64,000 bases of DNA from a candidate division TA06 bacterium (GTDB lineage: Bacteria; Hydrothermota; DG-26; E44-bin18). The translations under genes and the position numbers were made by a program. The stretch is from the NCBI GenBank assembly GCA_004376575.1, contig SOJN01000075.1, positions 15,842 through 79,841 of the forward strand. The letters run 5' to 3'. Of this stretch, positions 1 through 64,000 are shown in pieces (the first letter of the stretch is position 1; each line of letters starts with the position of its first letter). The notes below the pieces were generated by a model. The model made no database searches. It was not told the DNA's origin and saw nothing but the letters and a program-made list of their open reading frames with translations.

Positions 1-93
1 CCACATTCATACAGATCTCCTGGCACAATCAAAGAAACTGAAACGAACATGCCAACGAGCATGTTCATTTCAATTCATACGTTCAGGATGTCA

Positions 94-1086
94 TCACGAG
101 CGTGTGCTCTGTTCCTTCCCTTCTTCCAGCTTCTTGAACACTTCACGCACAACTGCCTTCTTGACATCCTCGAGTTCCCCGCGAATGACACACCCAGCTG
201 CAGACTCATGTCCGCCGCCGCCAAACACCCTTGCTATTTCGTCCACATCCATTTCTTCTTTGGACCTGAAGGATATTCTGATCTGCCCATCGCCCTCCTC
301 TCTAAATAGAAGGCCCACTCTGACTCCTTTGAGGGAAAGCGGAAAGTCAACGAAATCCTCACTCTCATCCATGGATGCTCCAGAAAGTTGAACCATCTCC
401 CTGGTGAGAGTTAGACAGCAAACATCCCGCACAACATCGATGCTGCTGAGCACCAGACCGAGCAGCCTCATCCTCGAGACCGAATTTGCGGAATAGAGCG
501 CCGAAGCAACACGAGAAGGGTCCGCACCACTCTTCACCAGTGACGCACCCGTGATAAACGAATCAAAGGTGGTGTTGGGATGCCGGAAAGAACCAGTATC
601 GGTTACTATCCCTGTGTAGAGCTGCTCCGCTCTTTCTGGAGTCAGAGGGATATCCATAGCCTTGATCAGCTCGAAAACAATCTCAGAAGTGGAGGAACGC
701 TCGGGCCGGACAAGCATAATGTGTCCAAACCGGTCATTGGAGACATGGTGGTCAATGTTTATCATTACCACGTCTTTTACCGGCAGTTGACCCGCAAGGG
801 AGCCAAGTCTCTTCAGACTGGCCGTGTCCAGTATAGCCAATACATCACAAGTATAATCGGGCGGAATAGTCGTCATCACACCGTCCACCCCGCTCAGAAA
901 CAGATACTTGTCAGGTATGGGATCTTGATTGGCAACTAACACATCCTTACCCAATTCCCTCAGAACTGACGCGAATGCCAGCTGAGAACCGATGGAGTCT
1001 CCGTCCGGGTGAGCATGAGAGAGAACAAGGAATTTGTTGTGCGTAAGTATCACCTTGATTATTTCACTGCAATCACTCATTCTCAA
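94..1086 (-). CDS. DHH/DHHA1 family phosphoesterase (NrnA-like bifunctional oligoribonuclease/pAp phosphatase)
   Basis: N-terminal 'LSHAHPDGDSIGS' DHH motif and GGGH-type DHHA1 motif near the C-terminus; lies downstream of rbfA as in Bacillus-like nusA-infB operons. Confidence 0.75.
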   Translation of the reverse strand: MRMSDCSEIIKVILTHNKFLVLSHAHPDGDSIGSQLAFASVLRELGKDVLVANQDPIPDKYLFLSGVDGVMTTIPPDYTCDVLAILDTASLKRLGSLAGQLPVKDVVMINIDHHVSNDRFGHIMLVRPERSSTSEIVFELIKAMDIPLTPERAEQLYTGIVTDTGSFRHPNTTFDSFITGASLVKSGADPSRVASALYSANSVSRMRLLGLVLSSIDVVRDVCCLTLTREMVQLSGASMDESEDFVDFPLSLKGVRVGLLFREEGDGQIRISFRSKEEMDVDEIARVFGGGGHESAAGCVIRGELEDVKKAVVREVFKKLEEGKEQSTRS

Positions 1087-1414
1087 TCTCCTTGAGAAGC
1101 TTGTCTATCTGCTCCCCGCGGATGAGTGAGTTGTCCAACCTGAATCTTATTTCCGGAGTGTATCTGATCCTTATTCTTCTCCCTATCAAAGACCTGATGA
1201 ACGGGCTCGCCCTTCTTAAACCCTCCATGCTCTTCTCCATCTTAGCTTCGTCTCCAAAGACAGATACATAGACATCCGCATGTCTGAAATCCGCAGTGAC
1301 TCTAGCTGAGGTCACTGTGACGAAGCCAATGGAGGGATCTTTTAGCTCCCTGTCTATGATGAGGGATATCTCCCTGGCTATCAGGTCTCCAACCCTGTCA
1401 GTTCTCAAACTCAT
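1073..1414 (-). CDS. rbfA: ribosome-binding factor A
   Basis: 113 aa; 'RVGDLIAREISLII...DPSIGFVTVT...VTADFRHADVYVS' typical RbfA; position after infB/DUF503. Confidence 0.85.
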   Translation of the reverse strand: MSLRTDRVGDLIAREISLIIDRELKDPSIGFVTVTSARVTADFRHADVYVSVFGDEAKMEKSMEGLRRASPFIRSLIGRRIRIRYTPEIRFRLDNSLIRGEQIDKLLKEIENE

Positions 1415-1692
1415 CGCATTTCAAGCTTGTAGTCTATGAGTTCAACCCTGGTGTTCGCCTCAATAACGTTGACTACCTTGGAAAGGACCTGGTTTGCAAA
1501 CCTGGCATTCGATGAAATCGCTGCAATGCCGATCAGTGTTCTCTGCCACGTATCATGATGGTCAAGCTCGGCAATCGAAATGTTATATTTTCTCCGGATG
1601 GAATCTTTGAGAGCCTTGACTATCTGCCTTTTCTCTTTTAACGACCTACACCCGGGGATTCGCAGGTCCACAAGACAGGTTCCTACAATCAT
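1411..1692 (-). CDS. DUF503 (YlxP-like) protein
   Basis: 93 aa ORF between infB and rbfA, the conserved slot of ylxP/DUF503; start overlaps infB stop. Confidence 0.55.
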   Translation of the reverse strand: MIVGTCLVDLRIPGCRSLKEKRQIVKALKDSIRRKYNISIAELDHHDTWQRTLIGIAAISSNARFANQVLSKVVNVIEANTRVELIDYKLEMR

Positions 1693-3854
1693 GAGAGACT
1701 TCTGAGTACCTCCTTCATCTCAAAACACTCAATGATGTCACCTACCTGAATATCTTCCTGGCCGCTTATCCCGATACCACATTCCATACCAGCAGGAACC
1801 TCCCTGACATCATCCTTGAACCTTTTCAAGGAATCGACTATACCGACACCAATGCTCTCACTCTCCCTCATGAGTTTGGCAGATATGCCTCTTCTGATCT
1901 CTCCTGAAATGACGGAGCAGCCGGCAATCATGCCCAGCTTGGAGATCTTGAAGATCTGCTTCACCTCAGCCTTCCCCACAACAACCTCTTCAAATTCAGG
2001 TTCTAGAAGGCCCGTCATGGCCAGCTTTATGTCATCTATGGCTTCAAATATGATGTCGTAGAGTCTCACTTCCACATTATCTCTTGCAGCCATCTCTTTT
2101 GCCCTTGCGTCGGGCTTTACATGAAATCCTACCACAATGGCCTTGGAAGCCGCACCCAGCAGGATGTCCGACTCCTTTATGGACCCGACGTTGCTGTGGA
2201 TGATCTTGACCTTCACCTCGTCGGTGGAAAGGCCCTGTAGGGAGTCTGCAAGAGCTCCTACTGATCCCCAGACATCCCCCTTCAGGACTATCTTCAGTTC
2301 CTTGCTCTTTCCCGATTTCAGATCCTCCTGGAATTTCCTGAGACTGACCCCATCCCCCGCCGCTCTGAAGGCCTGCTCTCTTCTCGCAAGCATCCTTTTT
2401 CTACTCAGTGTTCTCGCTCTGGCCTCATCCTCTACAACGAAGAAAGTGTCGCCCACTTCCGGGATACCAGTAAAACCAATAATCTGCACCGCAGTCGAAG
2501 GACCGACTTCTGCCAAATCCACGCCGTGCTCGTCGTGCATGGCCCGAACCTTTCCGCTATAGAGCCCCGCCACAAAGGCATCGCCAACATGTAGGCAACC
2601 TTTCTGCACAAGCAAAGTGGCTACGGTGCCCTTGCCTCTGTCCAGTTTCGACTCGACAACGACTCCCCTCGCAGGTCCGGAGCAGCATGCTCGAAGGTCA
2701 AGCATCTCAGCCTGAAGGAGAATTGTCTCGATCAGCTCATCAAGTCCTTCTCCAGTCTTTGCCGAAACCTCCACACAAAGGGTACTTCCGCCAAATTCTT
2801 CTGCGAGTACTCCGTGCTGAGCCAGGTCCTGCTTCACCTTCATGGAATTCGCAGTTGGCAGATCAATCTTGTTTATTGCTATGACAATTGGCACGCCTGC
2901 GGCCCTGGCATGATCAATAGCTTCAATCGTCTGAGGCATCACCCCATCATCCGCAGCCACCACCAGAACGCAGATGTCAGTAAGCTGTGCCCCACGGGCC
3001 CTCATGGCAGTGAATGCCTCATGGCCTGGTGTATCCAAGAATGCAATCCTATTTTCACCCACCTTCACTTCGTAAGCGCCAATATGCTGGGTCATTCCCC
3101 CGGATTCTCCGGCGGTGACATCGGTCTTCCTAAGCTTGTCCAACAGAGAAGTCTTGCCGTGGTCAACATGACCCATCACCGTAACTACTGGAGCGCAAGC
3201 GGTGAGATCTTCGTCTTTCTCCTCCTCTGTATCAAGGAATTGTGCACCGTATTCGGGAATAAGCTCAGCCTCATATCCGTACTCTTCAGCGATCATGCTG
3301 ATTGTTTCAAAATCGAGCCTGTGGTTTATGGTGACGACCAGTCCCAGCTCCAGGAGCTTGGCAATGATCTCTGTGGGCTCCACATCGAGAAGAGAACCCA
3401 CTTCAGACACAGATACGAACTCACTCACTCTCAGTTTGTTCTCTTCAACAATTCCCGCATCCGGCACCCTTTCAGACTTATACCTCTTCTTCTTCGTCCG
3501 AGTGGACTTCTCCATCTGGATGAGAGTTTCCCTTACCTTCTGTCGGATCTTCTTCTGATCTATCTTTCGCTTCTTCGGACGCGTTCTCTTACCTTTCTTT
3601 CTGGGTCTTTCCAGTCTCACGGTCGAGGTACGAGGCTTGGCCATTTGCTCACGCTCTCTGACCCGCTTCATATCCGTTTCTTTGGCGGCAGCCTTTTCTT
3701 CCGCGAACCTCTTTTTGACCGCCTCAATCATCTCCTCTGTGATTACGCTCATGTGACTTTTTACCGTGAATCCAAGCGAGCGAATCACCTTCAGGAGCGC
3801 CTCACTGGAAAGGTCAAAATCCCTTGCTGCCTGATATATTCTCTGGTTAGCCAA
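1689..3854 (-). CDS. infB: translation initiation factor IF-2
   Basis: 721 aa; basic K/R-rich N-terminal region; G-domain '[16 protein letters not shown]', 'DTPGHEAF', 'NKID'. Confidence 0.95.
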
Positions 3855-3866
3855 TACCGACCACTC

Positions 3867-5411
3867 CTACTCTCCACTCTCGACTGGCTTCTCTTTTTCT
3901 GACTCTACTTCGTTTCCCTCAGCGGTACTCGGCGATTCTTCCTCTTCTACCTCTTCCGTCTCTTCCGCCCCTTCTTCCTTTTGTTCCTTTTCTACCTCTT
4001 CCTCCTCTTGCTCTTCTTCTTCCTCCTCCGTCTCTTCCGCCTGTTCGACCTCTTTCGCCCTCTTTTCCTCTTCTTCCTCTTGCTTCTTTGCCTCCAGCGC
4101 TACCTTCCGCTCAGCCAACCTTGCTTCCGCTTCCTTTCTCGCCGCCTCCTCGGCCTTCCGTTTCATCTCCTCATCGATTTCCTGAGCATCCTCAAGTATT
4201 TTTGCCGCCGTCTTTTTGCCAATGCCCTTGATAGAGGTGATTTCCTTCCCACTGCTCTTTGCAATATCCGCAGCAGAGGAAAATCCAGCTAGAATCAGCC
4301 TGTCTATCATCTTCGCGGAGACCCCGCGTGTCTTAGCCAACATAGCCAGAGACTCCTTATCCCGATCGAGCTGTTCTCTATACTGGCTCTCACTCAGAAT
4401 GTCTATTTTGAGGCCGGTCAGCTTTGCAGCCAGTCTCGCATTCTGTCCGCCTCTTCCAATCGCCAGTGAATACTGATCATCAACTATGACGACCCTCGCA
4501 CTACCTCCCCTCTCACTCAACACACATTTCAGCACCTTTGCAGGTGAAAGGGATCTGCCAACGAAGAGTGACATTTCACTACTCCACTGGACAACATCTA
4601 TCTTTTCGCCGTTCAACTCTCTCACCACAGCCTGCACACGCGAGCCCTTGACACCCACGCAAGCACCAACCGGGTCAATCTTGTCATCCTTGGAGTAGAC
4701 TGCTATCTTGCTTCTATCTCCAGATTCTCTGGCCACCGATTTGATCTGAACCACACCTTCATACACTTCAGGGACTTCAAAGTGAAATAGCTTCTTCAGG
4801 AAATCCGGATGAGTTCGCGAGAGTATCACCTGGGGCCCTTTACTCGTGCGCCTAACATCAAGGATGTACGCCCTTATTGTCTGTCCCTGTCTTATCCTTT
4901 CTGTATAGATCTGTTCTCTTAAAGGCATGATTGCCTCTGTCCTGCCCAGGTTGACTATCACACCCCTCTTGTCCACCTGTTGTACAGTGCCTGTTACAAT
5001 CTCTCCAATTCTCTCACTGAAACCGACAAAGACTTTTTCCCTTTCAGCCTCCCTCACACGCTGGAACATAATCTGCTTGGCAACCATTATGGCACTTCTT
5101 CCAAACTCCTCCAGTGGAATGTCCTCGACCAGCTCACCCCCCATTTCTCCATCGTAACCAAGTGACTTTGCCTTCGCCAGATCCAGTTCCAGATCTTCGT
5201 CTTCGACCTCTTCGACCACCCTCCTGGTCCGCTTTACTGTTATCTCACCGGTGGATTCATCCACATTTACCTCAAGATTCTCCGCCTTTCCATACTTCTT
5301 CCTCACACCAGCCAGTATGCTCTCCTTTAAGGTCTCAACAACAAACTCCCTATCCAGACCCCGCAGAGATATTATCTGGGAAAGCGCATCCGTCACATCG
5401 AAACCAGCCAA
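3867..5411 (-). CDS. nusA: transcription termination/antitermination factor NusA with a Glu-rich acidic C-terminal extension
   Basis: 514 aa; S1 and KH domain sequence; C-terminal ~110 aa are low-complexity E/K/A-rich. Confidence 0.95.
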   Translation of the reverse strand: MAGFDVTDALSQIISLRGLDREFVVETLKESILAGVRKKYGKAENLEVNVDESTGEITVKRTRRVVEEVEDEDLELDLAKAKSLGYDGEMGGELVEDIPLEEFGRSAIMVAKQIMFQRVREAEREKVFVGFSERIGEIVTGTVQQVDKRGVIVNLGRTEAIMPLREQIYTERIRQGQTIRAYILDVRRTSKGPQVILSRTHPDFLKKLFHFEVPEVYEGVVQIKSVARESGDRSKIAVYSKDDKIDPVGACVGVKGSRVQAVVRELNGEKIDVVQWSSEMSLFVGRSLSPAKVLKCVLSERGGSARVVIVDDQYSLAIGRGGQNARLAAKLTGLKIDILSESQYREQLDRDKESLAMLAKTRGVSAKMIDRLILAGFSSAADIAKSSGKEITSIKGIGKKTAAKILEDAQEIDEEMKRKAEEAARKEAEARLAERKVALEAKKQEEEEEKRAKEVEQAEETEEEEEEQEEEEVEKEQKEEGAEETEEVEEEESPSTAEGNEVESEKEKPVESGE

Positions 5412-5424
5412 TTCCTCCTCCTCA

Positions 5425-5874
5425 CTAATTGCAGCAAAACAACAAGTGCATGTCCCTTATATTGCCGCGTTTGATCTCATCGATGTCCCCCGCTTCTTTC
5501 TTCAATCTCAAAGATTCGGAAGTCACCTGCGCAATCGTCCCTGTCCTCGTGCTCCCGTCCTTGAGGTAGAGCTTGACCAGTCTGCCCGGGAATCTTTCGA
5601 GTTCGCCTTCTTTCCTCAAGGACCTCTTCGACCCTGGCGAGCTCACCTCCAGCTCATAGTTCCCCTCAACAAGATTGGTCTGGTCAAGCCTGTCTCTAAC
5701 CTTCTTGATCGCCTCTGTTATCTCGCTCAGGGTCACACCCCCAGCTTTATCAACGTAAACCCTTATGAGAGTTGAGCTAGACACCTTCTTCAACTCCAGG
5801 TCAACAAGCTCGCAACCGACCTCTTCCAAGTCGGACTTGATAAGTAACCACAAGCCCGAAATAGGATTCACCAT
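5425..5874 (-). CDS. rimP: ribosome maturation factor RimP
   Basis: 149 aa ORF immediately upstream of nusA; N-terminal 'EEVGCELVDLE' RimP-like. Confidence 0.75.
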   Translation of the reverse strand: MVNPISGLWLLIKSDLEEVGCELVDLELKKVSSSTLIRVYVDKAGGVTLSEITEAIKKVRDRLDQTNLVEGNYELEVSSPGSKRSLRKEGELERFPGRLVKLYLKDGSTRTGTIAQVTSESLRLKKEAGDIDEIKRGNIRDMHLLFCCN

Positions 5875-5894
5875 CTATCAAACCCTAACTTAAT

Positions 5895-5923
5895 AATCTA
5901 ACACAAATCTCGTCATCCTGCAA
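5895..5923 (-). promoter_or_regulatory. putative sigma-70 promoter of the rimP-nusA-infB operon
   Basis: Minus-strand TTGCAG, 17-nt spacer, TAGATT, about 20 nt upstream of the rimP ATG. Confidence 0.3.
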
Positions 5924-5955
5924 CAAAAAAGGCCAATTCCCTTAACTATATCTGC

Positions 5956-7677
5956 TTACGTCGAATCCTTGCCAGAGGAGGCAAAAAACTTCTCAATCTT
6001 TTCGCCTATCCTTTCCGCCGAATCTTCGACTGGAAACTCTGAAACTTTTCCACTCTTCCTCTCTCTGAGTTCGACGAGTCCCTTCTTAAGACTACGCTCC
6101 CCTACTGTAACCCTTAGAGGGACCCCTATAAGATCGCTATCCTTGAACTTGCTCCCAGCCCTCTCATCTCTATCATCCAGGAGGATATCGAACTCCTCGT
6201 CGAGCGCTGAGTAAATCTCCTCTGAAGTTTCTACCACCCTGGAGTCACTCATGTTCAGCGGTACTATCACGCAGTGGAACGGTGCCAAAGGAGGAGGCCA
6301 GACAATTCCGTCTTTATCAGCGCCTTGCTCTATGGCTGCCACTAAAATCCTCTCCAGCCCTATTCCATAAGACCCCATCACTATTGGCAGCGCCTTTCCG
6401 TCCTTATCCAGATATATTGCCTCCATCTTCTGAGAGTATCTCCTTCCCAGTTTGAAGATATGACCCAGCTCAATCGCCCTCGATATCCTTATCTCACCTC
6501 CACAACGATCACACGCATCACCCTCTTTGACCTGTCTGAAGTCACAAAACTCATCCACCTGGAAATCCCTCCCTGGATGGATGCCAACGTAATGGTAGTC
6601 GTTCTTGTTGGCACCAGTCACCAAGCCGACTTCGCCTTCAAGAGCACGGTCAGCAAAGACCTTCACGCCTTTCACGTTTACTGGCCCCACAAACCCCACA
6701 TCAGCACCGGTCACCCTCTTGACCTCGTCACCGTGTGCTTGTCTGAAAGGCTTCTTGAAGAAAGATTCCATCTTCGACTCATTCGCCTCCTGGTCACCTC
6801 TGGTGAGGATGAACACAGGCTCATCACCTACGATGAACAAGAGGCTCTTCATCAAAGTGGCGGGGTCCACACTGAGAAACTGAGACACCTCCTTGACAGT
6901 TCTCACCCCCGGTGTATGCACCATTTCAAGCTTGCGGTCCTTCAGACCCAGCTTCCGGGGTTTTGAACTGGCAACGTCAAGATTGGCGGCATACTCACAC
7001 TCTGAGCATCTTGCCACCTGGTCTTCTCCTGCTTCCGATTCCAACATGAACTCCGTAGACTCAGAACCGCCCATCATCCCGCTTGAGGCACCCACGGTGA
7101 AGGTCAGCAGACCACACCGCTTGAATATTCTCGTGTAGGTTTCGAAGTGGCGCTTGTAGCTCTCATCAAGTCCCTTTTCATCCTGGTCGAGACTGTAGGA
7201 ATCCTTCATTATGAACTCTCTCGATCGCAACAGCCCGGATCTCGGACGCGGTTCATCCCTGAACTTGGTCTGTATCTGATACCAAACCTGGGGAAAGTCC
7301 CTGTATGAACGAATGTACTTTCTGGCCAAATCGACAATGATCTCCTCATGGGTAGGAGCAAGGCACATGTCTCTTTCTTTCCTGTCCTTCAGCCGGAACA
7401 TATCGTCCCCGTATTCCTCCCATCTACCGCTTTCCTCCCAAATGTCAGATGGGGAGAGCGCAGGCAGGAAGAACTCCTGGGCGCCCATTGAATCCATCTC
7501 ATCCCTTATTATCGACTCAATCTTTCTGATGACCCTCCACCCCAGGGGGAGGAATGAGAAGATCCCCGCGGAAAGCGGCCTTATGAGACCAGCCTTTATG
7601 CACAGTTTGTGGCTGACTGACTCAGCATCAGAAGGATCTTCCTTCGTTGTCGGTATAAACACTTGACTCCAGCGCAT
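5956..7677 (-). CDS. proS: proline--tRNA ligase (bacterial type with editing domain)
   Basis: 573 aa; class II aaRS motifs; good GGAGG RBS before the ATG at 7677. Confidence 0.95.
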   Translation of the reverse strand: MRWSQVFIPTTKEDPSDAESVSHKLCIKAGLIRPLSAGIFSFLPLGWRVIRKIESIIRDEMDSMGAQEFFLPALSPSDIWEESGRWEEYGDDMFRLKDRKERDMCLAPTHEEIIVDLARKYIRSYRDFPQVWYQIQTKFRDEPRPRSGLLRSREFIMKDSYSLDQDEKGLDESYKRHFETYTRIFKRCGLLTFTVGASSGMMGGSESTEFMLESEAGEDQVARCSECEYAANLDVASSKPRKLGLKDRKLEMVHTPGVRTVKEVSQFLSVDPATLMKSLLFIVGDEPVFILTRGDQEANESKMESFFKKPFRQAHGDEVKRVTGADVGFVGPVNVKGVKVFADRALEGEVGLVTGANKNDYHYVGIHPGRDFQVDEFCDFRQVKEGDACDRCGGEIRISRAIELGHIFKLGRRYSQKMEAIYLDKDGKALPIVMGSYGIGLERILVAAIEQGADKDGIVWPPPLAPFHCVIVPLNMSDSRVVETSEEIYSALDEEFDILLDDRDERAGSKFKDSDLIGVPLRVTVGERSLKKGLVELRERKSGKVSEFPVEDSAERIGEKIEKFFASSGKDST

Positions 7678-8371
7678 CTATCTTCTTCCTCCAAGCAACC
7701 TGATTTTCCTTCTCTATCACAAATAGGCAAGATAATCAACCCTTTTCCCTGAACACGACGAAAAACACCTTAAGCAATTACGAACTGCAAGGTGCGAAGA
7801 GCGAAGCACAAAACGCAAAAGATCATCTCTGACCCACTTGGTACTTGGCAATTCGTACTTTGTACTTTGTTTTCAAGTTATCGTATCAGTACTGCACCGG
7901 GGACCCCGTGGAACGGGGCAGGCCCTTCGACTCAGCCCTTCGATGACTCTCAGCACTTCGCTCAGGATACACGTGGACTTTTGCAGACTGCAAACTCCGA
8001 ACCATAGACTACGAATTGTCCGAGGGTGGGGTTTTGAATTTCGGGCTCTTCCCCAGTTTGGTTGGTGGTAATAGTTGGCAATGGGGTCTTAAGTCCTTCT
8101 TTGCCATTGGAATTGGCCCACCGCACTCACTTCTGTATTTGTACTGATGCTGTGTCTGACACTCTGCGCCGTTTTCCTGCAGATGGCCGGTAACCTAGCG
8201 CGCCGCAAGCGGCGCTACTCCTTAGATTTAGAAGTAGCAGAGCTTGCTCTGCGCCACAAGCAATCGTTCTCCGGACCCTCCCCAGTTCCTCACTGTCACC
8301 AACTTTTTTGGAGAACAGCCGAATTTCGCAATTTCGCGGGCAAGGACGGGATGTCCACGGGGGACAAGGTC

Positions 8372-9535
8372 TTACATCTTATGTCTGGAGCTCAGTCGGT
8401 TTACAGCGCGGGCGGCTTCTTCTCTTGCCCAGTGGTCTGCCGCTTCAGCTTCTTCCAGAGTGGGATCGGACTTGGAAGTGTGGTTAGACAGAACCTCTTG
8501 CAGTACCTGAGGTATCTGCGTAAAACCTATCTCGCCTTTCAGGAAGGCGGCAACCGCGATCTCATCAGATGCACTGAGAACAGCCGGCATGGTTCCGCCC
8601 TTACGGATAGCATCGTAAGCAAGGTCCAGACACGGGAACCTGCTGAAGTCAGGTCTGAAGAACTCGAGCTTTGCCACTTCAGCCAGATCAAGTTTATTCG
8701 TCAGCGACTCCATCCTCCGTGGGTAGGTGATGGCGTACTGAATGGGCAGCTTCATATCAGGAGTCGAGAGTTGTGCAATACACGAGCCGTCCACAAACTC
8801 GACTATTGAATGGACTATAGACTGGGGATGAATCACCACCTCGATCTTTGAGGGATCGATGTTGAAGAGCCATCTCGCTTCTATCACTTCCAGACCCTTG
8901 TTCATCAGTGTTGCAGAATCAACGGTAACCTTCTCTCCCATCTCCCACGTGGGATGGGCAAGGGCCTCTTTCGGAGTTATCGAGTCAAGCGAGGCCGCAT
9001 TCAAGAAGGGGCCGCCTGAAGCGGTCAGTATTATCCTTGACACCTCATCCCCGGGAGATTTCCCCATTGCCTGGTGTATGGCGCTGTGTTCGGAATCTAT
9101 GGCAATGATTTCAGCGCCGCTTCGCCTTGCTTCCGCAGTCAGAATCGACCCGTAAGAGACAAGAGGCTCTTTGTTTGCCAGGGCCACTCGCTTGCCAGCC
9201 CTCAAGGCTGCAAGAGTAGGCCTGAAGCCAACGGAACCGACCAGTCCGTTGACCACAATGTCAACATCGCTGCAGGAGGCTATCTCTGTCAACGCTTCAC
9301 CGCCAGACAGGACCTCGGTCCTCCCGGGAACCCTCCGGGCAAGCTCACCCTTCAGTGATTCATCACCTATTGATACAAGGGCGGGTTTATGTTTCCCTGC
9401 CTGCTCGGACAGAAGGTCAAGCTCATCTTTGCCACTGATGGCAAACACCACGAACTCCGGGGCAAGGTTCTCCAGGACCTGAAGTGCCGACCTTCCAATG
9501 GAGCCTGTTGATCCAAGAACAGCTACTCTCTTCAT
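8372..9535 (-). CDS. dxr: 1-deoxy-D-xylulose-5-phosphate reductoisomerase
   Basis: 387 aa; 'VAVLGSTGSIGRSAL' NADPH-binding N-terminus; Dxr fold motifs. Confidence 0.95.
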   Translation of the reverse strand: MKRVAVLGSTGSIGRSALQVLENLAPEFVVFAISGKDELDLLSEQAGKHKPALVSIGDESLKGELARRVPGRTEVLSGGEALTEIASCSDVDIVVNGLVGSVGFRPTLAALRAGKRVALANKEPLVSYGSILTAEARRSGAEIIAIDSEHSAIHQAMGKSPGDEVSRIILTASGGPFLNAASLDSITPKEALAHPTWEMGEKVTVDSATLMNKGLEVIEARWLFNIDPSKIEVVIHPQSIVHSIVEFVDGSCIAQLSTPDMKLPIQYAITYPRRMESLTNKLDLAEVAKLEFFRPDFSRFPCLDLAYDAIRKGGTMPAVLSASDEIAVAAFLKGEIGFTQIPQVLQEVLSNHTSKSDPTLEEAEAADHWAREEAARAVNRLSSRHKM

Positions 9536-10362
9536 CTCGCAGCGAAAAACCTCAAGTAATAGTATATCATTGGAGCTGTGAAAAGGAGCGAATCGAATCT
9601 GTCCAGAACTCCCCCATGTCCTGGTATGGTGGTCGCGGCATCTTTCATGTCTGCATCACGCTTTATGAGGGATTCTACGAGGTCGCCCACCTGGGCAAGC
9701 ACTCCAACTAAGAACCCAAGCACAAAAATATCAAACCAGGAAAGAAAGTGCGCATAAACCTGCTGGTAAACGAACCCGGCTATGACGGCAAAGAAGACAC
9801 CTCCAATGGCCCCCTCCCAAGACTTTTCAGGGCTTATCCTGGGAAGAAGCTTGTGCCTGCCAAACTTTATGCCGAAAAAATAGGCTGCACTGTCGCAGCT
9901 CCATGTCAGCACAAATGGGAGAAGTGCATATCCCGTGCCGGTCGAGTAGGTCTGTCCCATGGCGTACGGAAGTTCTCTCAACAGCACCAGGTGGCTCATC
10001 AGCCATCCCACGTACATGGCACCGAAAATTGTGGTCGCGATGTGGTTGATCGCCTGCTCTTCAACGCGCCTGGAAAGCTCGGTTATGGAGAGAGCAAGGA
10101 GCAGTATTGTGAATGTAAGATATGTGAAAAGGTAGCTCTGATAGAAGGCCGTCCAGCCCAGAAGAAGTGCGCAGAATGTTCCAAGCACCTTGTAGGGCTT
10201 CATCCCCCTGGCTTCGAGCATGGTGAGAAACTCGTAGGTGCCTATGCCTATCCCCAGCCCTATCAGGACCAGGTAGTAGCCTCCACCCGCCCTTGCAATA
10301 ATCACAAGCACGGGCAGGAACACCAAGGCCGTGACCAGCCTGCGGAGGAGGTTTACCCTCAT
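9532..10362 (-). CDS. cdsA: phosphatidate cytidylyltransferase
   Basis: 276 aa polytopic membrane protein; C-terminal 'GHGGVLDRFDS' CTP-transferase signature; 4-nt overlap with dxr. Confidence 0.85.
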   Translation of the reverse strand: MRVNLLRRLVTALVFLPVLVIIARAGGGYYLVLIGLGIGIGTYEFLTMLEARGMKPYKVLGTFCALLLGWTAFYQSYLFTYLTFTILLLALSITELSRRVEEQAINHIATTIFGAMYVGWLMSHLVLLRELPYAMGQTYSTGTGYALLPFVLTWSCDSAAYFFGIKFGRHKLLPRISPEKSWEGAIGGVFFAVIAGFVYQQVYAHFLSWFDIFVLGFLVGVLAQVGDLVESLIKRDADMKDAATTIPGHGGVLDRFDSLLFTAPMIYYYLRFFAAR

Positions 10363-11108
10363 TCCACGCCCCCAAATCTCCTTTCTCTCTTTTGAAAATC
10401 AGCAATTGCCTTGAATAGTTCATTGCGAGTGAAATCCGGCCATAGAAGATCCGTGACCCATATCTCGCTGTAGGCTATCTGCCACAGAAGGAAGTTTGAG
10501 ACTCGAAGCTCGCCACTCGTCCGGATCAGCAAATCCGGGTCCGGAACATCTGGCGCATAGAGGAATTGTCCAAAGGTGTCTTCGTTGATCTCCTCGGGAG
10601 CGAGTCTGCCGTCCAGGACCCTTTTTGCTGCCCTTGATGCTGCATCCGCTATCTCACCCCTCCCACCGTAGCTCAACGCAAGGATGAGAGTCAGCCCTTT
10701 GTTGTCACGGGTCTTGTCAACTGCCCTGGACAACTCCTTTTGCACAAAATCAGGTAGATCGTTAATCCTTCCTATCGCCATTACCCTCACGTCGTTCTCG
10801 TCAAGCTCCTTGATTTCGTTCCTCAGGAGGTTCCGGAGAATCCTCATCAGTGCCGAAACCTCAGCCTTTGGACGCCTCCAGTTTTCTCTCGAAAAGGTGT
10901 AGAGGGTGAGGTACTTGATGTCAATCTGCGAACATGCCTTCACCACATCACGCACAGATTCTATTCCAGCCTTATGGCCGAAGATTCTGGGCCTGCCCCT
11001 ATCCCTGGCCCACCTCCCATTTCCGTCCATGATTATGGCAATGTGCTGGGGGAGTTCCCCGGGATCTAACCCAACTTCATGCGGATGAATCTTCTTCTCT
11101 TTGGCCAT
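10359..11108 (-). CDS. uppS: isoprenyl transferase (undecaprenyl-diphosphate synthase)
   Basis: 249 aa; 'HIAIIMDGNGRWA' and 'LTLYTFSRENWRRP' cis-prenyltransferase motifs. Confidence 0.95.
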   Translation of the reverse strand: MAKEKKIHPHEVGLDPGELPQHIAIIMDGNGRWARDRGRPRIFGHKAGIESVRDVVKACSQIDIKYLTLYTFSRENWRRPKAEVSALMRILRNLLRNEIKELDENDVRVMAIGRINDLPDFVQKELSRAVDKTRDNKGLTLILALSYGGRGEIADAASRAAKRVLDGRLAPEEINEDTFGQFLYAPDVPDPDLLIRTSGELRVSNFLLWQIAYSEIWVTDLLWPDFTRNELFKAIADFQKRERRFGGVE

Positions 11109-11136
11109 TTGATTCAGAAAGGTAGGTGAACAAGGA

Positions 11137-11694
11137 TCAGACGGTCATTATCTCTTCTTCTTTCTTCTCGAGAATCTCGTCAACATTCTTTGAGTAGTTG
11201 TCGGTCAACTCCTGTGTTTTCTTCTGCGCCCGCCTCGCCTCATCTTCAGAGATCTCTCCGTCCTTCTCGGCGGCCTTGAGCCGTTCGTTAGCATCCCTTC
11301 TCACGTTTCGGATTGCCACCCTTCCCTCTTCAGCAAGCTTCTTGACCAACTTCACCAGCTCTTTTCTTCTTTCTTCCGTTAAAGATGGAACGTGCAACCT
11401 TATCACGTTTCCGTCACTTGAGGGTGTAAGCCCCAGATCCGATTTGAGTATCGCTTTCTCCACCTCTCCCAGAAGGCTTCTATCCCACGGGTGTACAACA
11501 ATCAGTTTGGGATCCGGCACACCTACATTTGCCACCTGCTTTACAGGAACCATTGAACCATACGCACTCACCTTGATTCCATCAAGAAGTGTGGCGCTGG
11601 CTCTGCCCGTTCTTATTCCACCAAGCTCCCGGAATACCGAATCAACTGCTTTGTTCATTTTTTGTTCGCATTCTCCCAGAATCTCCTTTATCAT
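11137..11694 (-). CDS. frr: ribosome recycling factor
   Basis: 185 aa; typical Frr sequence and position after pyrH. Confidence 0.95.
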   Translation of the reverse strand: MIKEILGECEQKMNKAVDSVFRELGGIRTGRASATLLDGIKVSAYGSMVPVKQVANVGVPDPKLIVVHPWDRSLLGEVEKAILKSDLGLTPSSDGNVIRLHVPSLTEERRKELVKLVKKLAEEGRVAIRNVRRDANERLKAAEKDGEISEDEARRAQKKTQELTDNYSKNVDEILEKKEEEIMTV

Positions 11695-11713
11695 CTCCCT
11701 CCTCCGTTGTTTC

Positions 11714-12430
11714 TTAACTGGAAATACGTGTCCCTATCTTGCTCCCCATGATGGCTTTGAGAAGATTGCCTTCCTTCAGAACGTCAAACACTATTATGGG
11801 AAGCGAGTTCTCCATACAGAGTGAGACTGCTGTTGCGTCCAAAACCTTAAGTCCTCTTTCTAAGAACCGAATGTAGGATAGGGTTTCGAACTTTCGGGCC
11901 TTCGCGTTTGTCTTGGGATCAGAGTCATAAACACCGTCTACTTTTGTACCTTTAAGCAGCACTTGAGCATTCATCTCAACGGCTCTGAGCGCTGCGGCTG
12001 TATCTGTGGTGAAGTACGGATTCCCCGTACCTGAAACGAAGATTACCACCTTTTCGCTATCCAGATACCTCAGAACCGTTCTTCTGGTAGCTGGCTCCGT
12101 TATCTGGCCGATATCAATTGTGCTCAGAAGAGGTGCTTTTATTCCGGCCCGTTCAAGGTAGTCCTGGAGCGCAAGTCCATTTACGACCGTCCCCAGCATA
12201 CCCATGTAGTCGGCACACGCCCTATCCACACCCAGACCCTCAGACCTTGCTCCTCTCACAATGTTACCGCCGCCCACCATCAGACCGAGCCTGACTCCAG
12301 CTTTCTCCACAGACTTCACTTCAGAGGATATACGAGAAAGAAAAACGGGGTCAAGTCCCCACCTGTCACCCCCGGCCAGGACCTCCCCGCTCAATTTGAG
12401 CAGCACATTTTTGTACTTCGGCTCCGCCAT
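11714..12430 (-). CDS. pyrH: UMP kinase
   Basis: 238 aa; 'VLLKLSGE' and 'MVGGGNI' amino-acid kinase motifs. Confidence 0.95.
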   Translation of the reverse strand: MAEPKYKNVLLKLSGEVLAGGDRWGLDPVFLSRISSEVKSVEKAGVRLGLMVGGGNIVRGARSEGLGVDRACADYMGMLGTVVNGLALQDYLERAGIKAPLLSTIDIGQITEPATRRTVLRYLDSEKVVIFVSGTGNPYFTTDTAAALRAVEMNAQVLLKGTKVDGVYDSDPKTNAKARKFETLSYIRFLERGLKVLDATAVSLCMENSLPIIVFDVLKEGNLLKAIMGSKIGTRISS

Positions 12431-13024
12431 CTATTCACCCAGCCTGAATCTGGCGAACCTCTTTATCGTTATGTTTTCCCCTGTTTTGGCAATCAACTCC
12501 TTGAGAAGCGTCTCCACTGTTTTGTCCGGATCTTTTACAAATGGTTGCTCAAGAAGGCAGACCTCAGCATAGTACTTCTCCATCTTGCCCTTTACTATTT
12601 TTTCTACAATGCCCTCTGGCTTTCCAGAAGAAAGCGCCTGGGTTCTGTATATTGACTCCTCTTTTTCCACCAGATCCTCTGGCATCTCTTCCCTTGATCC
12701 GACGAGCGGATTGGTGGCGGCCACCTGCATGGAGATGTCTCTAACAAATCCTTTGAACTCAGATGTTTTGGCCACGAAATCAGTCTCACAGTTCACCTCA
12801 AGAAGGACGCCGAGCCTGCTACCTGGATGGATGTATGCCTCTATGATTCCTTCTCTGGTCACCCGCCCCATTCTCTTCTCTGCCTTGGCAATCCCTTGCT
12901 TCCTGAGATGTTCAATGGCTTTGTCCACGTCTCCGTTCGTAGCTTCAAGAGCTCGCTTGCAATCCATGAATCCCACACCAGTCTTTTCCCGTAACTCCTT
13001 CACCTGTTGGGGCGTTGGACTCAT
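12431..13024 (-). CDS. tsf: elongation factor Ts (short form)
   Basis: 197 aa; N-terminal UBA-like 'VKELREKTGVGFMDCKRALE'; rpsB-tsf-pyrH-frr synteny. Confidence 0.9.
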   Translation of the reverse strand: MSPTPQQVKELREKTGVGFMDCKRALEATNGDVDKAIEHLRKQGIAKAEKRMGRVTREGIIEAYIHPGSRLGVLLEVNCETDFVAKTSEFKGFVRDISMQVAATNPLVGSREEMPEDLVEKEESIYRTQALSSGKPEGIVEKIVKGKMEKYYAEVCLLEQPFVKDPDKTVETLLKELIAKTGENITIKRFARFRLGE

Positions 13025-13042
13025 TAGAGTTTCCTCTCCCGT

Positions 13043-13774
13043 CTATTCCTCTTTTTTGCCGCCTTCGTCTTCCTCACTGGAACTCTTAGCGATAAGTTCT
13101 TTGCCTTCCACAACAGCATTGGCCATCAGACTGGTAATGAGTTTAATGGATCTTATGGCATCGTCATTACCTGGCACAGGATAATCAATAGGATCAGGGT
13201 CTATGTTGGTATCCACAATGCTCACTATTGGGATTTTGAGCCTGCAAGCCTCGTTTACCACTATCCTCTCCTTGTGCGCATCAACCAAATAGACCATCGT
13301 GGGCAAATCCTCCATAGCTTTTATGCCTGACAGCACTTTGTCATACTTCTTGTATTCTCTCTCCAGTCGGAGAACTTCCTTCTTGGGAAGGAGGCCAAAA
13401 GCTCCATTGCCCCGCATTTTCTCTATCTGCTTCATCCGATCGACAGTCTTTCTAATGGTTCTGAAGTTCGTCAGCATTCCTCCCAGCCATCTTTCAGAAA
13501 CGTAGAAGGCACCACACCTCTCACCCTCTTCCTTTACAGAATCTTTGGCCTGCCTTTTCGTTCCCACAAACAGGATCGTTCCACCTCCAGCTATGTTATC
13601 ACGAATGGCGGTATATGCCTCCTTCAGTTTCACAAGTGTCTTCTGGAGATTGATTATGTATATCCCATTCCTCTCCGCGAATATGAACCTTTTCATCTTG
13701 GGATTCCACCTGCGAGTCTTGTGTCCGAAATGAACGCCCGCCTCCAGAAGCTCCTTCATTGAAACAAGAGCCAA
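13043..13774 (-). CDS. rpsB: 30S ribosomal protein S2
   Basis: 243 aa; '[10 protein letters not shown]' S2 signature. Confidence 0.95.
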
Positions 13775-13826
13775 ACTTCACCTCCCTTCGAAAATAGTAT
13801 ATTGAGCGGCCTCTCCAGAAGAAGTA

Positions 13827-14219
13827 TCACCTCTTCGAGAACTGATACCTCTTCCGCCTTTTGGCCAGACCATACTTCTCCCTCTCTTTACGTCTCGGAT
13901 CTCTAGTAACCAGCCCTGCCGCTTTCAGATTACTCCTCAGCGTTTCGTCAAACGCAATCAGAGCCTTGGCAATACCGAGCTGCACAGCGCCGGCCTGTCC
14001 ACTTACCCCACCTCCCGTAGCGTCAGCCTTCACGTCGAATTTGTCAAGGTTCTCTGTCAGCCTCAGAGGCCGCTCCACAAGAGCAACCAGACTGTCTCTG
14101 CCGAAGTAGTCTTTAAGACTCCTGCCATTGACAGTGTTCTTCCCTTTTCCCAGAACTAACCTGACGCGTGCCACGGATTCTTTTCTTCGTCCGAGTGAGT
14201 CGTAGTATAACTCTGCCAT
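13827..14219 (-). CDS. rpsI: 30S ribosomal protein S9
   Basis: 130 aa; C-terminal 'GLVTRDPRRKEREKYGLAKRRKRYQFSKR'. Confidence 0.95.
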   Translation of the reverse strand: MAELYYDSLGRRKESVARVRLVLGKGKNTVNGRSLKDYFGRDSLVALVERPLRLTENLDKFDVKADATGGGVSGQAGAVQLGIAKALIAFDETLRSNLKAAGLVTRDPRRKEREKYGLAKRRKRYQFSKR

Positions 14220-14278
14220 TTCACCTCCAATATCAGAACTCGACCTGGCCCGGCAAAAAGGTTGAACCAGGAGAGTCC

Positions 14279-14707
14279 TTACAATATGAGCTCCACCGGC
14301 TTCTGAGCCTCGTGAGGATGCTCGCTGCCCCCGTAAACCTTGAGCCTCTTCATCATCCTGGCCCTCAGCTTGTTGTCGGGCAACATCCCTTTGACCGCAT
14401 GCCTTATCACCCTGTCAGGGTGTCTTTCTATCATTCGCTCAAAGGACTCTGCCTTCAGACTTCCTATGTAGCCTGAGTGCCTGTAGTACATCTTCTCCTT
14501 GCGCTTCTTCCCGGAAACATACACCTGACTTGCATTTATGCAGACGACAAAGTCTCCGTTGTCCACATGGGGAGTATAGTCTTTCTTGTCCTTGCCGTGC
14601 AGTTTCCGAGCAATCTTGGTTGCAAGCCTTCCCAGAACTCGGCCCTTGGCATCCACTATGAACCAGGTTCTTTTCACATCCTCTTTTCTCAAACTCTTAG
14701 TGGTCAT
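14279..14707 (-). CDS. rplM: 50S ribosomal protein L13
   Basis: L13 sequence begins at the internal Met '[22 protein letters not shown]'; the longer ORF to 14830 is an upstream extension with no L13 similarity. Confidence 0.85.
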
Positions 14708-14740
14708 ACTCTGGTCCGTTGTTGTTGATAGGTTGCGCAA

Positions 14741-14779
14741 GCAAACAGACAGCTTACCAGATTGGCCTTTTCCTGTCAA
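14741..14779 (-). promoter_or_regulatory. putative sigma-70 promoter for rplM-rpsI
   Basis: Minus-strand TTGACA, 17 nt, TAAGCT, about 35-70 nt upstream of the rplM start. Confidence 0.4.
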
Positions 14780-14857
14780 CCCCGAAACGATGCTTGTCTC
14801 ATGCTCCAGGCTATGCGAGAAAACACACAAACTCCAGCGTAGGGCGTACAGCGATTT

Positions 14858-15343
14858 TCAGGATTCTCGGCAGTATTTCTCTACTATTCTCCCGATAATG
14901 TCTCTTGTAGAGCGGCCTTCCAGGAGGTCGATTGTGACCACCTTACCACCAACCTTCTCCACAGTGTCCCTGCCTACAACCTCGTCTATCTTCCAGTCTC
15001 CGCCCTTGGCAAGCACGTCGGGGACAAGCAGTTCTATCAGTTCAGATGGTGTCTCGTCATCAAAGCTTGTCACATAGTCAACGCACTTTAGAGAAGCAAG
15101 CACAGCCATTCTGTCTTCAAGAGGAACGATCGGCCTCTCGTCGCCTTTTATTTTCTTGGTCGACGAGTCTGTGTTCACGCCGACAATCAACATGTCCCCG
15201 AGTTCTCCCGCAGCTCTTAGATACTCCACGTGGCCGCGGTGGAGGATGTCGAAACATCCGTTGGTAAAGACGACTCTTTTGCCATCCTCTTTCGCCTTTT
15301 GCCTGACTTTTACAATCTCTTCCTGTGAAACCACCTGACCCAC
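14858..15343 (-). CDS. cytidylyltransferase-like nucleotidyltransferase, HldE domain II-like (D-glycero-beta-D-manno-heptose-1-phosphate adenylyltransferase)
   Basis: 161 aa; 'VFTNGCFDILHRGHVEYL' HxGH nucleotidyltransferase motif; adjacent to an RfaE-I kinase homolog. Confidence 0.7.
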   Translation of the reverse strand: MGQVVSQEEIVKVRQKAKEDGKRVVFTNGCFDILHRGHVEYLRAAGELGDMLIVGVNTDSSTKKIKGDERPIVPLEDRMAVLASLKCVDYVTSFDDETPSELIELLVPDVLAKGGDWKIDEVVGRDTVEKVGGKVVTIDLLEGRSTRDIIGRIVEKYCRES

Positions 15344-15377
15344 AATCTCCCCTCAGGCCAACATGGATGTTTGGCCG

Positions 15378-16376
15378 TCAACTGCCTTCTATGGCATCAC
15401 CAGAGTCCTTGCCACATTCAAGCAGTTCCTGCCGGGTCACGACCGCAGTACCAAACTTGGAAACCTCAACGCTCGCCGCGCAGTTGGCAATCACTGCTCC
15501 CTCCCTCAAGGATGCACCTGCGGCCACGGCAAGGGTCATGACCGCGATGACCGTGTCGCCGGCTCCCGATGGGTCGTATATCTCTTTGAGTAAAGCGGGC
15601 ACAGACCAGAACCCCACATCATCAAGGAGCACCATCCCCTCAGACCCTCTGGTCATCAGAATAGGGGAGCCGTCCAGCCTCGACATCAGTTCTCTACAGC
15701 ACTCCTCAAGCTGGGTCACTCCCTTGATTCTCAATCCCAGGACAGCCTCTGCCTCCCTCTGGTTGGGCTTGAAAAGACTGACTCCCTTGTAGTCGAAGAA
15801 GTGTTTCCTTTTGGGGTCAGCTGTGCAGAATTTCCCGGCATCTTTAGCAATCTGTACAACCTCTTCTGCCAGACCTCCGCCAAATATTCCCTTATCGTAA
15901 TCTTCCAGAACAACACCGTCCACTCCGTCAATGTTCTTCCTGACCTCACTCAGAAGTCTACACCTCGCTTCCTCAGCTAAAGGTTCAGTGTTCTCCCTAT
16001 CAACTCTCACCACCTGCTGTGAATGGGCTATCACCCTTGACTTCTGTGTTGTATGTCTGTCGTTCGTCTTGACAATGGACGAACTGTTCAAACCCAGACC
16101 TGCTACCAAATCCAGAAGCTTCCTTCCAGAGAGGTCATCCCCCACAACTCCAACCAGCACGGGTTTTCCTCCCAGAGATGCAATGTTACCTGCCACATTA
16201 GCCGCTCCACCCGGGCGAATCGATTCGGATGTTATCTCTACAATGGGAACCGGAGCTTCCGGTGATATCCTTGAAACTCTTCCCCAGAGATACTCATCAA
16301 GCATCAAATCACCTATGACGAGTATCTTCTTGTCTACAAAACCAGAGACGAGTTCAGCGAACCTTTTCTTTTCCAC
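15378..16376 (-). CDS. carbohydrate kinase, HldE domain I-like (D-glycero-beta-D-manno-heptose-7-phosphate kinase)
   Basis: 332 aa PfkB-family fold; 'ILVIGDLMLDEY', 'PGGAANVA', C-terminal 'GAGDTV' motif. Confidence 0.75.
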   Translation of the reverse strand: MEKKRFAELVSGFVDKKILVIGDLMLDEYLWGRVSRISPEAPVPIVEITSESIRPGGAANVAGNIASLGGKPVLVGVVGDDLSGRKLLDLVAGLGLNSSSIVKTNDRHTTQKSRVIAHSQQVVRVDRENTEPLAEEARCRLLSEVRKNIDGVDGVVLEDYDKGIFGGGLAEEVVQIAKDAGKFCTADPKRKHFFDYKGVSLFKPNQREAEAVLGLRIKGVTQLEECCRELMSRLDGSPILMTRGSEGMVLLDDVGFWSVPALLKEIYDPSGAGDTVIAVMTLAVAAGASLREGAVIANCAASVEVSKFGTAVVTRQELLECGKDSGDAIEGS

Positions 16377-16932
16377 TTTTCAGTTCCTTCTCGTGAAGCG
16401 TCAAGAAGAGCTCCCTTGTCCTCTCAAAATACTTGATCGCGTTATCAGTCCGATAATCTGGATACGACCATCTCACCGGAATGAAAGAACCATGCTCAAA
16501 TATTAGCGTAACCTCTGCAAATATTCCACCCCAAAGATATATTCTATGAGAGAAGTTCTTCGTCGAGGCGAGCACAAGTTTTGAACCTGACACAAAGCCA
16601 GGATCAAGATTTACTCTCCGTCTCCCATCGGCGTCGGCCAGATCCCTTTCCATCCCAATCGCCTTCAGTTTTGCCCTCACTATCTCGGGCTGCGAAAATG
16701 TCCCCTCAAAACTGACCCACTCCCTTAAAAGGTCTTTCCCCATCTCAGGTTCGTAGTAGTCTGTAAAATCGAAGTTGATCAGTTCACTCCTGGTATCAAT
16801 CTTCCCGAATGCGTCCTCCAGCAACCTTTGAGCCGAAGAGAGAGCTGCCTCTTTTCCAATGAGGCCACATATGAGCTTGGCTTCGGGAGATATCTCCTCC
16901 AGCACAGTTCTCTTCTGTCCCTTCATCGCCAA
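16354..16932 (-). CDS. hypothetical protein (DUF4416-like)
   Basis: 192 aa soluble ORF with 'RVNLDPGF' motif resembling DUF4416; assignment from memory only. Confidence 0.4.
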   Translation of the reverse strand: MAMKGQKRTVLEEISPEAKLICGLIGKEAALSSAQRLLEDAFGKIDTRSELINFDFTDYYEPEMGKDLLREWVSFEGTFSQPEIVRAKLKAIGMERDLADADGRRRVNLDPGFVSGSKLVLASTKNFSHRIYLWGGIFAEVTLIFEHGSFIPVRWSYPDYRTDNAIKYFERTRELFLTLHEKELKSGKEKVR

Positions 16933-17690
16933 AGGTAGCCAAGGTAAATTCTGATAAGTTGAGCTCCCCAGAAAAGGCTGATTATTGAGCCTACTGCTAT
17001 GAAGGAACCGAAAGGAATCTCGGAGCCACCCTTTTTTCCCCTTAGAGCCATGATCGCCGCGCCCACGACCGCACCAAGGACGACTGAGAGAAAAAGACTC
17101 ACCAGCAAGAGCTTCCAGCCGAGAAAGATGCCCACCACTGCTGCCATTTTGATGTCACCGTCCCCCATCGCCTCCTTCTTGAAGATGAGCCGGCCAAGCC
17201 AGCCCACAAAAAACAGCACGCAAAATCCAAGGACCATCCCCAAAAGGCCGCTGACGATCTCCCCCGTTAATGCTGTGAAGATGAGTCCCAGAACGAGTGA
17301 AGGATAGATCACCCTGTCCGGGATGATCCGTTTGTCTATGTCAGTAAAGAAGATGACCAGCAGGGCAAGGCAAAAGTACCCGTATCCAAAGAATTCAATA
17401 GTCGGGCCGAATTTCATATAGACCAGCACAAGCATAAGAGCAGACGCGACCTCGACCACAGGGTATCGGAAGCTTATCCTCTGTCCGCAGTTACGGCATC
17501 TACCCTTGAGGAGGAGATAGCTCAACACAGGAATGTTGTCGCGTGACCTGATCGGCTCCCCACACTTTGGACAATGTGATCCCGGTCTCACTATCGATTT
17601 GCCTGAAGGAAGCCTGTGTATGCAGACGTTGAGAAAGGAACCTATGGCGAGTCCAAAGACAACAATGGCCGCGTACGATATGACCTGCAA
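16923..17690 (-). CDS. pilD: A24-family prepilin peptidase (type IV prepilin leader peptidase)
   Basis: 255 aa; N-terminal tetra-Cys 'CPKCGEPI...CRNCGQRI' zinc motif followed by polytopic membrane domain with acidic residues. Confidence 0.85.
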   Translation of the reverse strand: MQVISYAAIVVFGLAIGSFLNVCIHRLPSGKSIVRPGSHCPKCGEPIRSRDNIPVLSYLLLKGRCRNCGQRISFRYPVVEVASALMLVLVYMKFGPTIEFFGYGYFCLALLVIFFTDIDKRIIPDRVIYPSLVLGLIFTALTGEIVSGLLGMVLGFCVLFFVGWLGRLIFKKEAMGDGDIKMAAVVGIFLGWKLLLVSLFLSVVLGAVVGAAIMALRGKKGGSEIPFGSFIAVGSIISLFWGAQLIRIYLGYLWR

Positions 17691-18548
17691 TTACTCCTCT
17701 TTCCTTAAGGGACCTGAGGCAGGTTCAATCCTTCTCCGCCTCCAGTTGAATACGAAAGTGTCGCCGTCCGGAGCTACGGGCAGTTTCCGGACCAGGCCGG
17801 CCTCCACCAGCTCTGAAAGCGCATAAGGATAGCGGCCGAACCTTTTTCTGTATTCATTGACCTTCTCATCCAGTATCTCCGAGACGAGTCTCTTCCAGTA
17901 TCTGAGAGCAGTTACCTTCTCAACTTCGTTTTCTGAGCGGGTATAGATCTCGCCCCACAGATTTATCGCGGTTATCCTATCCCCACCCCTTTGGTATGAG
18001 AATGAGGCGAACCTGGCTGCCATCTCAGGCGCTCCATCCTTTGTGGAAGCCATCTCAAAATACTTCCCCGCCTTGAAAAAGTCTCTTAGGAAAACGTAGT
18101 AGATAAATCCCTTGGTGAAAGGTATTCTCCAGTTGTGAGGGTTGTTGCGCATCCCCTTATCAAGTAGCAAAAGGGCCCTCTCCGGCTCCTTTGCGTCGTC
18201 TGCAAGAAGTAAAGAACCGAACGTATAGGCGTCTGTGAACCTGGGATTCAGGGTTGTCAGGATGTCAAATATGTGACCCAGATATTCAAACTTCAGGTCT
18301 GTCAATCGGTGTTGGCCATAGTACTGTATCGCTCTCAGCCAGACAAGGTCTGCGGCCAGGTTGTCGTAGCCGACAGTTGCTACCCGCATAAACTTCCCTG
18401 ATGGGAAATACATCAATTCTCTGACAATTGCCTCTCTGGGTTTTCTTATCCTGTCAATTCTCGTCTGAATGAAGAAGACGCCGCTGCCTGCGGCGCAAAT
18501 GAGTAACCCTATGAGTAGACCATGGACAATTCTGGTGATACGTCTCAA
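17691..18548 (-). CDS. hypothetical membrane-anchored protein
   Basis: ORF 17691..18641 overlaps the upstream ABC permease by 97 nt; a TTG start at 18548 with GAGGAGAG RBS overlaps the permease TGA (TTGA), which suggests a coupled start; one N-terminal TM helix then a soluble domain. Confidence 0.45.
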   Translation of the reverse strand: MRRITRIVHGLLIGLLICAAGSGVFFIQTRIDRIRKPREAIVRELMYFPSGKFMRVATVGYDNLAADLVWLRAIQYYGQHRLTDLKFEYLGHIFDILTTLNPRFTDAYTFGSLLLADDAKEPERALLLLDKGMRNNPHNWRIPFTKGFIYYVFLRDFFKAGKYFEMASTKDGAPEMAARFASFSYQRGGDRITAINLWGEIYTRSENEVEKVTALRYWKRLVSEILDEKVNEYRKRFGRYPYALSELVEAGLVRKLPVAPDGDTFVFNWRRRRIEPASGPLRKEE

Positions 18549-19330
18549 AAATCTCTCCTCTGAAAGATGACCATGGATACGCTCAGGGCAACTATCGTGT
18601 AGATGAGTCCGTAGGTTATCGCATACACAATTTGAGACCACGGGACCGGCACATTATGAACAACCTCACCCCTTATGTTGAAGTTCGAAAGATTGGGAAG
18701 AACATAGTAGGCAAAGTTTGTAACCAGCTTGACCACAGCAGATTCTGAAATCTCTCCCAGTGCGCGAAGGTCCCTGGTAACGTGGCCAAGAAAGAAAACC
18801 GCAAACGCAAAGACTCCGCTGCCCACGGGCGTGGCAAAGGTGCTGAACAGTATGGCGATTGCAGTTATGACAGCCAGCTCAAAGAAGGTGAGCAGCACCG
18901 CTTTCCAGAGGTGTACGTGCAGGCTCCCTTCAGTTACTAGCACATAAAGGGTGAAGGCAAAACTCATGATGAGCACTACCAGAAACAGCACACACAACAG
19001 CCCGAGGTACTTGCCCAGCAGAAACTGCCATCTCTCAATCGGTTTTGGGACTATCAAGTAGGCAGTCTTTTTCTCTATCTCCTCATACACAAGCCTCGTC
19101 CCGGTCAGGATTGCGATAAGAGTCCCGAAGATTGAGATGGCAGCAAGGCCAAGGTCTTTCGATATCCTGGGCGCCTCCCCCAGGCTCAAGGGCCCGATTA
19201 TTATCCCGCTGGCCATGGTGAGTACGCCAAAAAAAAGGAGGACATAGAGGACCTTGTCTCTTATCGCCTGCCTGAACGTGTTCTTAACGACTGCAGCTAT
19301 TCTCAAGTGCCTTCCCCCAATAAGCTCCAA
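18545..19330 (-). CDS. ABC-2 family transporter permease
   Basis: 261 aa, about 6 TM segments, ABC-2-type permease topology; downstream of an ABC ATPase. Confidence 0.7.
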   Translation of the reverse strand: MELIGGRHLRIAAVVKNTFRQAIRDKVLYVLLFFGVLTMASGIIIGPLSLGEAPRISKDLGLAAISIFGTLIAILTGTRLVYEEIEKKTAYLIVPKPIERWQFLLGKYLGLLCVLFLVVLIMSFAFTLYVLVTEGSLHVHLWKAVLLTFFELAVITAIAILFSTFATPVGSGVFAFAVFFLGHVTRDLRALGEISESAVVKLVTNFAYYVLPNLSNFNIRGEVVHNVPVPWSQIVYAITYGLIYTIVALSVSMVIFQRRDF

Positions 19331-20255
19331 TCTCTTTCATGAAATGCTCTTCCAATGTTTTCTTTCTCGGAACGAGGGAAACCACCCGACCACCTGCGGC
19401 CAGTATCTCGCCTTGAATCTTACTGGCAACTTCTGGATGACTCACCTCTATCATCACTCTATCTCCGCTCACGATAACCCTCTCCCCCTTGGCCCCCAGT
19501 TTCTCCAGATGGGAACCGTCCAGCCCTTCGACAGTGATCTCAATAGATTCGACCTCTTCTTTCAGCAGTTCATCCAGTCTGCCCACGCTCATTAACCTCC
19601 CGTTGATCAGTATCCCCACTCTGTCGCATATCATCTCCACATCAGGGAGAATGTGGCTGGAGAAGAAGACAGTCTTCCCTTCCTTTTTCATCTTCAGTAT
19701 TATGTCTCTCACATCCCTCCTTCCGATGGGGTCAAGTCCGGCGAGGGGCTCATCGAGTATCACCAGCTCAGGGTCATTAATTAGAGCCTGGGCCAGGCCT
19801 ATCCGCTGCAGCATCCCCCTTGAGTAAGAACTTATTCTCATCCTACCAGCATCCCTGAGGTCAACCATGTCCAGGAGCTGCTCAACCTTTACCCTTCTTT
19901 TGTCTGTCCGCATCCCGAATATCTGGGCGCAAAAATCGAGAAGCTCCACGCCAGTCAGATACGGATAGAAATACGGCTGCTCGGGAAGAAAACCCATCTT
20001 CATCCTCAAGGATGCATTTCCCAGTTTTTCTCCAAAAAGAAGGGCTTCTCCGGAAGTAGGACTGAGAAGGCCGGTCAGCATTTTGATGGTTGTCGTTTTT
20101 CCAGCAGCGTTGGGACCCAAGAATCCAAATATCTCCCCCTCAACCACCGCAACGGAAAGCCCATCAACTGCCTTCACCTTCTTCTGCGCGATTGGACTTT
20201 TGTATATCTTTGTCAAGAGACGAGTTTCCAGTACTGGTTTCATTCTCTCCTCCAA
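19284..20255 (-). CDS. ABC transporter ATP-binding protein
   Basis: 323 aa; Walker A 'GPNAAGKTT', signature 'YSRGMLQR', Walker B 'LVILDEP'. Confidence 0.9.
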   Translation of the reverse strand: MEERMKPVLETRLLTKIYKSPIAQKKVKAVDGLSVAVVEGEIFGFLGPNAAGKTTTIKMLTGLLSPTSGEALLFGEKLGNASLRMKMGFLPEQPYFYPYLTGVELLDFCAQIFGMRTDKRRVKVEQLLDMVDLRDAGRMRISSYSRGMLQRIGLAQALINDPELVILDEPLAGLDPIGRRDVRDIILKMKKEGKTVFFSSHILPDVEMICDRVGILINGRLMSVGRLDELLKEEVESIEITVEGLDGSHLEKLGAKGERVIVSGDRVMIEVSHPEVASKIQGEILAAGGRVVSLVPRKKTLEEHFMKEIGAYWGKALENSCSR

Positions 20256-20299
20256 ACGCCCAAGCCCATAGTATATATAGACTTTCAGCCCCTGTCAAT

Positions 20300-20335
20300 G
20301 GAAAAATGGCAGGCCCGGAGCCTGCCATTTTTTCC
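20300..20335 (-). terminator. rho-independent (bidirectional) terminator downstream of pilin 1
   Basis: Perfect stem AATGGCAGGC/GCCTGCCATT flanked by A5/T6 runs. Confidence 0.75.
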
Positions 20336-20351
20336 ACAAGGCAACTCAAAA

Positions 20352-20858
20352 TCACTGTCCTGCTGTCAGAACCAGCACGAGAAGAGCGTCCTTTCCAAAA
20401 CCTCTGATGCTGTATTCCTCTGCCCAAGTAGATGCGCCAGTAGGGAAGCACTCATAGTAACTACATCCCGAAATCGTTCCAAGCGCGTTGCTCTCCCATG
20501 AATTAGTCGTAAGAAGGAACGGATTCTTGAACCCAAGCGGCAAGAGAACGTCGCTTCCCGACGGGCTTACACCATTTGCCGCACCAGCAATCGATTTCAC
20601 TGCGGTAGAGACCGTGGGATACCCGAGGGCAACCAACACTTCGCTTACCGTCGTTGCGCAGGTTCTGGGATATGCTCCCTCAGACATGGTCGAGAAGTCC
20701 TCGGCAGCAAGCTGGAGTGTGTGCATGTTCGACTTGAGCGAGGCTTCCTTTGCCCTGCTCCTCATCGACATGAAGTTCGGGATAGCAATGGCAGCCAGAA
20801 TTCCTATGATCACCACCACAATCATCAGCTCGATCAATGTGAATCCTTTCTCTCTCAT
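20352..20858 (-). CDS. type IV pilin (prepilin-type N-terminal cleavage/methylation domain), paralog 1
   Basis: 168 aa; leader 'MREKG|FTLIELMIVVVIIGILAAIAIPNF' class III signal with G-1/F+1/E+5; Cys pair in the C-terminal half. Confidence 0.85.
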   Translation of the reverse strand: MREKGFTLIELMIVVVIIGILAAIAIPNFMSMRSRAKEASLKSNMHTLQLAAEDFSTMSEGAYPRTCATTVSEVLVALGYPTVSTAVKSIAGAANGVSPSGSDVLLPLGFKNPFLLTTNSWESNALGTISGCSYYECFPTGASTWAEEYSIRGFGKDALLVLVLTAGQ

Positions 20859-20949
20859 TTGTGCCCCTTGCTGCCAACCTTCACAGGTTCCATTCTCTGA
20901 TCCAGAACGCCCAAGTCTATAGTATATATAGACTTTCAGTCACCTAAAT

Positions 20950-20985
20950 GAAGAAATGGCAGGCCCCAGGCCTGCCATTTCTTCC
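20950..20985 (-). terminator. rho-independent terminator downstream of pilin 2 (duplicate of the 20300 hairpin)
   Basis: Stem AAATGGCAGGCC/GGCCTGCCATTT; near-identical to the copy after pilin 1 and followed by the same 'ATAGTATATATAGACTTTCAG' flank. Confidence 0.7.
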
Positions 20986-21001
20986 ACAAGGCAACTCGAA
21001 A

Positions 21002-21517
21002 TTACTGTCCTGCCGTTAGTATCAGTACGAGAAGAGCGTCCTTACCATAACCTCTGATGCTGTATGCTATTTCCGCAACACCAGTGCCAGGAAGTGACTC
21101 GTAGTAAGTACATCCTGCAATGGCTCCAGGCGCATTGCTCTCCCAGGCATTCACCGTAGGAAGGAACGGATTCTTGAACGCAAGCGGCAAGAGCGGATTG
21201 TTGGCTGATTGGGGGGCTAGCCCGGCTACTGCACCAGCAATCGATTTCACTGCGGTAAGGACCGTGGGATACCCGAGGGCAACCAACACTTCGCTTACCG
21301 TCGTTGCGCAGGTTCTGGGATATGCTCCCTCAGACATGGTCGAGAAGTCCTCGGCAGCAAGCTGGAGTGTGTGCATGTTCGACTTGAGCGAGGCTTCCTT
21401 TGCCCTGCTCCTCATCGACATGAAGTTCGGGATAGCAATGGCAGCCAGAATTCCTATGATCACCACCACAATCATCAGCTCGATCAACGTGAATCCTTTC
21501 TCTTTCATTCGTTTCAC
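21002..21517 (-). CDS. type IV pilin, paralog 2 (tandem duplicate of paralog 1)
   Basis: 171 aa; identical to paralog 1 over the first ~85 mature residues, divergent C-terminal region; same Cys pair. Confidence 0.85.
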   Translation of the reverse strand: MKRMKEKGFTLIELMIVVVIIGILAAIAIPNFMSMRSRAKEASLKSNMHTLQLAAEDFSTMSEGAYPRTCATTVSEVLVALGYPTVLTAVKSIAGAVAGLAPQSANNPLLPLAFKNPFLPTVNAWESNAPGAIAGCTYYESLPGTGVAEIAYSIRGYGKDALLVLILTAGQ

Positions 21518-21591
21518 CCCCTTTCTACGTCAAGTTTGAAAATCCCTAGATACCTTATCTTAGCAGTTCTTCAATAGTTTCTATAGCATGG

Positions 21592-21607
21592 TCGCAAGAA
21601 GCGTGCC
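21592..21607 (-). promoter_or_regulatory. sigma-54 (-24/-12) promoter upstream of pilin 2
   Basis: Minus strand reads TGGCAC-GCTTC-TTGCG, matching TGGCAC-N5-TTGC; about 75 nt upstream of the ATG. Confidence 0.6.
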
Positions 21608-21786
21608 AATTCTGCCGGACCTGCAGAGCCAGGCCAGTATCATATTAAGAGACAGAGACTTAGGCCATCTGACCCGCCGTCTCATCAACTCCCTGCAACG
21701 GTCCATTTCTCGCAGGCTTTGCATAGTGCAAGGGTCGTGTTGCAAAACGCAAAGAGTAATAGAACGATACTGTTGTCCATGTTCGC

Positions 21787-23910
21787 CTATTTTTGAAAGA
21801 ACCAGTAGTGAAAAGAGTTATAACTTCCTATTATTTCAATAGTTGTCTTCTCTGAGAAGACAAACTGAGAAGGGACTTCTAGCACGGTTTCGCACCACGT
21901 GTCATTCCCGAGTGTCTTTATCCCAGCCCCCTCCAGCTTCAGGCCACTGACATATACATCAACGGGAGTAAATGGGGGCGCGTTAGAAGTAATATATCCG
22001 TCAGGAAGAACAGGCGAGTATCTGAAAGTCTTGAATCCTGAAACTGACCTTGTAACGATCCTCAGAGTCTTTCCTGGCAATGTGGATATAGTGAATCTTT
22101 CGCCCCCAAGGATAAGCCGCCCACCGTCTGCAATCTTTTTCTCGTCGCCATAGGTGGCAGAGTGTAAGCCTACATCCAGTCTCGCCCCGGACTCCCTGGA
22201 CAGAATCGAATATCTGCACCTTTGTTCATCTTCAAGGTAGCCAATATCAAGAGAATCGACAGCTATCCAGCCTTCATGATCAGAAACGGGCAACCTCCCA
22301 GCATCGACAGAACTGTAGTCCACAGCAAATATGGTCTGCCCCATTCCATAGATAGGTACAGGTTCGTAAACCTTATCACCAAACAGTTCATACAAGGATT
22401 CAATCCCCTCTGACTTTTCGGCGAAAGTGGACACGATGGCAATGTGTGAGGGCCTCTCGCCTTTTGTCATGTGTGAGACCTCTTCTGCGACAGCGCCCCA
22501 TCCCATTCTCCATCTACCGTAGAATCTGGCTGTGGTCAAGCCCAGGAGGTCAACTGTTTTCTTCCCCCCGTAGTATTTCAGAGCTCCAGCATCTACAAGT
22601 CCCAGCACGTCACCTTTCTTGAGCTTAGACCTCACCCACTCTGCCGGTTCCACGGTGGCGACCCGGACGAGCCGGGATTCAAATGCATACTGGACAAAGG
22701 AATACACAAGTCCAACGACCGATAGAACCACGAAGAAGGCGAGAAGACCATCCCTAAAAGAACGCTCGCCCAGCTTCTCGCCGAGAGCCGACGAGAGGAC
22801 AAAAACCCCTGCGACCATACATAAGATAAAGATCGGATAAAAAGGTATTAGATATCTGTGATGTTGAAATCCACTTGCAGATGTGAATGCGACGAATCCC
22901 ACCCCGATGGTGAAAACGGCAAGCAGAACTGTGAATCCAGAAATCTGCCGGCTGCGCAATTCTCTGGCAGCACCAGCAAAGGAACCGAAGAGAAAAAAGA
23001 ATAGAGCAAACGGCGCAAAGTAGGAGATTGGAGAGTGCCCGGCGAATCCGATGGTGGCAATGGACGGGTAGCCTGCTCCGAATATTCCCCTTATGGTATC
23101 AAGCACATAGCTTGTCCCAGCATAGATAAGGCTGAAGATGTGAGGGTCTATCCACAGGCTCTTTGAGGATCCAGAACTGGGAGAGAAATGACCTCCGACC
23201 GCCTTGTTCATGACCAGGTAGGCAATTGAAATCGAGAACGGAAGGAGAACCCAGGCCCAGCCTTTCTGAAGACCCTTCAAGCCTTCCTTCAGTCCTCTCA
23301 GGTGGCCTGCAAGCAGAAGAAGGAGCGCGAGGGAGCACCCCAACACCACTCCCTCAGGCCTGCTTATGGTCAGCAGGGCACATACCACCATCGTCCTCTT
23401 GTAAGTCTTTCCTTCCATATCCCTCAGGAAGGAGAGGACCGAGAAGAGCAGGAGAGTGGTAAAAAGCGGAATCTCAAGGCCTGAAAGATAACCCCAGACA
23501 ATCTGTCCGTTTACCAAAAACAGGACGGCAGCAGGGAGTCCAGCTCCTGCTCCCACAAGCGCCTCAACGATTCTGTACATGAGCCAGGCTGAAATCAAAA
23601 GCCCAGCGACTCCTATTAGAAAGGCCAGAAGGAATAGAAGCGGCCCACGGAAACCTATCAAGTAGCCAAACGAAAGGGTGATCCAGTAAAGAAAGCTGGT
23701 CATGCCAGTGGTAGGCGCATCACCGGTATTATACTGAAATGGGTGGCCTGACACCAGTTGTCTGGCATATTGAAAGTATATGTAGGAGTCATCAGTGGGA
23801 AACGTGGGATGGCCGTCCGTAAACCAGTTTGAGCCCCCGATGAAGACCGCGGAGACGAGCAGACTCAAGAGAAGAAAAACAAAACCAGATCTCTTATAGA
23901 AAGGTCCCAC
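21787..23910 (-). CDS. large polytopic membrane protein, GT-C glycosyltransferase-like (ArnT/PMT/TfpW-like topology)
   Basis: 707 aa; about 12 N-terminal TM helices with an early 'DDSYIYFQYARQL' loop motif, then a ~300-aa C-terminal soluble domain; sits between pilin genes. Confidence 0.4.
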   Translation of the reverse strand: MGPFYKRSGFVFLLLSLLVSAVFIGGSNWFTDGHPTFPTDDSYIYFQYARQLVSGHPFQYNTGDAPTTGMTSFLYWITLSFGYLIGFRGPLLFLLAFLIGVAGLLISAWLMYRIVEALVGAGAGLPAAVLFLVNGQIVWGYLSGLEIPLFTTLLLFSVLSFLRDMEGKTYKRTMVVCALLTISRPEGVVLGCSLALLLLLAGHLRGLKEGLKGLQKGWAWVLLPFSISIAYLVMNKAVGGHFSPSSGSSKSLWIDPHIFSLIYAGTSYVLDTIRGIFGAGYPSIATIGFAGHSPISYFAPFALFFFLFGSFAGAARELRSRQISGFTVLLAVFTIGVGFVAFTSASGFQHHRYLIPFYPIFILCMVAGVFVLSSALGEKLGERSFRDGLLAFFVVLSVVGLVYSFVQYAFESRLVRVATVEPAEWVRSKLKKGDVLGLVDAGALKYYGGKKTVDLLGLTTARFYGRWRMGWGAVAEEVSHMTKGERPSHIAIVSTFAEKSEGIESLYELFGDKVYEPVPIYGMGQTIFAVDYSSVDAGRLPVSDHEGWIAVDSLDIGYLEDEQRCRYSILSRESGARLDVGLHSATYGDEKKIADGGRLILGGERFTISTLPGKTLRIVTRSVSGFKTFRYSPVLPDGYITSNAPPFTPVDVYVSGLKLEGAGIKTLGNDTWCETVLEVPSQFVFSEKTTIEIIGSYNSFHYWFFQK

Positions 23911-23938
23911 AAGTCTTCCTAACGAGTGCTAAAGGGGT

Positions 23939-24490
23939 TTAGTGTCCAGAGTGAAGAACTAGTGCCAGGGGTCTGCCTTTACCATAACCGCAGATCGAGT
24001 AGCCAATCGCGACCTCGCCATCACCTTTCACGCCGGACTCGTCGTATCCTGTGTAGTAGCTGCATCCTGCGGGAGGTGTTGCAGGCGGACCCTGAATGTT
24101 GTCCACTGCGTTACCACCTTTTCTAAAAGGATTTTTGAAGCCGTGGTGAGGATAAAGTAGAGCATATGGAGTGAATGGCGGAGCCCTCCTTCCGTCAGCA
24201 AGGGACCGTCTGAAGGGCACCTTACTTTCCCAGCCCGCAGGTACGGAAAAGCCTAGAGTTGAGAGGATGTCTCCTACTCTTGTATCAATGGACCCCGGAT
24301 AAAACCCTTCTGAGAGGGCGGCAAAGTCTTCCACGCTTATCTGAATCGTGTGCATGTTCGCCCGAAGCGCAGCCTCATAGGCTCTGTATCTCGAACTCAT
24401 GAAATTGGGGACTGCTATGGCGGCCACCAGACCGATGATGGCCACAACCATCATCAGTTCAATAAGTGTAAAACCACTACCCCTCCGCAT
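23939..24490 (-). CDS. type IV pilin, paralog 3
   Basis: Real start at the internal Met 'MRRGSG|FTLIELMMVVAIIGLVAAIAVPNF'; shares 'FKNPF', 'GCSYY', 'LxLVL' C-terminal motifs with paralogs 1 and 2. Confidence 0.8.
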   Translation of the reverse strand: MRRGSGFTLIELMMVVAIIGLVAAIAVPNFMSSRYRAYEAALRANMHTIQISVEDFAALSEGFYPGSIDTRVGDILSTLGFSVPAGWESKVPFRRSLADGRRAPPFTPYALLYPHHGFKNPFRKGGNAVDNIQGPPATPPAGCSYYTGYDESGVKGDGEVAIGYSICGYGKGRPLALVLHSGH

Positions 24491-24544
24491 CTGGGCCCCT
24501 TCGAAGGTTCTACCGAGCCTGTTAGCCTGTTTAGGCCTAGTAGT

Positions 24545-24560
24545 GGCAAGTTTTGTGCCA
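24545..24560 (-). promoter_or_regulatory. sigma-54 (-24/-12) promoter upstream of pilin 3
   Basis: Minus strand reads TGGCAC-AAAAC-TTGCC; about 45-55 nt upstream of the ATG at 24490. Confidence 0.65.
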
Positions 24561-24789
24561 CAACGGCACCGGGTTCGTCTTTCGTAAGCTAAAGCTAAGG
24601 AAATCAGAGTCTTAGCGGAGAAGAACCGCACGAAGAGAACTCGAGGTGAACACGTTTTGAATGGTCTGACTGTCGCAAAACGCGGACAGTGAAACGAGCA
24701 CGTTACAGCCAGAGCACCGTTCTGTTTCGCTTTCGAGGGGACGCTCCACTGAGAGAGGCGCTGTATTCAAATAGAGTCAGTAGGTTGAG

Positions 24790-24812
24790 GGCTCCGCACC
24801 AGAAGCGGAGCC
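24790..24812 (-). terminator. stable hairpin downstream of cspA (possible terminator lacking a U-tract)
   Basis: GGCTCCGC-ACCAGAA-GCGGAGCC 8-bp GC-rich stem about 25 nt after the csp stop. Confidence 0.3.
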
Positions 24813-24836
24813 GACAATTTCAGACCACAAGAGCCT

Positions 24837-25037
24837 TTACAACTTGACCACGTTAACAGCCTGCAGTCCCTTTTCGCCCTCAACTACTTCGAATTCAACT
24901 TCCTCGCCTTCGGCTAGGGTCTTGAATCCTTCTCCCTTAATGGCCGAAAAATGGACGAATACATCCTGGCCGTCCTCCTGAGCGATAAAGCCGTAGCCCT
25001 TGCTCTCGTTGAACCACTTAACCTTACCTTTCGCCAT
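24837..25037 (-). CDS. cspA: cold-shock protein (CspA family)
   Basis: 66 aa; '[15 protein letters not shown]' RNP1 and 'VFVHFSAI' RNP2 motifs. Confidence 0.95.
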
Positions 25038-25085
25038 GCAACCATACCTCCCTACTCAACAGGTTTGCCGCGAGTCACTCAAATG

Positions 25086-25113
25086 GATAGTAGCGACTTG
25101 GGCGGCATTGTCA
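25086..25113 (-). promoter_or_regulatory. putative sigma-70 promoter of cspA
   Basis: Minus-strand TTGACA, 16 nt, TACTAT, followed by a ~45-nt leader with GGGAGG RBS. Confidence 0.45.
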
Positions 25114-25127
25114 ATCCGAATTTCATC

Positions 25128-26096
25128 TCAGAAGCTGTAAGACCCTGAGATTCGTGTTGTTCCTCCTAACTCATCGTGGTCTAGATGGGCGTAGTCAAAG
25201 CTGAACCCTTTGTAAGCCAGGCCAGCTCCGAAGGTGAGATGGCCAGCATCTATGCCGATTCTGCCTGACACCGTCTTTCTGTAAACATACTCAGCGCCAA
25301 AGTGCGACTCTCCACTCACAAGATCGTATGCAAACTGAGAAGCAACCTTTCTTCTGTTCTCGAATTTGATGTCCACATCTGCGGCCAGAGCGAATTTTCC
25401 TTTGGGAAAAGTGACAGGTGTATTGAGGGCAAAACCCAGGCTGGTTGTGGGCATAACGTATTCCCAGGTCCCTGTGTCCCAGCTTAGAACCGTTGTAGTA
25501 ATATCCCGTACGCTCAGGCCGAGAGAGACCTTCGAGTGGGGATTATAAATGGCACCTAGGTCCACACCAGCACCCAGCCCGCTCGCTGTGTACAAGTCGG
25601 CCTGAACGATCTTGAAGCTGCCTCCAAGCCTCAACTGTTCCCCTACCGCTCTGGAATAGTTGAGATAACCTACGTGGTAAGAGACGCTGACCCGTTTGTC
25701 AACTTCCGGTATGTTTTGTGGACCGGGCAGTTCGTCGGGGTCAGGCACCACGGTAAGAGCAATGTCATCAACTGCCAGCCTCAGAAGGGCAAAACCGATA
25801 GCGCTTCTTGCCCCCAGAAAATCCTTGAGAGGATGGACATAGGAGCCCCCGTCGCAACTGACAATCCCCCCGAATCTTTCAGAATGCTGCAGGAAGACCT
25901 GGCGGGTATCCATCTGCGAAGTGCCTGCTGGATTCCAATAAGGGGCGGTTGCATCGTCGCTTAAGGCGACAAATGCACTTCCCATGGCCAGAGACCTCGC
26001 TCCAACGCCCAGGCTCAAGAACTCACCAGCATATTTCTCTGCTTGGGAACTCCCGCTCAGAACTAAGAGGAGGGAAACTATCCAGATTTTTCTCAT
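25128..26096 (-). CDS. outer-membrane beta-barrel protein, PorV/PorQ-like (T9SS-associated family)
   Basis: 322 aa; signal peptide; 'FLSLGVGARSLAMGSAFVALSDDATAPYWNPAG' N-terminal motif recalled from PorV/PorQ-family proteins; alternating beta pattern; ends in aromatic F. Confidence 0.45.
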   Translation of the reverse strand: MRKIWIVSLLLVLSGSSQAEKYAGEFLSLGVGARSLAMGSAFVALSDDATAPYWNPAGTSQMDTRQVFLQHSERFGGIVSCDGGSYVHPLKDFLGARSAIGFALLRLAVDDIALTVVPDPDELPGPQNIPEVDKRVSVSYHVGYLNYSRAVGEQLRLGGSFKIVQADLYTASGLGAGVDLGAIYNPHSKVSLGLSVRDITTTVLSWDTGTWEYVMPTTSLGFALNTPVTFPKGKFALAADVDIKFENRRKVASQFAYDLVSGESHFGAEYVYRKTVSGRIGIDAGHLTFGAGLAYKGFSFDYAHLDHDELGGTTRISGSYSF

Positions 26097-26167
26097 TTCA
26101 TACTTTTAACTACCACAAGCATTATACCCTATTCCCCATATCCTGTCAAGGGAAGTTGAATTCCGGA

Positions 26168-26262
26168 ACCACAGATTTCACAGATTATCACAAGATTCCC
26201 CATTCATGGTTTTGTTAATAGTTCATCGATTTTTCTGTGTCAATCTCGTGGAATCTTGTGGT
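26168..26262. repeat. inverted-repeat element copy A (arms CCACAGATTTCACAG / CTGTGTCAATCTCGTGGAATCTTGTGG)
   Basis: Shares 17-nt left arm, internal 'GATTATCAC-AGATT' and tandem AATCT(C/T)GTGG right-arm half-sites with the copy at 34788..34912. Confidence 0.6.
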
Positions 26263-26279
26263 TAGCGGTTCTGTTTCCG

Positions 26280-26308
26280 ATTTTCGATTTTCGATTTTCT
26301 ATTTTCGG
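26280..26308. repeat. (GATTTTC)4 heptanucleotide microsatellite
   Basis: GATTTTC GATTTTC GATTTTC TATTTTC immediately 3' of repeat copy A and just upstream of the guaB stop. Confidence 0.8.
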
Positions 26309-26311
26309 GTT

Positions 26312-27769
26312 CTACTTGGTGATTTCATAGTTCGGGGCTTCTTTCGTAATGGTAACATCATGCGGGTGGGATTCTCTAAGCCCCGCGCCCGTCACTCTCA
26401 CGAAACGCGCCCTTCTCCTCAGCTCTCCCAGATCCTTCGCTCCGCAGTAGCCCATTCCAGAGCGGATGCCCCCTACCAGTTGATAGACCGTGTCTGATAC
26501 GGGCCCCCTATAAGGGACTCTCCCTTCAACCCCCTCGGGAACAAGTTTCTTCGCACCCATCTGGAAGTATCTGTCCTTGCTTCCTGACTTCATCGCATCT
26601 ATTGACCCCATCGCCCTGTACACCTTGAATCTTCTTCCTTCCAGGGTAATGGTCTCCCCGGGGCTCTCGTCGGTCCCGGCGAGAAGATTTCCTACCATCA
26701 CGCTGTCCGCACCTGCGGCCAGGGCTTTCACAATGTCTCCAGAATATTTGACTCCGCCGTCCGCAATGACCGGTACGCCCTTAGCTCTTGCCACTGCACA
26801 GCAATCCATTATCGCGGTCAGTTGTGGCACTCCGACGCCTGCTATCACCCTTGTAGTACATATTGACCCCGGCCCTATTCCTACCTTTATCGCCGATGCG
26901 CCAAGGACTATCAGAGCCTTCGTCGCTTCCTTGGTGGCCACATTACCTACAATCAGCTCCACATCTTTTATTGTCTCCTTCAGTTTTCTCGCAGTATTCA
27001 TAACCATCTCAGAATGACCGTGGGCCGTATCCACCACTATGCAGTCTGCCCCAGAATTGGCGAGCGCTCTTGCCCTGTCAATTGTGTCCTCGCTGATTCC
27101 CACTGCTGCGCCCACCCTCAGCCTGCCCAGCGAATCCTTGCAGGCATTTGGATAGAGAATCGACTTCATCATGTCTTTTGCCGTGATGAGGCCCTTCAAT
27201 CTTCCCTCACTATCAACTACAGGTAGTTTTTCCACCTTGGCTTTTCTCAGAACTTCCTGTGCCTTTTCCAGGCTAGTCCCCACGGGAACACTGACCAGAC
27301 CTTCTCTGGTCATCAATTCCTCCACCTTCAGACTCATCTCATCCTCAAAGAGCAGATCCCTCTTTGTCAGCATACCAAGGAGATTTCCTTCCCCACCGAC
27401 AACCGGCAAGCCCGATATGGAAAACTCGCTCATTAATTGGATCGCCTGCCCAATGGTTTGATCTGGCGACAAGGTGATGGGCTGCTGGATGATACCGCTC
27501 TCAGACCGCTTCACCCTGTCAACCTGAGACGCCTGCTCATCAATGGTCGTGTTCTTGTGGATGACCCCAATTCCCCCTTCTCTGGCGATGGCGATGGCCA
27601 TCTCAGCTTCGGTGACAGTATCCATTGCGGCACTCACCAGTGGAATATTGAGCGTCAGCTTCCTGGTGAGTCTGGTGGCCACTTCAACCTGCCTGGGAAG
27701 GACAGAAGATTTCCTGGGCACCAGAAGTACGTCATCAAAGGTCAAGCCATTCCTCAAGTCACCTTTCAT
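26312..27769 (-). CDS. guaB: IMP dehydrogenase
   Basis: 485 aa; '[11 protein letters not shown]', tandem CBS domains, catalytic '[11 protein letters not shown]'. Confidence 0.95.
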
Positions 27770-27784
27770 GCAGCTACCTCCACT

Positions 27785-28612
27785 TCACGCTAAAGAGGCC
27801 GGGAGCTTCCCTTCAAACACCAGTACAGCGGCCCCCTCGAGAAAAACGTTGGTTATCGATTCGCCATCCCGGCGAAAGTGAACCTTCAGCACCTCTCCGC
27901 CTGCAGTCGCACAGTGGACAGGGGATCTAAGGCCCTTCTTTATCCCCTCCACCAGAGCGACAGCGACACATCCTGTTCCGCAGGCGAGAGTCTCATCTTC
28001 AACGCCTCTTTCATAGGTTCTCACTTTGAGCCGACCACGAGGGAGAACCTGCACAAAATCCACGTTGGTCCCGTCTGGCTGAAACTTGGGTAGATACCGT
28101 ATCTCCTTTCCAAGTTCCAACACATCAATCTTCTTCACATCTTCAACCGCAACCACCACATGGGGAACTCCAGTGTGCACATAGCTGGCTGAAACCTCTC
28201 TGCCAGTCAATTCAAGCGGAACCTCGAGATCCATCTGAGCTGGATCGCTCATCTTCAGCTTGACAGCATCTTTATTGACAGACGCCGCATGTATCCCGTC
28301 CTTCGACCTGAACCTCATCTTACGCCCCGCTATCTCCTTCACGTGTGCATAAAGGGCAGCACACCTACCACCATTTCCGCACATCTCGGCCTCAGATCCG
28401 TCAGCATTAAAATATCTCATCAAGAAGTCACATTCGTCGTCCTTTTCAATCAGAATCATTCCGTCGGCGCCAATCCCAACTCTCCTTTTGCATACGCTCT
28501 GCGCGAACTCGCTAAGGTCTTTATTGAGCTTTCCGTTTCGGTTATCGAAAACGACGAAATCGTTCCCGCTGCCCGACATCTTCGCAAAACTTATGGTACG
28601 AGTTTTCTTCAT
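27785..28612 (-). CDS. dapF: diaminopimelate epimerase
   Basis: Start taken at 'MKKTRTISFAKMSGSGNDFVV' (DapF N-terminal motif); second 'GTGCVA' Cys-containing half-site motif. Confidence 0.85.
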   Translation of the reverse strand: MKKTRTISFAKMSGSGNDFVVFDNRNGKLNKDLSEFAQSVCKRRVGIGADGMILIEKDDECDFLMRYFNADGSEAEMCGNGGRCAALYAHVKEIAGRKMRFRSKDGIHAASVNKDAVKLKMSDPAQMDLEVPLELTGREVSASYVHTGVPHVVVAVEDVKKIDVLELGKEIRYLPKFQPDGTNVDFVQVLPRGRLKVRTYERGVEDETLACGTGCVAVALVEGIKKGLRSPVHCATAGGEVLKVHFRRDGESITNVFLEGAAVLVFEGKLPASLA

Positions 28613-30507
28613 CTTAAGAGCACCGCCTTGCGAGTGATGCAAACCCCGGAAGCCTCAAGCCTGACAAAATAGATTCCAGCAGACACATCACGGCCTTGTG
28701 AGCTCTTTCCGTCCCAGTGGAGCCTTAAAGAACCATGCTCTCCTTTGCTGAGCACCTTCACCAGTCTCCCGGTCACATCGTAGACGCTAACTTGTGAGGA
28801 TTTGTATTCTCCTTCAGGCGGAATGTAAGCCTCAATCACCGTACGCCCAAAGAATGGGTTGGGGCTGCAAGCATAAAGCCTGGGTCCTCCAAACCTACTT
28901 TTCCCCATGACCTCTTCCTGCACACCCACGCTCGAGTGGTATACGACGAAGTCCAGTGTATCGGTACCGCCGTTGACTATCAGGCTATCATAATAGAAGG
29001 GTATCGAGTAGTAGAGGGTGTCCGGAAGGTTCGTAATGAAAATGCCATATGTGTCCGGTTCTGATGGGAACCAGTACGCGCCAGACGGATCAGGATTTGC
29101 CATTCCTGATGCGTTCTGTGGAGGAAAGAAAGGAGTCTGCCAGTAGGAGAGTAGAACGACAAGTGTTTCGAGCGGGAATTGGAGTGAACCGGGCACACTC
29201 GGGTGAAAAGAAATCGTTCCGCCTATGGTATCTGTGGCTGGAACGAAGTTGAAGTTCACGGTGTCACCTCCACTGAACCCTGACCTGACGAAACCGTTTT
29301 CCACCACATGCCCGGGAATCCGATCTCCCAAGGGAGGGTCTATGGCTACGCGCCAGGTGAGAGTATCAGCGGAATTCACACCAAGCCTATATAGTCCTGT
29401 CGCGGAATCGCACAGGGTCATGGCCATTCCCACACCAGACGTTTCACACTCCGCAATCATGAAATGAAAAGTATCGAGTGGAACCGTATCCACAATGGTC
29501 ACTTTCCCTACTATTATAGTGTCCGCCCTATAGACAATAAAGTCTTCTACGAGACTGTCACCGGGGTTCAGGGTTATGGAATGTTCAGGCGGGATAATGT
29601 AGTAGGGCAATAGACCGAACCCCCAGAATCCTAGATTCCAGTCCCCTAATTCTGAGTCGCTGAAGCAAATGAAATACCGTCCTGGTTCGTGAAGGCTTGC
29701 CTCCTTTGCCTCCCAGGTGCTGTCGAAGGCTGCGATGCCTAGCCCCCGCGGCAGACTGTCCCCCAGGTCATCCACTACAGAACCAACCACTTTTGCGGAA
29801 GCAAGCTGATAGGTGTAGTCCATGTTTGTTAAGGTGTCCAGGAGCGTCACGGTGTCATAATCTGGCCTCACGTATGCGAATATATCACTCGAAGGACCGA
29901 TCTCGTACTGTTCACCCAGTGCACTGGAATCGAGTTCTATTGTGTAGTCCCCATTTGTATCGGTAAACGCCGTCCAGAAACCTCCTATCATGGTATCCGG
30001 GCTCGCCTCCACCTCTATCAACGCGAGACTGTTGTTAGGGGGAGTTACACCCTCGAGGCTAACTGTTCCACTTATGATGACGTCAGGTTGAGGAAGCGAC
30101 AAAACATACCCGGTATCAGAGGCGAACGAGCCATCTTCGTCAGTGGCTCTCACGATATATGTCCAGCCAGGAGTAAGCCCGGCGGGCCCGACGTCCATCC
30201 TTATCCACCCTGGCATTGTATCCCCATCCGGCATGCCGAAGTTAAACGTGAAGTCCTGGTCGATCTGCGGCATGCCTATAAGAAATTTGTCTCCAGGGGA
30301 AATATCTCCGGATTGGTCAGTATCCACAAAAACCTCCCACCACACACCGCGGCCATTAACATTGCAGCCGAAGGCGAGCGTATCGCCGCTTGTCATGCCG
30401 GCGGCAGACGTATCTCCATTCGCAGACATGTAAACATAATCTGTGCCAGTAGCCGAAAGAGAACAAAAAACTGCCAAGACAACTACCAACAACGCTGTCC
30501 GCAACAT
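28609..30507 (-). CDS. secreted protein with type IX secretion C-terminal sorting domain
   Basis: 632 aa; signal peptide; C-terminus 'NPFF..TVIEAYIP...VSVYDVTGRLVKVL...WDGKSSQGRDVSAGIYFVRL...KAVLLR' matches the Por_Secre_tail pattern. Confidence 0.7.
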   Translation of the reverse strand: MLRTALLVVVLAVFCSLSATGTDYVYMSANGDTSAAGMTSGDTLAFGCNVNGRGVWWEVFVDTDQSGDISPGDKFLIGMPQIDQDFTFNFGMPDGDTMPGWIRMDVGPAGLTPGWTYIVRATDEDGSFASDTGYVLSLPQPDVIISGTVSLEGVTPPNNSLALIEVEASPDTMIGGFWTAFTDTNGDYTIELDSSALGEQYEIGPSSDIFAYVRPDYDTVTLLDTLTNMDYTYQLASAKVVGSVVDDLGDSLPRGLGIAAFDSTWEAKEASLHEPGRYFICFSDSELGDWNLGFWGFGLLPYYIIPPEHSITLNPGDSLVEDFIVYRADTIIVGKVTIVDTVPLDTFHFMIAECETSGVGMAMTLCDSATGLYRLGVNSADTLTWRVAIDPPLGDRIPGHVVENGFVRSGFSGGDTVNFNFVPATDTIGGTISFHPSVPGSLQFPLETLVVLLSYWQTPFFPPQNASGMANPDPSGAYWFPSEPDTYGIFITNLPDTLYYSIPFYYDSLIVNGGTDTLDFVVYHSSVGVQEEVMGKSRFGGPRLYACSPNPFFGRTVIEAYIPPEGEYKSSQVSVYDVTGRLVKVLSKGEHGSLRLHWDGKSSQGRDVSAGIYFVRLEASGVCITRKAVLLR

Positions 30508-30517
30508 ACCGGGCCTC

Positions 30518-32263
30518 CTATCTCAAAAGCACAACCTTACACGATGCGCTTAGTCGCCTGGATTTCATGCTGACAAAATAGGTTCCAGCTGGCAGCTTTC
30601 TCCCATCCCCGTCTTTGCCGTCCCACTTAGCGCTGAAGTGTGAGCCAGGTCCGCCAACCAATGCCTTCAACTCCTTGACCAATCTTCCACCGACATCATA
30701 AATGGCCACTACTATGTCTGAACTTAAACTCCCATGAGTCTCTGCATACTCAACAGGCAGGGAGATGTCCACTGTTGTGCTCGCCACGAAAGGATTCGGT
30801 CTCGCACTCATCTTGATGTGGTTCAGGTCTGGGTTTCTTGCTCCGGCGTACTCCATAATTCCGGTAGAAATGTTGTCCAACAAAAAGTTGCCGGTTGGAG
30901 GATCCCAGTTGGTCACAATAAGGTCCAGGTCTCCTGAATAGTCATAGCACATGACTACGTTAGCCATCCCCGGGCTGGGAGCGTCTTTGAAAGATATCCA
31001 TCCAGCATTCAAATCGTAACAGTAGTCGGTTGGCGCGAGGGTGTCTCCATCGACAAGAATGTCCTCGATCGCGTGCACCGGATAGTGGAGAAAATAGAAA
31101 ATCTTCTTCACACCATCCCCATCCAGGGCATCACAACTGCCCAAAACCCCGTCGCCATCAACATCACCCCAGACAACCTCCTCACACACCAACGACTTGC
31201 CACCGCCAGGATACCAGGACCAGGTCGGCACTGTATCAAGAGTGCCGCCAAAGTTCTCGAAAACGACCAGCGGTTCCCACCAGCCCCCTGAAGCCAGATC
31301 AAGGTCACCATCTGCGTCAACATCTCCCAGGGCAATACATGAGTAATTGCTCTTGGCATCAGCACTCTTCCAGGAAGGGTGGACTTCGAGAGTTCCTGCC
31401 TGGTTGAAGTAGATGCGGCAGTCCGCGCCGTTCGAAACAGCCAGATCCACCCAACCGTCGCCGTCCACATCACCAAAGGCAATCTGGTTTGCTGTAGCAA
31501 TCTCATCTGACTGCCAGGAGGGCGACGACTCCAGCACTCCGCCATTGTTGTAATAAAGATGATTGTAGTTCTGCTCGTTCCCAATCGCCAGGTCAAGGTC
31601 TCCATCGTTGTCCACATCACCCCAGGCAACGCCATACGCATATCCTAGAAGAGAAGTCCAGGATGCTATGGTTTCAAAGACCCCACCGGTGTTAAGATAT
31701 AGCCTACTGCTCTGACTTCTGCTCGAATACATTTCACCGCCCGAGAATACAATGTCCAGATCCCCATCGCCATCCACGTCACCAAACGCGCAGTCGAAGC
31801 TGTTAAACGTGTCCGACATCGCATTGCGCCAGGAAGGGCTCCGCTCCAGAGAATCGCCTATGTTGTAGTAGATATTGTGTATATAAGGGACAAAACCAGC
31901 AGACACGCCACCATAGTACGCGACAGCCATATCGATATCCCCGTCGTTATCAACATCACCCACAGCGTTGTGTCCAAAGTATCCCTGATCAAATGACACC
32001 CATGAACCAATGTCCTCAAGAACTCCATTCTGGTTCATGTAGACCGAATTACTGTTGAGAGCCATATCATTACCATTGCCCACAAAAAGATCCAAATACC
32101 CGTCTCTGTCCACATCCGCCAGAGCACCTCCAGTGCTGAAGTCGTTGTCAACAGATTCCCAGATGGGAGAGGGGCCGAGAGGAACAGCGGCACTTGCACT
32201 GGCGCAGACAAAAACCAATAAAAATACTACTATAAATTGAAAATCAAAAATACTAAATTTCAA
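30518..32263 (-). CDS. FG-GAP repeat protein with type IX secretion C-terminal sorting domain; TTG start
   Basis: 581 aa; repeated 'GDVDGDG(D/W)LDL' FG-GAP/VCBS blades; CTD 'NPFVASTTVDISLP...AIYDVGGRLVKEL...WDGKDGDGRKLPAGTYFV...KVVLLR'; reading frame begins at TTG 8 nt after GGGGGAGG. Confidence 0.75.
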   Translation of the reverse strand: MKFSIFDFQFIVVFLLVFVCASASAAVPLGPSPIWESVDNDFSTGGALADVDRDGYLDLFVGNGNDMALNSNSVYMNQNGVLEDIGSWVSFDQGYFGHNAVGDVDNDGDIDMAVAYYGGVSAGFVPYIHNIYYNIGDSLERSPSWRNAMSDTFNSFDCAFGDVDGDGDLDIVFSGGEMYSSRSQSSRLYLNTGGVFETIASWTSLLGYAYGVAWGDVDNDGDLDLAIGNEQNYNHLYYNNGGVLESSPSWQSDEIATANQIAFGDVDGDGWVDLAVSNGADCRIYFNQAGTLEVHPSWKSADAKSNYSCIALGDVDADGDLDLASGGWWEPLVVFENFGGTLDTVPTWSWYPGGGKSLVCEEVVWGDVDGDGVLGSCDALDGDGVKKIFYFLHYPVHAIEDILVDGDTLAPTDYCYDLNAGWISFKDAPSPGMANVVMCYDYSGDLDLIVTNWDPPTGNFLLDNISTGIMEYAGARNPDLNHIKMSARPNPFVASTTVDISLPVEYAETHGSLSSDIVVAIYDVGGRLVKELKALVGGPGSHFSAKWDGKDGDGRKLPAGTYFVSMKSRRLSASCKVVLLR

Positions 32264-32279
32264 ATTCGCCTCCCCCTCG

Positions 32280-32325
32280 ACTTTGATTCTACAATTCGAT
32301 ATTTACAATCTAGTATTTACAATGC
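32280..32325 (-). promoter_or_regulatory. three tandem ~14-bp repeats (ATTGTAnA(A/T)T) upstream of the FG-GAP/T9SS gene
   Basis: Minus strand reads ATTGTAAATACTAG ATTGTAAATATCGA ATTGTAGAATCAAA, about 20-60 nt upstream of the TTG start. Confidence 0.4.
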
Positions 32326-32345
32326 GACATCCGAAAGATGTCGTT

Positions 32346-33275
32346 TTACCGCATAAGCTCCACCATAACCGCCTTCTGCGAATGAAGCCTGTTCTCAGCC
32401 TGATCAAAAACCACTGATTGTGGACCGTCAATCACTTCCGAACTCACCTCTTCACCCCTGTGCGCAGGCAGGCAGTGCATAAAGAGGGCATCTTTCCTCG
32501 CCAGCCCCATCATTGCTCCGGTCACCTGAAAGTCCTTGAAAACCTTGAGCCTCTCCTCCCTTTCATCCTCCTGGCCCATTGACGCCCAAGTGTCAGTGTA
32601 GATAACATCTGCATCTTTTGCTGCTTGCTCAGGATCATTCACTACATTCAAAGTCGACTTTCTGGCCAGGTTTCTGGCCATATCCAGAACTTGAGTGTCC
32701 GGCTCATATCCCTGAGGGCACCCTGCCACCATATCGACATCCAGCAGAGCCGATGCGAGTAGCAGCGAGTTGCACACGTTGTTTCCGTCCCCTATGTATC
32801 CTACCCTGAGCCCGGCCAGTCTTACGCTTCCACCCGCCTTATGCTCGCAGATAGTCTGAAAATCGGCTAATGCCTGACACGGATGTTCCAGGTCGCTCAA
32901 AGCGTTTATGACAGGTATGGATGAGTTTTCAGCCAGTTCCTTCACGGTGGAATGGGTAAAGGTCCTGGCCGCCATGCCATTCACCCAGCGGGAGAGATTC
33001 CTTGCGACATCAGAAACCGACTCCCTGTTGCCCACTCCAATGTCAGAAGGCGCTAAATATATCGCATGACCTCCAAGCTGGCTCATCCCACACTCGAATG
33101 TCACCCTTGTTCTGAGTGATGGCTTCTCAAACACCATCGCCAGTATCCTATCCTTAAGGTACTTGTGCTCTTCTCTTCTTCTCAGCTTCTTCTTGAATTC
33201 GATGGCCAACCCCAGCAGCACTTTTGTCTCTTCGCTGGTGATGTCGGATATGCCCATGAAATTCTTTTTTTTCAA
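32346..33275 (-). CDS. argF: ornithine carbamoyltransferase
   Basis: 309 aa; 'STRTR' carbamoyl-phosphate motif, 'HPCQALAD' and 'FMHCLP' ornithine-binding motifs. Confidence 0.85.
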   Translation of the reverse strand: MKKKNFMGISDITSEETKVLLGLAIEFKKKLRRREEHKYLKDRILAMVFEKPSLRTRVTFECGMSQLGGHAIYLAPSDIGVGNRESVSDVARNLSRWVNGMAARTFTHSTVKELAENSSIPVINALSDLEHPCQALADFQTICEHKAGGSVRLAGLRVGYIGDGNNVCNSLLLASALLDVDMVAGCPQGYEPDTQVLDMARNLARKSTLNVVNDPEQAAKDADVIYTDTWASMGQEDEREERLKVFKDFQVTGAMMGLARKDALFMHCLPAHRGEEVSSEVIDGPQSVVFDQAENRLHSQKAVMVELMR

Positions 33276-33298
33276 GCTAACTCCCTGTTGCTTTGCTC

Positions 33299-34717
33299 TC
33301 AGAGTATATATCTACTCAGGTCCCGGTCAGCAACAATTCCAGAAAGGGTCTTCTTCACAGCGTCACCATTCAAATGTATCTCAGTCTCTCCACTCTCTGG
33401 AACAGAAAACAGAATACTCTCAAGAAGGGTCGTCATTATTGTGTGCAGCCTTCTTGCACCGATGTTCTCTGTGCTCTCATTCACCATCACTGCAAAGTTC
33501 GCAATTTCTTCGACCGCGTCTTCAGTGAAGTCTATTCCAACACCTTCGGTCTCAAGGAGAGCGGTATACTGTTTTATCAAAGCATTCTCAGGCTCTATGA
33601 GTATCCTCCTGAGGTCCTCCTTGGATAGGCTGTTTAATTCGACTCTTATGGGAAATCTTCCCTGCAGTTCAGGAATAAGGTCTGAAGGTTTTGTCGCGTG
33701 GAAAGCTCCGGCTGCGATAAACAAGATATGGTCAGTCTTCACCATCCCATGCTTGGTCATCACGTTGCCGCCTTCAACTATGGGCAGGAGGTCTCTCTGC
33801 ACCCCTCCGCGCGACACATCGGGGCCTGAAATCTGTCCCTTCTCGCCAGTTATTTTGTCAATTTCATCAAGAAAAACTATGCCGGAGTTTTCTACCCTCA
33901 ACTTCGCTTCACTCACCACCTCATCCATGTCAATCAGCTTCTGCCCTTCCTCTTGAGACAATATCTTGAGGGCCTCATCCACAGTCACCTTCCTCGTCTT
34001 CATCTTCTTGGGAAGCATACCTGCAAGCATATCCTGGAGTCCACTATCAAGCTCCTCCATGCCGCCGCTCGTGAGCACTTCAAGAAATGGAACATACTGC
34101 TTCTGAACAGAAAGCTCCACCATCCTGTCCTTGAACTTCCCTTCCCTGAGTAGCTTCTTCAGTCTTTCACGTGTCCCAAAATGTGAGTCTTCTCCTCCCT
34201 GGACAGTGGACGGCCCCATGGGGAGCAGTATGTCAAGAACGCGCTCTTCGGCCAGACTGCTTGCTTTTTCTTCCACAAGGGCCATCATCTCGTGCTTTAT
34301 CATGTTGACGGCTATACCCACAAGATCCCTTATCATCGATTCAACGTCCCTGCCCACATATCCCACTTCCGTGAACTTCGAAGCCTCAACCTTCACGAAT
34401 GGAGCCTGGGCAAGCCTTGCAAGTCGTCTTGCTATTTCGGTCTTCCCCACGCCTGTAGGCCCAATCATGATTATGTTGTTGGGCATGATCTCTTCCCGCA
34501 GTGCACCAGATACCCTCTGTCTTCGCCACCTGTTCCTGAGGGCAATAGCCACAGCCTTCTTTGCCTTGTCCTGACCTATTATGTACCTGTCAAGCTCCTT
34601 CACAATCTGATGTGGAGTCAGAGCACTGGGATCAGGCTTGAAAGGCTCTACAGAATGGGGTTTTTGTATCTCTATGATATCCATGTCCTCGCTCTGAAAC
34701 GACTTATACCACAACAT
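33299..34717 (-). CDS. hslU: ATP-dependent protease ATPase subunit HslU
   Basis: 472 aa; '[21 protein letters not shown]', Walker A 'GPTGVGKT', I-domain insertion. Confidence 0.95.
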
Positions 34718-34787
34718 TCTACCGCAGGCAACACATATTCAACCAACAAGAACCACTCTTGCGCCATGACCCCTGTAACCACAGATT

Positions 34788-34912
34788 TCACAGCCTCCTT
34801 CGCCCTTAGTGGCTTCGGAGGGCAAGGATTATCACTAGATTATTCTTCTGGTTCGGTTTCAGCCATAAGCATGTGTTTGAAATCTGTGTTAATCTTGTGT
34901 AATCTCGTGGTT
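34788..34912. repeat. inverted-repeat element copy B in the hslV-hslU intergenic region
   Basis: AACCACAGATTTCACAG left arm, internal GATTATCACTAGATT, right arm AAATCTGTGTTAATCTTGTGTAATCTCGTGG; homologous to copy A. Confidence 0.6.
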
Positions 34913-34928
34913 TCAAGCCCGGGTGTCC

Positions 34929-35462
34929 CTACAGCGTTTCCAGGGTTATACTATCGTTAGTATAGACACACAGGGATGCCGCCATCTTGATCGACTCCTC
35001 GGCAATCTCACCAGCCGAAAGCGCGCTGTGCTTCACCAGAGAGCGGGCAGCTGCTGCCGCATATCCGCCGCCAGAACCTATTGCGGCAACTCCATCGTCG
35101 GGTTCTATCACATCTCCAGAACCAGATATGACATATGTGTGGCCAGAATCGGCAACTATCAGGAGAGCTTCCAGTCTCCTAAGTATCTTATCCGTCCTCC
35201 AATCTTTGGCCAGCTCGACTGCAGCTCTTTGAAGATTGCCCCTGAACTCCTCCAGTTTCTTTTCAAACTTCTCGAAGAGAGTGAGGGCATCGGCCGTGCT
35301 TCCTGCAAACCCTGATAGGATCTTACCAGAATACGTTCTTCTTATCTTCTTCGCCCCACTCTTCATTATCACTTCTCCCACAGACACCTGACCGTCACCT
35401 GCCATGGCAACTCTGCCATTGTGTCTCACCGCGATTATCGTTGTTGAGCGCACTCTTTCCAC
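34929..35462 (-). CDS. hslV: ATP-dependent protease subunit HslV
   Basis: 177 aa; N-terminal Thr nucleophile '[21 protein letters not shown]'. Confidence 0.95.
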
Positions 35463-35469
35463 CTCCAGC

Positions 35470-35919
35470 TTATTTTCTAAGTATCAGCCACAGACCAAAC
35501 CCTACCATGAGGGTGGAAATAGAAATGGGCAAAACTACCGGGAAAATCCAGGGGACCGGAATGAGAAACAGGACATCCATTGTCATAAAAGATGCCGGCC
35601 AATCAAGCAATGCCTTTAGGAATACATAATAAAATATATCCCAGATACCGAATATGAGAAGAAACGCTCCCATCTTTTTCAACCTGTTTTCATACGCAAG
35701 TAAACTGACACCGAGTATCATCACCAGAGTGGCGACCTCTCTGCCTATCTCCATCCTGAGAATGTGCAGCTCGATCGGCGCCAGTGTGAGCTTAAACCCT
35801 TCCGGATAGTAAATTCTCCTCAGATAGACCACGACCGCAGCCTCCGCATAACCCATGCCCACAGAGTACAGCACTATGGGGAGGAGCCGCAGTCTATTCC
35901 TAGCTCTTTCGTCTGACAT
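35470..35919 (-). CDS. small integral membrane protein (about 4 TM), function unknown
   Basis: 149-aa ORF with four hydrophobic helices inserted between xerC and hslV; 20-nt overlap with the xerC end. Confidence 0.45.
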
Positions 35920-36826
35920 TTTTCTCAGCTCTGGGATGGGCTCTTTTATAAACCTCTTTCAGTCTATCTATGGTGACATGGCTGTAAATCTGAGTCGTGG
36001 ACAAAGACGCGTGGCCGAGCAGGTCTTGAATTGCTTTCAGGTCCGCTCCCCTTTCGAGCATGTGCGTCGCGAACGTGTGCCTTAATACGTGAGGATTGGT
36101 TCCTGACCTTGCACTCACGGTAAGAATGAACTTCCTCACAATCCTTTGAAGAGACCTGGTGGTCAGTCTTGTTCCAAGCTTGTTAAGAAACAAAGCATCG
36201 CTATCCACACCCTTCATCAGCTCTCCGCGCCTTTTCAGGTAGGCTTCAAGGGCGACACCGGCCTTTCTGCCTATGGGCAGTAGCCTCTCCTTCCTCCCCT
36301 TCCCCCTCACTTTCATCACCTCGGCATACATGTCACAATCCGCCACATTCAGCGAACAGAGTTCGGAGGCCCTCAGGCCTGCCCCATAGAGAAGCTCAAG
36401 CATGGCTCTGTTTCTCAAGGCGAGGATGTCCGAACCCTTTGGCGCCTCCATCAACAGTCTGGCCTCGTTTTGGCTGAGAATGGAGGGGAGCCTCTTTTCC
36501 GCCCTGGGGCTTCTTATGTTCAGAGCCGGATTTGTGCGAATGTAACCCTTTCTCTTCATGTGCTTGAAGAAAGACTTGAGTGCTGAAAGCTTCCTGGCGA
36601 TTGAGCGCCTCTCATAACCATACTTGTATAGCGAAGAAAGGAAAGACCTTATGTGCGCCCTGTCAACATCATCTACATCTTTCACCTTCGCCTCATCCAG
36701 AAGAAACTGACAAAACTGGCGCAAATCTCCTCCGTAGGCTCTCAAGGTCTCTTCAGAAAGATACCTCTCACCCTCCAGCGATTTCAGGAACCTAAAACTG
36801 AGAGTCTGTATATTCATGCCAGGCAC
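35900..36826 (-). CDS. xerC: tyrosine recombinase XerC/XerD
   Basis: 308 aa; N-terminal SAM-like core-binding domain; C-terminal 'HVLRHTFATHML...LGHASLSTTQIYSHV' with catalytic R/H/R/Y; canonical xerC-hslVU neighbourhood. Confidence 0.85.
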   Translation of the reverse strand: MPGMNIQTLSFRFLKSLEGERYLSEETLRAYGGDLRQFCQFLLDEAKVKDVDDVDRAHIRSFLSSLYKYGYERRSIARKLSALKSFFKHMKRKGYIRTNPALNIRSPRAEKRLPSILSQNEARLLMEAPKGSDILALRNRAMLELLYGAGLRASELCSLNVADCDMYAEVMKVRGKGRKERLLPIGRKAGVALEAYLKRRGELMKGVDSDALFLNKLGTRLTTRSLQRIVRKFILTVSARSGTNPHVLRHTFATHMLERGADLKAIQDLLGHASLSTTQIYSHVTIDRLKEVYKRAHPRAEKNVRRKS

Positions 36827-36848
36827 CTACAAAGGGTTCTGAAGAAGC

Positions 36849-39059
36849 TCAGCTCTCGCCCTTCAACTCATGTTTGCAGGCAAGGCACTGCAGGACTCTT
36901 CCGTCTTTTTTGTTCTTCTCCACCATCATGGATGCGCCACACTGGGGGCATTCAATAGGCACAGGTTTGTACCAGGTCGCGAAATCGCAATCAGGATACC
37001 GGCTACAACTGTAGAACACTTTCTTCTTCCTCGAGGTTCTCTCAACAACTTCACCACTGCAGCCTTGCTTGGGGCACTTGACACCCACCGACACCGGCCT
37101 GGTGAATTGGCACTGCGGATAGTTTGAGCACGCCACGAACCTGCCGTAGCGGCCAGTCTTGTAAATAAGTTTACCGCCGCATTCCGGGCAAGGTTCTTCT
37201 AGAACATCTTCTTCTTCGACAGGCTTGGTGTACTTACACTCCGGATACCCCTTGCACGCGAGGAACTTGCCGTATCTACCCCACCTGATAACCAGAGGCT
37301 TTCCACACTCAGGACAGGCCTCACCAGTCTCTTCCTCAATGGTTTCTTTCAGTCTTTTGCTCTCACTTTCTACTTTTCTCAACTGTTCGCTGAACGGCCC
37401 ATAGAACTGTCCCAGGACATCCTTCCACCCTGACTCTCCGGATTCCACCTTGTCGAGAAGCTCTTCCATGTTTGCTGTGAAGCCAACCGCGAACACCTCT
37501 GGAAAACTGGGTACAAGTATCTTGTTTACGGTGATACCCAGGTCTGTCGGAATCAACTTGCGACCACTGACTTCAACGTACCCCCTATCCAATATGGTCG
37601 ATATGGTCGGAGCATAGGTGCTCGGTCTGCCTATCCCTTTGTGTTCCAATTCTCGCACCAGGGTCGCCTCCGTGAACCTGGGAGGTGGCTGGGTGAAGTG
37701 CTGTTTCTTGTCCAGACTGACCAATTCCAGCCTATCCCCTTGGGAAAGGTGAGGCAACTCTTGATTCATGGCGCCGCTTTCTCTACCATTACCATTTTTC
37801 ATTTCGTAAACCTTCGTGAAACCCGGAAATATCATCTTTGAAGCCGTCGCCCTGAAAGTGTACTGGCCGGCATCGATGTCCGATGAGGCAGTCCTGTAAA
37901 GAGCCTCTGCCATCTGTGAAGCAACGAATCTCTTCCACACCAGCTCGTACAGCCTAAACTGATTCTTGTCCAGGTTTTTCTTGATCGAGTCCGGCGTCCT
38001 TTTCGAAGATGTTGGCCTTATCGCTTCGTGAGCCTCCTGCGCCCTTTTCCTAGACTTGTAAATGAACAGTTTTTCTGGAACGAACCGGTCACCAAATTCC
38101 TTGCCTATCAAACTTCTAACCTCTTCTATCGCTCTGGGAGCAGACCTGGTGGAGTCGGTTCGCATGTAGGTGATGAGCCCGACAGAACCTTCCTTGCCCA
38201 ATTCAATCCCTTCGAATAACTGTTGCGCAACGACCATTGTCTTTCTGGGCGAAAAGCCAAGCTTTCTTGAGCAATCCTGTTGCAACGTGCTTGTGGTGTA
38301 GGGAGGCTGTGGCCTCTGCTTTTTCTCTCCTCTCTGCAAAGACTTCACCACAAAATCGAGCCCCTTCAGATCCCGAATGATCTTGCCTGCCATTTCTTCA
38401 CTTTCTATCTGTGGTTTCTCTTCTGATATCTTTGTCAGACGGGCACTGAAAGGTTCGCCCTCACCCTTCAAAAGCTGGGCAGTTATGTCCCACCACTCCT
38501 TGGGAACAAAACTCTCTATCTCGCTTTCCCTCTCGCAGACAAGTCTGAGTGCAACGGTCTGAACTCTCCCTGCACTCAACCCTCTCCTTATTGTCTTCCA
38601 GAGTATGGGACTCACCTCGTATCCCACGAGCCTGTCCAGAATCCTTCTGGCCTGTTGAGCGTCCACTTTCTTCGCGTCTATCGCTCCAGGAGAGGCCATC
38701 GCGGCTTTGACTGCACTGGCAGTAATCTCAAAGAAGAGGACTCTGTAAACCTCGTGCTTGTTCTTGAGCTCCTTCGCAATGTGGAATGCAATCGCTTCTC
38801 CTTCCCTATCCGGGTCTGTCGCTATGAATACCTTGTCTGCGGTTTTTGCTGCATCTTTGAGCTTTCTGAGGAACGACCCTTTGCCTCTTATGGTGATGTA
38901 TTCAGGCCTGAACCCGTTCTGAACGTCGACCCCCAGCCTTGCCTTTGGCAGATCTTTTACGTGCCCCATGGAAGAAAGAACCACGAAACCCTTTCCCAGG
39001 ATTCTGCTTATCGTCTTTGCCTTGGTGGGCGACTCCACAACAACGAGAGAACTAGCCAT
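36849..39059 (-). CDS. topA: DNA topoisomerase I
   Basis: 736 aa; Toprim 'LVVVESPTKAKTI', several C-terminal C4 zinc ribbons 'CPECG...C..C'. Confidence 0.95.
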   Translation of the reverse strand: MASSLVVVESPTKAKTISRILGKGFVVLSSMGHVKDLPKARLGVDVQNGFRPEYITIRGKGSFLRKLKDAAKTADKVFIATDPDREGEAIAFHIAKELKNKHEVYRVLFFEITASAVKAAMASPGAIDAKKVDAQQARRILDRLVGYEVSPILWKTIRRGLSAGRVQTVALRLVCERESEIESFVPKEWWDITAQLLKGEGEPFSARLTKISEEKPQIESEEMAGKIIRDLKGLDFVVKSLQRGEKKQRPQPPYTTSTLQQDCSRKLGFSPRKTMVVAQQLFEGIELGKEGSVGLITYMRTDSTRSAPRAIEEVRSLIGKEFGDRFVPEKLFIYKSRKRAQEAHEAIRPTSSKRTPDSIKKNLDKNQFRLYELVWKRFVASQMAEALYRTASSDIDAGQYTFRATASKMIFPGFTKVYEMKNGNGRESGAMNQELPHLSQGDRLELVSLDKKQHFTQPPPRFTEATLVRELEHKGIGRPSTYAPTISTILDRGYVEVSGRKLIPTDLGITVNKILVPSFPEVFAVGFTANMEELLDKVESGESGWKDVLGQFYGPFSEQLRKVESESKRLKETIEEETGEACPECGKPLVIRWGRYGKFLACKGYPECKYTKPVEEEDVLEEPCPECGGKLIYKTGRYGRFVACSNYPQCQFTRPVSVGVKCPKQGCSGEVVERTSRKKKVFYSCSRYPDCDFATWYKPVPIECPQCGASMMVEKNKKDGRVLQCLACKHELKGES

Positions 39060-39069
39060 CTACCTTCCT

Positions 39070-40047
39070 TTAGTTTTCAATGTTCCTCAAGAATTCAAGC
39101 AGATTACTCATGTCCTCGGGCAGCGGCGAGGAAAACTCCGCGTATTTCCCTGTAGAGGGATGGTTGAATCCGAGAATAGCTGCATGCAGTGCCTGGCGAT
39201 CAATGATTTCCAGTACATCATTTATCTTACTCATGTGTTTCTTGACTATATCCACCAGCGCCGATTTCTTCCTGCCTCCGTAGGTGGCGTCAGCTACAAC
39301 AGGATGTCCGAAGTGCTGGAGATGCACCCTTATCTGATGAGTCCTGCCGGTCAGAAGCTTGAGTTCCATGTAAGTCGCAATACCAAATCTCTCTTTGACA
39401 ACGTAGGTGGTCACAGCCGACCTGGACGAAAGTGGGGTCACTGCCATCTTTCTTCTGTCAAAAGAATGCCTTCCCACAGGGGCCTCGATTGTCCCTGACT
39501 TCTGAGGCATGTCTCCCCAGCACATGGTCAGGTACTTGCGGGTGATGGTCCTCTCTTCCATCTGCCTTCCCAGGTTGGACTTAGCCTTACTCGATCTCGC
39601 AAAAACAAGCAGACCAGTGGTGTCCTTGTCAAGCCTGTGTATCACCCCGGGCCTGAACATGTCTCCGCCTTCCGAAAGAGACTTGCAGTGATAGAGCAAT
39701 GCATTGACGAGAGTCCCGTGTAAGTTTCCTCTTACAGGGTGGACAACAATCCCTGCCTGTTTGTCCACAACAATGACATCATCATCTTCGTAAACCACAT
39801 TTATGGATATATCTTCTGGCTCAACTGCAATCTTCTCAGCTACACCATAGGTGCAGGTGACCTTCTCCCCCCCTTTCAAGAGGTGATGAGCTTTCACTTT
39901 TTTTCCATCGACAAGGACCCGGCCAGCGTCTATCAGCCTCTGAACTTCTGACCTTGAAACACCGACACCTGACTCCACAAGGTACTTGTCGAGTCTTATC
40001 TTCCACTTGTCTCTCCCAACAACCCTATCAAACTCTCTCTCTTTCAT
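39070..40047 (-). CDS. RluA-family 23S rRNA pseudouridine synthase (RluD-like) with S4 domain
   Basis: 'RLDKYL' S4 domain; 'HRLDKDTTGLLVFA' catalytic Asp motif; start placed at 'MKEREF' to avoid a 25-nt overlap with rph. Confidence 0.8.
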   Translation of the reverse strand: MKEREFDRVVGRDKWKIRLDKYLVESGVGVSRSEVQRLIDAGRVLVDGKKVKAHHLLKGGEKVTCTYGVAEKIAVEPEDISINVVYEDDDVIVVDKQAGIVVHPVRGNLHGTLVNALLYHCKSLSEGGDMFRPGVIHRLDKDTTGLLVFARSSKAKSNLGRQMEERTITRKYLTMCWGDMPQKSGTIEAPVGRHSFDRRKMAVTPLSSRSAVTTYVVKERFGIATYMELKLLTGRTHQIRVHLQHFGHPVVADATYGGRKKSALVDIVKKHMSKINDVLEIIDRQALHAAILGFNHPSTGKYAEFSSPLPEDMSNLLEFLRNIEN

Positions 40048-40052
40048 ACACC

Positions 40053-40769
40053 TCAGGCAAGTTCGAACGAAATACAACCCCTCTGTACTTCGATCAATTC
40101 CTCTATCCCACGCTGTGCCACCCTTATCATCTTATCCATCTCATCCATCGCAAACGTATTGCCTTCTGCTGTACACTGGACCTCAACGATCTTGCCATCA
40201 TCAGTCATTACTACATTCATGTCAGCCGATGCGCTGCTGTCCTCCTCATAGTTCAAATCAAGGATAATCTCACCGCCCACAATTCCACAGCTCACCGCGG
40301 CCAGAAAATGGGAAATGGGAAACTTATCGACCATCCCCTGTACAGACATCTTCTGGACAGCATCGTAGAGGGCGACGAATCCACCGGTTATGGCGGCTGT
40401 TCTGGTTCCTCCGTCGGCCTGCACCACATCACAGTCTATGATTATGGTGTGGTCTCCTAACTGGGAGAGGTCTGTCACCGCCCTGAGCGATCTCCCTACG
40501 AGCCTCTGTATCTCATGTGTCCGGCCGGATTCTCTCCACCTGGGGATTCTCTGAATAGAAGACCTGGGAAGCATTCCGTATTCTGCGGTCACCCATCCCT
40601 GTCTACTCCCCTTTAGAAAAGGTGGCACACCGTCTTGAAGCGTTGCCGAGCAGATGAGCCTCGTGTGGCCCAGTTCAATGAGGACAGACCCTTCTACATC
40701 TTTGAGATAGTCTTTGGTCATTTTGACTGACCTTAGCTGGTCTGGTTTTCTTCCATCGGCTCTCTTCAT
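40053..40769 (-). CDS. rph: ribonuclease PH
   Basis: 238 aa; 'RADGRKPDQLR', 'GTRTAAITGG' phosphate-binding motif. Confidence 0.95.
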   Translation of the reverse strand: MKRADGRKPDQLRSVKMTKDYLKDVEGSVLIELGHTRLICSATLQDGVPPFLKGSRQGWVTAEYGMLPRSSIQRIPRWRESGRTHEIQRLVGRSLRAVTDLSQLGDHTIIIDCDVVQADGGTRTAAITGGFVALYDAVQKMSVQGMVDKFPISHFLAAVSCGIVGGEIILDLNYEEDSSASADMNVVMTDDGKIVEVQCTAEGNTFAMDEMDKMIRVAQRGIEELIEVQRGCISFELA

Positions 40770-41044
40770 TCTACCATCTTTCTCATTTTGGAACCGATCT
40801 CTTCAAGACAAGGCGCCCAAATAGAATTCGACGGAACTGATAAAGTTAAGTCTGATAGCCCAAATGTGAGCGCTGCTATCAGACTCCGATCTCCAGAATT
40901 GTCTCTCACTAAAGATAATGATATAACTTACTGCCCTTTTGTCAACCGAAATAGGTCCATGCCATCGTCAGATGGCATGAGGCATATTTCGTCGTGTTTA
41001 GTCTTTGTTAGAGGTCACAAGCGAAGCGCAGTGAGCTCCTTACA

Positions 41045-41245
41045 AAGAGTTAATCCTGAGGAGGCGGAAGCGGACGAAGGGCTTACTCGGATCGAACATC
41101 ACTACCGAGTGCCAGCGAAGGTCGAATTCTAGAAAGAGTTAATCCTGCTTAGTCTCTCTTGCTGAGACGGAGTCGAAGCTTAGAGAGAATTAGTCCTGAG
41201 CGATAGTCGAAGGGAGCGAAGTCTGAAGGACGGAGTCGAAGGATC
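41045..41245. repeat. cluster of short dispersed repeats in the 740-nt ORF-poor region after rph
   Basis: 'AAGAGTTAATCCTG' at 41045 and 41134 (variant GAGAATTAGTCCTGAG at 41184); 'AGTCGAAGG' at 41171, 41205, 41234 and again at 42309. Confidence 0.6.
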
Positions 41246-41363
41246 TGCTTTTGACAAACCGCGTCAAGCGCACTCGGAAATTCCGCGCGCGCCTTCTCCC
41301 CCCACCTTCGAAATTACGAAATCAAAACTATCCGCATGGATTGGGGGAGCTCGTGAAACGAGC

Positions 41364-41407
41364 GGCCGTCAAACGGCCCGGGCGGGCAGGCACGCACTTT
41401 TGCAGAA
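41364..41407. repeat. left flank repeat of the OMP gene (GGCCGTCAAACGGCCCGGGCGGGCAGGC + CAGGCACGCACTTTTGC)
   Basis: First half is an inverted copy of 42275..42298; second half is a direct copy of 42225..42243. Confidence 0.6.
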
Positions 41408-41509
41408 TTCGCAACTACAAACTGGGAATTGATCGATTGTCAGCCGTCTGCCGTCAGCAAAACGCAACACTGCAGTGCCTGTCCCCGTGCTGCACGTGCT
41501 GCACAACTC

Positions 41510-42127
41510 TCAGAAGCGATAACCCAGGGCTACGGCCAGACCAACGAAGAACCCTGAACCACTCAGCTCCTCTCCCTGACTACCTTCCCCTTCAAGAAGC
41601 AAGGAGCCGGCTATAATACCGCCCTGAATCGCAAACTCGTTCATTCTTATATCCACCCCAGCTCCAAAATGAAAGGCCAGAGCTGTGGTGGACCCATCTC
41701 CGTCGTATCTCTCATAGATACTGCCATCCATCTGGTAGGAGGTTTCTTCCCACTCCCAACTGACAAAGAGGAAATCCATTCCAACACTGCCGTACGGGGA
41801 AAAGCCGTATTGTGCCGGCAGGAAGTAGTACCGCGTACCTACACCCAGCCCGGGTCCAATCCCACTCTCCGTGTACTCTGTTCTGTAGACATCTATGTAT
41901 CCCTCTACCTCCTCCTCCTCCTCACTATACTTTATGAGATCGGCTCGCACAAACAGGTACCCCTGAGGAACGAGTTCGTGCTCGTACTCCAGGTAGGATA
42001 GTCCACCGAGCACCAGCCCCATTGGGTTCAGGAACACACCTTTCTGTAAATTCTGACCACACGCGGTAAACGGAATGAAAACAAGGGCAAGCCCAAGGAG
42101 CACGAAGACTGCTATGGCATGCCGCAT
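41510..42127 (-). CDS. outer-membrane beta-barrel protein (OmpW/OmpA-barrel-like), function unknown
   Basis: 205 aa; signal peptide 'MRHAIAVFVLLGLALVFIPFTACGQ'; Gly/aromatic-rich alternating strands; C-terminal 'LGYRF'. Confidence 0.55.
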   Translation of the reverse strand: MRHAIAVFVLLGLALVFIPFTACGQNLQKGVFLNPMGLVLGGLSYLEYEHELVPQGYLFVRADLIKYSEEEEEVEGYIDVYRTEYTESGIGPGLGVGTRYYFLPAQYGFSPYGSVGMDFLFVSWEWEETSYQMDGSIYERYDGDGSTTALAFHFGAGVDIRMNEFAIQGGIIAGSLLLEGEGSQGEELSGSGFFVGLAVALGYRF

Positions 42128-42224
42128 CTACCTCCTCCTTTCGTAATTCAGGTTTCCACAATATGGCGCCCCAACATCTTATGCATAGGAAGGAAATGAT
42201 GTCAACCCAAAAAGGCGGCTGGGA

Positions 42225-42298
42225 CAGGCACGCACTTCTGCGCTTTTGACTGTGAATTTCTGTAGGGGCGTATTGCCTGCCCGGGCCGTTTCACGGCC
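42225..42298. repeat. right flank repeat of the OMP gene (CAGGCACGCACTTCTGCGC ... GCCTGCCCGGGCCGTTTCACGGCC)
   Basis: Homologous to 41364..41407 in direct and inverted orientation; followed by 'TCCTGAG...AGTCGAAGGGA', also seen at 41195..41215. Confidence 0.6.
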
Positions 42299-42457
42299 TC
42301 CTGAGAAGAGTCGAAGGGAAATACGCTCAAAAAACCTCCCCCTCTCCCTTGAGGTAGGGGCAGGGTCTCCCTGCCCTCAGTATGGGCGTTAAGTGAGCTT
42401 GCCCTGAGCCTGCCGAAGGGCGAACCGCCCTACAAATTTCTCAGTTTCCTAATTTCT

Positions 42458-42967
42458 CTATTGCAGTCGTCCTTTGTAGTAAAGGTTGGGGATGAAGACA
42501 AATCTGCGGCGGAGAGGAGGCTCATCAACTTCTGCCGCGCCCCACTGGGCGAACAGGTAGCTTGAATCAATCTCTAACCCCAGGGAATGTTTCTCGACCA
42601 TTCTCCAATCGATACCTACTGGAAAGCAGAGAGCCATCAGATTACCAGTACCTTTATCAGAAAACGACAGCGCACTCCACAACCCCATTCCCACGTAGGG
42701 AGTGGTTCCAGAGGACCTTAGATATCTTTTGGCTGACAACGACAGGCAGATATCGTGAAAGAGCCATGTGCCAATGCTCAATCCTATCGAGTTGTTTCCA
42801 GAATGATATTCAAAATCCAATCCAACAGCGTGAGTACCCCCAAGTGAAATCCCCAATCTTGTGCTATTTTTGTCTTCGGCTCCGACCAGAGGGACCACAC
42901 AGATCAGAGCAATAAACACTACTGCCGTTTTGCCTGCAATTGCCTTACGTCTTAGTCTTGCACACAT
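42458..42967 (-). CDS. small outer-membrane beta-barrel-like protein, function unknown
   Basis: Start taken at 'MCARLRRKAIAGKTAVVFIALICVVPLVGA' (signal peptide); Gly/Ser-rich alternating pattern. Confidence 0.4.
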   Translation of the reverse strand: MCARLRRKAIAGKTAVVFIALICVVPLVGAEDKNSTRLGISLGGTHAVGLDFEYHSGNNSIGLSIGTWLFHDICLSLSAKRYLRSSGTTPYVGMGLWSALSFSDKGTGNLMALCFPVGIDWRMVEKHSLGLEIDSSYLFAQWGAAEVDEPPLRRRFVFIPNLYYKGRLQ

Positions 42968-42991
42968 AGCACCAAATCCCTTCACCTGGCA

Positions 42992-43879
42992 TTACCTGAA
43001 GCTATACGTCAACCCCAGCGATAGTGTCTGCATAAACTGCGCCCCCAAATCCATTTCTTTATCGTAGAAAAGCTGCGTGTAAAGATTGACCATAATATGT
43101 TCTGTGACCTTCCCCGAAAGTATATTTTCCCAGTTGACGTCCGGGGCCTTCCAGTAATCTTCGTTGGGCAGTCCTTTCAGTTCTTCCGCTTTTGAGTAGA
43201 AAAACGCCTGGAAGACGGTAATTCTGTTGATCAAGACGATTCTATCATTTCCCAGAGGCGTCGTGAATTCGTTCACAAACTCGAGTCCCCCGTCATTCGC
43301 AGTCAGGTTCTCTCGCTTATTGGCCACTGGGCTCACCAATACATCACGATCAAGGTATTGTCTAAAACCAGCACCAAGACGGGCTGTCCACTCACGGCCC
43401 CCGTCTTTGATCAGAACCTTTGCAAGCCCAAAGCTTTCCGTGAAAGTCATAGGGTTCACATACCGGTCCTTCTCTGGGTCGCTGTTGTCAAGGAAGAAGC
43501 TTTCAATTTTGCCTCCAGCAAAGGGATCCACAAACAGTCCGAATGTGAACCGAAATATGGATTCAAGTTTTATGATATCAGTCGATTTCACCGGCTTTTC
43601 CCAGACCTTACTCTCTTTCCTCTGGCTGTAGGATTGGCCGAACGCCAATTCCAGGGTGTTTCTGTTGTGAATCTTCTGGTGGAGCTGTTTTTCGGCAAGA
43701 CATGTGAGGTTAGATGTCCAGGACACAGAACCCGTCTCCCCACCTGTCCAGTTGTTGCTAACAGCATTTTGAGTCACCATAAGATTCGCATCGGCACCCA
43801 AAGACCATCTCTCCCCAAATGCTGCTATGGCCATTCCAATTATCAGCATCACTGAGGCCAGGATAAGTAGCGCCCTCAT
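42992..43879 (-). CDS. outer-membrane protein, DUF3078-like, function unknown
   Basis: Start taken at 'MRALLILASVMLIIGMAIAAFG' (signal peptide); beta-rich; C-terminal 'LSLGLTYSFR' aromatic end; the upstream ORF extension contains the regulatory repeats. Confidence 0.4.
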   Translation of the reverse strand: MRALLILASVMLIIGMAIAAFGERWSLGADANLMVTQNAVSNNWTGGETGSVSWTSNLTCLAEKQLHQKIHNRNTLELAFGQSYSQRKESKVWEKPVKSTDIIKLESIFRFTFGLFVDPFAGGKIESFFLDNSDPEKDRYVNPMTFTESFGLAKVLIKDGGREWTARLGAGFRQYLDRDVLVSPVANKRENLTANDGGLEFVNEFTTPLGNDRIVLINRITVFQAFFYSKAEELKGLPNEDYWKAPDVNWENILSGKVTEHIMVNLYTQLFYDKEMDLGAQFMQTLSLGLTYSFR

Positions 43880-43927
43880 AACATACTCCTTTCTTCTGGC
43901 AGGCAGATGACAACTTCTCCATGTTCT

Positions 43928-44068
43928 GGGGACGGTGCCCTCCGAATGCTCGAAGGACAGGCTTGACATTTGACATTTTGCCCTCTTAGCGTTCATGTCG
44001 AACCTTGTTTCTCGTTATATTTGAAACACTTACGGGCCCTGCTTGGGGACGGTGCTTGACATTTGACA
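43928..44068 (-). promoter_or_regulatory. two direct repeats of GGGGACGGTGC...CTTGACATTTGACA (minus strand: TGTCAAATGTCAAG...CACCGTCCCC), about 93 nt apart
   Basis: Copies at 43928-43975 and 44045-44068, with a third partial 'TGACATTTGGC' at ~44118; lie 50-190 nt upstream of the DUF3078-like gene. Confidence 0.45.
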
Positions 44069-44241
44069 AAATCCATGTGAGAAGCAGATTCTTCGGCGCC
44101 CTGAACGCCGCCTCAGAATGACATTTGGCTGGGCGCTTAACGTGTCGTCTCGTCTGCGGACACGCTTGGGCTTTTCCCCTGATCACCACGATCTGCAAGT
44201 CCGCGGAAGGGCGGGTTTTTCGTAATCAGCAATTCGTAATT

Positions 44242-44922
44242 TCATTTCCAGTGCCGGTTTTTCGGGATCTGGGGAATCAGCCACGCAAGAAAAGCATCGG
44301 CGCTTCTTGACTGTATCATGATCTTGCCCGGGCCGGTCAACTCGCACACGAGCCCCTCGCCGCTGAACAACGTTGACTTCAGTCCACCGACTCTCTTCAC
44401 GTTGTATGCCACACCCTCAGTCCAAGCAACCATGTGCCCCGTATCCACCACATATTTCTGTCCGGCACTGAGCTCAATCTCGTGGATTGCTCCGTAACTC
44501 GATAGGAAAACCTTTCCTGTCCCGCTTATCTTCAGAAGAAACAGGCCTTCTCGAGAAAAGAACGTCCTTGCGCCTCCCCACTTCGTGTCGATTCGAATCT
44601 CCGGCGATGATGCGATATAGGCCCCAGACTGCGCATATATGGTCTCGCCTCTCAGTTCAATGCTGAGAACATCACCGGGCAGAGTAGGAGCCAGAGTCAT
44701 TTCTCCTCCCTCGTCGGCTGTGAAAGTGTTGAGAAAAAAACTTTCTCCTCCGAGCACGCTCCTCTTAAGAGCGCCGAATAGGCCTCCCTTCGCAGTGGTC
44801 TGGAGGGCGACTCCACTGGACATACTCACCATCGCTCCTGCCTCAGCAGAAATTGCTTCCCCCTTTTCAAGCTTTACTCTCAGTAAGGCGTAAGCTGACC
44901 GATAAAGCACTTCATGCTCCAT
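44242..44922 (-). CDS. TIGR00266/AIM24-family protein
   Basis: 226 aa; 'GEAISAEAGAMVSM...GGESFFLNTFTA..GEMTLAP..PGDVLSIEL' family pattern. Confidence 0.7.
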   Translation of the reverse strand: MEHEVLYRSAYALLRVKLEKGEAISAEAGAMVSMSSGVALQTTAKGGLFGALKRSVLGGESFFLNTFTADEGGEMTLAPTLPGDVLSIELRGETIYAQSGAYIASSPEIRIDTKWGGARTFFSREGLFLLKISGTGKVFLSSYGAIHEIELSAGQKYVVDTGHMVAWTEGVAYNVKRVGGLKSTLFSGEGLVCELTGPGKIMIQSRSADAFLAWLIPQIPKNRHWK

Positions 44923-46616
44923 CGTAAATCCCCCTTTCTTAAGTCCAGCTGCGCTCCGGGTAAACTCTTCAGTTTCTCCTTCAGTTCCTTGTTCTCAATG
45001 TCAAGTTCCAGAGCACGCTCATACTGCTTCCTCGCGTCCTCAAATCTGCCCATGTCTTTGTAGACATCCCCCAGATGCTCGTATATAACCATCTCCTGCA
45101 CGTTCTGGGCGGCCTTCTCCAGCTCAGCCGCTGCATCATCAAGCTTACCCAGCCTGTAATAGGCCCAGCCCAGGCTATCTCGGAAGTACCCGTTCTCTGG
45201 TTCAAGCTCAAGAGCCTTTTCTATAAGCAGAACGGCCTCCCCCAGATTCCTCCCCTGGTCTGCATAGATATACCCTATGTAATTGTATGCGGAAGCGTCT
45301 TCGGGGTTGTACTTAACAGCATTCCTGAAAGAGGTGATTGCGCTCTCATATTTCTCTGCTCTGTCATATAGGAGACCAAGGCTGTGCCAGATGTTCCCGT
45401 CAGTGGAGTCGATATCCAGGACTCTCAGGTATGCTCTTTCCGCCTTTCCATCTTGTCCCATCCCCCCATATATGAGGCCGAGCAACTCGTAGGCGATCTT
45501 GTCATCTCGCCTTTTTCTCACATGACTTTTTAGAACCTTTTGTGCTCCTCGATAGTCACCCTTTTCTATAAGGAGGTAGGCTTTGTATGTCTGAGCACCC
45601 GGGAATTCCGCATCCAGCGAGAGGACAATGTCTATTTCTGAGAGAGCCCGCAGCAGTATCCCTTTCTCCAGATATGCCCGGGAAACATAAAAATGAGAGA
45701 GGGCATCCCTTGGATCCAGTCCAAGAGCCATCAAGAATTGCTCAATCGACCTGTCATACTTCTCGCGGTGGTAGTAAACCAATCCCAGATTCCTGTGCGA
45801 CCTCAGGTCAAGTGGATTCATGGAAACGACCTCCTCCAGTAACCTTTCGGCACCGTCGTAGTCCTCCAGCCTCAGTTTCATGTTACCCAAACGCGACTTG
45901 AGCGCCCCATTTAAGGGGTCAAGCCTGAGAGCTTTCTCGTACATTTCGGCTGCGCCCCCATAGTCATCCAGGTGCTCCTTCACCACTCCCAGGCCTATGT
46001 ACCCATCGAAGTACGTGGAGTCAATCGCCAGCGCCTTCCTGTACTGCTCTTCCGCCTGCTCGAAGCGCCCGACCCTCCCATAAAAGCCGCCCAAATCGCC
46101 CAGGGTCAGAGGCGAGTACGGCTCAAGCTCCACCGCCATCTTAAACTCTTTCTCAGCCAAGGATTTCTGGTCGAGCATATCATGGATTCTTGCCAGCGAC
46201 CTCCATAGGCTCGCATCCGTGGAGTCCTTTTTTGTTGCCTTCTCAAATGCCTTTGCGCCCTTTTTGGGTTTGTTGACTCTTACGTAGGCCTCCCCAAGAA
46301 GGGTCAATGTCTTCAGACTGGAATCACCGTACTCCAGTGCAGACTCCCCATAGACAACTGCCTTGTCGTACTTCCGCTGGCCGTAATAGACTGCAAGGAG
46401 GGCGGCATGGATTTCCGGCGCTGTCCGGTCGTAGGCCAGGGCAGCCTCATACTCACTGATGGCCTTGTCGATCTCTCCCCTTGATTCATAGAGGGCAGCC
46501 ATAGAATAGTGCGTTGCACTCGCTGCCCTCGTACGCACATCAGGCCTTGAAGCCGCGCATCCAGAACCAAAAAAGAGAAGCAATATCAAGCACGACTTGA
46601 CCAGAGCTTCTTTCAC
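44880..46616 (-). CDS. tetratricopeptide-repeat lipoprotein
   Basis: 578 aa; lipobox 'LLLFFGSGC'; at least 12 TPR units (W-LG-Y...A...F..A..P periodicity). Confidence 0.8.
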   Translation of the reverse strand: MKEALVKSCLILLLFFGSGCAASRPDVRTRAASATHYSMAALYESRGEIDKAISEYEAALAYDRTAPEIHAALLAVYYGQRKYDKAVVYGESALEYGDSSLKTLTLLGEAYVRVNKPKKGAKAFEKATKKDSTDASLWRSLARIHDMLDQKSLAEKEFKMAVELEPYSPLTLGDLGGFYGRVGRFEQAEEQYRKALAIDSTYFDGYIGLGVVKEHLDDYGGAAEMYEKALRLDPLNGALKSRLGNMKLRLEDYDGAERLLEEVVSMNPLDLRSHRNLGLVYYHREKYDRSIEQFLMALGLDPRDALSHFYVSRAYLEKGILLRALSEIDIVLSLDAEFPGAQTYKAYLLIEKGDYRGAQKVLKSHVRKRRDDKIAYELLGLIYGGMGQDGKAERAYLRVLDIDSTDGNIWHSLGLLYDRAEKYESAITSFRNAVKYNPEDASAYNYIGYIYADQGRNLGEAVLLIEKALELEPENGYFRDSLGWAYYRLGKLDDAAAELEKAAQNVQEMVIYEHLGDVYKDMGRFEDARKQYERALELDIENKELKEKLKSLPGAQLDLRKGDLRWSMKCFIGQLTPY

Positions 46617-46704
46617 GCAGAACCTCTATCAGAACACTTGAGATTTTCTAACATTTTGTGAGAATCCGGGGAGTCTTAGAAGTCAGGGCCTTCCTGGCCA
46701 GCAA

Positions 46705-47196
46705 CTACGTTATCTTGTACTTCCCAAAGTCTTCGGGGTTAAGGTTCGCCAGAAACTTCTTCAATGCCTTTGCTCGAGTCTCATCGTCGATCTCCATGGA
46801 AGTGCCACTTGACGAGAGTACATTCTGAGACACGAATATGGGAACCTGAACCCTGAGCGCAAGAGCAATAGAATCGCTTGGCCTTGCATCCACATTTATT
46901 ATGGATTTTCCCCTCTCCAGGTAGATTTTCGCGTAGAAGGTATTGTTCTTTAGCTCATTGATCAGAATTCTGGAGACCTTGGCCTTCAGACCTTCGATGA
47001 CGGCTCTGATCAGGTCATGGGTCAAAGGCCTCTCCACTTTGATACCCTCAAGCGCTATCGCTATCGCGCTAGCTTCCGCGTGTCCAATCCAAATAGGAAG
47101 GACCCGCTCGCCATCAGCCTCTTTGAGCAGCACAACCGGACTGTCAGAATCCTTGTCCAGTCCCAAACCGGAAACCTTCATTTCAATCAATGTCAC
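46705..47196 (-). CDS. bifunctional nuclease (BFN/DUF151) family protein
   Basis: 163 aa; 'VVLLKE..GERVLPIWIG..EA.AIA..LEG...RPLTHDL' BFN-domain pattern. Confidence 0.65.
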   Translation of the reverse strand: MTLIEMKVSGLGLDKDSDSPVVLLKEADGERVLPIWIGHAEASAIAIALEGIKVERPLTHDLIRAVIEGLKAKVSRILINELKNNTFYAKIYLERGKSIINVDARPSDSIALALRVQVPIFVSQNVLSSSGTSMEIDDETRAKALKKFLANLNPEDFGKYKIT

Positions 47197-47215
47197 TAAT
47201 CAAAACCTCCCCTGA

Positions 47216-47920
47216 CTAGGAAAAAGGGTTCCCCAGGAAAACCCTGAACAGCACACCAACCGCGACAGCAAGAATGAGGCTCAAAGGCAACTCCCAGTAG
47301 CTTATCTCCCCTGGCGTGTACCTCTTCAAGAAGGCTCTGGGAAGTAGACAGAAGGGGATCGCAATATACAATAGCCCACCAATCATCGCCAATGTCGTAA
47401 TTGCGATTCTCTCACCAAATTCAATAAGGCGCAGCGAAGGCCTGGGCAAAACAAGACTCTTTCCAGGCTGGCTGGCCTTTATCGATGAGACGAGAAAGAG
47501 AGCGAAGTACGTGGTTATAAGATAAGTACAGGCCAGCTGGAAGAACCTATCGCTCCCATACAGTGGGACTCGTGCGCCCAGAATACGCCCATCAATAAGA
47601 AGAGAAGCAGCCCAGATCGACGCAACATGAAAAACCTGGTCACCCACAAATACCAACCAGCGAGCCCTGACGGCTCTGGTGTTAAGAGCTATCTTTCCCT
47701 TATCAAAAAGAATGTGAAAGAGCCATAGAACAAGGAGAACGATCCACGTTCTTGGAAATCTGAGGTAGGGCCACAAAACAGCGAATCCGAGAATACCCGC
47801 CAGGCTTCCATGATACGCGACTCCCCAACGGTGTGTGGTTTTCTCCCGGAAAATCCAGCCCGTCTGAAGGGGAAAGTCTGACACCAGATGTGCTAGCAAC
47901 AACCGCCAGAACAGAAACAT
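47216..47920 (-). CDS. DUF3307-like polytopic membrane protein
   Basis: 234 aa; N-terminal 'LLAHLVSDFPLQT' motif (H..DF.LQ) and multiple TM helices. Confidence 0.45.
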   Translation of the reverse strand: MFLFWRLLLAHLVSDFPLQTGWIFREKTTHRWGVAYHGSLAGILGFAVLWPYLRFPRTWIVLLVLWLFHILFDKGKIALNTRAVRARWLVFVGDQVFHVASIWAASLLIDGRILGARVPLYGSDRFFQLACTYLITTYFALFLVSSIKASQPGKSLVLPRPSLRLIEFGERIAITTLAMIGGLLYIAIPFCLLPRAFLKRYTPGEISYWELPLSLILAVAVGVLFRVFLGNPFS

Positions 47921-48005
47921 TAACCATCCTTGTATGTCCTACCCCTTGAAACATTCATGATACGATTTTGTCCGCACCAAGTCAAGTTGAACTCCTGAGA
48001 TTACG

Positions 48006-48449
48006 TTATTTCCGGACGACCCAGAGCTTGATTTTGGCATCTACCTCCGGATGAACCTTAACCCCAACCGTGTACACCCCAAGCCTCCTGATCGGCTCCT
48101 CCAGCAATATCTCCCTCTTGTCAGTCTCAAACCCTTCTTTTGCTAAGAGCTCCGCTACGTCTCTGCTGGTTACTGAACCAAAAAGCTTGTCATCCTCGCC
48201 AGCTTGCACTACTGCAGTCAAAGACACTCTCTCCAGTCGGGAAGCGATGATTTCAGCCTCTCTCTTCTCCCTGCTCATCCTCACCTTTTCTACAACCTTC
48301 AGGTTTTGATATGCCTTTCTGTTCCCAGGAGTATCCAAGAGGGCAAGTTTCCTGGGGATCAGGTAGTTTCTGCCATACCCTTTGGCCACTTTGACGGTTT
48401 CTCCCTTTTTCCCCAGCCTTTCAACGTTTTCCAGTAGAATGACCTGCAT
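48006..48449 (-). CDS. rplI: 50S ribosomal protein L9
   Basis: 147 aa; 'MQVILLENVERLGKKGETVKVAKGYGRNYLIP'. Confidence 0.9.
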   Translation of the reverse strand: MQVILLENVERLGKKGETVKVAKGYGRNYLIPRKLALLDTPGNRKAYQNLKVVEKVRMSREKREAEIIASRLERVSLTAVVQAGEDDKLFGSVTSRDVAELLAKEGFETDKREILLEEPIRRLGVYTVGVKVHPEVDAKIKLWVVRK

Positions 48450-48478
48450 TTCTCTCCTCTGCGGACCTGGTAGGTTTT

Positions 48479-48706
48479 CTATCTATAGAACCTGGACACG
48501 TACGGAAGCAGCGCCATCTCTCTGGCCCTCTTGATGGCCCGAGAGAGTTGCCTCTGGTGTTTTGCACAGACACCGGTGACCCGGCGCGGAATAATCTTTC
48601 CTCTTTCCGACACGAATCTTCGAAGCTTCCTTACATCCTGATAAGGAATCTTATCAACTTTATCCATGCAGAACCTGCAACGCCTCTTTCTTCTTTCTTC
48701 GAACAT
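48479..48706 (-). CDS. rpsR: 30S ribosomal protein S18
   Basis: 75 aa; 'CRFC...[38 protein letters not shown]'. Confidence 0.95.
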
Positions 48707-48720
48707 CTCACCCCCTGCTA

Positions 48721-49143
48721 TTAAAAGGGAACCTGTTCATCTGCCATCGGTGTATCACCTTCTGAGACCTCAGAAGGAATTCTCTTCTCCGGACCACCAA
48801 CTCTATCCAGGAACTGTACCCTTTGTGCGACTATCTCCAGTACAGACCTTTTCTGACCATCTTCCGTTTCCCACGAGCGGCTCTGCAACCTCCCCTCCAC
48901 AAGAACCGCACTCCCTTTCTTCAAGTATTCGCCGCAGTTCTCAGCAGTCTTCTTCCAGGTGACAACATTCACAAAGGTCGGATCATCTCTCCACTCTCCG
49001 GACTGATCCTTAAACCTCCTGCCGGACGCCAGCCTGAAGTTGCAGACAGCCGTCCCGGACGGTGTGTAACGGAGATCAGGATCTCTCGTTAAACGCCCGG
49101 CAATCAGAACATGATTAAGCGACGGGAATTTCAAATCAGCCAT
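48721..49143 (-). CDS. ssb: single-stranded DNA-binding protein
   Basis: Start at '[30 protein letters not shown]' OB-fold; acidic C-terminal tail ending 'DEQVPF'. Confidence 0.9.
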
Positions 49144-49164
49144 CAGGTTCACCTCCAAATCGAT

Positions 49165-49512
49165 CTAGCTCTTCTCGTCCCCGCCCTTATCTCCAGTGTC
49201 AGGGACTTCCTCCGCGCTCGCCTGCTCGCTCGCGCCCGATAAGACTATCCTCTGTCTGAGCACCTGTTCATCCAGTTGAAGCTCTCTTCGCAACTCTGGA
49301 AGCACGGAAGGTTCGCTCTGGAATCTGAATAGCACGTATATCCCGTTCCGCTCCTTTGCTATCTCATAGCTCAAAGGCTTCGTTCCCCATCTGTTTATTT
49401 CAGTCACAGTGCCGTCGTTTTTTATCAGTCCGGAAACCTTTTCGATCTCCTCTTCCAGACCAGCCTCTTCAAGGGCTGGCCTGAAAATGACAATCATTTC
49501 GTATTCTCTCAA
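49165..49512 (-). CDS. rpsF: 30S ribosomal protein S6
   Basis: 115 aa; 'MREYEMIVIFRP' and rpsF-ssb-rpsR-rplI operon order. Confidence 0.9.
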   Translation of the reverse strand: MREYEMIVIFRPALEEAGLEEEIEKVSGLIKNDGTVTEINRWGTKPLSYEIAKERNGIYVLFRFQSEPSVLPELRRELQLDEQVLRQRIVLSGASEQASAEEVPDTGDKGGDEKS

Positions 49513-49586
49513 GTATTCACCCCTTTTTCAGGTAGACAGTATTAAAAGCGATTATCCTTGCAGATTCAAGTGAAAAATGTTTTTGA

Positions 49587-50654
49587 TCATACGTGAAACC
49601 TGACTAGAATGACATCTCCGTCTTGAACTATGTAGTCCTTGCCTTCTGTTCTCATAAGACCACGGTTCTTCACTTCCTGCATGGCCCCAGATTTCTCAAG
49701 ATCAGAAAAGGACACCACTTCAGCCTTGATGAAGCCTTTCTCCAGGTCGCTGTGGACCTTTCCGGCAGCTTCCGTGACTCTGGAATTAACAGGAAGGTGC
49801 CACGCTCTCGTTTCAGGTCCCTTGATTGTATAAAACGTGATGAGGTTCAACAGAAGAAAACTCTCCAGAACGAGCTGAGCAAGGCCATAACCTTCCAGTC
49901 CGAGTTCCCGCCTCATCACCTTTCTCTCCTGTCTTTCAAATTCTGCAAGCTCAAGTTCGCCTTTTGCGCATACTGCGCAGGCTCTGGCCATCCTCTCTTT
50001 CGCATACTGCTTTACGCTTTCAAGCTCAGAGAAGTTATGTGAAGAAATGTCACCCTCATCCATGTTCATAACATAGAGCACAGGCTTTGCAGAAAGCAGA
50101 CCCGTGGGGGGGCCATCTATCGCTGCCAGAGAACCTCCAGAGTCCAGAATTTGTCTTGCCTCAAGCATGGACTGAAGAGAAGACTCGGCCTCCCTGTCGC
50201 CCTTTTCTGCACCCTTCTTTGCCTTCTCTATCCTTACGTCAAGGCTTTCCATGTCTGCCAGCGCGAGTTCAGTGGAGACGACTTCGGCATCTCTCAAGGG
50301 ATCAACAGACCCGTCAACGTGTGCTACCCCGCCCTTTCTGAAACACCTCAGAACATGCAGGATGCAATCAACCTCTCTTATGTGTGCAAGGAACGTATTT
50401 CCGAGACCTTCACCCTTGCTTGAGCCCTTGACCAGGCCAGCAATATCGACAAATTGTATGCGGGCCCCCGTCAGCTTCTCGGGCTTCATCAATTCCCCGA
50501 GTCTCTTCAGCCTCTCATCAGGGACCTCTGCTATTCCAACGTTTTTGTCAACAGTGGTAAACGGGTAGTCGGCAACTTGTGCATTTGCGCGAGTCAGCGC
50601 ATTAAACAGAGTTGACTTGCCGACGTTAGGAAGACCAACTATTCCAATCTGCAT
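49587..50654 (-). CDS. ychF: ribosome-binding ATPase YchF
   Basis: True start at '[21 protein letters not shown]' (internal Met of the longer ORF); ATG overlaps the hppA TGA (ATGA); C-terminal TGS domain. Confidence 0.9.
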   Translation of the reverse strand: MQIGIVGLPNVGKSTLFNALTRANAQVADYPFTTVDKNVGIAEVPDERLKRLGELMKPEKLTGARIQFVDIAGLVKGSSKGEGLGNTFLAHIREVDCILHVLRCFRKGGVAHVDGSVDPLRDAEVVSTELALADMESLDVRIEKAKKGAEKGDREAESSLQSMLEARQILDSGGSLAAIDGPPTGLLSAKPVLYVMNMDEGDISSHNFSELESVKQYAKERMARACAVCAKGELELAEFERQERKVMRRELGLEGYGLAQLVLESFLLLNLITFYTIKGPETRAWHLPVNSRVTEAAGKVHSDLEKGFIKAEVVSFSDLEKSGAMQEVKNRGLMRTEGKDYIVQDGDVILVRFHV

Positions 50655-52684
50655 CAATGGAACAACCCAATGTGTTTGTTGAGCAAGACTATGAGTGGAG
50701 CAAAAACCAAAGAGACAACGGCCATGAGTTTGAGCAGTATGTTCATGGAGGGTGCTGAGGTGTCCTTGAACGGGTCTCCCACAGTATCCCCCACGACGGC
50801 GTTCTTGTGAGGATCTGAACCTTTTCCTCCCAGGTTCCCCTTCTCTATCCACTTCTTCGCGTTGTCCCAGGCACCTCCAGAATTGGCCATAAACACTGCA
50901 AGCGGAACTCCCACCACAAGGGACCCGGCGAGGAGTCCGCCCAGGGCCTCAGTCCCGAAGAAGATGCCCACCACCAAGGGGATCAAAACTGCAAGGATTC
51001 CAGGAAGTATCATCTCTCTCAATGCACCGCGGGTCGTTATGTCCACGCACCTTGCATACTCTGGCCTGGCTTCACCTTCCATGAGCCCCTTTATCTCTCT
51101 AAACTGTCTTCTCACCTCCTCAACAACCCTGAAGGCAGACCTTCCCACCGCCTTCATGGTGGCAGATGCGAAGACATATGGTACTACCCCTCCAATAAAG
51201 AGTCCGGCGATGACAGTTGCTTTCATCATATTAATCTCAGGCAGTTTTGACACCTTTATGTATGCTGAGAAAAGAGCCAGGGCAGTGAGCGCAGCAGAAC
51301 CTATGGCGAACCCCTTGGCGATGGCGGCCGTGGTGTTGCCTGCAGCGTCGAGAGAATCTGTTATTTCTCTCACCTCTGGCGGCAATTTCGCCATTTCAGC
51401 AATGCCTCCTGCGTTGTCTGCTATTGGCCCGTACGCATCAACCGATATGGTTATGCCTGCAATGCTGAGCATACCAATTCCCGCCAGGGCAATACCATAG
51501 AACCCTTCCAGCTTGAATGCAATCACTATGGCAGCGGCAATAGCCACAATCGGTATTACGGTGCTCGTCATTCCAGTTGCCAGACCTGCGATAATATTCG
51601 TGGCTGCCCCGGTCTTTGCCGAACTGGCAATCTCTCTGATAGCCTTGCCCGACGTGTAGTACTCCGCGGTAAATCCTATTATGAGACCGCATAGAACCCC
51701 TGCCAGAACGGCGAAGAAGGTTTCGATCCGCCCGAACCAGAGCGTGCACAGGACTAAAGCTCCCACAATGAAGAGTACCGCACTGGCAATTGTCCCATTC
51801 CTCAAGGCACGCTGAGCATCAGACTTTGAATGGACAAAGAAGACGCCGAGAATTGAAGCGAGCAGCCCAACACAGACGAGGAAGAAGACAAGAAGGATCC
51901 TGTCTATGCTCTTCATTGCGGCGGCAATCACTATCCCGGCGATGATGGAGCCGACATACGATTCGTACAGATCAGCACCCATTCCCGCTACATCCCCCAC
52001 GTTGTCTCCAACATTGTCGGCGATTGTTGCCGGATTTCGGGGATCGTCTTCTGGTATGCCCGCCTCAACCTTGCCAACAAGGTCAGCACCAACGTCCGCT
52101 GCTTTAGTGTAGATGCCTCCACCGACCCTGGCGAAGAGAGCAACTGAACTTGCGCCCATGCTGAATCCGGCCATGGCTCCAGTGGCCCAAAGTACTCTGG
52201 TCATAAGTTCACCACCAAGGCTCGTGTATATGAAATACGTGAGCGAAAGTGCAAAAAGGCCCAGGCCTACTACGGTAAGGCCCATTACTGAGCCGCCGAG
52301 AAATGCAACAGAAAGCGCCTGATTCAATCCGCTTCTTGCGGCCTCAGCGGTCCTGGTGTTTGCCCGGGTGGAAGTCCTAAGGCCAAAAAAACCTGAAGCC
52401 ATTGAACAACCTGCTCCGACTACGTAGGCGATGGCGGTGGCAAATGCGAACCCAGCACCCTGAGACCGCAATCCAAGGGCAAGCAGTATGAATACCGCGC
52501 AGACAAAAATGAGTATGGCCAGATACTCACGTTTCAGGAAGGCCATGGCGCCCTCATAGATTGCGAGCGATATGTAAACCATCTCTTTTGAACCAGGATC
52601 ATGCCTCATGACCCTTACAGCCATTATTATTGCAAAGGCGACTCCAATGAGCCCCACGCCGACGGGCAAAAGGAGTAGTTTCAT
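50654..52684 (-). CDS. hppA: membrane-bound proton-translocating pyrophosphatase
   Basis: 676 aa, about 16 TM; '[17 protein letters not shown]', '[17 protein letters not shown]', '[15 protein letters not shown]' V-PPase motifs. Confidence 0.95.
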
Positions 52685-52691
52685 CTCCTAT

Positions 52692-53267
52692 TCAACCTCC
52701 ATCATTTCTGTTCACTAAAGACATAGCTTTTTCTACACCGTGCTCTAAGAAAAACACTGTGGCCCGCTCTGCCTCTTCCAGCAAGAGAGGCAGCCTCTCT
52801 TTTTCCTCGGGCTCAAATTCGGCCAGAACATATTCTGTAAGGTCCGAACAGGGAGGCTTCCCGATGCCGATGCGCAGCCTGGGAAACCCCTCCGACTGGA
52901 GGTGGTAGATAACAGATTCCAGTCCGTGATGTCCTCCGTGCTGCCCTTTTTTCCTGAGCCTAATCTTGCCAAACGGGAGTTCGCACTCATCACAGATGAC
53001 CAGGAGATCCTCCAGTTCAACACCAAATCTCGCACACGCATCTGAAACTGCAATTCCGCTGTTGTTCACATAGGTCAAAGGCTTAACAAGGTAAACACAC
53101 TTGCTAGAATAGTCAGCGCGACCAACAAGGTATTCCTCAGTGCCGGGGCAAGTCTCTGCGGCAAAGACCAGGCTCAGCCTATCCAGAACCATACTGCCCA
53201 GATTGTGTCTGGTGTGCGCATAACGGTTGCCTGGATTGCCGAGCCCACACAGAAGAGCGGATTTCAA
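52692..53267 (-). CDS. pth: peptidyl-tRNA hydrolase
   Basis: 191 aa; 'LLCGLGNPGNRYAHTRHNLG' with catalytic His. Confidence 0.95.
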   Translation of the reverse strand: MKSALLCGLGNPGNRYAHTRHNLGSMVLDRLSLVFAAETCPGTEEYLVGRADYSSKCVYLVKPLTYVNNSGIAVSDACARFGVELEDLLVICDECELPFGKIRLRKKGQHGGHHGLESVIYHLQSEGFPRLRIGIGKPPCSDLTEYVLAEFEPEEKERLPLLLEEAERATVFFLEHGVEKAMSLVNRNDGG

Positions 53268-53941
53268 CTCTTTTCCCGACCCTCTTTCTTCTCCTTTTCC
53301 TCCTCCGCCTTCTCTTCCTCTTTTTCTTCCTCAGCCGCAGCCTCCTCCTCGGGAACCTCCTCTGCGGCGACAGGAACCTCAACCTTCGCCTTCGGGACAA
53401 GGATGCTCACTACGGGCATCTCTGAATCATCCAGAATCTTCAGTGCACCCGTAGCAAGGTCCTTAACGTGGAGCAAGTCACCGAGCCCCAGCTGGCTGAT
53501 GTCTATCACCAGATGGTCCGGAAGCTGAGACGGCAGGCACCTGACCTCCACTTTCCTTAATATGTGTTCCAGTATCCCACCTTCCTTAACCCCTGGCGAT
53601 GACCCTGTCAGAATTATAGGCACCTGAACTGTCAGCACCTCTCCGGCATGCACGTGCTGGAAATCTACGTGCATGATCTCCCTGCTGACCGGGTCTCTCT
53701 GAATCTCCTTGAGCACAGCTTTCGCATCTTCGCGTCCTTCAATTTTAACGTTGAATATGATATTGTCGCCGGAGCTCTTCTCCAGAATCTGACTCAAGGC
53801 TTTGCTTTCAATGGCTAGGGGAATTGCAGATTCACCGTGACCATACATCACACCGGGGACGTAGCCCTTTTTCCTCAGTTTTTTTCCAGCCTGTTTGCCC
53901 TTTTCTTCTCTCACCGTAGCATTCAAATCACGCTCAGCCAT
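53264..53941 (-). CDS. rplY: 50S ribosomal protein L25 / general stress protein Ctc, with acidic C-terminal tail
   Basis: 225 aa; 'RKKGYVPGVMYGHGE' L25 N-domain; C-terminal 'EEAAAEEEKEEEKAEEEKEKKEG' low complexity. Confidence 0.9.
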   Translation of the reverse strand: MAERDLNATVREEKGKQAGKKLRKKGYVPGVMYGHGESAIPLAIESKALSQILEKSSGDNIIFNVKIEGREDAKAVLKEIQRDPVSREIMHVDFQHVHAGEVLTVQVPIILTGSSPGVKEGGILEHILRKVEVRCLPSQLPDHLVIDISQLGLGDLLHVKDLATGALKILDDSEMPVVSILVPKAKVEVPVAAEEVPEEEAAAEEEKEEEKAEEEKEKKEGREKS

Positions 53942-53955
53942 ATGTACCTCTCATT

Positions 53956-54900
53956 CTATTTGAAAAGGCTGCTTACTGACCTGTTCTCATGAATTCTTCT
54001 GATCGCCTCAGACAGAAGTCTAGACACGGATACCACATTGAACTTTCTCTTCGCAACACCGTCTCTCAGAGGGATAGTGTCGGTTACTACCACATCGTCA
54101 ATTGGCCCCTTGATGATTTTTTTCACAGCATCCTTCGAAAGAAGCGGATGTACACAGTAGACAAAAATCTTTCTGGCGCCAGCTTCCTTGAGAGCAGCGC
54201 AGGCGCTGACTACCGTGCCTCCAGTGTCCAGTATGTCATCAAGAAGCAGGCAGTCTTTTTCACGCACAGTCCCTATTACGTTCAAAGTCGCAGAGACATT
54301 TGGCCGTGGGCGCTGCTTCTCTATCACTGCCACCCCAACACGTCCCAGTCTGTTGGCAAAGTGTCTCGCACGCTTGGCGCCACCCAAGTCCGGCGAGACC
54401 ACAACCAACCTTTTGAGATTCTTTTGTGTTCTCCTTACATGCTGGGCAAAAATAGGAGCCGCATATAGATGGTCAACAGGGACATCAAAATAGCCTTGAA
54501 TCTGGTCTGCGTGTAAATCCATGGTCAGGACTCTGTCGGCGCCGGCAGTCGATATCAAATTCGAAATAAGTTTGGCCGAGATGGGCATTCTTGGTTCATC
54601 CTTTTTGTCCTGCCTCGCGTACCCAAAATAGGGAATCACCGCAGTCACCCTTGAAGCCGAAGCCCTCTTTGCCGCATCTATCAACAGGAGGAGTTCAAGA
54701 AGATTTTCAGCAGGAGGAAAGGTGGGCTGTATTATGAATACATCTTCACCTCTCACGTTCTCACTCAGCTTCACCCATATTTCGCCATCAGCAAACCGAT
54801 CTGTCGGTCTTTTGCCCAGCTTCTTACTCAAGTTCTTGCATATCTTCAAAGCAAGATTTTCGTGAGCATTGCCAGAGAATATCTTAATCTTTCCAGCCAT
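53956..54900 (-). CDS. prs: ribose-phosphate pyrophosphokinase
   Basis: 314 aa; 'DGEIWVKLSENVRGEDVFIIQ', PRPP-binding 'LLLDDILDTGGT'. Confidence 0.95.
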   Translation of the reverse strand: MAGKIKIFSGNAHENLALKICKNLSKKLGKRPTDRFADGEIWVKLSENVRGEDVFIIQPTFPPAENLLELLLLIDAAKRASASRVTAVIPYFGYARQDKKDEPRMPISAKLISNLISTAGADRVLTMDLHADQIQGYFDVPVDHLYAAPIFAQHVRRTQKNLKRLVVVSPDLGGAKRARHFANRLGRVGVAVIEKQRPRPNVSATLNVIGTVREKDCLLLDDILDTGGTVVSACAALKEAGARKIFVYCVHPLLSKDAVKKIIKGPIDDVVVTDTIPLRDGVAKRKFNVVSVSRLLSEAIRRIHENRSVSSLFK

Positions 54901-54970
54901 AACCCCTTCCCAACTTTTTCGCCGTCTCCAGTCCGCGCCAGAGACGACAGTCTATGAATGTGAACTCAGA

Positions 54971-55041
54971 ACTGGGGCGGGAGGATTCGAACCTCCGTTA
55001 CGGGAACCAAAATCCCGGGGCTTGCCACTTGCCGACGCCCC
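54971..55041 (-). tRNA. tRNA-Gln (anticodon TTG)
   Basis: Reverse complement TGGGGCGTCGGCAAGTGGCAAGCCCCGGGATTTTGGTTCCCGTAACGGAGGTTCGAATCCTCCCGCCCCA(G); U1:A72 acceptor pair and G73 as in bacterial tRNA-Gln; anticodon stem CGGGA/TCCCG with loop TTTTGGT; T-loop GGTTCGAATCC; no encoded CCA. Confidence 0.85.
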
Positions 55042-55079
55042 AAAGATCCATGTCAAATCAAGATTCGAACGAATCCACA

Positions 55080-55931
55080 TCAGCATGTTGTAGTCTCCCA
55101 AGCAGCCAGTCCTTCTTTGGTGAACTGTGATACAATTGTTCGACCAGAGTCTCTCCCCTCGACTACACAGAAAACACATGAACCGCTACCAGAGAGCAGG
55201 GCGCCTAAAGCTCCCAGTTGTAACATCATTTTCTTCATGTCAAACAGATCCGGATAATGTCCGAATACCACCTCCTCAAAAGAGTTATAAAGCCTTTTGC
55301 AAAGGGTGGATAAGTCCCCCCGCTCGAGCGCGCTGGCCAAAATCTTAATATCAAAGTCAGGTCGTGTCAACCCCGAATTCGCCTTTTGATAGGCCCAACC
55401 GGTAGAGATGGGAAACCCGGGAAAGACAACTACGAGATTCAGCTGCTTTTTTACATCCATGCGTTGCAGCCTGTCGCCCCTTCCAGTTGCCAGCGCAGTC
55501 CCTCCTCTTATGAAGAAGGGCACATCGCTTCCCAGAATCCTCGCTATTCCACACATCTTCTCCTCGTCCAAGCCAAGATCGAACAGGCGGTTTAAGCCTT
55601 TTATCGTCGCTGCTGCATTTGAGCTCGCACCACCCAAGCCTCCTCCCGAAGGTATCTTCTTGTCTATCTTTATCCTCACCCCCCTGGTCGAGTCCGCAGC
55701 TTCCAGCGTCATCTTCGCAGCGGCAAAAGCTAGATTCTCCTGTCCCTCAGGGACACCGGGAGTGTCGCAGACCACCTCTATCCCTGCACTCGTCTCATCA
55801 ATCTCAATCTCGTCACTCAAGTCTATCGTTTGAAGAATCGTCTCAACATCATGGTAACCATCGCTTCTCTTCCCCACGATGCGAAGACCAAGGTTCACCT
55901 TTGCACAGGATTTCATGCTGAGCAGGGGCAT
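55080..55931 (-). CDS. ispE: 4-diphosphocytidyl-2-C-methyl-D-erythritol kinase
   Basis: 283 aa GHMP kinase; 'AKVNLGLRIVGKRSDGYH', 'PSGGGLGGASSNAAA'. Confidence 0.9.
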   Translation of the reverse strand: MPLLSMKSCAKVNLGLRIVGKRSDGYHDVETILQTIDLSDEIEIDETSAGIEVVCDTPGVPEGQENLAFAAAKMTLEAADSTRGVRIKIDKKIPSGGGLGGASSNAAATIKGLNRLFDLGLDEEKMCGIARILGSDVPFFIRGGTALATGRGDRLQRMDVKKQLNLVVVFPGFPISTGWAYQKANSGLTRPDFDIKILASALERGDLSTLCKRLYNSFEEVVFGHYPDLFDMKKMMLQLGALGALLSGSGSCVFCVVEGRDSGRTIVSQFTKEGLAAWETTTC

Positions 55932-56530
55932 CAGGCGAACTCCGACTCGACAAGCTCACATAGTATGTGGCCAATGGTGATGTGACACTCTTGAATGCGG
56001 GCAACAGAAGATGATCCGACCTTGATGAGGAGCTCGCAGTTCTCGGCCATCTTTTCTCCGTGCTCGCCGGTAAGGCCAATCGTATGGATCCCCATACTGT
56101 GTGCCATTTCAAGAGCCTTGAGGATATTAGGCGATTTTCCACTTGTGCTGATGGCAATAAGGATATCTCCCTGCCCGCCCAGAGCCTCGATCTGTCTTGA
56201 GAATAGCACATCAAAGCCTTCATCATTGGGAACGGCCGTGAGTATGGAGGTGTCTGTGGTCAACGCGACTGCCGGAAGGGCCTTCCTCTTTTTCGCGAAC
56301 TTCCCAACAAGCTCGCAGGCGATGTGCTGGCTATCCGCAGCGCTACCCCCGTTCCCGCAGAGCATCACTTTGTGGCCGGCCTTGATCGCATCAACCAGAA
56401 GCTTCGCAGCTTCCAGAATCTCATCCGCTAGCCTTAAGAGTCCCAGTTTCACCTTAGCGCTTTCCTCGAGTACAGACTTAATCATCCTGGATTTGTCCTC
56501 AACCATTTGATCCACCTCCGCTCCGTCCAT
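55931..56530 (-). CDS. gmhA: D-sedoheptulose-7-phosphate isomerase (SIS domain phosphoheptose isomerase)
   Basis: 199 aa; 'KVMLCGNGGSAADSQHIACEL', 'ISTSGKSPNIL'. Confidence 0.85.
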   Translation of the reverse strand: MDGAEVDQMVEDKSRMIKSVLEESAKVKLGLLRLADEILEAAKLLVDAIKAGHKVMLCGNGGSAADSQHIACELVGKFAKKRKALPAVALTTDTSILTAVPNDEGFDVLFSRQIEALGGQGDILIAISTSGKSPNILKALEMAHSMGIHTIGLTGEHGEKMAENCELLIKVGSSSVARIQECHITIGHILCELVESEFA

Positions 56531-57356
56531 CCAGATACTCCTCCAAAGCTTCTTCCCAACTCCTCAAATATCCTCCGAAGGTCTGAGCATAAGTTTTATT
56601 GTCCAGAACTGAATAGGCTGGCCTGTTTGCTGGCCTTGCCGAAAGGCTGGTCTTTATCCTCTTTATTGTACAACCCTTAATACCTGCTTGCTTGCAGATA
56701 CTCACTGCAAAGTCATACCAACTGCACTCCCCGTTGTTTGTCACATGGTAGATGCCGAATTTCTTTGTCTCGATTATCTTCTTCAAGGCCAACGCCAGGT
56801 CTTTTGTGTATGTCGGATTCCCTCTCTGATCGTCCACCACTTCCAGGAATTCCTTCTCTCCGGCAAGAGTCAGGATTTTCTCCACGAAGTTCCGGCCTCC
56901 CTCTCCGAAGAGCCAGGAGGATCTGACTGTATAGTTATGACTGACAATCCTCTCCACAAACCATTCTCCTATCAGTTTTGTTCTTCCATACATGTTCAAC
57001 GGGCCGGGTTTGTCATCTTCCGAGTAGGGTCTGTCTGCTTGACCGTCAAACACATAGTCAGTGCTCACGTAAAGCATCGGGCACTTAGCCTCCTTGCAGG
57101 CAACAGCAACGTTCCTTGTGGCCACCACATTGAACCGATATGCCTTCTCGGGATCGGTCTCGCAATCATCAACATGGGTGAATGCGGCAAGATGGCACAC
57201 AATCTCAGGTCGCGTTTTGACTATCATTGCTGTGCAAGACGTTTCAGAGAGATCAAAGTCGGTTATGTCCACCCCTGTGACAGCATGGGCTTCCTTCAAA
57301 CTCTCACAAAGAGCTCTCCCAAGCATCCCCGCTGCCCCTGTCACCAATACCCTCAT
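56499..57356 (-). CDS. rfbD: dTDP-4-dehydrorhamnose reductase
   Basis: 285 aa; 'MRVLVTGAAGMLGRAL' Rossmann; 'YVSTDYVFDG', 'YGRTK' catalytic triad region. Confidence 0.85.
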   Translation of the reverse strand: MRVLVTGAAGMLGRALCESLKEAHAVTGVDITDFDLSETSCTAMIVKTRPEIVCHLAAFTHVDDCETDPEKAYRFNVVATRNVAVACKEAKCPMLYVSTDYVFDGQADRPYSEDDKPGPLNMYGRTKLIGEWFVERIVSHNYTVRSSWLFGEGGRNFVEKILTLAGEKEFLEVVDDQRGNPTYTKDLALALKKIIETKKFGIYHVTNNGECSWYDFAVSICKQAGIKGCTIKRIKTSLSARPANRPAYSVLDNKTYAQTFGGYLRSWEEALEEYLDGRSGGGSNG

Positions 57357-57402
57357 TCCCTCTTCTCGCCCACCATTTGTAATTCGTAATTTGAAATTTC
57401 AT

Positions 57403-58158
57403 TCATCTTTTTCTCTTCCGCCTCATCTCTCTCACCTTGTTATTCACCTGCAGCAGACCATCGATGGATGAGCCGGCATCTCCCCACCATCCATCAACTA
57501 CATCGTAACACATCTGACTGCGTTTGATATAGACGTTGTTCACATCGGTTATTTCCAGTTCCCCTCTTCCTGAAGGTTTCAACTTTCTTATTACTTCAAA
57601 CACGTTCGAATCGTACATGTAGACTCCAATCACTGCAAAATGTGACTTCGGTCTCTTGGGTTTCTCCACCACACTCACAATCTTCTTTCCTCTAATCTCG
57701 GCGACACCATAGTCCTGGGGTTTATCCACCTCTTTCAAAAGTATCCTTGCTCCTTTCTTCTGCTTCCTGAACTTCCGGACAGAGGAGGCTATCGACTTCT
57801 CCAGCAGGTTATCGCCAAGCATGACCACTATCTTCCCACCCTCAGCAAAGTGCTCCGCCAACCCCACCGCTTGGGCGATCCCTCCCTCTTTTTCCTGATA
57901 GGCATACTGTATCCTCACAAGGCCAAACCCTCTTCCATCGCCGAGCAGTCTCAGAAAATCGCCGGCACTGTTGCCACCAGTGACTAGCAGTACCTCTCTT
58001 ACGCCCGCATCTACCAGCGTTTGTATGGGGTAGTATATCATCGGCCTGTCATAGACAGGCAATAGATGCTTGTTCGTAATCTTGGTCAGGGGATAGAGCC
58101 TCTTCCCCAGACCACCAGCAAGAATAACCCCTCGCACATGAACCTCCTTGCAAGGCAC
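57403..58158 (-). CDS. sugar-1-phosphate nucleotidyltransferase (RmlA/HddC-like, short form)
   Basis: 251 aa; 'GVILAGGLGKRLYPLTKITNKHLLPV' NTP-transferase motif; nucleotide and sugar specificity cannot be read from sequence. Confidence 0.7.
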   Translation of the reverse strand: MPCKEVHVRGVILAGGLGKRLYPLTKITNKHLLPVYDRPMIYYPIQTLVDAGVREVLLVTGGNSAGDFLRLLGDGRGFGLVRIQYAYQEKEGGIAQAVGLAEHFAEGGKIVVMLGDNLLEKSIASSVRKFRKQKKGARILLKEVDKPQDYGVAEIRGKKIVSVVEKPKRPKSHFAVIGVYMYDSNVFEVIRKLKPSGRGELEITDVNNVYIKRSQMCYDVVDGWWGDAGSSIDGLLQVNNKVREMRRKRKR

Positions 58159-58175
58159 CCGTAAGCTTCAGTTTT

Positions 58176-58946
58176 CTAATTCTCAGGCTTTCTATGTATG
58201 GCCTGTCTGAATTCCGCCACCAGAGTTGGATCCTGTTCTATCATGTTTCCGGTCACCACGAAGTCGGCCCCAGCTTCCACCTTCTTGCTCGCGTTCTCAG
58301 GACTTCTGATCCCACCCCCTATTATAAGGGGAAGTCCGGTTTCTGACTTCACCTTCTCTATCATCTTTTCAGGCACCGACAGTTTTGCTCCGCTTCCCGC
58401 ATCCATATATATCATCCTCATGCCCAGATACTTGGCGGCCAGTGCATGTGCAACAGCACAATCAATGTCATCTCTGTCTATGGGATCTGTTCGGCTCTCC
58501 ACGGCAACCGACGTCTGGGATCCTGAACCAACGATGATGTAGCCCACAGGAATCGTTTCAAGGCCCATCTCTCTTATTATGGGTGCTGCCTTCACATGTT
58601 CCTCTATCAAATATCTTGGGTTTCTCCCACTGACCAGCGAAAGAAAAAAAACGGCATCAGCGTTCTCGTTCAACTGATCTGCGTTGCCGGGGAAGACGAT
58701 GATGGGAAGGTTTGTGTTGGATTTCACTTTCGTTACGAAGTCATCGAAGATTCGCCTGCGCACAGACGATCCACCAATGAGTATTGCATCTGCACCATTC
58801 TTTGTTATTGACGTAACGACATCTTCTATCCTGAGACTGTATCTACCTTCAGGGTCAAGAAGAACAAAATAGCCAGCACCGTTCTTCCTGACCGAATCCA
58901 TAAGATACTTGAATACCGAACCCGACTGAGATTCCATGGATTTCAC
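58176..58946 (-). CDS. PcrB/GGGPS-family (hepta/geranylgeranyl)glyceryl phosphate synthase (glycerol-1-phosphate prenyltransferase)
   Basis: 256 aa; 'GADAILIGGS' and C-terminal 'LPLIIGGGIRSPENASKKVEAGADFVVTGNMIE' align by eye with B. subtilis PcrB 'DAVIIGGS' / 'FYGGGIKDAETAKQYAEHADVIVVGNAVYE'; ATG overlaps the stop of the upstream reductase. Confidence 0.8.
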   Translation of the reverse strand: MKSMESQSGSVFKYLMDSVRKNGAGYFVLLDPEGRYSLRIEDVVTSITKNGADAILIGGSSVRRRIFDDFVTKVKSNTNLPIIVFPGNADQLNENADAVFFLSLVSGRNPRYLIEEHVKAAPIIREMGLETIPVGYIIVGSGSQTSVAVESRTDPIDRDDIDCAVAHALAAKYLGMRMIYMDAGSGAKLSVPEKMIEKVKSETGLPLIIGGGIRSPENASKKVEAGADFVVTGNMIEQDPTLVAEFRQAIHRKPEN

Positions 58947-60118
58947 ATAAGGTGCCTGGCAAGCGCCAGGAATCTTGGAGAAGATTTTATCAATGGGACC
59001 ACGAGCTGCCGCGGCCTTAGTTCCCTCACGATCTTTCCATCGAAATACTTCTCCACAAAGTCAAAGATTGTTTCGAAATCATCGTCTGTTAATTTGAGGA
59101 AAACTTCGCGCGCCCTGGCTCTATACCTGAGGTCCTTGCCATGCTTTTTGTTCCATTCCTTCTCATATTGGGAGAGCGCCTTTCTGGATACATCGCCTTC
59201 TTTAGAACATCGGGCCGCAACTCTGCCTGCAATCGCTGCTGAAAAAAGTCCATTCGCAATGCCTGCGCCTGTCATCGGGTCTGACACCCTGGCAGCATCC
59301 CCCACCAGCATAACGGCATCACCCACCAGACGGTCTGCAGGAGATGTTGGGACACTACCTGATATTGTTTCCAGCTTGCTGGCATGCGGAAACCTCTTTT
59401 CCACAAGCTCATCCAGATATTCAAACGGTTTCTTCTTCGTCAGGTGCGGAGATATGCCCAAGCCAACATTGGCAGTGGCTTCGCTCTTGGGAAAAATCCA
59501 GGCATAACCCCCAGGTGCTACTTCATTACCGGCAAGGAACTCTGTATATCCGAGATCGACCTCAACCCTCCCCAGAAGGTACTCGGCGCAGGCATGATAG
59601 TCTTCTGGCAACAGTTCCCCATATATCGACGTCCACCGGGCAACCCTTGAATTTACGCCATCTGCACCGATCAACACCTTTGAACGAACCACCTTCTTGT
59701 TACCCCTGTGTGAAACTTCAACTCCCACGACCCTGTGATTCTCTGACAGAAGCCCAACCACCTCAGCATTGGTCAACAGGCACGCACCCGCCTGTACTGC
59801 CATGGCCGCAAGATCCCTGTCAAACATCTTCCTCTCCAGTATATAGCCTGCATCTGGATGTTCTATCTTGCAAGAGCGGCCGCTGGGAGTTGTCACTATG
59901 GCCCCCACAACCTCAGTCGCTATCCAGGAGGGTTTTGGCGCCATCAGCGAGTTGAGAACAGGCTTGCTTATCCCCTCTGCGCAGGCAACCGGGACGCCAA
60001 TGGCCCTTTTCTTCTCCACAACAAGAACGCTCGCACCCAGTTCGGCTGCTACCTTCGCTGCCATGGACCCACTTGGGCCTGCACCCACAACCACAATATC
60101 GTATTCCTTATCGAGCAC
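58943..60118 (-). CDS. geranylgeranyl reductase family FAD-dependent oxidoreductase (digeranylgeranylglycerophospholipid-reductase-like)
   Basis: 391 aa; 'YDIVVVGAGPSGSMAA' FAD-binding dinucleotide motif, 'LIGADGVNS', 'GDAA' motifs of the GGR/ChlP family; translationally coupled to the PcrB/GGGPS gene. Confidence 0.8.
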   Translation of the reverse strand: MLDKEYDIVVVGAGPSGSMAAKVAAELGASVLVVEKKRAIGVPVACAEGISKPVLNSLMAPKPSWIATEVVGAIVTTPSGRSCKIEHPDAGYILERKMFDRDLAAMAVQAGACLLTNAEVVGLLSENHRVVGVEVSHRGNKKVVRSKVLIGADGVNSRVARWTSIYGELLPEDYHACAEYLLGRVEVDLGYTEFLAGNEVAPGGYAWIFPKSEATANVGLGISPHLTKKKPFEYLDELVEKRFPHASKLETISGSVPTSPADRLVGDAVMLVGDAARVSDPMTGAGIANGLFSAAIAGRVAARCSKEGDVSRKALSQYEKEWNKKHGKDLRYRARAREVFLKLTDDDFETIFDFVEKYFDGKIVRELRPRQLVVPLIKSSPRFLALARHLM

Positions 60119-62705
60119 TTTTGAGCAGATCCTTCACTATTTGAGGAACACGGCCTATTGCCTCATCAATCTTCCCGACGTCCTTGCCTCCAGCCTCTGC
60201 AAGAGTAGGCTTCCCACCACCTCCGCCTCCAGTCACCTTCGCCACCTCTCTTGCCACATCACCCGCCTTTAGCCGATTTGTCAAATTATCTGTAACAAAA
60301 GCAACAAAGACCGCCTTTCCCTCTATTTCGGATCCGAACACACCCACACACTTCCCCTTGACCCTTGCCCTGGCCTGGTCAGCCATTTGTCTCAGGCCGA
60401 CTATGTCACTGAACTCAACCCTCGAGGCCATCACCTGTATCCCTTCTACCAACCTTGCTTTTCCCACAAGTTTCACGGCGAAAGCTGATGCCAGTTTGGA
60501 TTCGAGCTGTCTCACCCTTTTCTTCAGGATCTTCTGTTCCTGGAGAAGTTTTTGAAGCTTGTTTTCTAAGTCTTCCGTCGTAGAACCCAGAGCATCCGAA
60601 ACTCTAGAAAGTACTTCTTCCTCCTTCTTCATGTGCTCGTAGGCTCCTCTTCCCGTCATTGCCTCTATTCTTCTTATGCCGGCTGCAACTGCACTTTCAG
60701 AGACAATCCTGAACAATCCGATTTCGCCAGTAGCATCAAGGTGCGTTCCGCCGCAGAGCTCGGCGGAGAAGTCACCTACCCTCATGACTCTCACATCATC
60801 ACCATATTTCTCACCAAACAGGGCGATAGCCCCCATCCCTTTGGTCGCTTCGTCATAGGTGGTGTTTACAGACACAACAGACAGGTTCCCCCTCACCTTG
60901 GAGTTTACCATCTCTTCTACCCGGTCAATCTCTCTTCTTGTCAACGGATTGTAGTGGGTAAAATCAAATCTGAGTCTTTCAGGCTCCACAAGCGAACCTT
61001 CCTGCCTGACGTGCTTTCCCAGGACGACCCTCAGGACACCCTGCAAAATGTGAGTCGCTGTATGGTTTCTGGCAATGTCTTTCCTCCTCTCGCAGTCAAC
61101 CTCAGCTGTCACCGTCCCGCCTTTAACCTCACCCCTTTCCAGTTTCCCCACATGGACTACTCCATGATCTGTCCATATTGTGTTGGTCACCTTCACCTCG
61201 AAATCATCAGAGTATATTCGGCCTGTGTCGCCAACCTGCCCGCCCGCCTCTGCGTAGAATGGAGTCTTGTCCAGTCTCATTTCCACGTCCCCATTGCTTA
61301 CTCGCCATCCAATAATCCGTGCCTGAATCGAGATTCTCTCATAGCCTACAAACTCGGCTTCCTCTCCCTCCAGACCCTCCCAACCTTCTCCCATGTCTGC
61401 CGATTGAAACCTGGAGGCAGCTCTTGCTCTCTCTTTTTGAGCAGCCATCTTCTCTTCGAATTCTTTGAGATCGACTCGAAGACCTCTCTCCCCGGCAATC
61501 TCCAATGTCATATCTATGGGAAAACCATAGGTGTCGTACAGTCGGAAGGCGTCGTCGCCGGATATTACACCACTGCCAGTGGAAGTTATCTCCTCGAACA
61601 GCGCCAGGCCCTGATTCAGGGTTCTGAAAAACCTTTCCTCCTCACTCTTTATGATCAAGGACACTTGTTCCCTTCTCTCCACCAGTTCAGGATAAGGCTC
61701 CTTCATCACATCTGTGACCGTCCCCACAAGTCTATACAGGAAAGGTTCCTCGGTCCCGAGGAATACTCCCCTTCTTAGCGCTCTCCGTAGTAGTCTTCTG
61801 AGAACATACCCCCTGCCTTCATTCGATGGTATGACCCCCTCGGCACATGCAAATGTGAGAGCTCTTATGTGGTCAACTATTACATTGAAAGCTACTTTAT
61901 CTTTTGAGTAACTCACGTCGAGGGCCCTGACCGCCTCATCGATTATTGGAGAAAAGAGATCCGTATCGAATATACTATTGCCGCCCTGCATGGAGACTGC
62001 GAGCCTCTCCATACCCATACCAGTATCGATCCCCCTGTTCGCCAAAGGAATCATCTGGCCCTTTTCCGTCTTTTCAAATTGAGGAAAGACCAGGTTCCAC
62101 AATTCAAAGTACCTATCGCAGTCACACCCCGGCTGGCAGGTCTCCTTCCCGCATCCAAATTCTTCTCCCATGTCATAGAAGATTTCAGAACAGGGTCCGC
62201 ATGGCCCGGTGGCACCAGCCGGACCCCAGAAGTTGTCTTCCTTGCCAAGTCTGTAGATGATCGAACTGTTTAAGCCGATATGTTTGTGCCACAAATCGTA
62301 AGCTTCGTCATCTTCTTCATAGATGGACACTGAGAGCCGCTCTACTGGAATCTTGAGAACCTCGAGAAGGAACTCCCATGCCCATTCAATCCCCTCTTTC
62401 TTGAAGTAGTCGCCGAAGGAAAAGTTACCCAGCATTTCGAAAAAGGTGTTGTGCCGCACGGTCTTGCCGACACTTTCTAGGTCGCTCACCCTCAAGCATT
62501 TTTGCACTGAGGCAGCGCGGGTATAAGGCAAAGGTACGAGCCCAGTGTAGTAAGACTTGAACTGGACCATACCCGCACTGGTAAACAGAAGACTGGGATC
62601 TCTCTGAGGAACAAGAGGCGAACCGTCTACGATCTTGTGATCTCTTTCCTCAAAGAATTCAAAGAATCTTTTTCTCAGTTCATTCGATGTCATTCTCTCG
62701 ATCAT
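60108..62705 (-). CDS. alaS: alanine--tRNA ligase
   Basis: 865 aa; class II motifs, editing-domain 'HTATH...H' and C-terminal DHHA1-like region. Confidence 0.95.
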   Translation of the reverse strand: MIERMTSNELRKRFFEFFEERDHKIVDGSPLVPQRDPSLLFTSAGMVQFKSYYTGLVPLPYTRAASVQKCLRVSDLESVGKTVRHNTFFEMLGNFSFGDYFKKEGIEWAWEFLLEVLKIPVERLSVSIYEEDDEAYDLWHKHIGLNSSIIYRLGKEDNFWGPAGATGPCGPCSEIFYDMGEEFGCGKETCQPGCDCDRYFELWNLVFPQFEKTEKGQMIPLANRGIDTGMGMERLAVSMQGGNSIFDTDLFSPIIDEAVRALDVSYSKDKVAFNVIVDHIRALTFACAEGVIPSNEGRGYVLRRLLRRALRRGVFLGTEEPFLYRLVGTVTDVMKEPYPELVERREQVSLIIKSEEERFFRTLNQGLALFEEITSTGSGVISGDDAFRLYDTYGFPIDMTLEIAGERGLRVDLKEFEEKMAAQKERARAASRFQSADMGEGWEGLEGEEAEFVGYERISIQARIIGWRVSNGDVEMRLDKTPFYAEAGGQVGDTGRIYSDDFEVKVTNTIWTDHGVVHVGKLERGEVKGGTVTAEVDCERRKDIARNHTATHILQGVLRVVLGKHVRQEGSLVEPERLRFDFTHYNPLTRREIDRVEEMVNSKVRGNLSVVSVNTTYDEATKGMGAIALFGEKYGDDVRVMRVGDFSAELCGGTHLDATGEIGLFRIVSESAVAAGIRRIEAMTGRGAYEHMKKEEEVLSRVSDALGSTTEDLENKLQKLLQEQKILKKRVRQLESKLASAFAVKLVGKARLVEGIQVMASRVEFSDIVGLRQMADQARARVKGKCVGVFGSEIEGKAVFVAFVTDNLTNRLKAGDVAREVAKVTGGGGGGKPTLAEAGGKDVGKIDEAIGRVPQIVKDLLKSAR

Positions 62706-63330
62706 CCTTCAGATGCTCAATCACCCATTTCGAAATCTCGTAGCTGAAGCCTCGTCTTGACAGATAACCCAATAGTCGGCGCTTGAGGTCCCTCGCCTCA
62801 AGCCCCTTGAGTGAAGCCAGCCTCTTTCTGCCCAAAGAGAGAGCAATTCCTTTCTCGTCGAACTCACCTTTTAACTCGTTCTCTGCCTGTCCTGCAATCT
62901 CCTTCTCTACGCCCTTCTTTTGCAGCTCCCTCCTTATTGCATAGAAAGACCTCGGATTCAACTCCATCCTGGTTCTGATCCACGACTTCGCGAACTCAAG
63001 GTCATCTATTAGTCCAACATCTTCAAGATCATCTGCCAGTTCATCAATCGTATTTTCATCAAAACCTTTTTGCTTGAGCCTGCTCGCCAACTCATGTCTT
63101 GAACGCATTCTATATGAGAGGAGGTTCAATGCGTATCTTTTTGCCTTCAGTTTCTCTTCGGTCAGGATTATTCGGGCGATTTCTTCTTCATCTACCTCCA
63201 TTCCCTCTATCAGGCCAAGCCTCGATATCACCTCCTCATCCACACCACAGAAGAAATCTCCGTCCAGAAATATCGAGCGCCTGTTTGAGCGCTTCTTCTG
63301 AACCTCGATCTTGGTGATGCTTTTGCTCAT
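62680..63330 (-). CDS. recX: recombination regulator RecX
   Basis: 216 aa triple-helical-repeat protein between recA and alaS; typical RecX length and basic/acidic periodicity. Confidence 0.8.
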   Translation of the reverse strand: MSKSITKIEVQKKRSNRRSIFLDGDFFCGVDEEVISRLGLIEGMEVDEEEIARIILTEEKLKAKRYALNLLSYRMRSRHELASRLKQKGFDENTIDELADDLEDVGLIDDLEFAKSWIRTRMELNPRSFYAIRRELQKKGVEKEIAGQAENELKGEFDEKGIALSLGRKRLASLKGLEARDLKRRLLGYLSRRGFSYEISKWVIEHLKDDRENDIE

Positions 63331-63348
63331 GTGGGCATGCTACTGACG

Positions 63349-64000
63349 CTAACTTTCCTCCTTGGGCCTCGCGGCTTCGGCTTTCTTTCTAACAATAGGA
63401 AGGCCAAGTGCTTCTCTAACCTTCTTCTCTATGTCAGCCAGAACCGAAGGGTTCTCCTTCAGAAATGATCTTGCGTTGTCTCTGCCCTGGCCTATCCTTT
63501 CATCGCCGTAGCTGTACCAGGTCCCTGATTTCTCAACAATCTTATTTTCAACGCCAAGGTCTAGCACCTCGGCCTCACGGGAGATCCCCTCACCAAAATA
63601 TATGTCAAAGGTTGCATCCCTGAATGGAGGCGCAAGTTTGTTTTTTACTACTCTGACGACGACCTGGTTCCCAACGCTCTGGTCGCCTACCTTGATTGCG
63701 CTTGTCCTTCTTATCTGTAGTCTTACCGATGAGTGAAACTTCAGAGCCAGCCCTCCAGGAGTTGTCATGGGATTGCCAAACATCACACCTATCTTGTATC
63801 TCACCTGATTGACAAAAATGGCACATGTGTTTGACTTGCTTATCACGGCGGTCAGCTTTCTTAGCGCCTGGGACATCAGCCTGGCCTGAAGACCAACATG
63901 AACATCACCCATTTCTCCCTCTATCTCGGCTTTGGGGACCAGCGCTGCAACAGAATCGATAACCGTAACATCGACTCCTCCGCTTCTGACCAGCATTTCT
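63349..64000 (-). CDS. recA: recombinase RecA (C-terminal ~215 codons; N-terminus lies beyond the window edge)
   Basis: '[36 protein letters not shown]' L2 region, '[21 protein letters not shown]' motifs; ORF runs off the window. Confidence 0.95.

Follow-up and report, generated by a model that had tools for sequence, protein, structure and literature searches.

The question raised by this locus is how two neighboring pilin genes came to be identical in one part and strongly different in the other. In the window (the whole 64-kb stretch of TA06 DNA analysed), pilin genes A and B lie in tandem; an earlier note took them for the products of a recent duplication of a unit of about 650 bp, followed by diversification of an exposed D-region as in antigenic pilin variation. 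The pair, the mosaic and the size of the unit are all borne out, but the age and the variation system are not. The most probable explanation (about 85%) is an old A/B duplication, the 5′ part of which was later homogenised by a recent B-to-A gene conversion of about 230–260 nt.

The pilin genes and their products

A and B are, as judged from their sequence features, type IV pilin-like genes with a class III signal peptide (Table 1). Both products have a short basic leader, Gly(−1), Phe(+1) and Glu(+5), and the alpha-1N hydrophobic stretch FTLIELMIVVVIIGILAAIAIPNF contains both mature G14 and P22. Pilin A matches the N_methyl family PF07963 of Pfam (E 4e-9; 36 bits against a cutoff of 21.2 bits), and TIGR02532 is matched with 35 bits against a cutoff of 16.3. 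Sequence-profile matches in the PDB, which span alpha-1 only, are to the alpha-1 helices of Myxococcus PilA 8tj2 (E 3e-17) and Geobacter PilA. The AF2 model of pilin A (pLDDT 84) has a helix at residues 8–58 followed by a C-terminal beta-sheet, and a Foldseek search of the head domain against the PDB gave no match. The major pseudopilin of type II secretion, GspG, was considered and rejected: TIGR01710 reaches 50 bits against a cutoff of 88.85, over residues 4–66 only. Pilin A is 100% identical to a TA06 protein labelled 'type II secretion system protein'. For B, an alternative GTG-started ORF of 171 amino acids begins 9 nt farther upstream than the ATG version listed here.

Table 1. Features of the pilin region, in window coordinates
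Feature	Coordinates	Strand	Description
Prepilin peptidase (PilD/A24 family)	16923..17690	(-)	Pfam A24_N_bact E 4e-37, Peptidase_A24 E 4e-21; same gene string
Sigma-70-like promoter, TTGACA-17-TATACT	20270..20298	(-)	Serves as candidate promoter of the ABC transporter/PilD gene string; 11/12 consensus matches
Intrinsic-terminator-like hairpin after A	20302..20333	(-)	A-run, 9-12 bp G+C-rich stem, then U-run (UUUUU); dG -28.9 kcal/mol (RNA fold), z -4.0
Pilin A, downstream copy	20352..20858	(-)	ORF of 168 aa; leader MREKG, mature N-terminus FTLIELM
Conversion tract (acceptor), in A	20581..20837	(-)	Residues 8-93: alpha-1 and first part of head; dS 0
ABC ATPase gene 5′-end remnant	20863..20893	(-)	ATGGAACCTGTGAAGG... 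against ATGAAACCAGTACTGG...; right-hand edge of duplicated unit
Duplicated sigma-70-like promoter upstream of A	20919..20948	(-)	-10 intact; -35 decayed (TTTAGG, deletion)
Hairpin after B	20950..20984	(-)	16-bp stem, then interrupted U-tract UUUCUUC; dG -35.3 kcal/mol, z -6.6
Pilin B, upstream copy	21002..21508	(-)	ORF of 168 aa; leader MKEKG, mature N-terminus FTLIELM
Donor segment, in B	21231..21487	(-)	Matches tract in A; grouped with it in 5′ tree at 99% bootstrap
Sigma-54 type -24/-12 promoter TGGCACGCTTCTTGC	21594..21608	(-)	100 nt upstream of B ATG; exact match
GT-C fold membrane glycosyltransferase (predicted)	21787..23910	(-)	707 aa; directly downstream of C, upstream of B; AF2 and Foldseek
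Pilin C, distant third paralog	23939..24490	(-)	183 aa, 43% identical to A
Sigma-54 type promoter TGGCACAAAACTTGC	24546..24560	(-)	70 nt upstream of C ATG; exact match; kept in L001, L074, L152

The A and B proteins differ at residues 2 and 84 only within residues 1–93, and are 60% identical from residue 94 on, with the C-terminus GKDALLVL(V/I)LTAGQ conserved as had been noticed. Cysteines are located at residues 67 and 132 of the pilins, with an additional one at 137 in A. These flank no C-terminal loop, and a C-terminal disulfide-bonded D-region is thus absent. A disulfide between Cys67 and Cys132 finds support within the close relative group only; the two residues co-occur there, and are single or missing in more distant relatives. 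The idea of diversification at the exposed surface holds in another form. In B orthologs, dN/dS is 1.3–3.5 in residues 59–104 and 117–152 of the head, whereas A has 0.09–0.15 in its conserved parts and 0.43–0.81 in its variable parts, all of these figures coming from few, non-independent pairs. There are thus signs in the sequences that exposed loops of B may be under diversifying pressure; the cause of this can at most be inferred.

The third, more distant paralog noted earlier is also present: pilin C lies 2.43 kb upstream of B and has orthologs in four relatives (L001, L074, L152 and L156).

Age of the duplication and origin of the mosaic

Alignment of the two genes at the nucleotide level, proposed as a check on the mosaic, gives a sharply bipartite result rather than uniform divergence. 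A and B are exactly identical over 228 nt (20610..20837 = 21260..21487); beyond this block, a 2-nt mismatch is followed by 27 further identical nucleotides (20581..20607 in A), and the 3′ halves are 74% identical. A repeat search gives segments of 282 nt at 98% identity, at a spacing of 650 nt that is the offset between the genes and the size of the duplicated unit, and of 119 nt at 87%, 97 nt at 85% and 34 nt at 94%. A run of identity of this length is not expected by permutation, either for all sites or for polymorphic sites alone (p ≤ 1e-5). Synonymous sites have the same pattern: dS between A and B is 0 over the 54 synonymous sites of codons 10–83, but reaches 0.565 in the 3′ half, and is still 0.41 in the last 18 codons, which encode the conserved C-terminus. 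The non-coding flanks are 85–94% identical.

The relatives that are informative for dating the duplication were obtained by exact-protein look-ups, together with two metagenome contigs; a scan of a genome collection with one genome per species had given no relative nearer than 50% identity. Four further lineages (L001/L002, L003, L004 and L157) carry both A and B with the gene order unchanged: in each of these five loci the GT-C gene precedes the pair and the ABC ATPase gene follows it. In two more distant relatives (L152 and L074), one pilin copy occupies that position. Copy number, which the earlier note proposed to compare, therefore varies among the relatives. In the relatives, the 5′ halves of A and B are 10–14% different, with 22–33 mostly synonymous differences within the stretch corresponding to the 228 nt, a longest identical run of 24–37 nt, and a dS over codons 10–83 of 0.35 (L001), 0.27 (L003) and 0.34 (L004). 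The presence of the pair in relatives, the orthology of its 3′ halves, the 3′ dS and the divergence of the flanks together indicate that the 5′ identity in the window is a secondary homogenisation of an old duplicate.

The direction of the exchange is given by neighbor-joining trees (200 bootstraps) constructed separately for the 5′ (228 nt) and 3′ (about 225 nt) partitions. In the 3′ tree, window A groups with the A copies of L004 and L157 (100% bootstrap), and window B with the B orthologs (96%). In the 5′ tree, window A and window B pair at 99% and are nested with the B copy of L157 (82%) inside the B group. The tract in A is 100% identical to window B, 92–95% identical to other B orthologs and 86–88% identical to A orthologs. 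Diagnostic sites in window A are A-type at columns 5 and 21, B-type at columns 39–169 and A-type again from column 285 (pattern aa/bbbb/a...), so that a B-type 5′ block is joined to an A-type 3′ half. The 5′ tree does not recover the A orthologs as a monophyletic group, and older exchanges may therefore obscure part of the history. Tract and non-tract topologies thus differ, dS is about 0 in the tract only, and orthologous pairs lack the tract, as in a tandem duplicate with partial conversion.

The events may be pictured as follows. A single tandem duplication occurred in an ancestor common to the window lineage and at least four sampled relatives. The duplicated unit began about 25 nt before the start codon of the pilin, took in the terminator and the next operon's promoter, and ended within the first 15–35 nt of the ABC ATPase gene. 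The copies then diverged to a dS of about 0.3–0.55 until, in the window lineage, non-reciprocal recombination put nucleotides 22 to 249–278 of B into A. This wiped out the A/B differences across alpha-1 and the adjoining part of the head, whereas A remained A-type in its first 21 nt, in its 3′ half and in the flanks on both sides. The outcome would be two proteins with an identical filament-core and assembly segment and different exposed head surfaces.

A recent duplication in this genome, with a head that diverged fast under selection and a 5′ half that had no time to change, would explain the mosaic pattern as such, and the dN/dS above 1 in variable patches of B orthologs would agree with it. 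But the synonymous and non-coding divergence given above is as old as the non-synonymous, the pair with its orthologous 3′ halves is found in four other lineages, and the 5′ halves are well separated there; independent duplications in the relatives are argued against by the common junction remnant. This reading is most improbable. Selection at the nucleotide level, such as that on an embedded RNA or regulatory element, might hold the 5′ halves identical without recombination, and the region does encode the most conserved part of the protein. The relatives tolerate their many synonymous differences in the same stretch, however, and an Rfam search of the pilin region found no family, which leaves this explanation with a negligible probability.

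The contig is metagenome-assembled, and B-derived sequence might have been threaded into a truly diverged A, or strain variants merged; a second, independent assembly of the same population was searched for and none was found. Related assemblies do end or jump at the repeat: the L156 contig stops about 120 nt past B, and in L073, a possible one-copy recombinant, B is joined straight to an A-type flank. An artefact is nonetheless quite unlikely, given that the short identical runs in the relatives provide no common graph nodes at typical final k, that both tract edges lie within gene A with A-type sequence on each side, that gene order and the 650-nt spacing agree with those in relatives, and that a perfect 228-nt repeat hampers contig assembly rather than easing it. 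Programmed variation of the Neisseria pilE/pilS type, with B expressed, A as a reservoir and frequent conversion between them, is very unlikely, although several observations are compatible with it. A has no sigma-54 promoter and lies behind a strong hairpin, the A copy of L004 has a stop codon, and besides the one clear conversion there are possible short exchange patches in window A (columns 318–330) and in L157 (columns 316–375), together with the possible recombinant in L073. Against this, the tract covers the conserved half and passed from the expressed to the downstream copy, the reverse of a variation system; A is full-length, with ribosome-binding site and ATG in place, and evolves under purifying selection; there are two cassettes only; a search of 20001..25000 for G-quadruplex motifs found none; and a single event among five lineages is in keeping with ordinary ectopic recombination. 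The analogy to antigenic variation drawn in the earlier note is thus not upheld, and partial B-to-A conversion of an old duplicate is preferred.

Terminators, promoters and neighboring genes

The same hairpin follows each copy, as had been described. The 64 kb contain exactly two copies of the stem pair AATGGCAGGC-N5-GCCTGCCATT (20305..20329 and 20955..20979; 0 expected), and in both places a G+C-rich hairpin is followed by a U-tract as in rho-independent terminators, the U-tract after B being interrupted. The hairpins are kept in all orthologs, with varying loops. Both were assessed by RNA folding, as a simple terminator scanner skipped them (the U-run was counted inside the stem). The 21-nt flank CTGAAAGTCTATATATACTAT is likewise present exactly twice (20268..20288 and 20919..20939; 0 expected), but is not the anonymous sequence that it had seemed: it consists of the spacer and −10 box of a sigma-70-like promoter that was copied together with the pilin. 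Even L152 and L074, the outgroups with a single copy, keep the −35 and −10 positions of the original promoter (20270..20298). Of the duplicated promoter, the −10 box is lost in L003 instead of the −35; the ABC ATPase remnant is longer in that relative.

The exact sigma-54 motif TGGCAC-N5-TTGC is found three times in the window against 0.11 expected. It is located upstream of every B and single-copy ortholog, is absent upstream of A copies and is conserved in 13 orthologous upstream regions; these sigma-54 and sigma-70 assignments were made by consensus, in a phylum with uncharacterised promoters. The upstream region of B is alignable to that of the single-copy orthologs, and B therefore retains the ancestral upstream region. 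As the keeper of the conserved sigma-54 promoter, B is likely to be the main pilin. Lower production of A, or production under other conditions, is probable, because A lies behind the strong hairpin of B and has only a decayed copy of the sigma-70-like promoter. We infer such expression levels, and any co-assembly of A and B, from the arrangement of the locus.

The 707-amino-acid protein encoded between C and B gave no Pfam, NCBIfam or PDB sequence match and is identified by its predicted structure only. Its AF2 model (pLDDT 87.5) has a beta-rich periplasmic domain, and Foldseek aligns it to STT3, AglB, PglB, ArnT, Emb and Aft (E 3e-10 to 1e-6, probability 1.0). In an acidic motif of the first periplasmic loop, D40 is invariant and D41 at least 90% conserved, and two homologs carry the JGI name ArnT-like. 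This GT-C protein may be considered a candidate pilin glycosyltransferase. A and B would be substrates of the PilD-type peptidase encoded 2.7 kb downstream. The window ORFs scanned include none for PilB, PilC or PilQ (assembly ATPase, platform and secretin), and no RpoN, PilR or PilS gene was identified in the window.

Related systems and meaning

Similar tandem pairs of major-pilin paralogs are present in Pseudomonas stutzeri (pilAI/pilAII), Xylella and Synechocystis. In Neisseria pilE/pilS, variable 3′ segments are transferred to the expressed gene from many promoterless, 5′-truncated silent copies, and a G-quadruplex starts the process. Non-reciprocal conversion between pilin paralogs, with a constant N-terminal part and a variable head, is common to that system and the TA06 locus; in TA06, however, a conserved 5′ segment moved from a promoter-bearing copy to a complete downstream copy, and there are two copies and no G-quadruplex was found.

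Legionella pneumophila pilA1/pilA2 are likewise a pair of related type IV pilin genes, both full-length and at a single locus; PilA2 forms a surface pilus, while the role of the other copy is obscure (PMC13170364). The Legionella pair is about 72% identical, with differences along the whole length, whereas the TA06 pair is a sharp mosaic from recent conversion, in an uncultivated host and with a pilin head that has no structural match in the PDB. Each Sulfolobus islandicus genome has two pilin genes, pilA1 and pilA2, the sequences of which coincide in some genomes, and pilus-using viruses are considered the cause of diversifying selection on certain residues (PMC7217056). Two pilin genes, a conserved signal and hydrophobic domain, and diversifying selection are points of likeness, but that system is archaeal and its genes are not described as a tandem mosaic, whereas the TA06 locus is a bacterial one.

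In group IV pilA-tfpW of Pseudomonas aeruginosa, a GT-C enzyme glycosylates the pilin and protects against pilus-specific phages (bioRxiv 10.1101/2020.04.19.049825; 10.1101/150227). A GT-C membrane glycosyltransferase with a DDx motif is encoded directly downstream of a pilin gene in both cases; unlike TfpW, the TA06 candidate has no Pfam similarity, has a beta-rich rather than a TPR periplasmic domain, and follows C, not A or B. Major pilin genes are controlled by sigma-54 and PilS–PilR in Pseudomonas, Myxococcus, Geobacter and Xanthomonas (PMC6058289, PMC7170775). The exact −24/−12 motif upstream of B and C, kept in orthologs, resembles this control, but in TA06 it is a consensus match, and none of the regulator genes was identified in the window.

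A literature search on TA06 pili and on tandem pilin conversion found nothing specific, and to our knowledge TA06 is a phylum without cultured members. Partial conversion of tandem pilins is ordinary gene-family evolution and does not change what is known of pilin evolution. The locus illustrates how mosaic identity in a tandem pair can be misread: the half that is identical is the more recent feature, made by conversion, and not the remnant of a young duplication. There is a small chance that A/B, C and the GT-C gene make up a minimal module for surface variation, with two cassettes, in an environmental bacterium of the FCB group. If so, the pilus surface would be varied, as a defence against phages or grazers, by glycosylation and by recurrent exchange between a sigma-54-driven B and a weakly expressed A, and systems of the pilE/pilS type would have an evolutionary precursor here, outside host-associated bacteria. 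For TA06 itself, three pilin genes, conserved sigma-54 promoters, a linked putative GT-C glycosyltransferase and a prepilin peptidase form a coherent picture of the locus, which is a useful annotation and a reasonable start for work on phage receptors or adhesion.

The pilin repeat and its flanks

In the region 20266..21545, two full-length pilin genes, A and the upstream B, lie on the minus strand as a tandem repeat with a 650-nt period, detected by both local nucleotide alignment and a repeat finder. Of the repeat blocks, one of 282 nt has 98% identity and the others have 85–94%. An exact 228-nt match (20610..20837 = 21260..21487) is followed by a 2-nt difference and then by 27 identical nucleotides. 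Over residues 1–93, the only differences between the A and B proteins are at positions 2 and 84; beyond residue 93, identity is 60%. The sequence features described in the earlier note, namely the tandem pair with identical front and divergent rear, the shared hairpin and 21-mer flank, and the third paralog (C), are all confirmed as real.

Features of the pilin cluster (window positions)
Feature	Position	Strand	Remarks
Promoter TTGACA-17-TATACT	20298..20270	minus	consensus scan, 11/12 matches
Pilin A	20352..20858	minus	168 aa, start MREKG|FTLIELM
Pilin B	21002..21508	minus	168 aa, start MKEKG|FTLIELM
Sigma-54 type motif	21075..21089	minus	within B coding region, ~230 nt upstream of A start
Sigma-54 type motif	21594..21608	minus	100 nt upstream of B ATG
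707-aa membrane protein	21787..23910	minus	GT-C glycosyltransferase fold, predicted
Pilin C	23939..24490	minus	43% identity to A; 2.4 kb upstream
Sigma-54 type motif	24546..24560	minus	70 nt upstream of C ATG

The N-terminal methylation motif is present in all three pilins, and a prepilin peptidase gene lies 2.7 kb downstream. PDB profile matches are restricted to alpha-1 (best, Myxococcus PilA and Geobacter PilA), and GspG and other specific models score under their cutoffs. The AlphaFold pilin model (pLDDT 84) consists of a helix (residues 8–58) and three C-terminal strands; a Foldseek search of the PDB with this model gave no significant match. Because there is no C-terminal disulfide loop, "D-region", as the divergent part had been called, is the wrong term. 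The window ORFs that were scanned include no assembly genes.

The hairpin AATGGCAGGC-N5-GCCTGCCATT and the 21-mer CTGAAAGTCTATATATACTAT are each present in exactly two copies across the 64 kb (0 expected), one behind each pilin gene, and both hairpins give strong RNA folds (-28.9 and -35.3 kcal/mol). Directly behind the hairpin of A, 27 nt ahead of the ABC ATPase ATG (20243), lies a TTGACA-17-TATACT promoter, and the 21-mer corresponds to its predicted spacer and -10 box. Both hexamer positions are kept in distant single-copy relatives. In the copy after B, the -10 box is retained and the -35 box is damaged (TTTAGG, with a deletion), and in the related contig L003 it is the -10 box of this copy that is lost, which suggests that the duplicated promoter ahead of A is not maintained.

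Age of the duplication and transfer from B to A

A candidate division TA06 bacterium has a protein with 100% identity to A on a 97-kb contig that also carries B, and related contigs (L numbers) were obtained through exact-protein look-ups. The tandem pair is present in L001/L002, L003, L004 and L157 with the same neighbours (the 707-aa membrane protein upstream, the ABC ATPase downstream), the more distant L152 and L074 have one pilin gene at the A/B position, and in L156 the B position falls at the contig end. Tandem same-strand pilin pairs are common among more distant relatives. Over codons 10–83, dS between A and B is 0.35 in L001, 0.27 in L003 and 0.34 in L004, and is 0 across about 54 synonymous sites in the window. 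In the window pair, dS is 0.565 in the 3′ half and still 0.41 in the last 18 codons, where the protein is conserved, and the non-coding flanks are 85–94% identical. Behind the promoter copy after B lies what is left of the beginning of the ABC gene (ATGGAACCTGTG...); the relatives have it too, and it marks the border of the duplicated unit. It follows that the duplication is older than the split of the pair-bearing lineages and younger than their separation from L152 and L074. In L073 (433..1100), the ABC gene and a promoter flank of A-type come directly after a B-type pilin gene. Either a deletion between the repeats, close to the terminator, gave rise to a one-copy recombinant, or the assembly jumps over the repeat.

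The test for uniform divergence proposed in the earlier note was run, and the divergence of A and B is not uniform. At A/B-distinguishing sites, window A is A-type at columns 5 and 21 of the gene alignment, B-type at columns 39–169 and A-type from column 285. Its B-type tract is 100% identical to window B, 92–95% to other B genes and 86–88% to A genes; its 3′ part is 90–91% identical to the A genes of L004 and L157 and 72–77% to B genes. In neighbour-joining trees of the two partitions (200 bootstraps), the 3′ part groups window A with L004_A and L157_A (100%) and window B with B orthologs (96%), and the 5′ part (nt 22–249) pairs window A with window B (99%) within the B group, beside L157_B (82%). 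A 228-site identical run was reached in 0 of 100,000 permutations, and the longest identical A/B run in the relatives is 24–37 nt. As both tract ends lie within gene A and the sequence beyond them is A-type, the event was non-reciprocal, and its direction was from B (donor) to A (acceptor). The recent duplication followed by diversification that had been proposed is not borne out by dS, the partitioned trees or the presence of the pair in relatives, and the identical part is a secondary feature. Short patches in which the A and B copies within one genome are unexpectedly alike (columns 318–330 in window A, 316–375 in L157) may be additional small exchange tracts.

Regulation and selection

That sigma-54 can govern the main pilin gene is well established for Pseudomonas, Myxococcus, Geobacter and Xanthomonas (e.g. 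PMC6058289, PMC7170775). The exact sigma-54 type motif TGGCAC-N5-TTGC occurs three times in the window (0.11 expected), each time on the minus strand inside the pilin cluster. The motifs upstream of B and C are kept ahead of all orthologs of B, of C and of the single-copy gene, and none was found in the intergenic region ahead of A; the motif internal to B was found again in L157 only. B would thus be the main expressed pilin, and A would depend on read-through of the B hairpin or on a weak promoter. Throughout 1..64000, all family-matched ORFs of at least 150 aa lie on the minus strand and long plus-strand ORFs resemble antisense shadows, so that transcription seems to run in a single direction across the whole window.

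A is under purifying selection (dN/dS 0.09–0.15 in conserved parts), with the exception of the A copy of L004, which has an in-frame stop and E5D. In this copy (3569..4075; closest relative), the Tyr codon of EEYSIRG is TAG instead of TAC, and the conserved motif NMHT has an M-to-T change; either the copy is in decay or it reflects a sequencing variant. Among B orthologs, dN/dS is 0.04–0.13 in alpha-1, the LLPxxFKNPF motif and the C-terminus. It is 1.26 at residues 59–92, 3.5 at 93–104 and 1.38 at 117–152, and 0.81, 0.43 and 0.45 in the matching regions of A orthologs, a pattern that is suggestive only, given small counts and non-independent pairs.

Neighbouring genes and known systems

The 707-aa protein has no Pfam, NCBIfam or PDB sequence match. 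Its high-confidence model (pLDDT 87.5) matches the GT-C fold of oligosaccharyltransferases (STT3, PglB), ArnT and arabinosyltransferases (Emb), with an additional beta-rich periplasmic domain, and a DD motif near residue 40 is conserved. In relatives, its gene always has pilin C on one side and, on the other, pilin B or the pilin present in single copy. It is possibly a pilin glycosyltransferase, because the arrangement resembles pilA-tfpW of Pseudomonas aeruginosa, a pilin gene followed by that of a GT-C enzyme that glycosylates the pilin (10.1101/2020.04.19.049825); in that species, pilin glycosylation guards against phages (10.1101/150227).

The stretch 17691..20243 (minus), which separates the pilins from the prepilin peptidase gene, encodes an ABC ATPase, an ABC-2 permease and a 316-aa protein without a family match; this order is repeated in L001 and L152, so these genes and the pilin locus may belong to one conserved unit. 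Type IX secretion components close to the pilin cluster are suggested by a PorV/PorQ-family outer-membrane protein (25128..26096, minus; NCBIfam 113 bits, cutoff 90) and by two proteins (28609..32263, minus) that carry FlgD_ig domains at the C-terminus, one of them with FG-GAP repeats as well. Related genomes have more pilin paralogs elsewhere, adjoining genes that encode type IX secretion sorting-tail domains (faint or weak Pfam matches). Close paralogs in L153 (6001..6504), L155 (3606..4112) and L158 (3247..3753) have Asp in place of the near-universal Glu5 (GFTLIDLMF or GFALIDLMF) and adjoin genes for large FlgD_ig and Por_Secre_tail proteins, which are type IX secretion cargo-like.

Pilin paralog pairs have been described for Legionella (PMC13170364) and Sulfolobus (PMC7217056). 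The A/B mosaic, for which the evidence is consistent, is a real feature of a kind already known. The description that fits the locus best is that of a tandem pilin duplication of old date, later overwritten in part by a recent gene conversion from B to A, in a putatively sigma-54-driven cluster of a TA06 bacterium.

Follow-up and report, generated by a model that had tools for sequence, protein, structure and literature searches.

A GT-C-fold membrane protein encoded between pilin genes of a candidate division TA06 bacterium and its possible role in pilin glycosylation

The pilin locus and its surroundings

The DNA analysed here is a 64-kb stretch of the genome of a candidate division TA06 bacterium (64,000 nucleotides, hereafter the window), and the features of its pilin locus are collected in Table 1. 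A gene whose 707-aa product we call X lies between pilin 3 and the tandem pair of pilin 2 and pilin 1, as the earlier note had placed it, and a prepilin N-methylation motif is present in all three flanking reading frames (PF07963 at E=2e-7 to 7e-10, and also TIGR02532). The GTG start of X is located 28 nt past the stop codon of pilin 3, with an AGGAAG Shine-Dalgarno sequence 4 nt 5' of it. Since X has full-length homologs, at 25-67% identity, the reading frame is a real gene; no paralog of it was found in the window. The start of pilin 3 is most likely the internal ATG at 24493 (leader MRRGSG/FTLIE) and not the start of the 230-aa reading frame; its ortholog in the related locus L001 has 183 aa, and orthologs of pilin 3 sit upstream of X in L001, L087, L088 and L091.

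Table 1. Features of the pilin/X locus, listed from pilin 3 to PilD
Feature	Position	Strand	Basis and remarks
σ54-type promoter consensus TGGCACAAAACTTGC	24546..24560	-	exact match; 53 nt upstream of pilin 3 ATG
Pilin 3, prepilin, 184 aa from internal ATG	23939..24493	-	PF07963, TIGR02532, orthologs
X, GT-C-fold membrane protein, 707 aa, GTG start	21787..23910	-	ORF, homologs, model, Foldseek
X transmembrane GT-C module, residues 1-410, 11 TM	22681..23910	-	hydropathy, positive-inside loop charges, model secondary structure
X putative catalytic motif DDSYIYFQYAR, residues 40-50	23761..23793	-	conservation, model position
X periplasmic C-terminal domain, residues 424-707, α/β subdomain then jelly-roll β-sandwich	21790..22641	-	separate model, Foldseek
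σ54-type promoter consensus TGGCACGCTTCTTGC	21594..21608	-	exact match; 77 nt upstream of pilin 2
Pilin 2, prepilin, 171 aa	21002..21517	-	ORF, PF07963, TIGR02532
Hairpin + T-run after pilin 2, terminator-like	20951..20980	-	read from sequence; absent from automatic scan list
Pilin 1, prepilin, 168 aa, tandem duplicate of pilin 2	20352..20858	-	ORF, PF07963, TIGR02532
Duplicate hairpin + T-run after pilin 1	20301-20330	-	duplicate copy of pilin 2 hairpin
σ70-like TTGACA-17-TATACT before ABC ATPase	20298..20270	-	11/12 positions match
ABC transporter ATPase	19284..20255	-	PF00005 at 6.6e-26
ABC-2 type permease	18545..19330	-	PF12679 at 4.3e-13
316-aa membrane-anchored protein	17691..18641	-	no Pfam/NCBIfam match; travels with ABC transporter and PilD
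PilD, prepilin peptidase/N-methyltransferase	16923..17690	-	PF06750 at 4e-37, PF01478 at 4e-21

The exact σ54 consensus occurs three times in the window against 0.11 expected, and all three copies fall in the pilin/X locus. The site before pilin 3 is kept at the same position in L001, L087 and L088 and is probably a promoter common to pilin 3 and X, which would then be carried on one transcript; the site before pilin 2 is kept downstream of X in L001, L002, L009/L089 and L088. Pilin 2 and pilin 1 share 82% identity, and the hairpin that follows pilin 2 falls inside the duplicated segment D2.

Downstream of the pilin and X genes come those for an ABC transporter and for PilD, the prepilin peptidase. 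In relatives, the ABC ATPase accompanies PilD, the ABC-2 permease is conserved alongside it, and orthologs of the 316-aa protein, located by tblastn, adjoin the permease and PilD genes in 6 of 40 groups. This order of pilin(s), ABC ATPase, ABC-2 permease, accessory protein and PilD mirrors the pilA-pilG/H/I-pilD block of Myxococcus and its relatives, in which PilGHI are ABC-transport proteins linked to pilD, and the Myxococcus PilA model matches the N-termini of the window pilins. We know of no X-like gene in Myxococcus clusters. Outside this locus, when the window was screened for donor-pathway genes and further pilus genes, only housekeeping genes and UppS were found. No polyprenyl-phosphate sugar synthase or flippase was found in the window, nor were D-Araf donor genes (DprE1, DprE2 or the PRPP transferase). 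By eye, RfaE-like heptose genes were recognised some 1 kb past the PilD operon.

Topology, fold and family of X

The AlphaFold2 model of X (pLDDT 88, pTM 0.87) and the positive-inside charge pattern place the N-terminus in the cytoplasm and the C-terminus outside, with 11 transmembrane helices in place of the approximately 12 proposed in the earlier note. Two other features described there were borne out, a large soluble C-terminal domain, which spans roughly residues 424-707 and is periplasmic, and an acidic motif, DDSYIYFQYAR, early in a periplasmic loop. In the model this motif opens the helix of the first periplasmic loop, about 10 residues past TM1. In an alignment of 21 homologs (A1) D40 never varies and D41 hardly does, each is at least 90% conserved in an alignment of 52 more distant family members (A2), and at least one Asp of the pair is kept in all sequences inspected. 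The other conserved residues, W139, G144, E146, P185-E186-G187, K250 and P356, also fall in periplasmic loops in the topology with 11 helices and a cytoplasmic N-terminus. The acidic motif and a set of periplasmic polar residues are kept in upwards of 70 sequences spanning many phyla, a pattern usual for active sites, and D40/D41 were equated with a known catalytic Asp by position in the topology, not by structural alignment.

When the model was compared with the PDB by Foldseek, the best 38 matches were all GT-C enzymes (probability 1.00, E=1.6e-9 to 4.4e-5), among them STT3/AglB/PglB, ArnT, AftD/Emb/AftB, ALG9, DPY19 and PMT. On this predicted structure, membership of X in the GT-C fold superfamily is secure. 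The oligosaccharyltransferases STT3, AglB and PglB rank first (E=1.6e-9 to 2.4e-8), with ArnT, AftD and AftB scoring nearly equal to them; for ArnT, the structures 5f15 (E=4.5e-8) and 5ezm (E=9.6e-8) were recovered with a target-normalised TM of about 0.52, and AftB (9dlh) gives the lowest rmsd of the fold matches, 5.7 Å.

Sequence comparisons did not narrow the assignment further. Pfam and NCBIfam scans of X gave no match at all, and PDB sequence searches with X alone and with a 21-sequence profile gave noise only; the catalytic subunits of oligosaccharyltransferases were not matched in these sequence and profile searches. A relationship with ArnT was rejected after hhalign, run with the family profile and E. 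coli ArnT, returned a probability of 0.8%. ArnT/PMT_2 enzymes (PF13231; GT83/GT39-like) thus share the fold class of X and no detectable sequence relationship with it; the acceptor of ArnT is lipid A, and ArnT has no jelly-roll domain. Assignment to the PMTs (GT39) was likewise set aside, as X lacks any PMT, PMT_2 (even at E≤1) or MIR match and its soluble domain is C-terminal with a jelly-roll, although 5 of 52 family members had sub-threshold PMT_2 matches (best 3.3e-4). X is also neither an STT3/PglB/AglB enzyme (GT66), having no STT3 Pfam match and no WWD anywhere in its sequence, nor a Wzy_C enzyme (PF04932) of the PglL/TfpO kind, nor a YfhO/DUF2723 protein (PF09586, PF11028; TMEM260-like), with no match to these models either. 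The YfhO and DUF2723 models do match neighbours of X homologs, so they work on these genomes. The earlier note had classed X as a GT-C enzyme of the ArnT/PMT/TfpW type and had proposed profile searches against GT83/GT39, PglL/Wzy_C, YfhO and DUF2723. The fold stands, whereas the type was not supported by any sequence test run, and the PMT, PMT_2, Wzy_C, YfhO and DUF2723 profiles gave no match.

The C-terminal domain, modelled separately (pLDDT 86), gave weak Foldseek matches to the accessory β-sandwich of GH146, the Eph ligand-binding domain and CBM35/CBM6 (E=3e-4 to 5e-3), and no TPR match was found in X by Pfam. This domain was rejected as an arbiter between protein and glycan acceptors, since carbohydrate-binding modules and a peptide-binding domain match it equally weakly. 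A GT-C module followed by periplasmic β-sandwich module(s) is also the architecture of mycobacterial EmbA/B/C, AftD and AftB and of GT136 (Citrobacter ORF12). All of these enzymes are among the fold matches of X. They differ from it in that their substrates are cell-wall or O-antigen glycans and they have no pilus link, and they share no sequence similarity with it.

A first search, with 22 matches, had suggested that the X family is tiny, but an exhaustive profile search overturned this and recovered 1,836 clusters at 50% identity (E≤1e-30). The family is large and unnamed, without a Pfam model or a characterized member, and no earlier description of it in pilus clusters was found in the literature searched. 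Automated names on some members are 'ArnT family glycosyltransferase' and 'RgtA/B/C/D-like'.

Gene neighbourhoods in relatives

The link between X and pilins noticed earlier is not a one-off. A prepilin gene lies within 1 kb of X on the same strand in every relative at 33% identity or above, and adjacency to pilin or PilD genes recurs, in several gene orders, in relatives down to 27-33% identity. When family members were made non-redundant at 50% identity, PilD was found within 10 kb of the X family gene in 10 of the 40 resulting groups and within 3 kb in 7 of them. The PilD-linked groups show at least 6 different gene arrangements. X is flanked as pilin-X-pilin-pilin in L001, follows a pilin in Edwardsbacteria (pilin-X), and in Acidobacteriota lies divergent from PilD at 123-268 bp. 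In L002 the order is GT4/GT2/PMT/GT1-X-pilin-ABC-ABC2-PilD, and in L152, which holds a complete pilMNOPQ cluster, it is pilQ-O-N-M, X, PilD-ABC2-ABC-pilin. Another TA06 locus, L089, carries in order Wzy_C+TPR, TMEM260-like+TPR, X, two pilins, PilD, a histidine kinase (HK) and a σ54-dependent response regulator (σ54-RR). The Wzy_C match there (L089:35-1846) reached 5e-18, and this gene, of what we take to be the family of the PglL/TfpO pilin O-oligosaccharyltransferases, marks the L089 locus as a pilin-glycosylation island. A confident match of X to an unrelated family coupled with no co-occurrence with pilins, which the earlier note had said would speak against its proposal, was looked for and did not occur.

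Pilin linkage as a family-wide trait of X was rejected. About 75% of the family groups have no pilus gene nearby and neighbour F420 genes or PMT_2-TPR partners instead, so pilin cannot be the family-wide acceptor. Examination of 13 X-adjacent pilins revealed no Ser/Thr-rich glycosylation tract, for which the earlier note had suggested looking, and few conserved Ser/Thr columns.

A possible role in pilin glycosylation

Because most of the family is pilus-free and these pilins hold no Ser/Thr-rich tract, we infer a role for X from gene context. Pilin glycosylation is the role best supported by that context, and we consider it about evenly poised between right and wrong. The same middling confidence applies to the fuller proposal of a GT-C glycosyltransferase that faces the periplasm and serves the type IVa pilus system as a dedicated enzyme. 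In such a role, X would draw on a polyprenyl-phosphate-linked sugar donor on the periplasmic side of the inner membrane, and the D40/D41 pair that opens the first periplasmic loop would form the putative catalytic or metal-binding centre. Pilin subunits would receive the sugar, either on Ser/Thr itself or on a glycan that they already carry, probably at a stage when their N-terminal helix still holds them in the inner membrane, before PilD-dependent fibre assembly. The jelly-roll domain may help to hold the acceptor, and expression of X would be coupled to that of pilin 3 through the common σ54 promoter.

The closest known parallel is TfpW of Pseudomonas aeruginosa group IV, a GT-C pilin D-arabinofuranosyltransferase whose periplasmic DDX motif is needed to glycosylate pilin. 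Both are polytopic GT-C-type membrane proteins that have 11 transmembrane segments and whose first periplasmic loop bears a DD(X) motif, and both are encoded directly beside a pilin gene, an adjacency that X keeps in its relatives. However, TfpW has a C-terminal TPR domain, in place of the α/β subdomain and jelly-roll β-sandwich of X, and a proline-rich YX6PFX7P motif, and its gene lies downstream of pilA, whereas the X gene has pilins on both sides and follows pilin 3. In the proposed role X would be a functional analogue of TfpW; it stands outside the ArnT and PMT families and, judged by the TPR domain described for TfpW, probably outside the TfpW family too. TfpO (PilO)/PglL enzymes occupy the same genomic niche, that of a membrane glycosylation enzyme encoded beside a pilin gene and acting in the periplasm, but they are unrelated to X in fold and family, since X matches the GT-C fold and not Wzy_C.

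Among the alternatives, an elongating or decorating GT-C enzyme survives best, though we think it unlikely. X would then add sugars to a glycan, on pilins or other glycoproteins or in a pilus-associated exopolysaccharide, a separate enzyme would initiate the protein glycans, and the jelly-roll would be a carbohydrate-binding module. A second membrane glycosyltransferase repeatedly adjoins X homologs, namely the TMEM260-like+TPR and Wzy_C+TPR proteins in TA06, a YfhO-like protein in Acidobacteriota, PMT_2 in L108 and PMT_2+TPR in Latescibacterota and Gemmatimonadota (with a 4-nt overlap in L021), and this frequent pairing means that X may extend a glycan rather than initiate one on protein. The PMT, GT1, GT2 and GT4 genes upstream of X in L002 point the same way, as do the CBM35/CBM6 and glycosidase accessory matches of the β-sandwich, given that the carbohydrate-binding modules of the GT-C enzymes Emb, AftD and GT136 bind glycan acceptors. 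Nevertheless, the clade of the window has no partner glycosyltransferase nearby and X is the sole glycosylation gene in its pilin operon, while the carbohydrate-binding matches are weak (E 3e-4 or worse) and the peptide-binding Eph domain is an equally good match.

We find it less plausible again that X is a general cell-envelope enzyme acting on a lipid, LPS core or lipid A, peptidoglycan, another polymer or many proteins, and owes its pilus position to inherited synteny. The size of the family, its mostly pilus-free distribution, its members in Chloroflexota and actinomycetes beside unrelated genes, the ArnT-type automated names and the RfaE-like genes near the PilD operon of the window are all compatible with such an enzyme. 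Inertia is nevertheless insufficient to explain a pilus link that persists at identities as low as 27% and through no fewer than 6 different orders and orientations of the genes. PilD, which is normally single-copy, would be expected in well under 1% of random 22-kb neighbourhoods by a rough estimate, against the 10 of 40 groups observed, and a promoter common to X and a pilin also argues against a general envelope role.

A catalytically inactive GT-C-fold scaffold that aids pilin handling or pilus assembly, in the manner of PIG-U of the GPI transamidase, is very improbable; the fold matches do include PIG-U chains, at E=4e-4 to 5e-4, but catalytic GT-C enzymes match X far better, and the conserved acidic motif and periplasmic polar residues argue against an inactive protein. 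Least credible of all is an N-oligosaccharyltransferase that moves a preassembled undecaprenyl-pyrophosphate-linked glycan to Asn of pilins, as the PglB/AglB/STT3 enzymes (GT66) glycosylate proteins that include archaeal pilins and archaellins, for although these are the top Foldseek matches and the ABC-2 transporter of the cluster could export a lipid-linked glycan, X has no STT3 or other Pfam match, no WWD[YW]G motif and a C-terminal jelly-roll unlike their periplasmic domain, and ArnT, AftD and AftB match its fold almost as well.

To our knowledge, bacterial pilin glycosylation is carried out by Wzy_C-type oligosaccharyltransferases and by one GT-C enzyme, TfpW. If X does glycosylate pilin, it would represent a second GT-C route, distinct from TfpW as that enzyme is described, and one that appears common in environmentally dominant, uncultured phyla. 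A bolder extension, which we regard as improbable, is that X is the founding member of a new GT-C family at the CAZy level, within which one clade forms, with the ABC ATPase, the ABC-2 permease, the 316-aa protein and PilD, a dedicated pilin-maturation module that is spread widely through Acidobacteriota, TA06, Edwardsbacteria and further uncultured lineages, where a PilGHI-like transporter would export a lipid-linked glycan and X would transfer it to pilins. Such a module would give PilGHI-type transporters their first biochemical role. Pilin glycosylation changes the surface chemistry of the pilus and, as one preprint reports, protects Pseudomonas against pilus-specific phages (10.1101/150227). 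Whatever the acceptor of X, a large GT-C family has been identified, and its cultured members in Prauserella and Saccharomonospora are open to direct study.

Family and fold of the membrane protein

The earlier note had proposed a GT-C-like pilin glycosyltransferase for the 707-residue membrane protein encoded between the pilin genes, here called X. The gene is real: it has full-length homologs of 25-67% identity, and by exhaustive profile search its family comprises 1,836 clusters (50% identity, E≤1e-30). The ORF, its pilin-flanked position, the acidic motif and the C-terminal soluble domain had been described correctly save for small details. X is polytopic as claimed, but its TM helices number 11 instead of about 12 by hydropathy, loop charges and the structure model, the N-terminus lying in the cytoplasm and a C-terminal domain of ~285 residues in the periplasm; likewise, pilin 3 lies where it was placed, but is shorter, most likely starting at an internal ATG. 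The motif DDSYIYFQYAR occupies residues 40-50, after TM1; the homolog alignment shows no variation at D40 and almost none at D41, and among 52 more distant members the conservation of both is ≥90%. Together with Y48, Y60, N61, W139, E146, P185-E186-G187 and K250 they make up the conserved polar residues of X, every one of which falls in loops assigned to the periplasm by the topology, as expected of a GT-C active site.

X matched no Pfam or NCBIfam family at E≤1, and nothing in the PDB with either a single sequence or a 21-sequence profile. The suggested ArnT/PMT type was not upheld by sequence, hhalign giving the family profile a probability of 0.8% against E. coli ArnT, and X does not belong by sequence to the ArnT, PMT, STT3, Wzy_C, YfhO or TMEM260-like families. 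PMT_2 was touched by 5 of 52 diverse members (best E=3.3e-4). The public names of family members ('hypothetical protein', 'ArnT family glycosyltransferase', 'RgtA/B/C/D-like domain-containing protein') are automated labels, and the family has no characterized member. The GT-C fold itself was corroborated by the AlphaFold2 model (pLDDT 88, pTM 0.87), whose best 38 Foldseek PDB matches are all GT-C enzymes at probability 1.00: STT3/AglB/PglB at 1.6e-9 to 2.4e-8, ArnT at 4.5e-8, and AftD, EmbA/B/C, AftB, ALG9, DPY19, AftA and Pmt4. The predicted fold is unambiguous, and on this model the GT-C assignment is almost certainly secure. Modelled separately (pLDDT 86), the C-terminal domain comprises an α/β subdomain and, after it, a jelly-roll β-sandwich, with weak Foldseek resemblance to a GH146 accessory domain, an Eph ligand-binding domain and CBM35/CBM6 (E=3e-4 to 5e-3); since these matches span carbohydrate-binding and peptide-binding modules, the domain does not reveal the acceptor.

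Organization of the pilin locus

All three prepilins flanking X matched the N-methylation motif PF07963 and TIGR02532. Farther downstream on the same strand lie genes for an ABC ATPase, an ABC-2 permease, a 316-aa protein, the prepilin peptidase PilD and a DUF4416 protein. The GTG start of X follows the pilin 3 stop by 28 nt, with AGGAAG 4 nt before it and no hairpin between the two. The exact σ54 consensus TGGCAC-N5-TTGC occurs 3 times in the 64-kb window against 0.11 expected (0 of 100 shuffles reached 3), always on the gene strand and inside the pilin-X locus; site 3 may serve pilin 1 as its promoter or may match by chance. A hairpin and T-run follow pilin 2 and also pilin 1, and a near-perfect σ70-like promoter stands ahead of the ABC gene. 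From the sequence we infer transcription units running from σ54 through pilin 3 and X, from σ54 through pilin 2 (pilin 1 separately) and from σ70 through the ABC, ABC-2, 316-aa and PilD genes. Given such a pilin 3-X unit, X is most likely co-expressed with a pilin.

Features of the window and of related loci carrying homologs of X (L numbers; percentages are identity)
Feature	Coordinates	Strand	Remarks
X	21787-23910	minus	ORF, 707 residues
Pilin 3	23939-24493		upstream of X; counted from internal ATG
Pilin 2	21002-21517		downstream of X
Pilin 1	20352-20858		downstream of X
Pilin 1/2 duplication	20297-20862 and 20947-21512		650-bp tandem
σ54 site 1		gene strand	exact consensus 53 nt before pilin 3; position kept in related loci
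σ54 site 2		gene strand	exact consensus 77 nt before pilin 2; position kept in related loci
σ54 site 3, TGGCACTGGTGTTGC	21075-21089	gene strand	exact consensus inside pilin 2 3' coding end, 217 nt upstream of pilin 1
316-aa protein	17691-18641		membrane-anchored
PfkB-type heptose kinase	15378-16376		RfaE/HldE-like domain by eye
Cytidylyltransferase-like adenylyltransferase	14858-15343		RfaE/HldE-like domain by eye
PorV/PorQ-family protein near two large secreted proteins	25128-26096 and 28609-32263		NF033709 at 1.7e-32
L001 (57%)			pilin-X-pilin-pilin
L002 (43%)			GT4, GT2, PMT, GT1, X, pilin, then ABC-ABC2-PilD
TA06 (33%)			Wzy_C+TPR, TMEM260-like+TPR, X, pilin, pilin, PilD, histidine kinase, σ54 regulator
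Edwardsbacteria			pilin-X
Acidobacteriota			PilD 123-268 bp upstream, divergent; minor-pilin/PilY1-like genes beyond PilD; YfhO-like GT-C downstream
Soil lineage (27%)			pilQ-(P)-O-N-M divergent from X, then PilD, ABC2, ABC, pilin of same 'NMH' family
Pairing, L089	35-4551		X homolog and second glycosyltransferase
Pairing, L017	12134-14074		as L089
Pairing, L021	12046-13995		as L089
Pairing, L075	12257-14413		as L089
Pairing, L002	4845-7895		as L089
Tandem X paralogs, L004	7208-13382		703 and 698 aa
Tandem X paralogs, L010	1064-7019		703 and 698 aa
Longer Chloroflexota members, L006	1-8000		836-875 aa
Longer Chloroflexota members, L007	1-8000		836-875 aa

The tandem duplication that produced pilins 1 and 2 includes the terminator region. 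Identity is 98% over their 5' 282 nt (N-terminal helix) but only 85-87% in the 3' halves; at the protein level it is 82%, every difference lying in the exposed C-terminal half, a pattern that points to gene conversion of the 5' end or to diversifying selection acting on the exposed portion. The 316-aa protein has no Pfam or NCBIfam match and always accompanies the ABC ATPase, ABC-2 permease and PilD (6 of 40 groups; orthologs in L002, L045, L088, L101 and L152). The pilin-ABC-ABC2-accessory-PilD block mirrors the pilA-pilGHI-pilD order of Myxococcus, and the 316-aa protein may be the counterpart of PilG.

The two RfaE/HldE-like ORFs just past the PilD-DUF4416 genes could serve ADP-heptose synthesis and could be relevant to a glycan donor. 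The L001 orthologs of the two large secreted proteins carry FG-GAP and FlgD_ig-type C-terminal domains, and a PorV/PorQ-family outer-membrane protein near secreted proteins with such domains points to type IX secretion and to an FCB-group-like organism.

Distribution of the family and proximity to pilus genes

Scans for prepilin motifs and for the PilD, ABC, ABC2 and 316-aa genes of the window covered 166 related loci drawn from reference genomes and metagenomes. Members of the family are found in TA06, Edwardsbacteria, Latescibacterota, Gemmatimonadota, Acidobacteriota, Chloroflexota, Nitrospira and cultured actinomycetes. The majority is not pilus-linked, and the pilus-linked share is a substantial minority. 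Chloroflexota members adjoin F420-biosynthesis genes; the longer ones, on Chloroflexota-like contigs, have an additional ~140-aa C-terminal domain and come straight after cofC, cofD, cofE, a nitroreductase-like gene and a luciferase-like monooxygenase gene (12-15 non-redundant groups). The Latescibacterota and Gemmatimonadota members, each with a PMT_2+TPR GT-C gene directly after it, likewise count among those not linked to pili. One lineage has its tandem X paralogs between parA/soj and parB.

No relative at ≥33% identity lacks a same-strand prepilin gene within 1 kb, and PilD lies within 10 kb in 10 of 40 groups (50%-identity clustering) and within 3 kb in 7. PilD is normally single-copy, and therefore its chance occurrence in a random neighbourhood of like size is very low, far less than 1% of cases by our own rough estimate. 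In a NJ tree, members with directly adjacent pilins form one clade and the remaining PilD-linked members fall in at least 3 further clades. The proximity has outlasted extensive rearrangement and divergence, which speaks for a functional tie to the type IVa pilus system and not for inherited synteny. Six soil-lineage loci (L101, L111, L116, L117, L121, L126) also encode, ~4.9 kb from X on the minus strand, a ~730-aa protein with a prepilin-type N-terminal motif, unusually large for a pilin-like protein.

Candidate role in pilin glycosylation

The best-supported reading, to which we give roughly even chances, is that X is a pilin glycosyltransferase; such a role is plausible and rests on comparative evidence, no longer on one adjacency. 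X would be a periplasm-facing GT-C transferase that uses a polyprenyl-phosphate-linked sugar and modifies pilins while they stay anchored in the inner membrane. We infer catalysis, the sugar donor and pilin as acceptor, and X may either start on Ser/Thr or extend an existing glycan. TfpW of Pseudomonas aeruginosa needs its DDX motif for pilin glycosylation, a role that D40/D41 would take in X. Like TfpW, X has 11 TM helices in a GT-C fold, carries a periplasmic DD motif and is encoded beside a pilin gene, but TfpW is defined by a C-terminal TPR domain that X does not have.

A second membrane glycosyltransferase repeatedly accompanies the X homologs, and the stop codon of one gene often overlaps the start codon of the other. 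In TA06 the partners are Wzy_C+TPR and TMEM260-like+TPR proteins, in Latescibacterota and Gemmatimonadota a PMT_2+TPR GT-C encoded directly after the X homolog, in Acidobacteriota a YfhO-like protein, and in L002 PMT+GT1. This hints at two-enzyme periplasmic glycosylation pathways. The PglL/TfpO pilin oligosaccharyltransferases belong to the Wzy_C family, and the TA06 locus, with X and a Wzy_C-family gene beside pilins and PilD, looks like a pilin-glycosylation island.

Several points weigh against a simple picture of pilin glycosylation and hold its grade near even. The recurrent pilus link is in keeping with the earlier note, but the Ser/Thr-rich pilin loops it looked to did not appear, no such tract being found in the X-adjacent pilins; no donor-pathway gene was found in the 64-kb window; X is often paired with another GT-C; and the nearest architectures to X (Emb, AftD, AftB, GT136) are GT-C enzymes with β-sandwich modules, which usually act on glycans. 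That X extends a glycan, or has another pilus-associated acceptor, is a possible but unlikely alternative. Somewhat less likely still is a general envelope role with coincidental synteny, against which stands the persistence of pilus genes nearby. An N-oligosaccharyltransferase, X not being an STT3 member by sequence, and a non-catalytic scaffold are each very improbable.

The pairing of a GT-C gene with a pilin gene is already known, with TfpW as the precedent. What is new about the pilin glycosyltransferase candidate is that it belongs to a separate large family for which neither Pfam nor NCBIfam has a model, that its periplasmic domain differs from that of TfpW, and that its link to pilus clusters extends over several phyla, mostly uncultured ones.

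Follow-up and report, generated by a model that had tools for sequence, protein, structure and literature searches.

A pair of adjoining genes in a candidate division TA06 bacterium raises the question of whether an uncultured bacterial lineage could carry out the first and last steps of an archaeal-type synthesis of isoprenoid ether lipids. Native production of such lipids by bacteria would bear on the "lipid divide" and on the place of mixed membranes in early evolution. GGGPS, DGGGPS, and geranylgeranyl reductase (GGR) have already been reported in FCB-group bacteria (Coleman 2019, PMC6431249; Villanueva 2021, PMC7852524), with orthologs of GGGPS and DGGGPS in FCB phyla including Latescibacteria (PMC6431249), and we found no demonstration in the literature that any FCB bacterium natively makes isoprenoid ether lipids. 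The locus described here is a new example of a documented kind of pair, not a new phenomenon, and extends the published list by another uncultured lineage. The whole stretch of DNA that was analyzed, 64 kb in length, is referred to below as the window.

Identity and subgroup of the GGGPS

The downstream gene of the pair (58176..58946, minus strand) encodes a 256-aa protein that matches Pfam PcrB (PF01884) over residues 23-240 with an E value of 1.9e-47 and 162.1 bits (cutoff 23.9), and that exceeds the cutoffs of two NCBIfam models, the GGGP equivalog TIGR01769 (210.6 bits, cutoff 161.55) and NF003198 (287.2 bits, cutoff 247). Judged by their profile scores, the family assignments of both ORFs of the pair lie far beyond chance. 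Comparison with solved structures separates the Group II enzymes (4JEJ from F. johnsoniae, 194.7 bits; 4MM1 from M. thermautotrophicus, 171.2; 6NKE, 162.9; 6JO3, 157.1) from those of Group I (the Bacillales HepGP synthases 3VZX and 1VIZ, 41.6 and 41.4 bits; A. fulgidus 2F6U, 33.1 bits), and identity is 43% to the F. johnsoniae enzyme and 38% to that of M. thermautotrophicus. On these comparisons the window GGGPS is a Group II (IIb-like), not a Group I, enzyme. A Bacillales heptaprenylglyceryl phosphate synthase (Group Ib) was ruled out, as its NF003197 score is 45.7 bits (cutoff 260) and the corresponding structures score about 41 bits. The original prediction of a PcrB/GGGPS-family gene at this position is thus borne out, and on the question that it raised of kinship with the Bacillales synthases, the protein sides with Group II (157-195 bits vs about 41). 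With B. subtilis PcrB (1VIZ) it shares Pfam family PF01884, a bacterial origin, and the predicted formation of an ether bond to glycerol phosphate, but it differs in group and in its limiter architecture, PcrB being an enzyme that uses a C35 substrate. A scan of genome contigs with a single protein gave Flexithrix dorotheae (39%) as its sole match.

Active-site, limiter, and anchor residues of the GGGPS

Glycerol-phosphate stereospecificity and catalysis have been assigned to a Tyr/Tyr/Glu triad (Y124/Y165/E167 in A. fulgidus; PMC9385802). When the window GGGPS is aligned with solved structures and 123 homologs, both tyrosines are kept (Y136 and Y180), and the position of the glutamate is taken by Asp182, which preserves the carboxylate. 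This third position is E in 72 and D in 51 of the aligned homologs, and Asp is also found there in GGGPS genes adjoining DGGGPS. The phosphate-binding loops (beta-alpha 6, 7, and 8) are standard, with G184-S185-G186, G210-G211-G212, and G233 invariant in alignment A1 as well as in the 123-sequence alignment. In the beta-alpha 8 loop, where Group I has Asn216, the characterized Group II enzymes carry a Thr, which describes those enzymes and is not a criterion of membership; this Thr is absent in the window GGGPS, which has Asn234. Since the homologs have N (90), S (19), T (11), or D (3) at this position, the Thr rule does not extend to the whole of the uncultured bacterial clade. The idea that Asp182 and Asn234 are peculiar to the window protein was likewise rejected, as they are matched in 51 and 90 of the 123 homologs, respectively, in every context class including the DGGGPS-linked one.

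The chain-length limiter in helix alpha-3' is L92, which aligns to I90 of the F. johnsoniae enzyme and V86 of the M. thermautotrophicus enzyme and is L, V, or I in 67, 34, and 22 homologs, respectively. A medium-sized hydrophobic limiter of this kind is consistent with a C20 substrate, and Bacteroidetes Group II enzymes are reported to produce C20 ether lipids (PMC7888582). The position of the aromatic hexamer anchor (W141 in M. thermautotrophicus) is V149 in the window enzyme, T in locus L001, and I in locus L004. F or Y is usual here among the homologs, and the window enzyme lacks the aromatic. Non-aromatic anchors go with non-hexameric enzymes, as in Flavobacteriales and Thermoplasmatales (PMC7888582), and V149 thus predicts that the window GGGPS is probably dimeric rather than hexameric.

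The best structure match overall is the F. johnsoniae GGGPS (4JEJ; Peterhoff et al. 2014, summarized in PMC9385802 and PMC7888582), at 43% over residues 20-239. The two proteins have in common the PcrB TIM barrel, the phosphate loops, both tyrosines, the limiter (L92 vs I90), and a non-aromatic anchor, a trait that accompanies dimers in Flavobacteriales, and differ in that the window protein has Asp182 for Glu, Asn234 for Thr, and Val for Arg at the anchor. The alaS-GGR-GGGPS context of the window and its uncultured, TA06/Latescibacterota-like host also depart from the Bacteroidetes arrangements.

The geranylgeranyl reductase

The upstream gene of the pair (58943..60118, minus strand) encodes a 391-aa FAD flavoprotein with matches to Pfam GGR_cat (PF22578; E 4.7e-23, 81.3 bits, cutoff 27) and to the superfamily model TIGR02032 (GG-red-SF; 219 bits, cutoff 158.8). 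All five motifs described for GGRs, namely GxGxxG, the conserved Cys47, RxxFD, PxxYxWxFP, and LxGD (PMC10821996), are present as GAGPSG at 12, C46 in CAEG, RKMFD at 96, PGGYAWIFP at 202, and LVGD at 264 and 271, and all align with 3OZ2, the T. acidophilum DGGGPL reductase, which is the top solved relative (224.8 bits, 36.6% identity). The expected GGR-family flavoprotein partner is therefore confirmed by both the TIGR02032 score and the motifs. No equivalog cutoff for a lipid reductase is reached (NF041160, the NCBIfam Thermoplasmatales DGGGPL-reductase model, 234.9 bits against 780; NF041080, 168.4 against 580; NF041385, 101.5 against 700), and GGR is therefore filed at the superfamily level only. 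ChlP/BchP was ruled out (TIGR02023, 122.5 bits, cutoff 343.3; TIGR02028, 67.3 bits, cutoff 505.3), as was MenJ (NF045655, 60.6 bits, cutoff 700). A grouping with menaquinone or chlorophyll reductases, against which the original prediction had set its assignment, was thus not found, and by profile score the window GGR is nearest to archaeal lipid reductases, not to ChlP or MenJ.

With the T. acidophilum enzyme, the window GGR shares its length class, the FAD and catalytic motifs including PxxYxWxFP, and a Cys beside the flavin. Unlike that enzyme, it is bacterial, scores well short of the Thermoplasmatales cutoff, has no adjoining 4Fe-4S protein, and has only a putative substrate. No ferredoxin domain was found in the protein, in which the CxxCxxCxxxCP motif is absent, and no Fer4 gene lies next to it in a Pfam scan of neighboring ORFs; the window GGR thus differs from the M. 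acetivorans GGR, which has a ferredoxin partner of its own. The GGRs of four metagenome loci (L022, L025, L031, and L034) carry a 2x[4Fe-4S] domain as a fusion, which the window GGR lacks. A GGR (P0128) that is 100% identical to that of the window occurs on a 97-kb JGI contig. Look-ups by exact sequence with the window GGGPS, with P0128, and with the first gene of the window gave no match.

Gene junctions and the block downstream of alaS

The pair lies directly downstream of alaS (60108..62705, minus strand), the stop codon of which is overlapped by 11 nt by the GTG start of GGR. The junction from GGR to GGGPS reads cttATGTGAaatccATGg and contains a 4-nt overlap (58943..58946, minus strand) in which the GTG start of GGGPS lies over the TGA stop of GGR. 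A start/stop overlap of this length had been predicted and is present, but the sequence is GTGA rather than the predicted ATGA. An alternative ATG start for GGGPS is found 5 nt past the GGR stop. The 4-nt overlap recurs in two metagenome loci (L001 and L002); in L004 the two genes are 15 nt apart, and in DG_63 they are 92 nt apart. This arrangement suggests that translation of GGR and GGGPS may be coupled.

Downstream of the pair, and in the same direction, are genes for a short RmlA-like sugar-1-phosphate nucleotidyltransferase (57403..58158, minus strand; Pfam NTP_transferase, 1.3e-53), rmlD (dTDP-4-dehydrorhamnose reductase; 56499..57356, minus strand; TIGR01214, 309.5 bits, cutoff 224.05), a GmhA-like SIS phosphoheptose isomerase (55931..56530, minus strand; TIGR00441, 193.5 bits vs a cutoff of 209.45), and the MEP pathway kinase ispE (55080..55931, minus strand; TIGR00154, 224.4 bits, cutoff 138.7). 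The nucleotidyltransferase falls below the RmlA equivalog cutoffs (TIGR01207, 225.7 bits vs 360.65), and it probably starts at the GTG at 58137, downstream of an AAGGAGG. The resulting order, alaS-GGR-GGGPS-NTP transferase-rmlD-gmhA-ispE, matches the predicted co-directional block of a sugar nucleotidyltransferase, rfbD (rmlD), and gmhA downstream of alaS. The block contains no gap greater than 46 nt as far as ispE, which ends it and has a gap of -1 nt to gmhA. Scans for promoters and terminators gave matches at chance level, all of them intragenic, and the operon structure is read from the gene spacing, which points to probable co-transcription.

The possibility that the GmhA-like SIS neighbor is a novel G1P-supplying enzyme is unsupported: GmhA is always the best match, right at the equivalog threshold, with homologs of the neighbor scoring 184-210 bits and GmhA-like motifs kept by eye. 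The window also contains split HldE-like genes, one for a PfkB kinase and one for a cytidylyltransferase. A functional tie between the lipid genes and the nucleotidyltransferase and rmlD is similarly unsupported, the latter two being lineage-specific insertions between GGGPS and gmhA.

Conservation of the locus

The nearest named relatives are Latescibacteria DG_63 / TA06 SM1_40, WOR-3, and KSB1, in keeping with the FCB-group setting in which the pair had originally been placed, and the metagenomes in which relatives occur are from sediments and the subsurface. The block GGR-GGGPS-NTPtransferase-rmlD-gmhA-ispE-prs-L25-pth-PPase-ychF-S6-ssb is kept in L001, L004, and DG_63 at GGGPS identities of 89%, 68%, and 53%, respectively, the lowest of these belonging to the DG_63/TA06 SM1_40 population. 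The NTP transferase follows GGGPS in L001, L004, and L005 as well. In the window, ychF, near 49.6-50.6 kb, is intact. GC content is even along the window (0.49-0.53), as is the skew; this uniform composition and the conserved synteny indicate that the pair is not a recent insertion, in agreement with the original description, which favored a stable chromosomal gene pair over a mobile insertion of recent date. The synteny argues for vertical inheritance of the pair over a long time and not for late acquisition.

A survey of metagenome neighborhoods covered 80 loci, 65 of which were informative. GGGPS lies directly after alaS in 22 of the 65. This link is also seen in L007, L008, and L009 and is kept in KSB1 and other lineages. 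The commonest neighbor of GGGPS across lineages is the GmhA-like SIS gene, members of whose cluster occur in 36 loci, usually at position +1 or +2, while GGR adjoins GGGPS in only 5 of the 65 informative loci. DGGGPS adjoins orthologous GGGPS in 8 loci. UbiA/DGGGPS-GGR-GGGPS clusters with GGR in the middle occur in L022, L031, and L034, and GGPPS-DGGGPS-GGGPS clusters in L037, L041, and L056.

Other steps of the pathway

No DGGGPS was detected in the 64-kb window, either as a PF01040 match among its ORFs or in six frames (E <= 10) with an HMM built from the 8 UbiA genes adjacent to GGGPS in surveyed loci that include L022, L034, L037, L041, L043, L048, and L056. Pfam-scanned ORFs of the window likewise include no G1PDH (EgsA/AraM), CarS, or GGPP synthase, and a polyprenyl-synthase HMM found no match there. 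Close relatives carry none of DGGGPS, G1PDH, CarS, and GGPP synthase within their +/-10 kb flanks. The window does contain a dxr-cdsA-uppS cluster (8372..11108, minus strand; Pfam DXP_reductoisom, CTP_transf_1, and Prenyltransf), in which a bacterial CdsA (CDP-diglyceride synthase) is encoded at 9532-10362, and thus holds two MEP pathway genes, dxr and ispE. Bacterial CdsA can stand in for CarS (Villanueva 2021, PMC7852524).

The closest parallel is in Cloacimonetes, whose GGGPS and DGGGPS yield archaetidylglycerol when expressed in E. coli (PMC7852524). In both cases a bacterial, FCB-related GGGPS is found beside bacterial fatty-acid/CdsA lipid genes, with a GGR in the genome and no CarS. The Cloacimonetes GGGPS is co-localized with DGGGPS, whereas that of the window is coupled to GGR with no DGGGPS within 64 kb. 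Vertical inheritance was argued from phylogeny in Cloacimonetes and is argued here from synteny, and while the Cloacimonetes enzymes have demonstrated activity, those of the window are known from their genes.

Discussion

We read the pair as the form that the first and last steps of archaeal-type synthesis of isoprenoid ether lipids take in the FCB superphylum, here in an uncultured TA06/Latescibacterota-like host, a reading to which we assign a probability of about 0.68. The Group II GGGPS would make the first ether bond by joining geranylgeranyl diphosphate, supplied by the MEP pathway, to glycerol phosphate, and the FAD-dependent GGR would hydrogenate the geranylgeranyl double bonds to give phytanyl chains, with both genes predicted to be co-transcribed with alaS and envelope-sugar genes. 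The later steps would be supplied by a DGGGPS encoded elsewhere in the genome, followed by CDP activation by CdsA, and the mixed membrane that results would contain a saturated phospholipid of the archaeol type as the end product.

A rather unlikely alternative, although the likeliest of the rivals considered, is that only a single-chain product is made, such as (dihydro)geranylgeranyl- or phytanyl-glycerol(-phosphate), which would serve as a minor or specialized lipid and not as a bulk diether phospholipid. The lack of DGGGPS in the window and in the flanks of relatives would fit such a product, as would the fact that GGR alone, not DGGGPS, travels with GGGPS in the TA06-like lineage. What the products of bacterial GGGPS enzymes do in the cell is described in the literature as unknown (PMC7888582), and a parallel exists in Bacillus, where the heptaprenylglyceryl phosphate made by PcrB is subsequently dephosphorylated and acetylated (PMC6431249). 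However, the window enzyme belongs to Group II and not to the Bacillus Group Ib type, orthologous GGGPS genes do adjoin DGGGPS in the 8 loci noted above, and DGGGPS orthologs were found in all 12 FCB phyla surveyed (Coleman 2019, PMC6431249).

A broader and distinctly doubtful proposal is that the alaS-linked GGGPS, with its coupled GGR, represents a constitutive ancestral housekeeping function across an FCB-related radiation (TA06/Latescibacterota, KSB1, and WOR-3-like), producing saturated isoprenoid ether lipids for a mixed membrane, and that the Asp-for-Glu and Asn-for-Thr replacements shift the enzyme towards sn-glycerol-3-phosphate. If true, this shift would explain a pathway that operates without G1P dehydrogenase, and archaeal chains would be placed on a bacterial backbone.

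It is improbable that GGR instead acts on some other isoprenoid (a polyprenol, a pigment, or the side chain of menaquinone, for example) and lies beside GGGPS incidentally. Archaeal GGR paralogs with non-lipid substrates do exist (PMC10821996), every equivalog lipid-reductase cutoff is missed, most GGGPS loci have no adjoining GGR, and the syntenic block around the pair is made up of assorted housekeeping genes with no relation to one another. Against this, the MenJ and ChlP scores (60.6 and 67.3 bits) are far from the 234.9 bits obtained with the Thermoplasmatales lipid-reductase model, the start and stop codons of the pair overlap by 4 nt, GGR lies between DGGGPS and GGGPS in three loci, and the two genes stay adjacent over a range of GGGPS identities from 89% to 53%.

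More improbable still is that the enzymes scavenge or catabolize archaeal lipids from the sediment, as raised by Coleman et al. for FCB bacteria without G1PDH. The sediment and subsurface origin of the relatives, the lack of G1PDH in the window, and its reported absence from most FCB phyla (PMC6431249) are compatible with such a role, but the pair forms part of a constitutive housekeeping operon, downstream of alaS, and in other lineages GGGPS is associated with the gene for GGPP synthase, a biosynthetic enzyme. Prenyl-diphosphate transfer is effectively irreversible, which also speaks for synthesis. In Latescibacteria and most other FCB phyla, DGGGPS orthologs have been reported and G1PDH has not (Coleman 2019, PMC6431249). 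The homologs from Cloacimonetes carry out synthesis in E. coli, and G1PDH was not essential there (PMC7852524). Least probable of all is that the pair was recently transferred from archaea, or that it is an artefact of binning or of chimeric assembly. While the closest solved structures include archaeal enzymes, the top GGGPS match is to the bacterial F. johnsoniae enzyme, GC and skew are uniform, the junctions overlap genuine bacterial genes within a single contig, and the same arrangement appears in independent assemblies (ENA, Logan, NCBI, and JGI).

Beyond adding a lineage to those already described, the locus and its relatives provide genomic contexts that we did not find in the literature. 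These are a GGGPS deeply conserved directly after alaS, and usually near gmhA, in several candidate phyla; a ferredoxin-less GGR inserted between alaS and GGGPS in one lineage and coupled to GGGPS; and, in other lineages, clusters of the form DGGGPS-(ferredoxin-fused GGR)-GGGPS or GGPPS-DGGGPS-GGGPS. These points of synteny and context strengthen the argument that inheritance was vertical over a long time and that GGR belongs to the bacterial pathway. While they do not show lipid production, the clusters are compact operons that appear well suited to heterologous testing.

Organization of the gene pair

The geranylgeranylglyceryl phosphate synthase gene (GGGPS, PcrB family) occupies 58176-58946 on the minus strand and encodes 256 aa (Pfam PcrB, E 1.9e-47; TIGR01769; NF003198), and the geranylgeranyl reductase gene (GGR), encoding a 391-aa flavoprotein (PF22578, 4.7e-23; TIGR02032), lies at 58943-60118 on the same strand, exactly where the original prediction placed them. 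The two had been described as coupled through an ATGA overlap, but the junction reads ATGTGA and the 4-base overlap is GTGA, which joins the GTG start of GGGPS to the TGA stop of GGR; the junction sequence also offers an alternative GGGPS start, an ATG 5 nt past the GGR stop. The pair does sit just downstream of alaS, the GGR start overlapping the alaS stop by 11 nt, and the expected block with a sugar nucleotidyltransferase, rfbD and gmhA was recovered: GGGPS is followed by a short RmlA-like nucleotidyltransferase, rmlD, a GmhA-like SIS protein and ispE, at successive gaps of 17, 46, -32 and -1 nt. The first real gap of the block, 179 nt, precedes prs. Because a consensus scan for promoters and terminators gave nothing beyond chance level, it is from spacing only that we infer co-transcription of the block. 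The longest ORF of the nucleotidyltransferase (57403-58158) begins at GTG 58158; starting instead at GTG 58137, after an AAGGAGG, the protein would have 244 aa, the length called in the close relative at 89% GGGPS identity, and this is the more likely start.

Family assignment of GGGPS and GGR

The GGGPS exceeds the cutoffs of TIGR01769 "phosphoglycerol geranylgeranyltransferase" (210.6 bits, cutoff 161.55) and NF003198 (287.2 bits, cutoff 247). Compared with all PDB sequences, its top matches are Group II enzymes, namely 4JEJ of F. johnsoniae (194.7 bits, 43% identity), 4MM1 of M. thermautotrophicus (171 bits, 38% identity), 6NKE (163 bits) and 6JO3 (157 bits). The Group I A. fulgidus enzyme scores 33 bits and the Bacillales HepGP synthases about 41 bits, and the NCBIfam Bacillales model gives 45.7 bits (cutoff 260). 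Since the Bacillales matches fall far below those of Group II, the possibility raised with the original prediction, that this protein is a Bacillales-type heptaprenylglyceryl-phosphate synthase, can be set aside.

The features listed in a review (PMC9385802) and by Kropp et al. (PMC7888582) were checked in the window GGGPS, which keeps the two conserved tyrosines (Y136, Y180) as well as the GSG and GGG loops that bind phosphate. At the chain-length limiter position it has L92, aligned to I90 in F. johnsoniae and V86 in M. thermautotrophicus, which would be consistent with a C20 substrate. The triad Glu is replaced by Asp182 and the Thr typical of Group II by Asn234. Among 123 homologs these positions hold Asp in 51 and Asn in 90, and both variants also occur in GGGPS genes adjoining a DGGGPS gene (the UbiA-family second prenyltransferase); we read them as normal variation inside an uncultured bacterial GGGPS clade. 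The hexamer "aromatic anchor" (W141 in M. thermautotrophicus) is Val149, and a non-aromatic residue here (V, T or I) is confined to the sub-lineage of the window, most homologs having F or Y; with this residue the enzyme would be expected to form dimers, as those of Flavobacteriales and Thermoplasmatales do. The M. thermautotrophicus triad is cited here by motif because the review (PMC9385802) numbers it Y134/Y178/E180, in disagreement with the 4MM1 chain, where counting gives Y130/Y172/E174 and reproduces V86 and W141 correctly.

The GGR scores 219 bits against TIGR02032 GG-red-SF (cutoff 158.8), and its best solved relative is 3OZ2, the T. acidophilum digeranylgeranylglycerophospholipid reductase (224.8 bits, 36.6% identity). 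NCBIfam archaeal lipid reductase models score 234.9, 168.4 and 101.5 bits, compared with 122.5 and 67.3 bits for BchP/ChlP and 60.6 bits for MenJ, and no equivalog cutoff is reached for any of them. With an archaeal lipid reductase as both top model and best structure, the protein groups by score with these enzymes and not with the menaquinone or chlorophyll reductases that would have spoken against the original prediction. All five archaeal GGR motifs listed in PMC10821996 are present: GxGxxG, the flavin-proximal Cys (C46), RxxFD, PxxYxWxFP and LxGD. Neither a ferredoxin domain in GGR nor a ferredoxin gene beside it was found.

GGGPS neighborhoods across lineages

In KSB1 and two further lineages, GGGPS directly follows alaS in the order pgpA-cinA-thpR-recA-recX-alaS, without GGR. 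A restriction-endonuclease-like ORF is inserted between alaS and GGGPS in one of these (L007:8926-9888), and a BrnT/CopG toxin-antitoxin pair lies between recX and alaS in KSB1 (L008:6795-7329); both are small lineage-specific interruptions of the recX-alaS-GGGPS block. Eighty further metagenome loci at 41-53% identity were surveyed with locally built HMMs and clustering of neighboring ORFs. At the 65 with usable upstream sequence, the gene directly upstream of GGGPS is alaS in 22, GGR in 5 and neither in 38. We found no mention in the cited literature of this deep alaS-GGGPS synteny across several candidate phyla. A GmhA-like SIS gene is the commonest neighbor, occurring downstream in 36 loci and in most of them at +1 or +2; it scores at the GmhA equivalog threshold with GmhA as best match every time, and is taken to be ordinary GmhA carried in conserved synteny.

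A UbiA-family gene lies beside GGGPS in eight loci (Pfam UbiA, 164.6 bits in L022). A polyprenyl synthase gene comes before it in L037, L041 and L056 (GGPPS-DGGGPS-GGGPS, where GGPPS is GGPP synthase); L022, L031 and L034 are arranged as DGGGPS-GGR-GGGPS. By these arrangements bacterial GGR and GGGPS are tied to the diether pathway, and this gene association is the main comparative support for the proposed function. Four GGRs encoded next to GGGPS (L022:8531-9988, L025:52-1548, L031:585-1997, L034:8537-9910) have a 2x[4Fe-4S] ferredoxin domain fused at the N terminus, which suggests a built-in electron donor absent from the window GGR. Upstream of DGGGPS-GGR-GGGPS, L022 (3058-7714) and L034 (2443-7602) share a conserved co-directional set comprising a polysaccharide deacetylase, a polysaccharide pyruvyl transferase, a ~550-aa protein without a Pfam match and a second, more divergent UbiA-family protein of 346-353 aa.

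Proposed pathway

Pfam scans found no UbiA/DGGGPS in the window, nor did a six-frame search with a DGGGPS-like HMM at E <= 10, and the 64 kb also contain no trans-polyprenyl synthase, G1P dehydrogenase (G1PDH) or archaeal CDP-activating enzyme (CarS); bacterial cdsA, dxr, ispE and uppS are present. Cloacimonetes enzymes give unsaturated archaetidylglycerol in E. coli, where G1PDH is dispensable, and CarS can be replaced by bacterial CdsA; GGRs are encoded in Cloacimonetes MAGs as well (PMC7852524). What the pair would do, on which substrate, with what product and in what abundance is set out here as a proposal, beside the family, subgroup, motifs, coupling, synteny and pathway association read from the sequences. 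GGPP from the MEP pathway, made by a putative GGPP synthase, would be joined by GGGPS to glycerol phosphate, of which characterized homologs favor G1P. A putative DGGGPS encoded elsewhere in the genome would add the second chain; the main rival reading is that the product is a monoether and a minor lipid only. In the proposed diether route, CdsA and bacterial head-group enzymes would then complete the phospholipid, and the coupled GGR would saturate its chains.

The original interpretation is supported overall, and similar genes have already been described in FCB-group bacteria, making this the same kind of system. Compared with those systems, the window belongs to another lineage, couples GGGPS to GGR instead of DGGGPS, places the pair in an alaS operon and departs at a few residues of the pocket and the interface. 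We found no report of native production of such lipids by bacteria of this sort. The locus adds useful context on the lipid divide and, taken alone, gives no means of putting that question to a test.

Chromosomal context and inheritance

Along its whole length the window consists of bacterial housekeeping DNA (nusA-infB-rbfA, proS, dxr-cdsA-uppS, frr-pyrH-tsf-rpsB, type IV pilus genes, hslVU, topA, rpsF-ssb-rplI, prs-rplY-pth), with a uniform GC of 0.49-0.53. Nearly all genes share one strand: of 65 ORFs chosen by a simple greedy filter, 62 lie on the minus strand, and of the three on the plus strand at least two (49623-50042, 50251-50568) run antisense to ychF and are spurious. Each 2 kb bin of 1-64000 has a negative GC skew, consistent with a single replichore with strongly co-oriented genes.

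The nearest named GGGPS relatives are "Latescibacteria bacterium DG_63", WOR-3 and KSB1, and the nearest for AlaS are candidate division TA06 bacterium SM1_40 (56%), then WOR-3. Contigs of SM1_40 and DG_63 overlap by 8.2 kb at 99.9-100% identity, and they represent one population under two NCBI phylum labels, one of them wrong; we therefore call the lineage TA06/Latescibacterota-like. The order GGR-GGGPS-NTPtransferase-rmlD-gmhA-ispE-prs-L25-pth-PPase-ychF-S6-ssb is kept in relatives at 89%, 68% and 53% GGGPS identity, with recA-recX-alaS also upstream in the two closer ones; alaS and GGR lie about 9 kb apart in DG_63/SM1_40, with other genes between them. This synteny and the uniform GC bear out the view of a stable chromosomal pair, inherited vertically and not recently inserted.

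A type IV pilus-like region (16923-30507) encodes a prepilin peptidase and two N-methyl pilins, together with large ORFs without a Pfam match (17691-18641, 21787-23910, 23939-24631, 25128-26096, 28609-30507). At 14858-16376, HldE seems to be split into two genes, one for a PfkB-family kinase and one for a cytidylyltransferase-like protein, and with the GmhA-like gene (55931-56530) these suggest an ADP-heptose pathway for an outer-membrane glycolipid.
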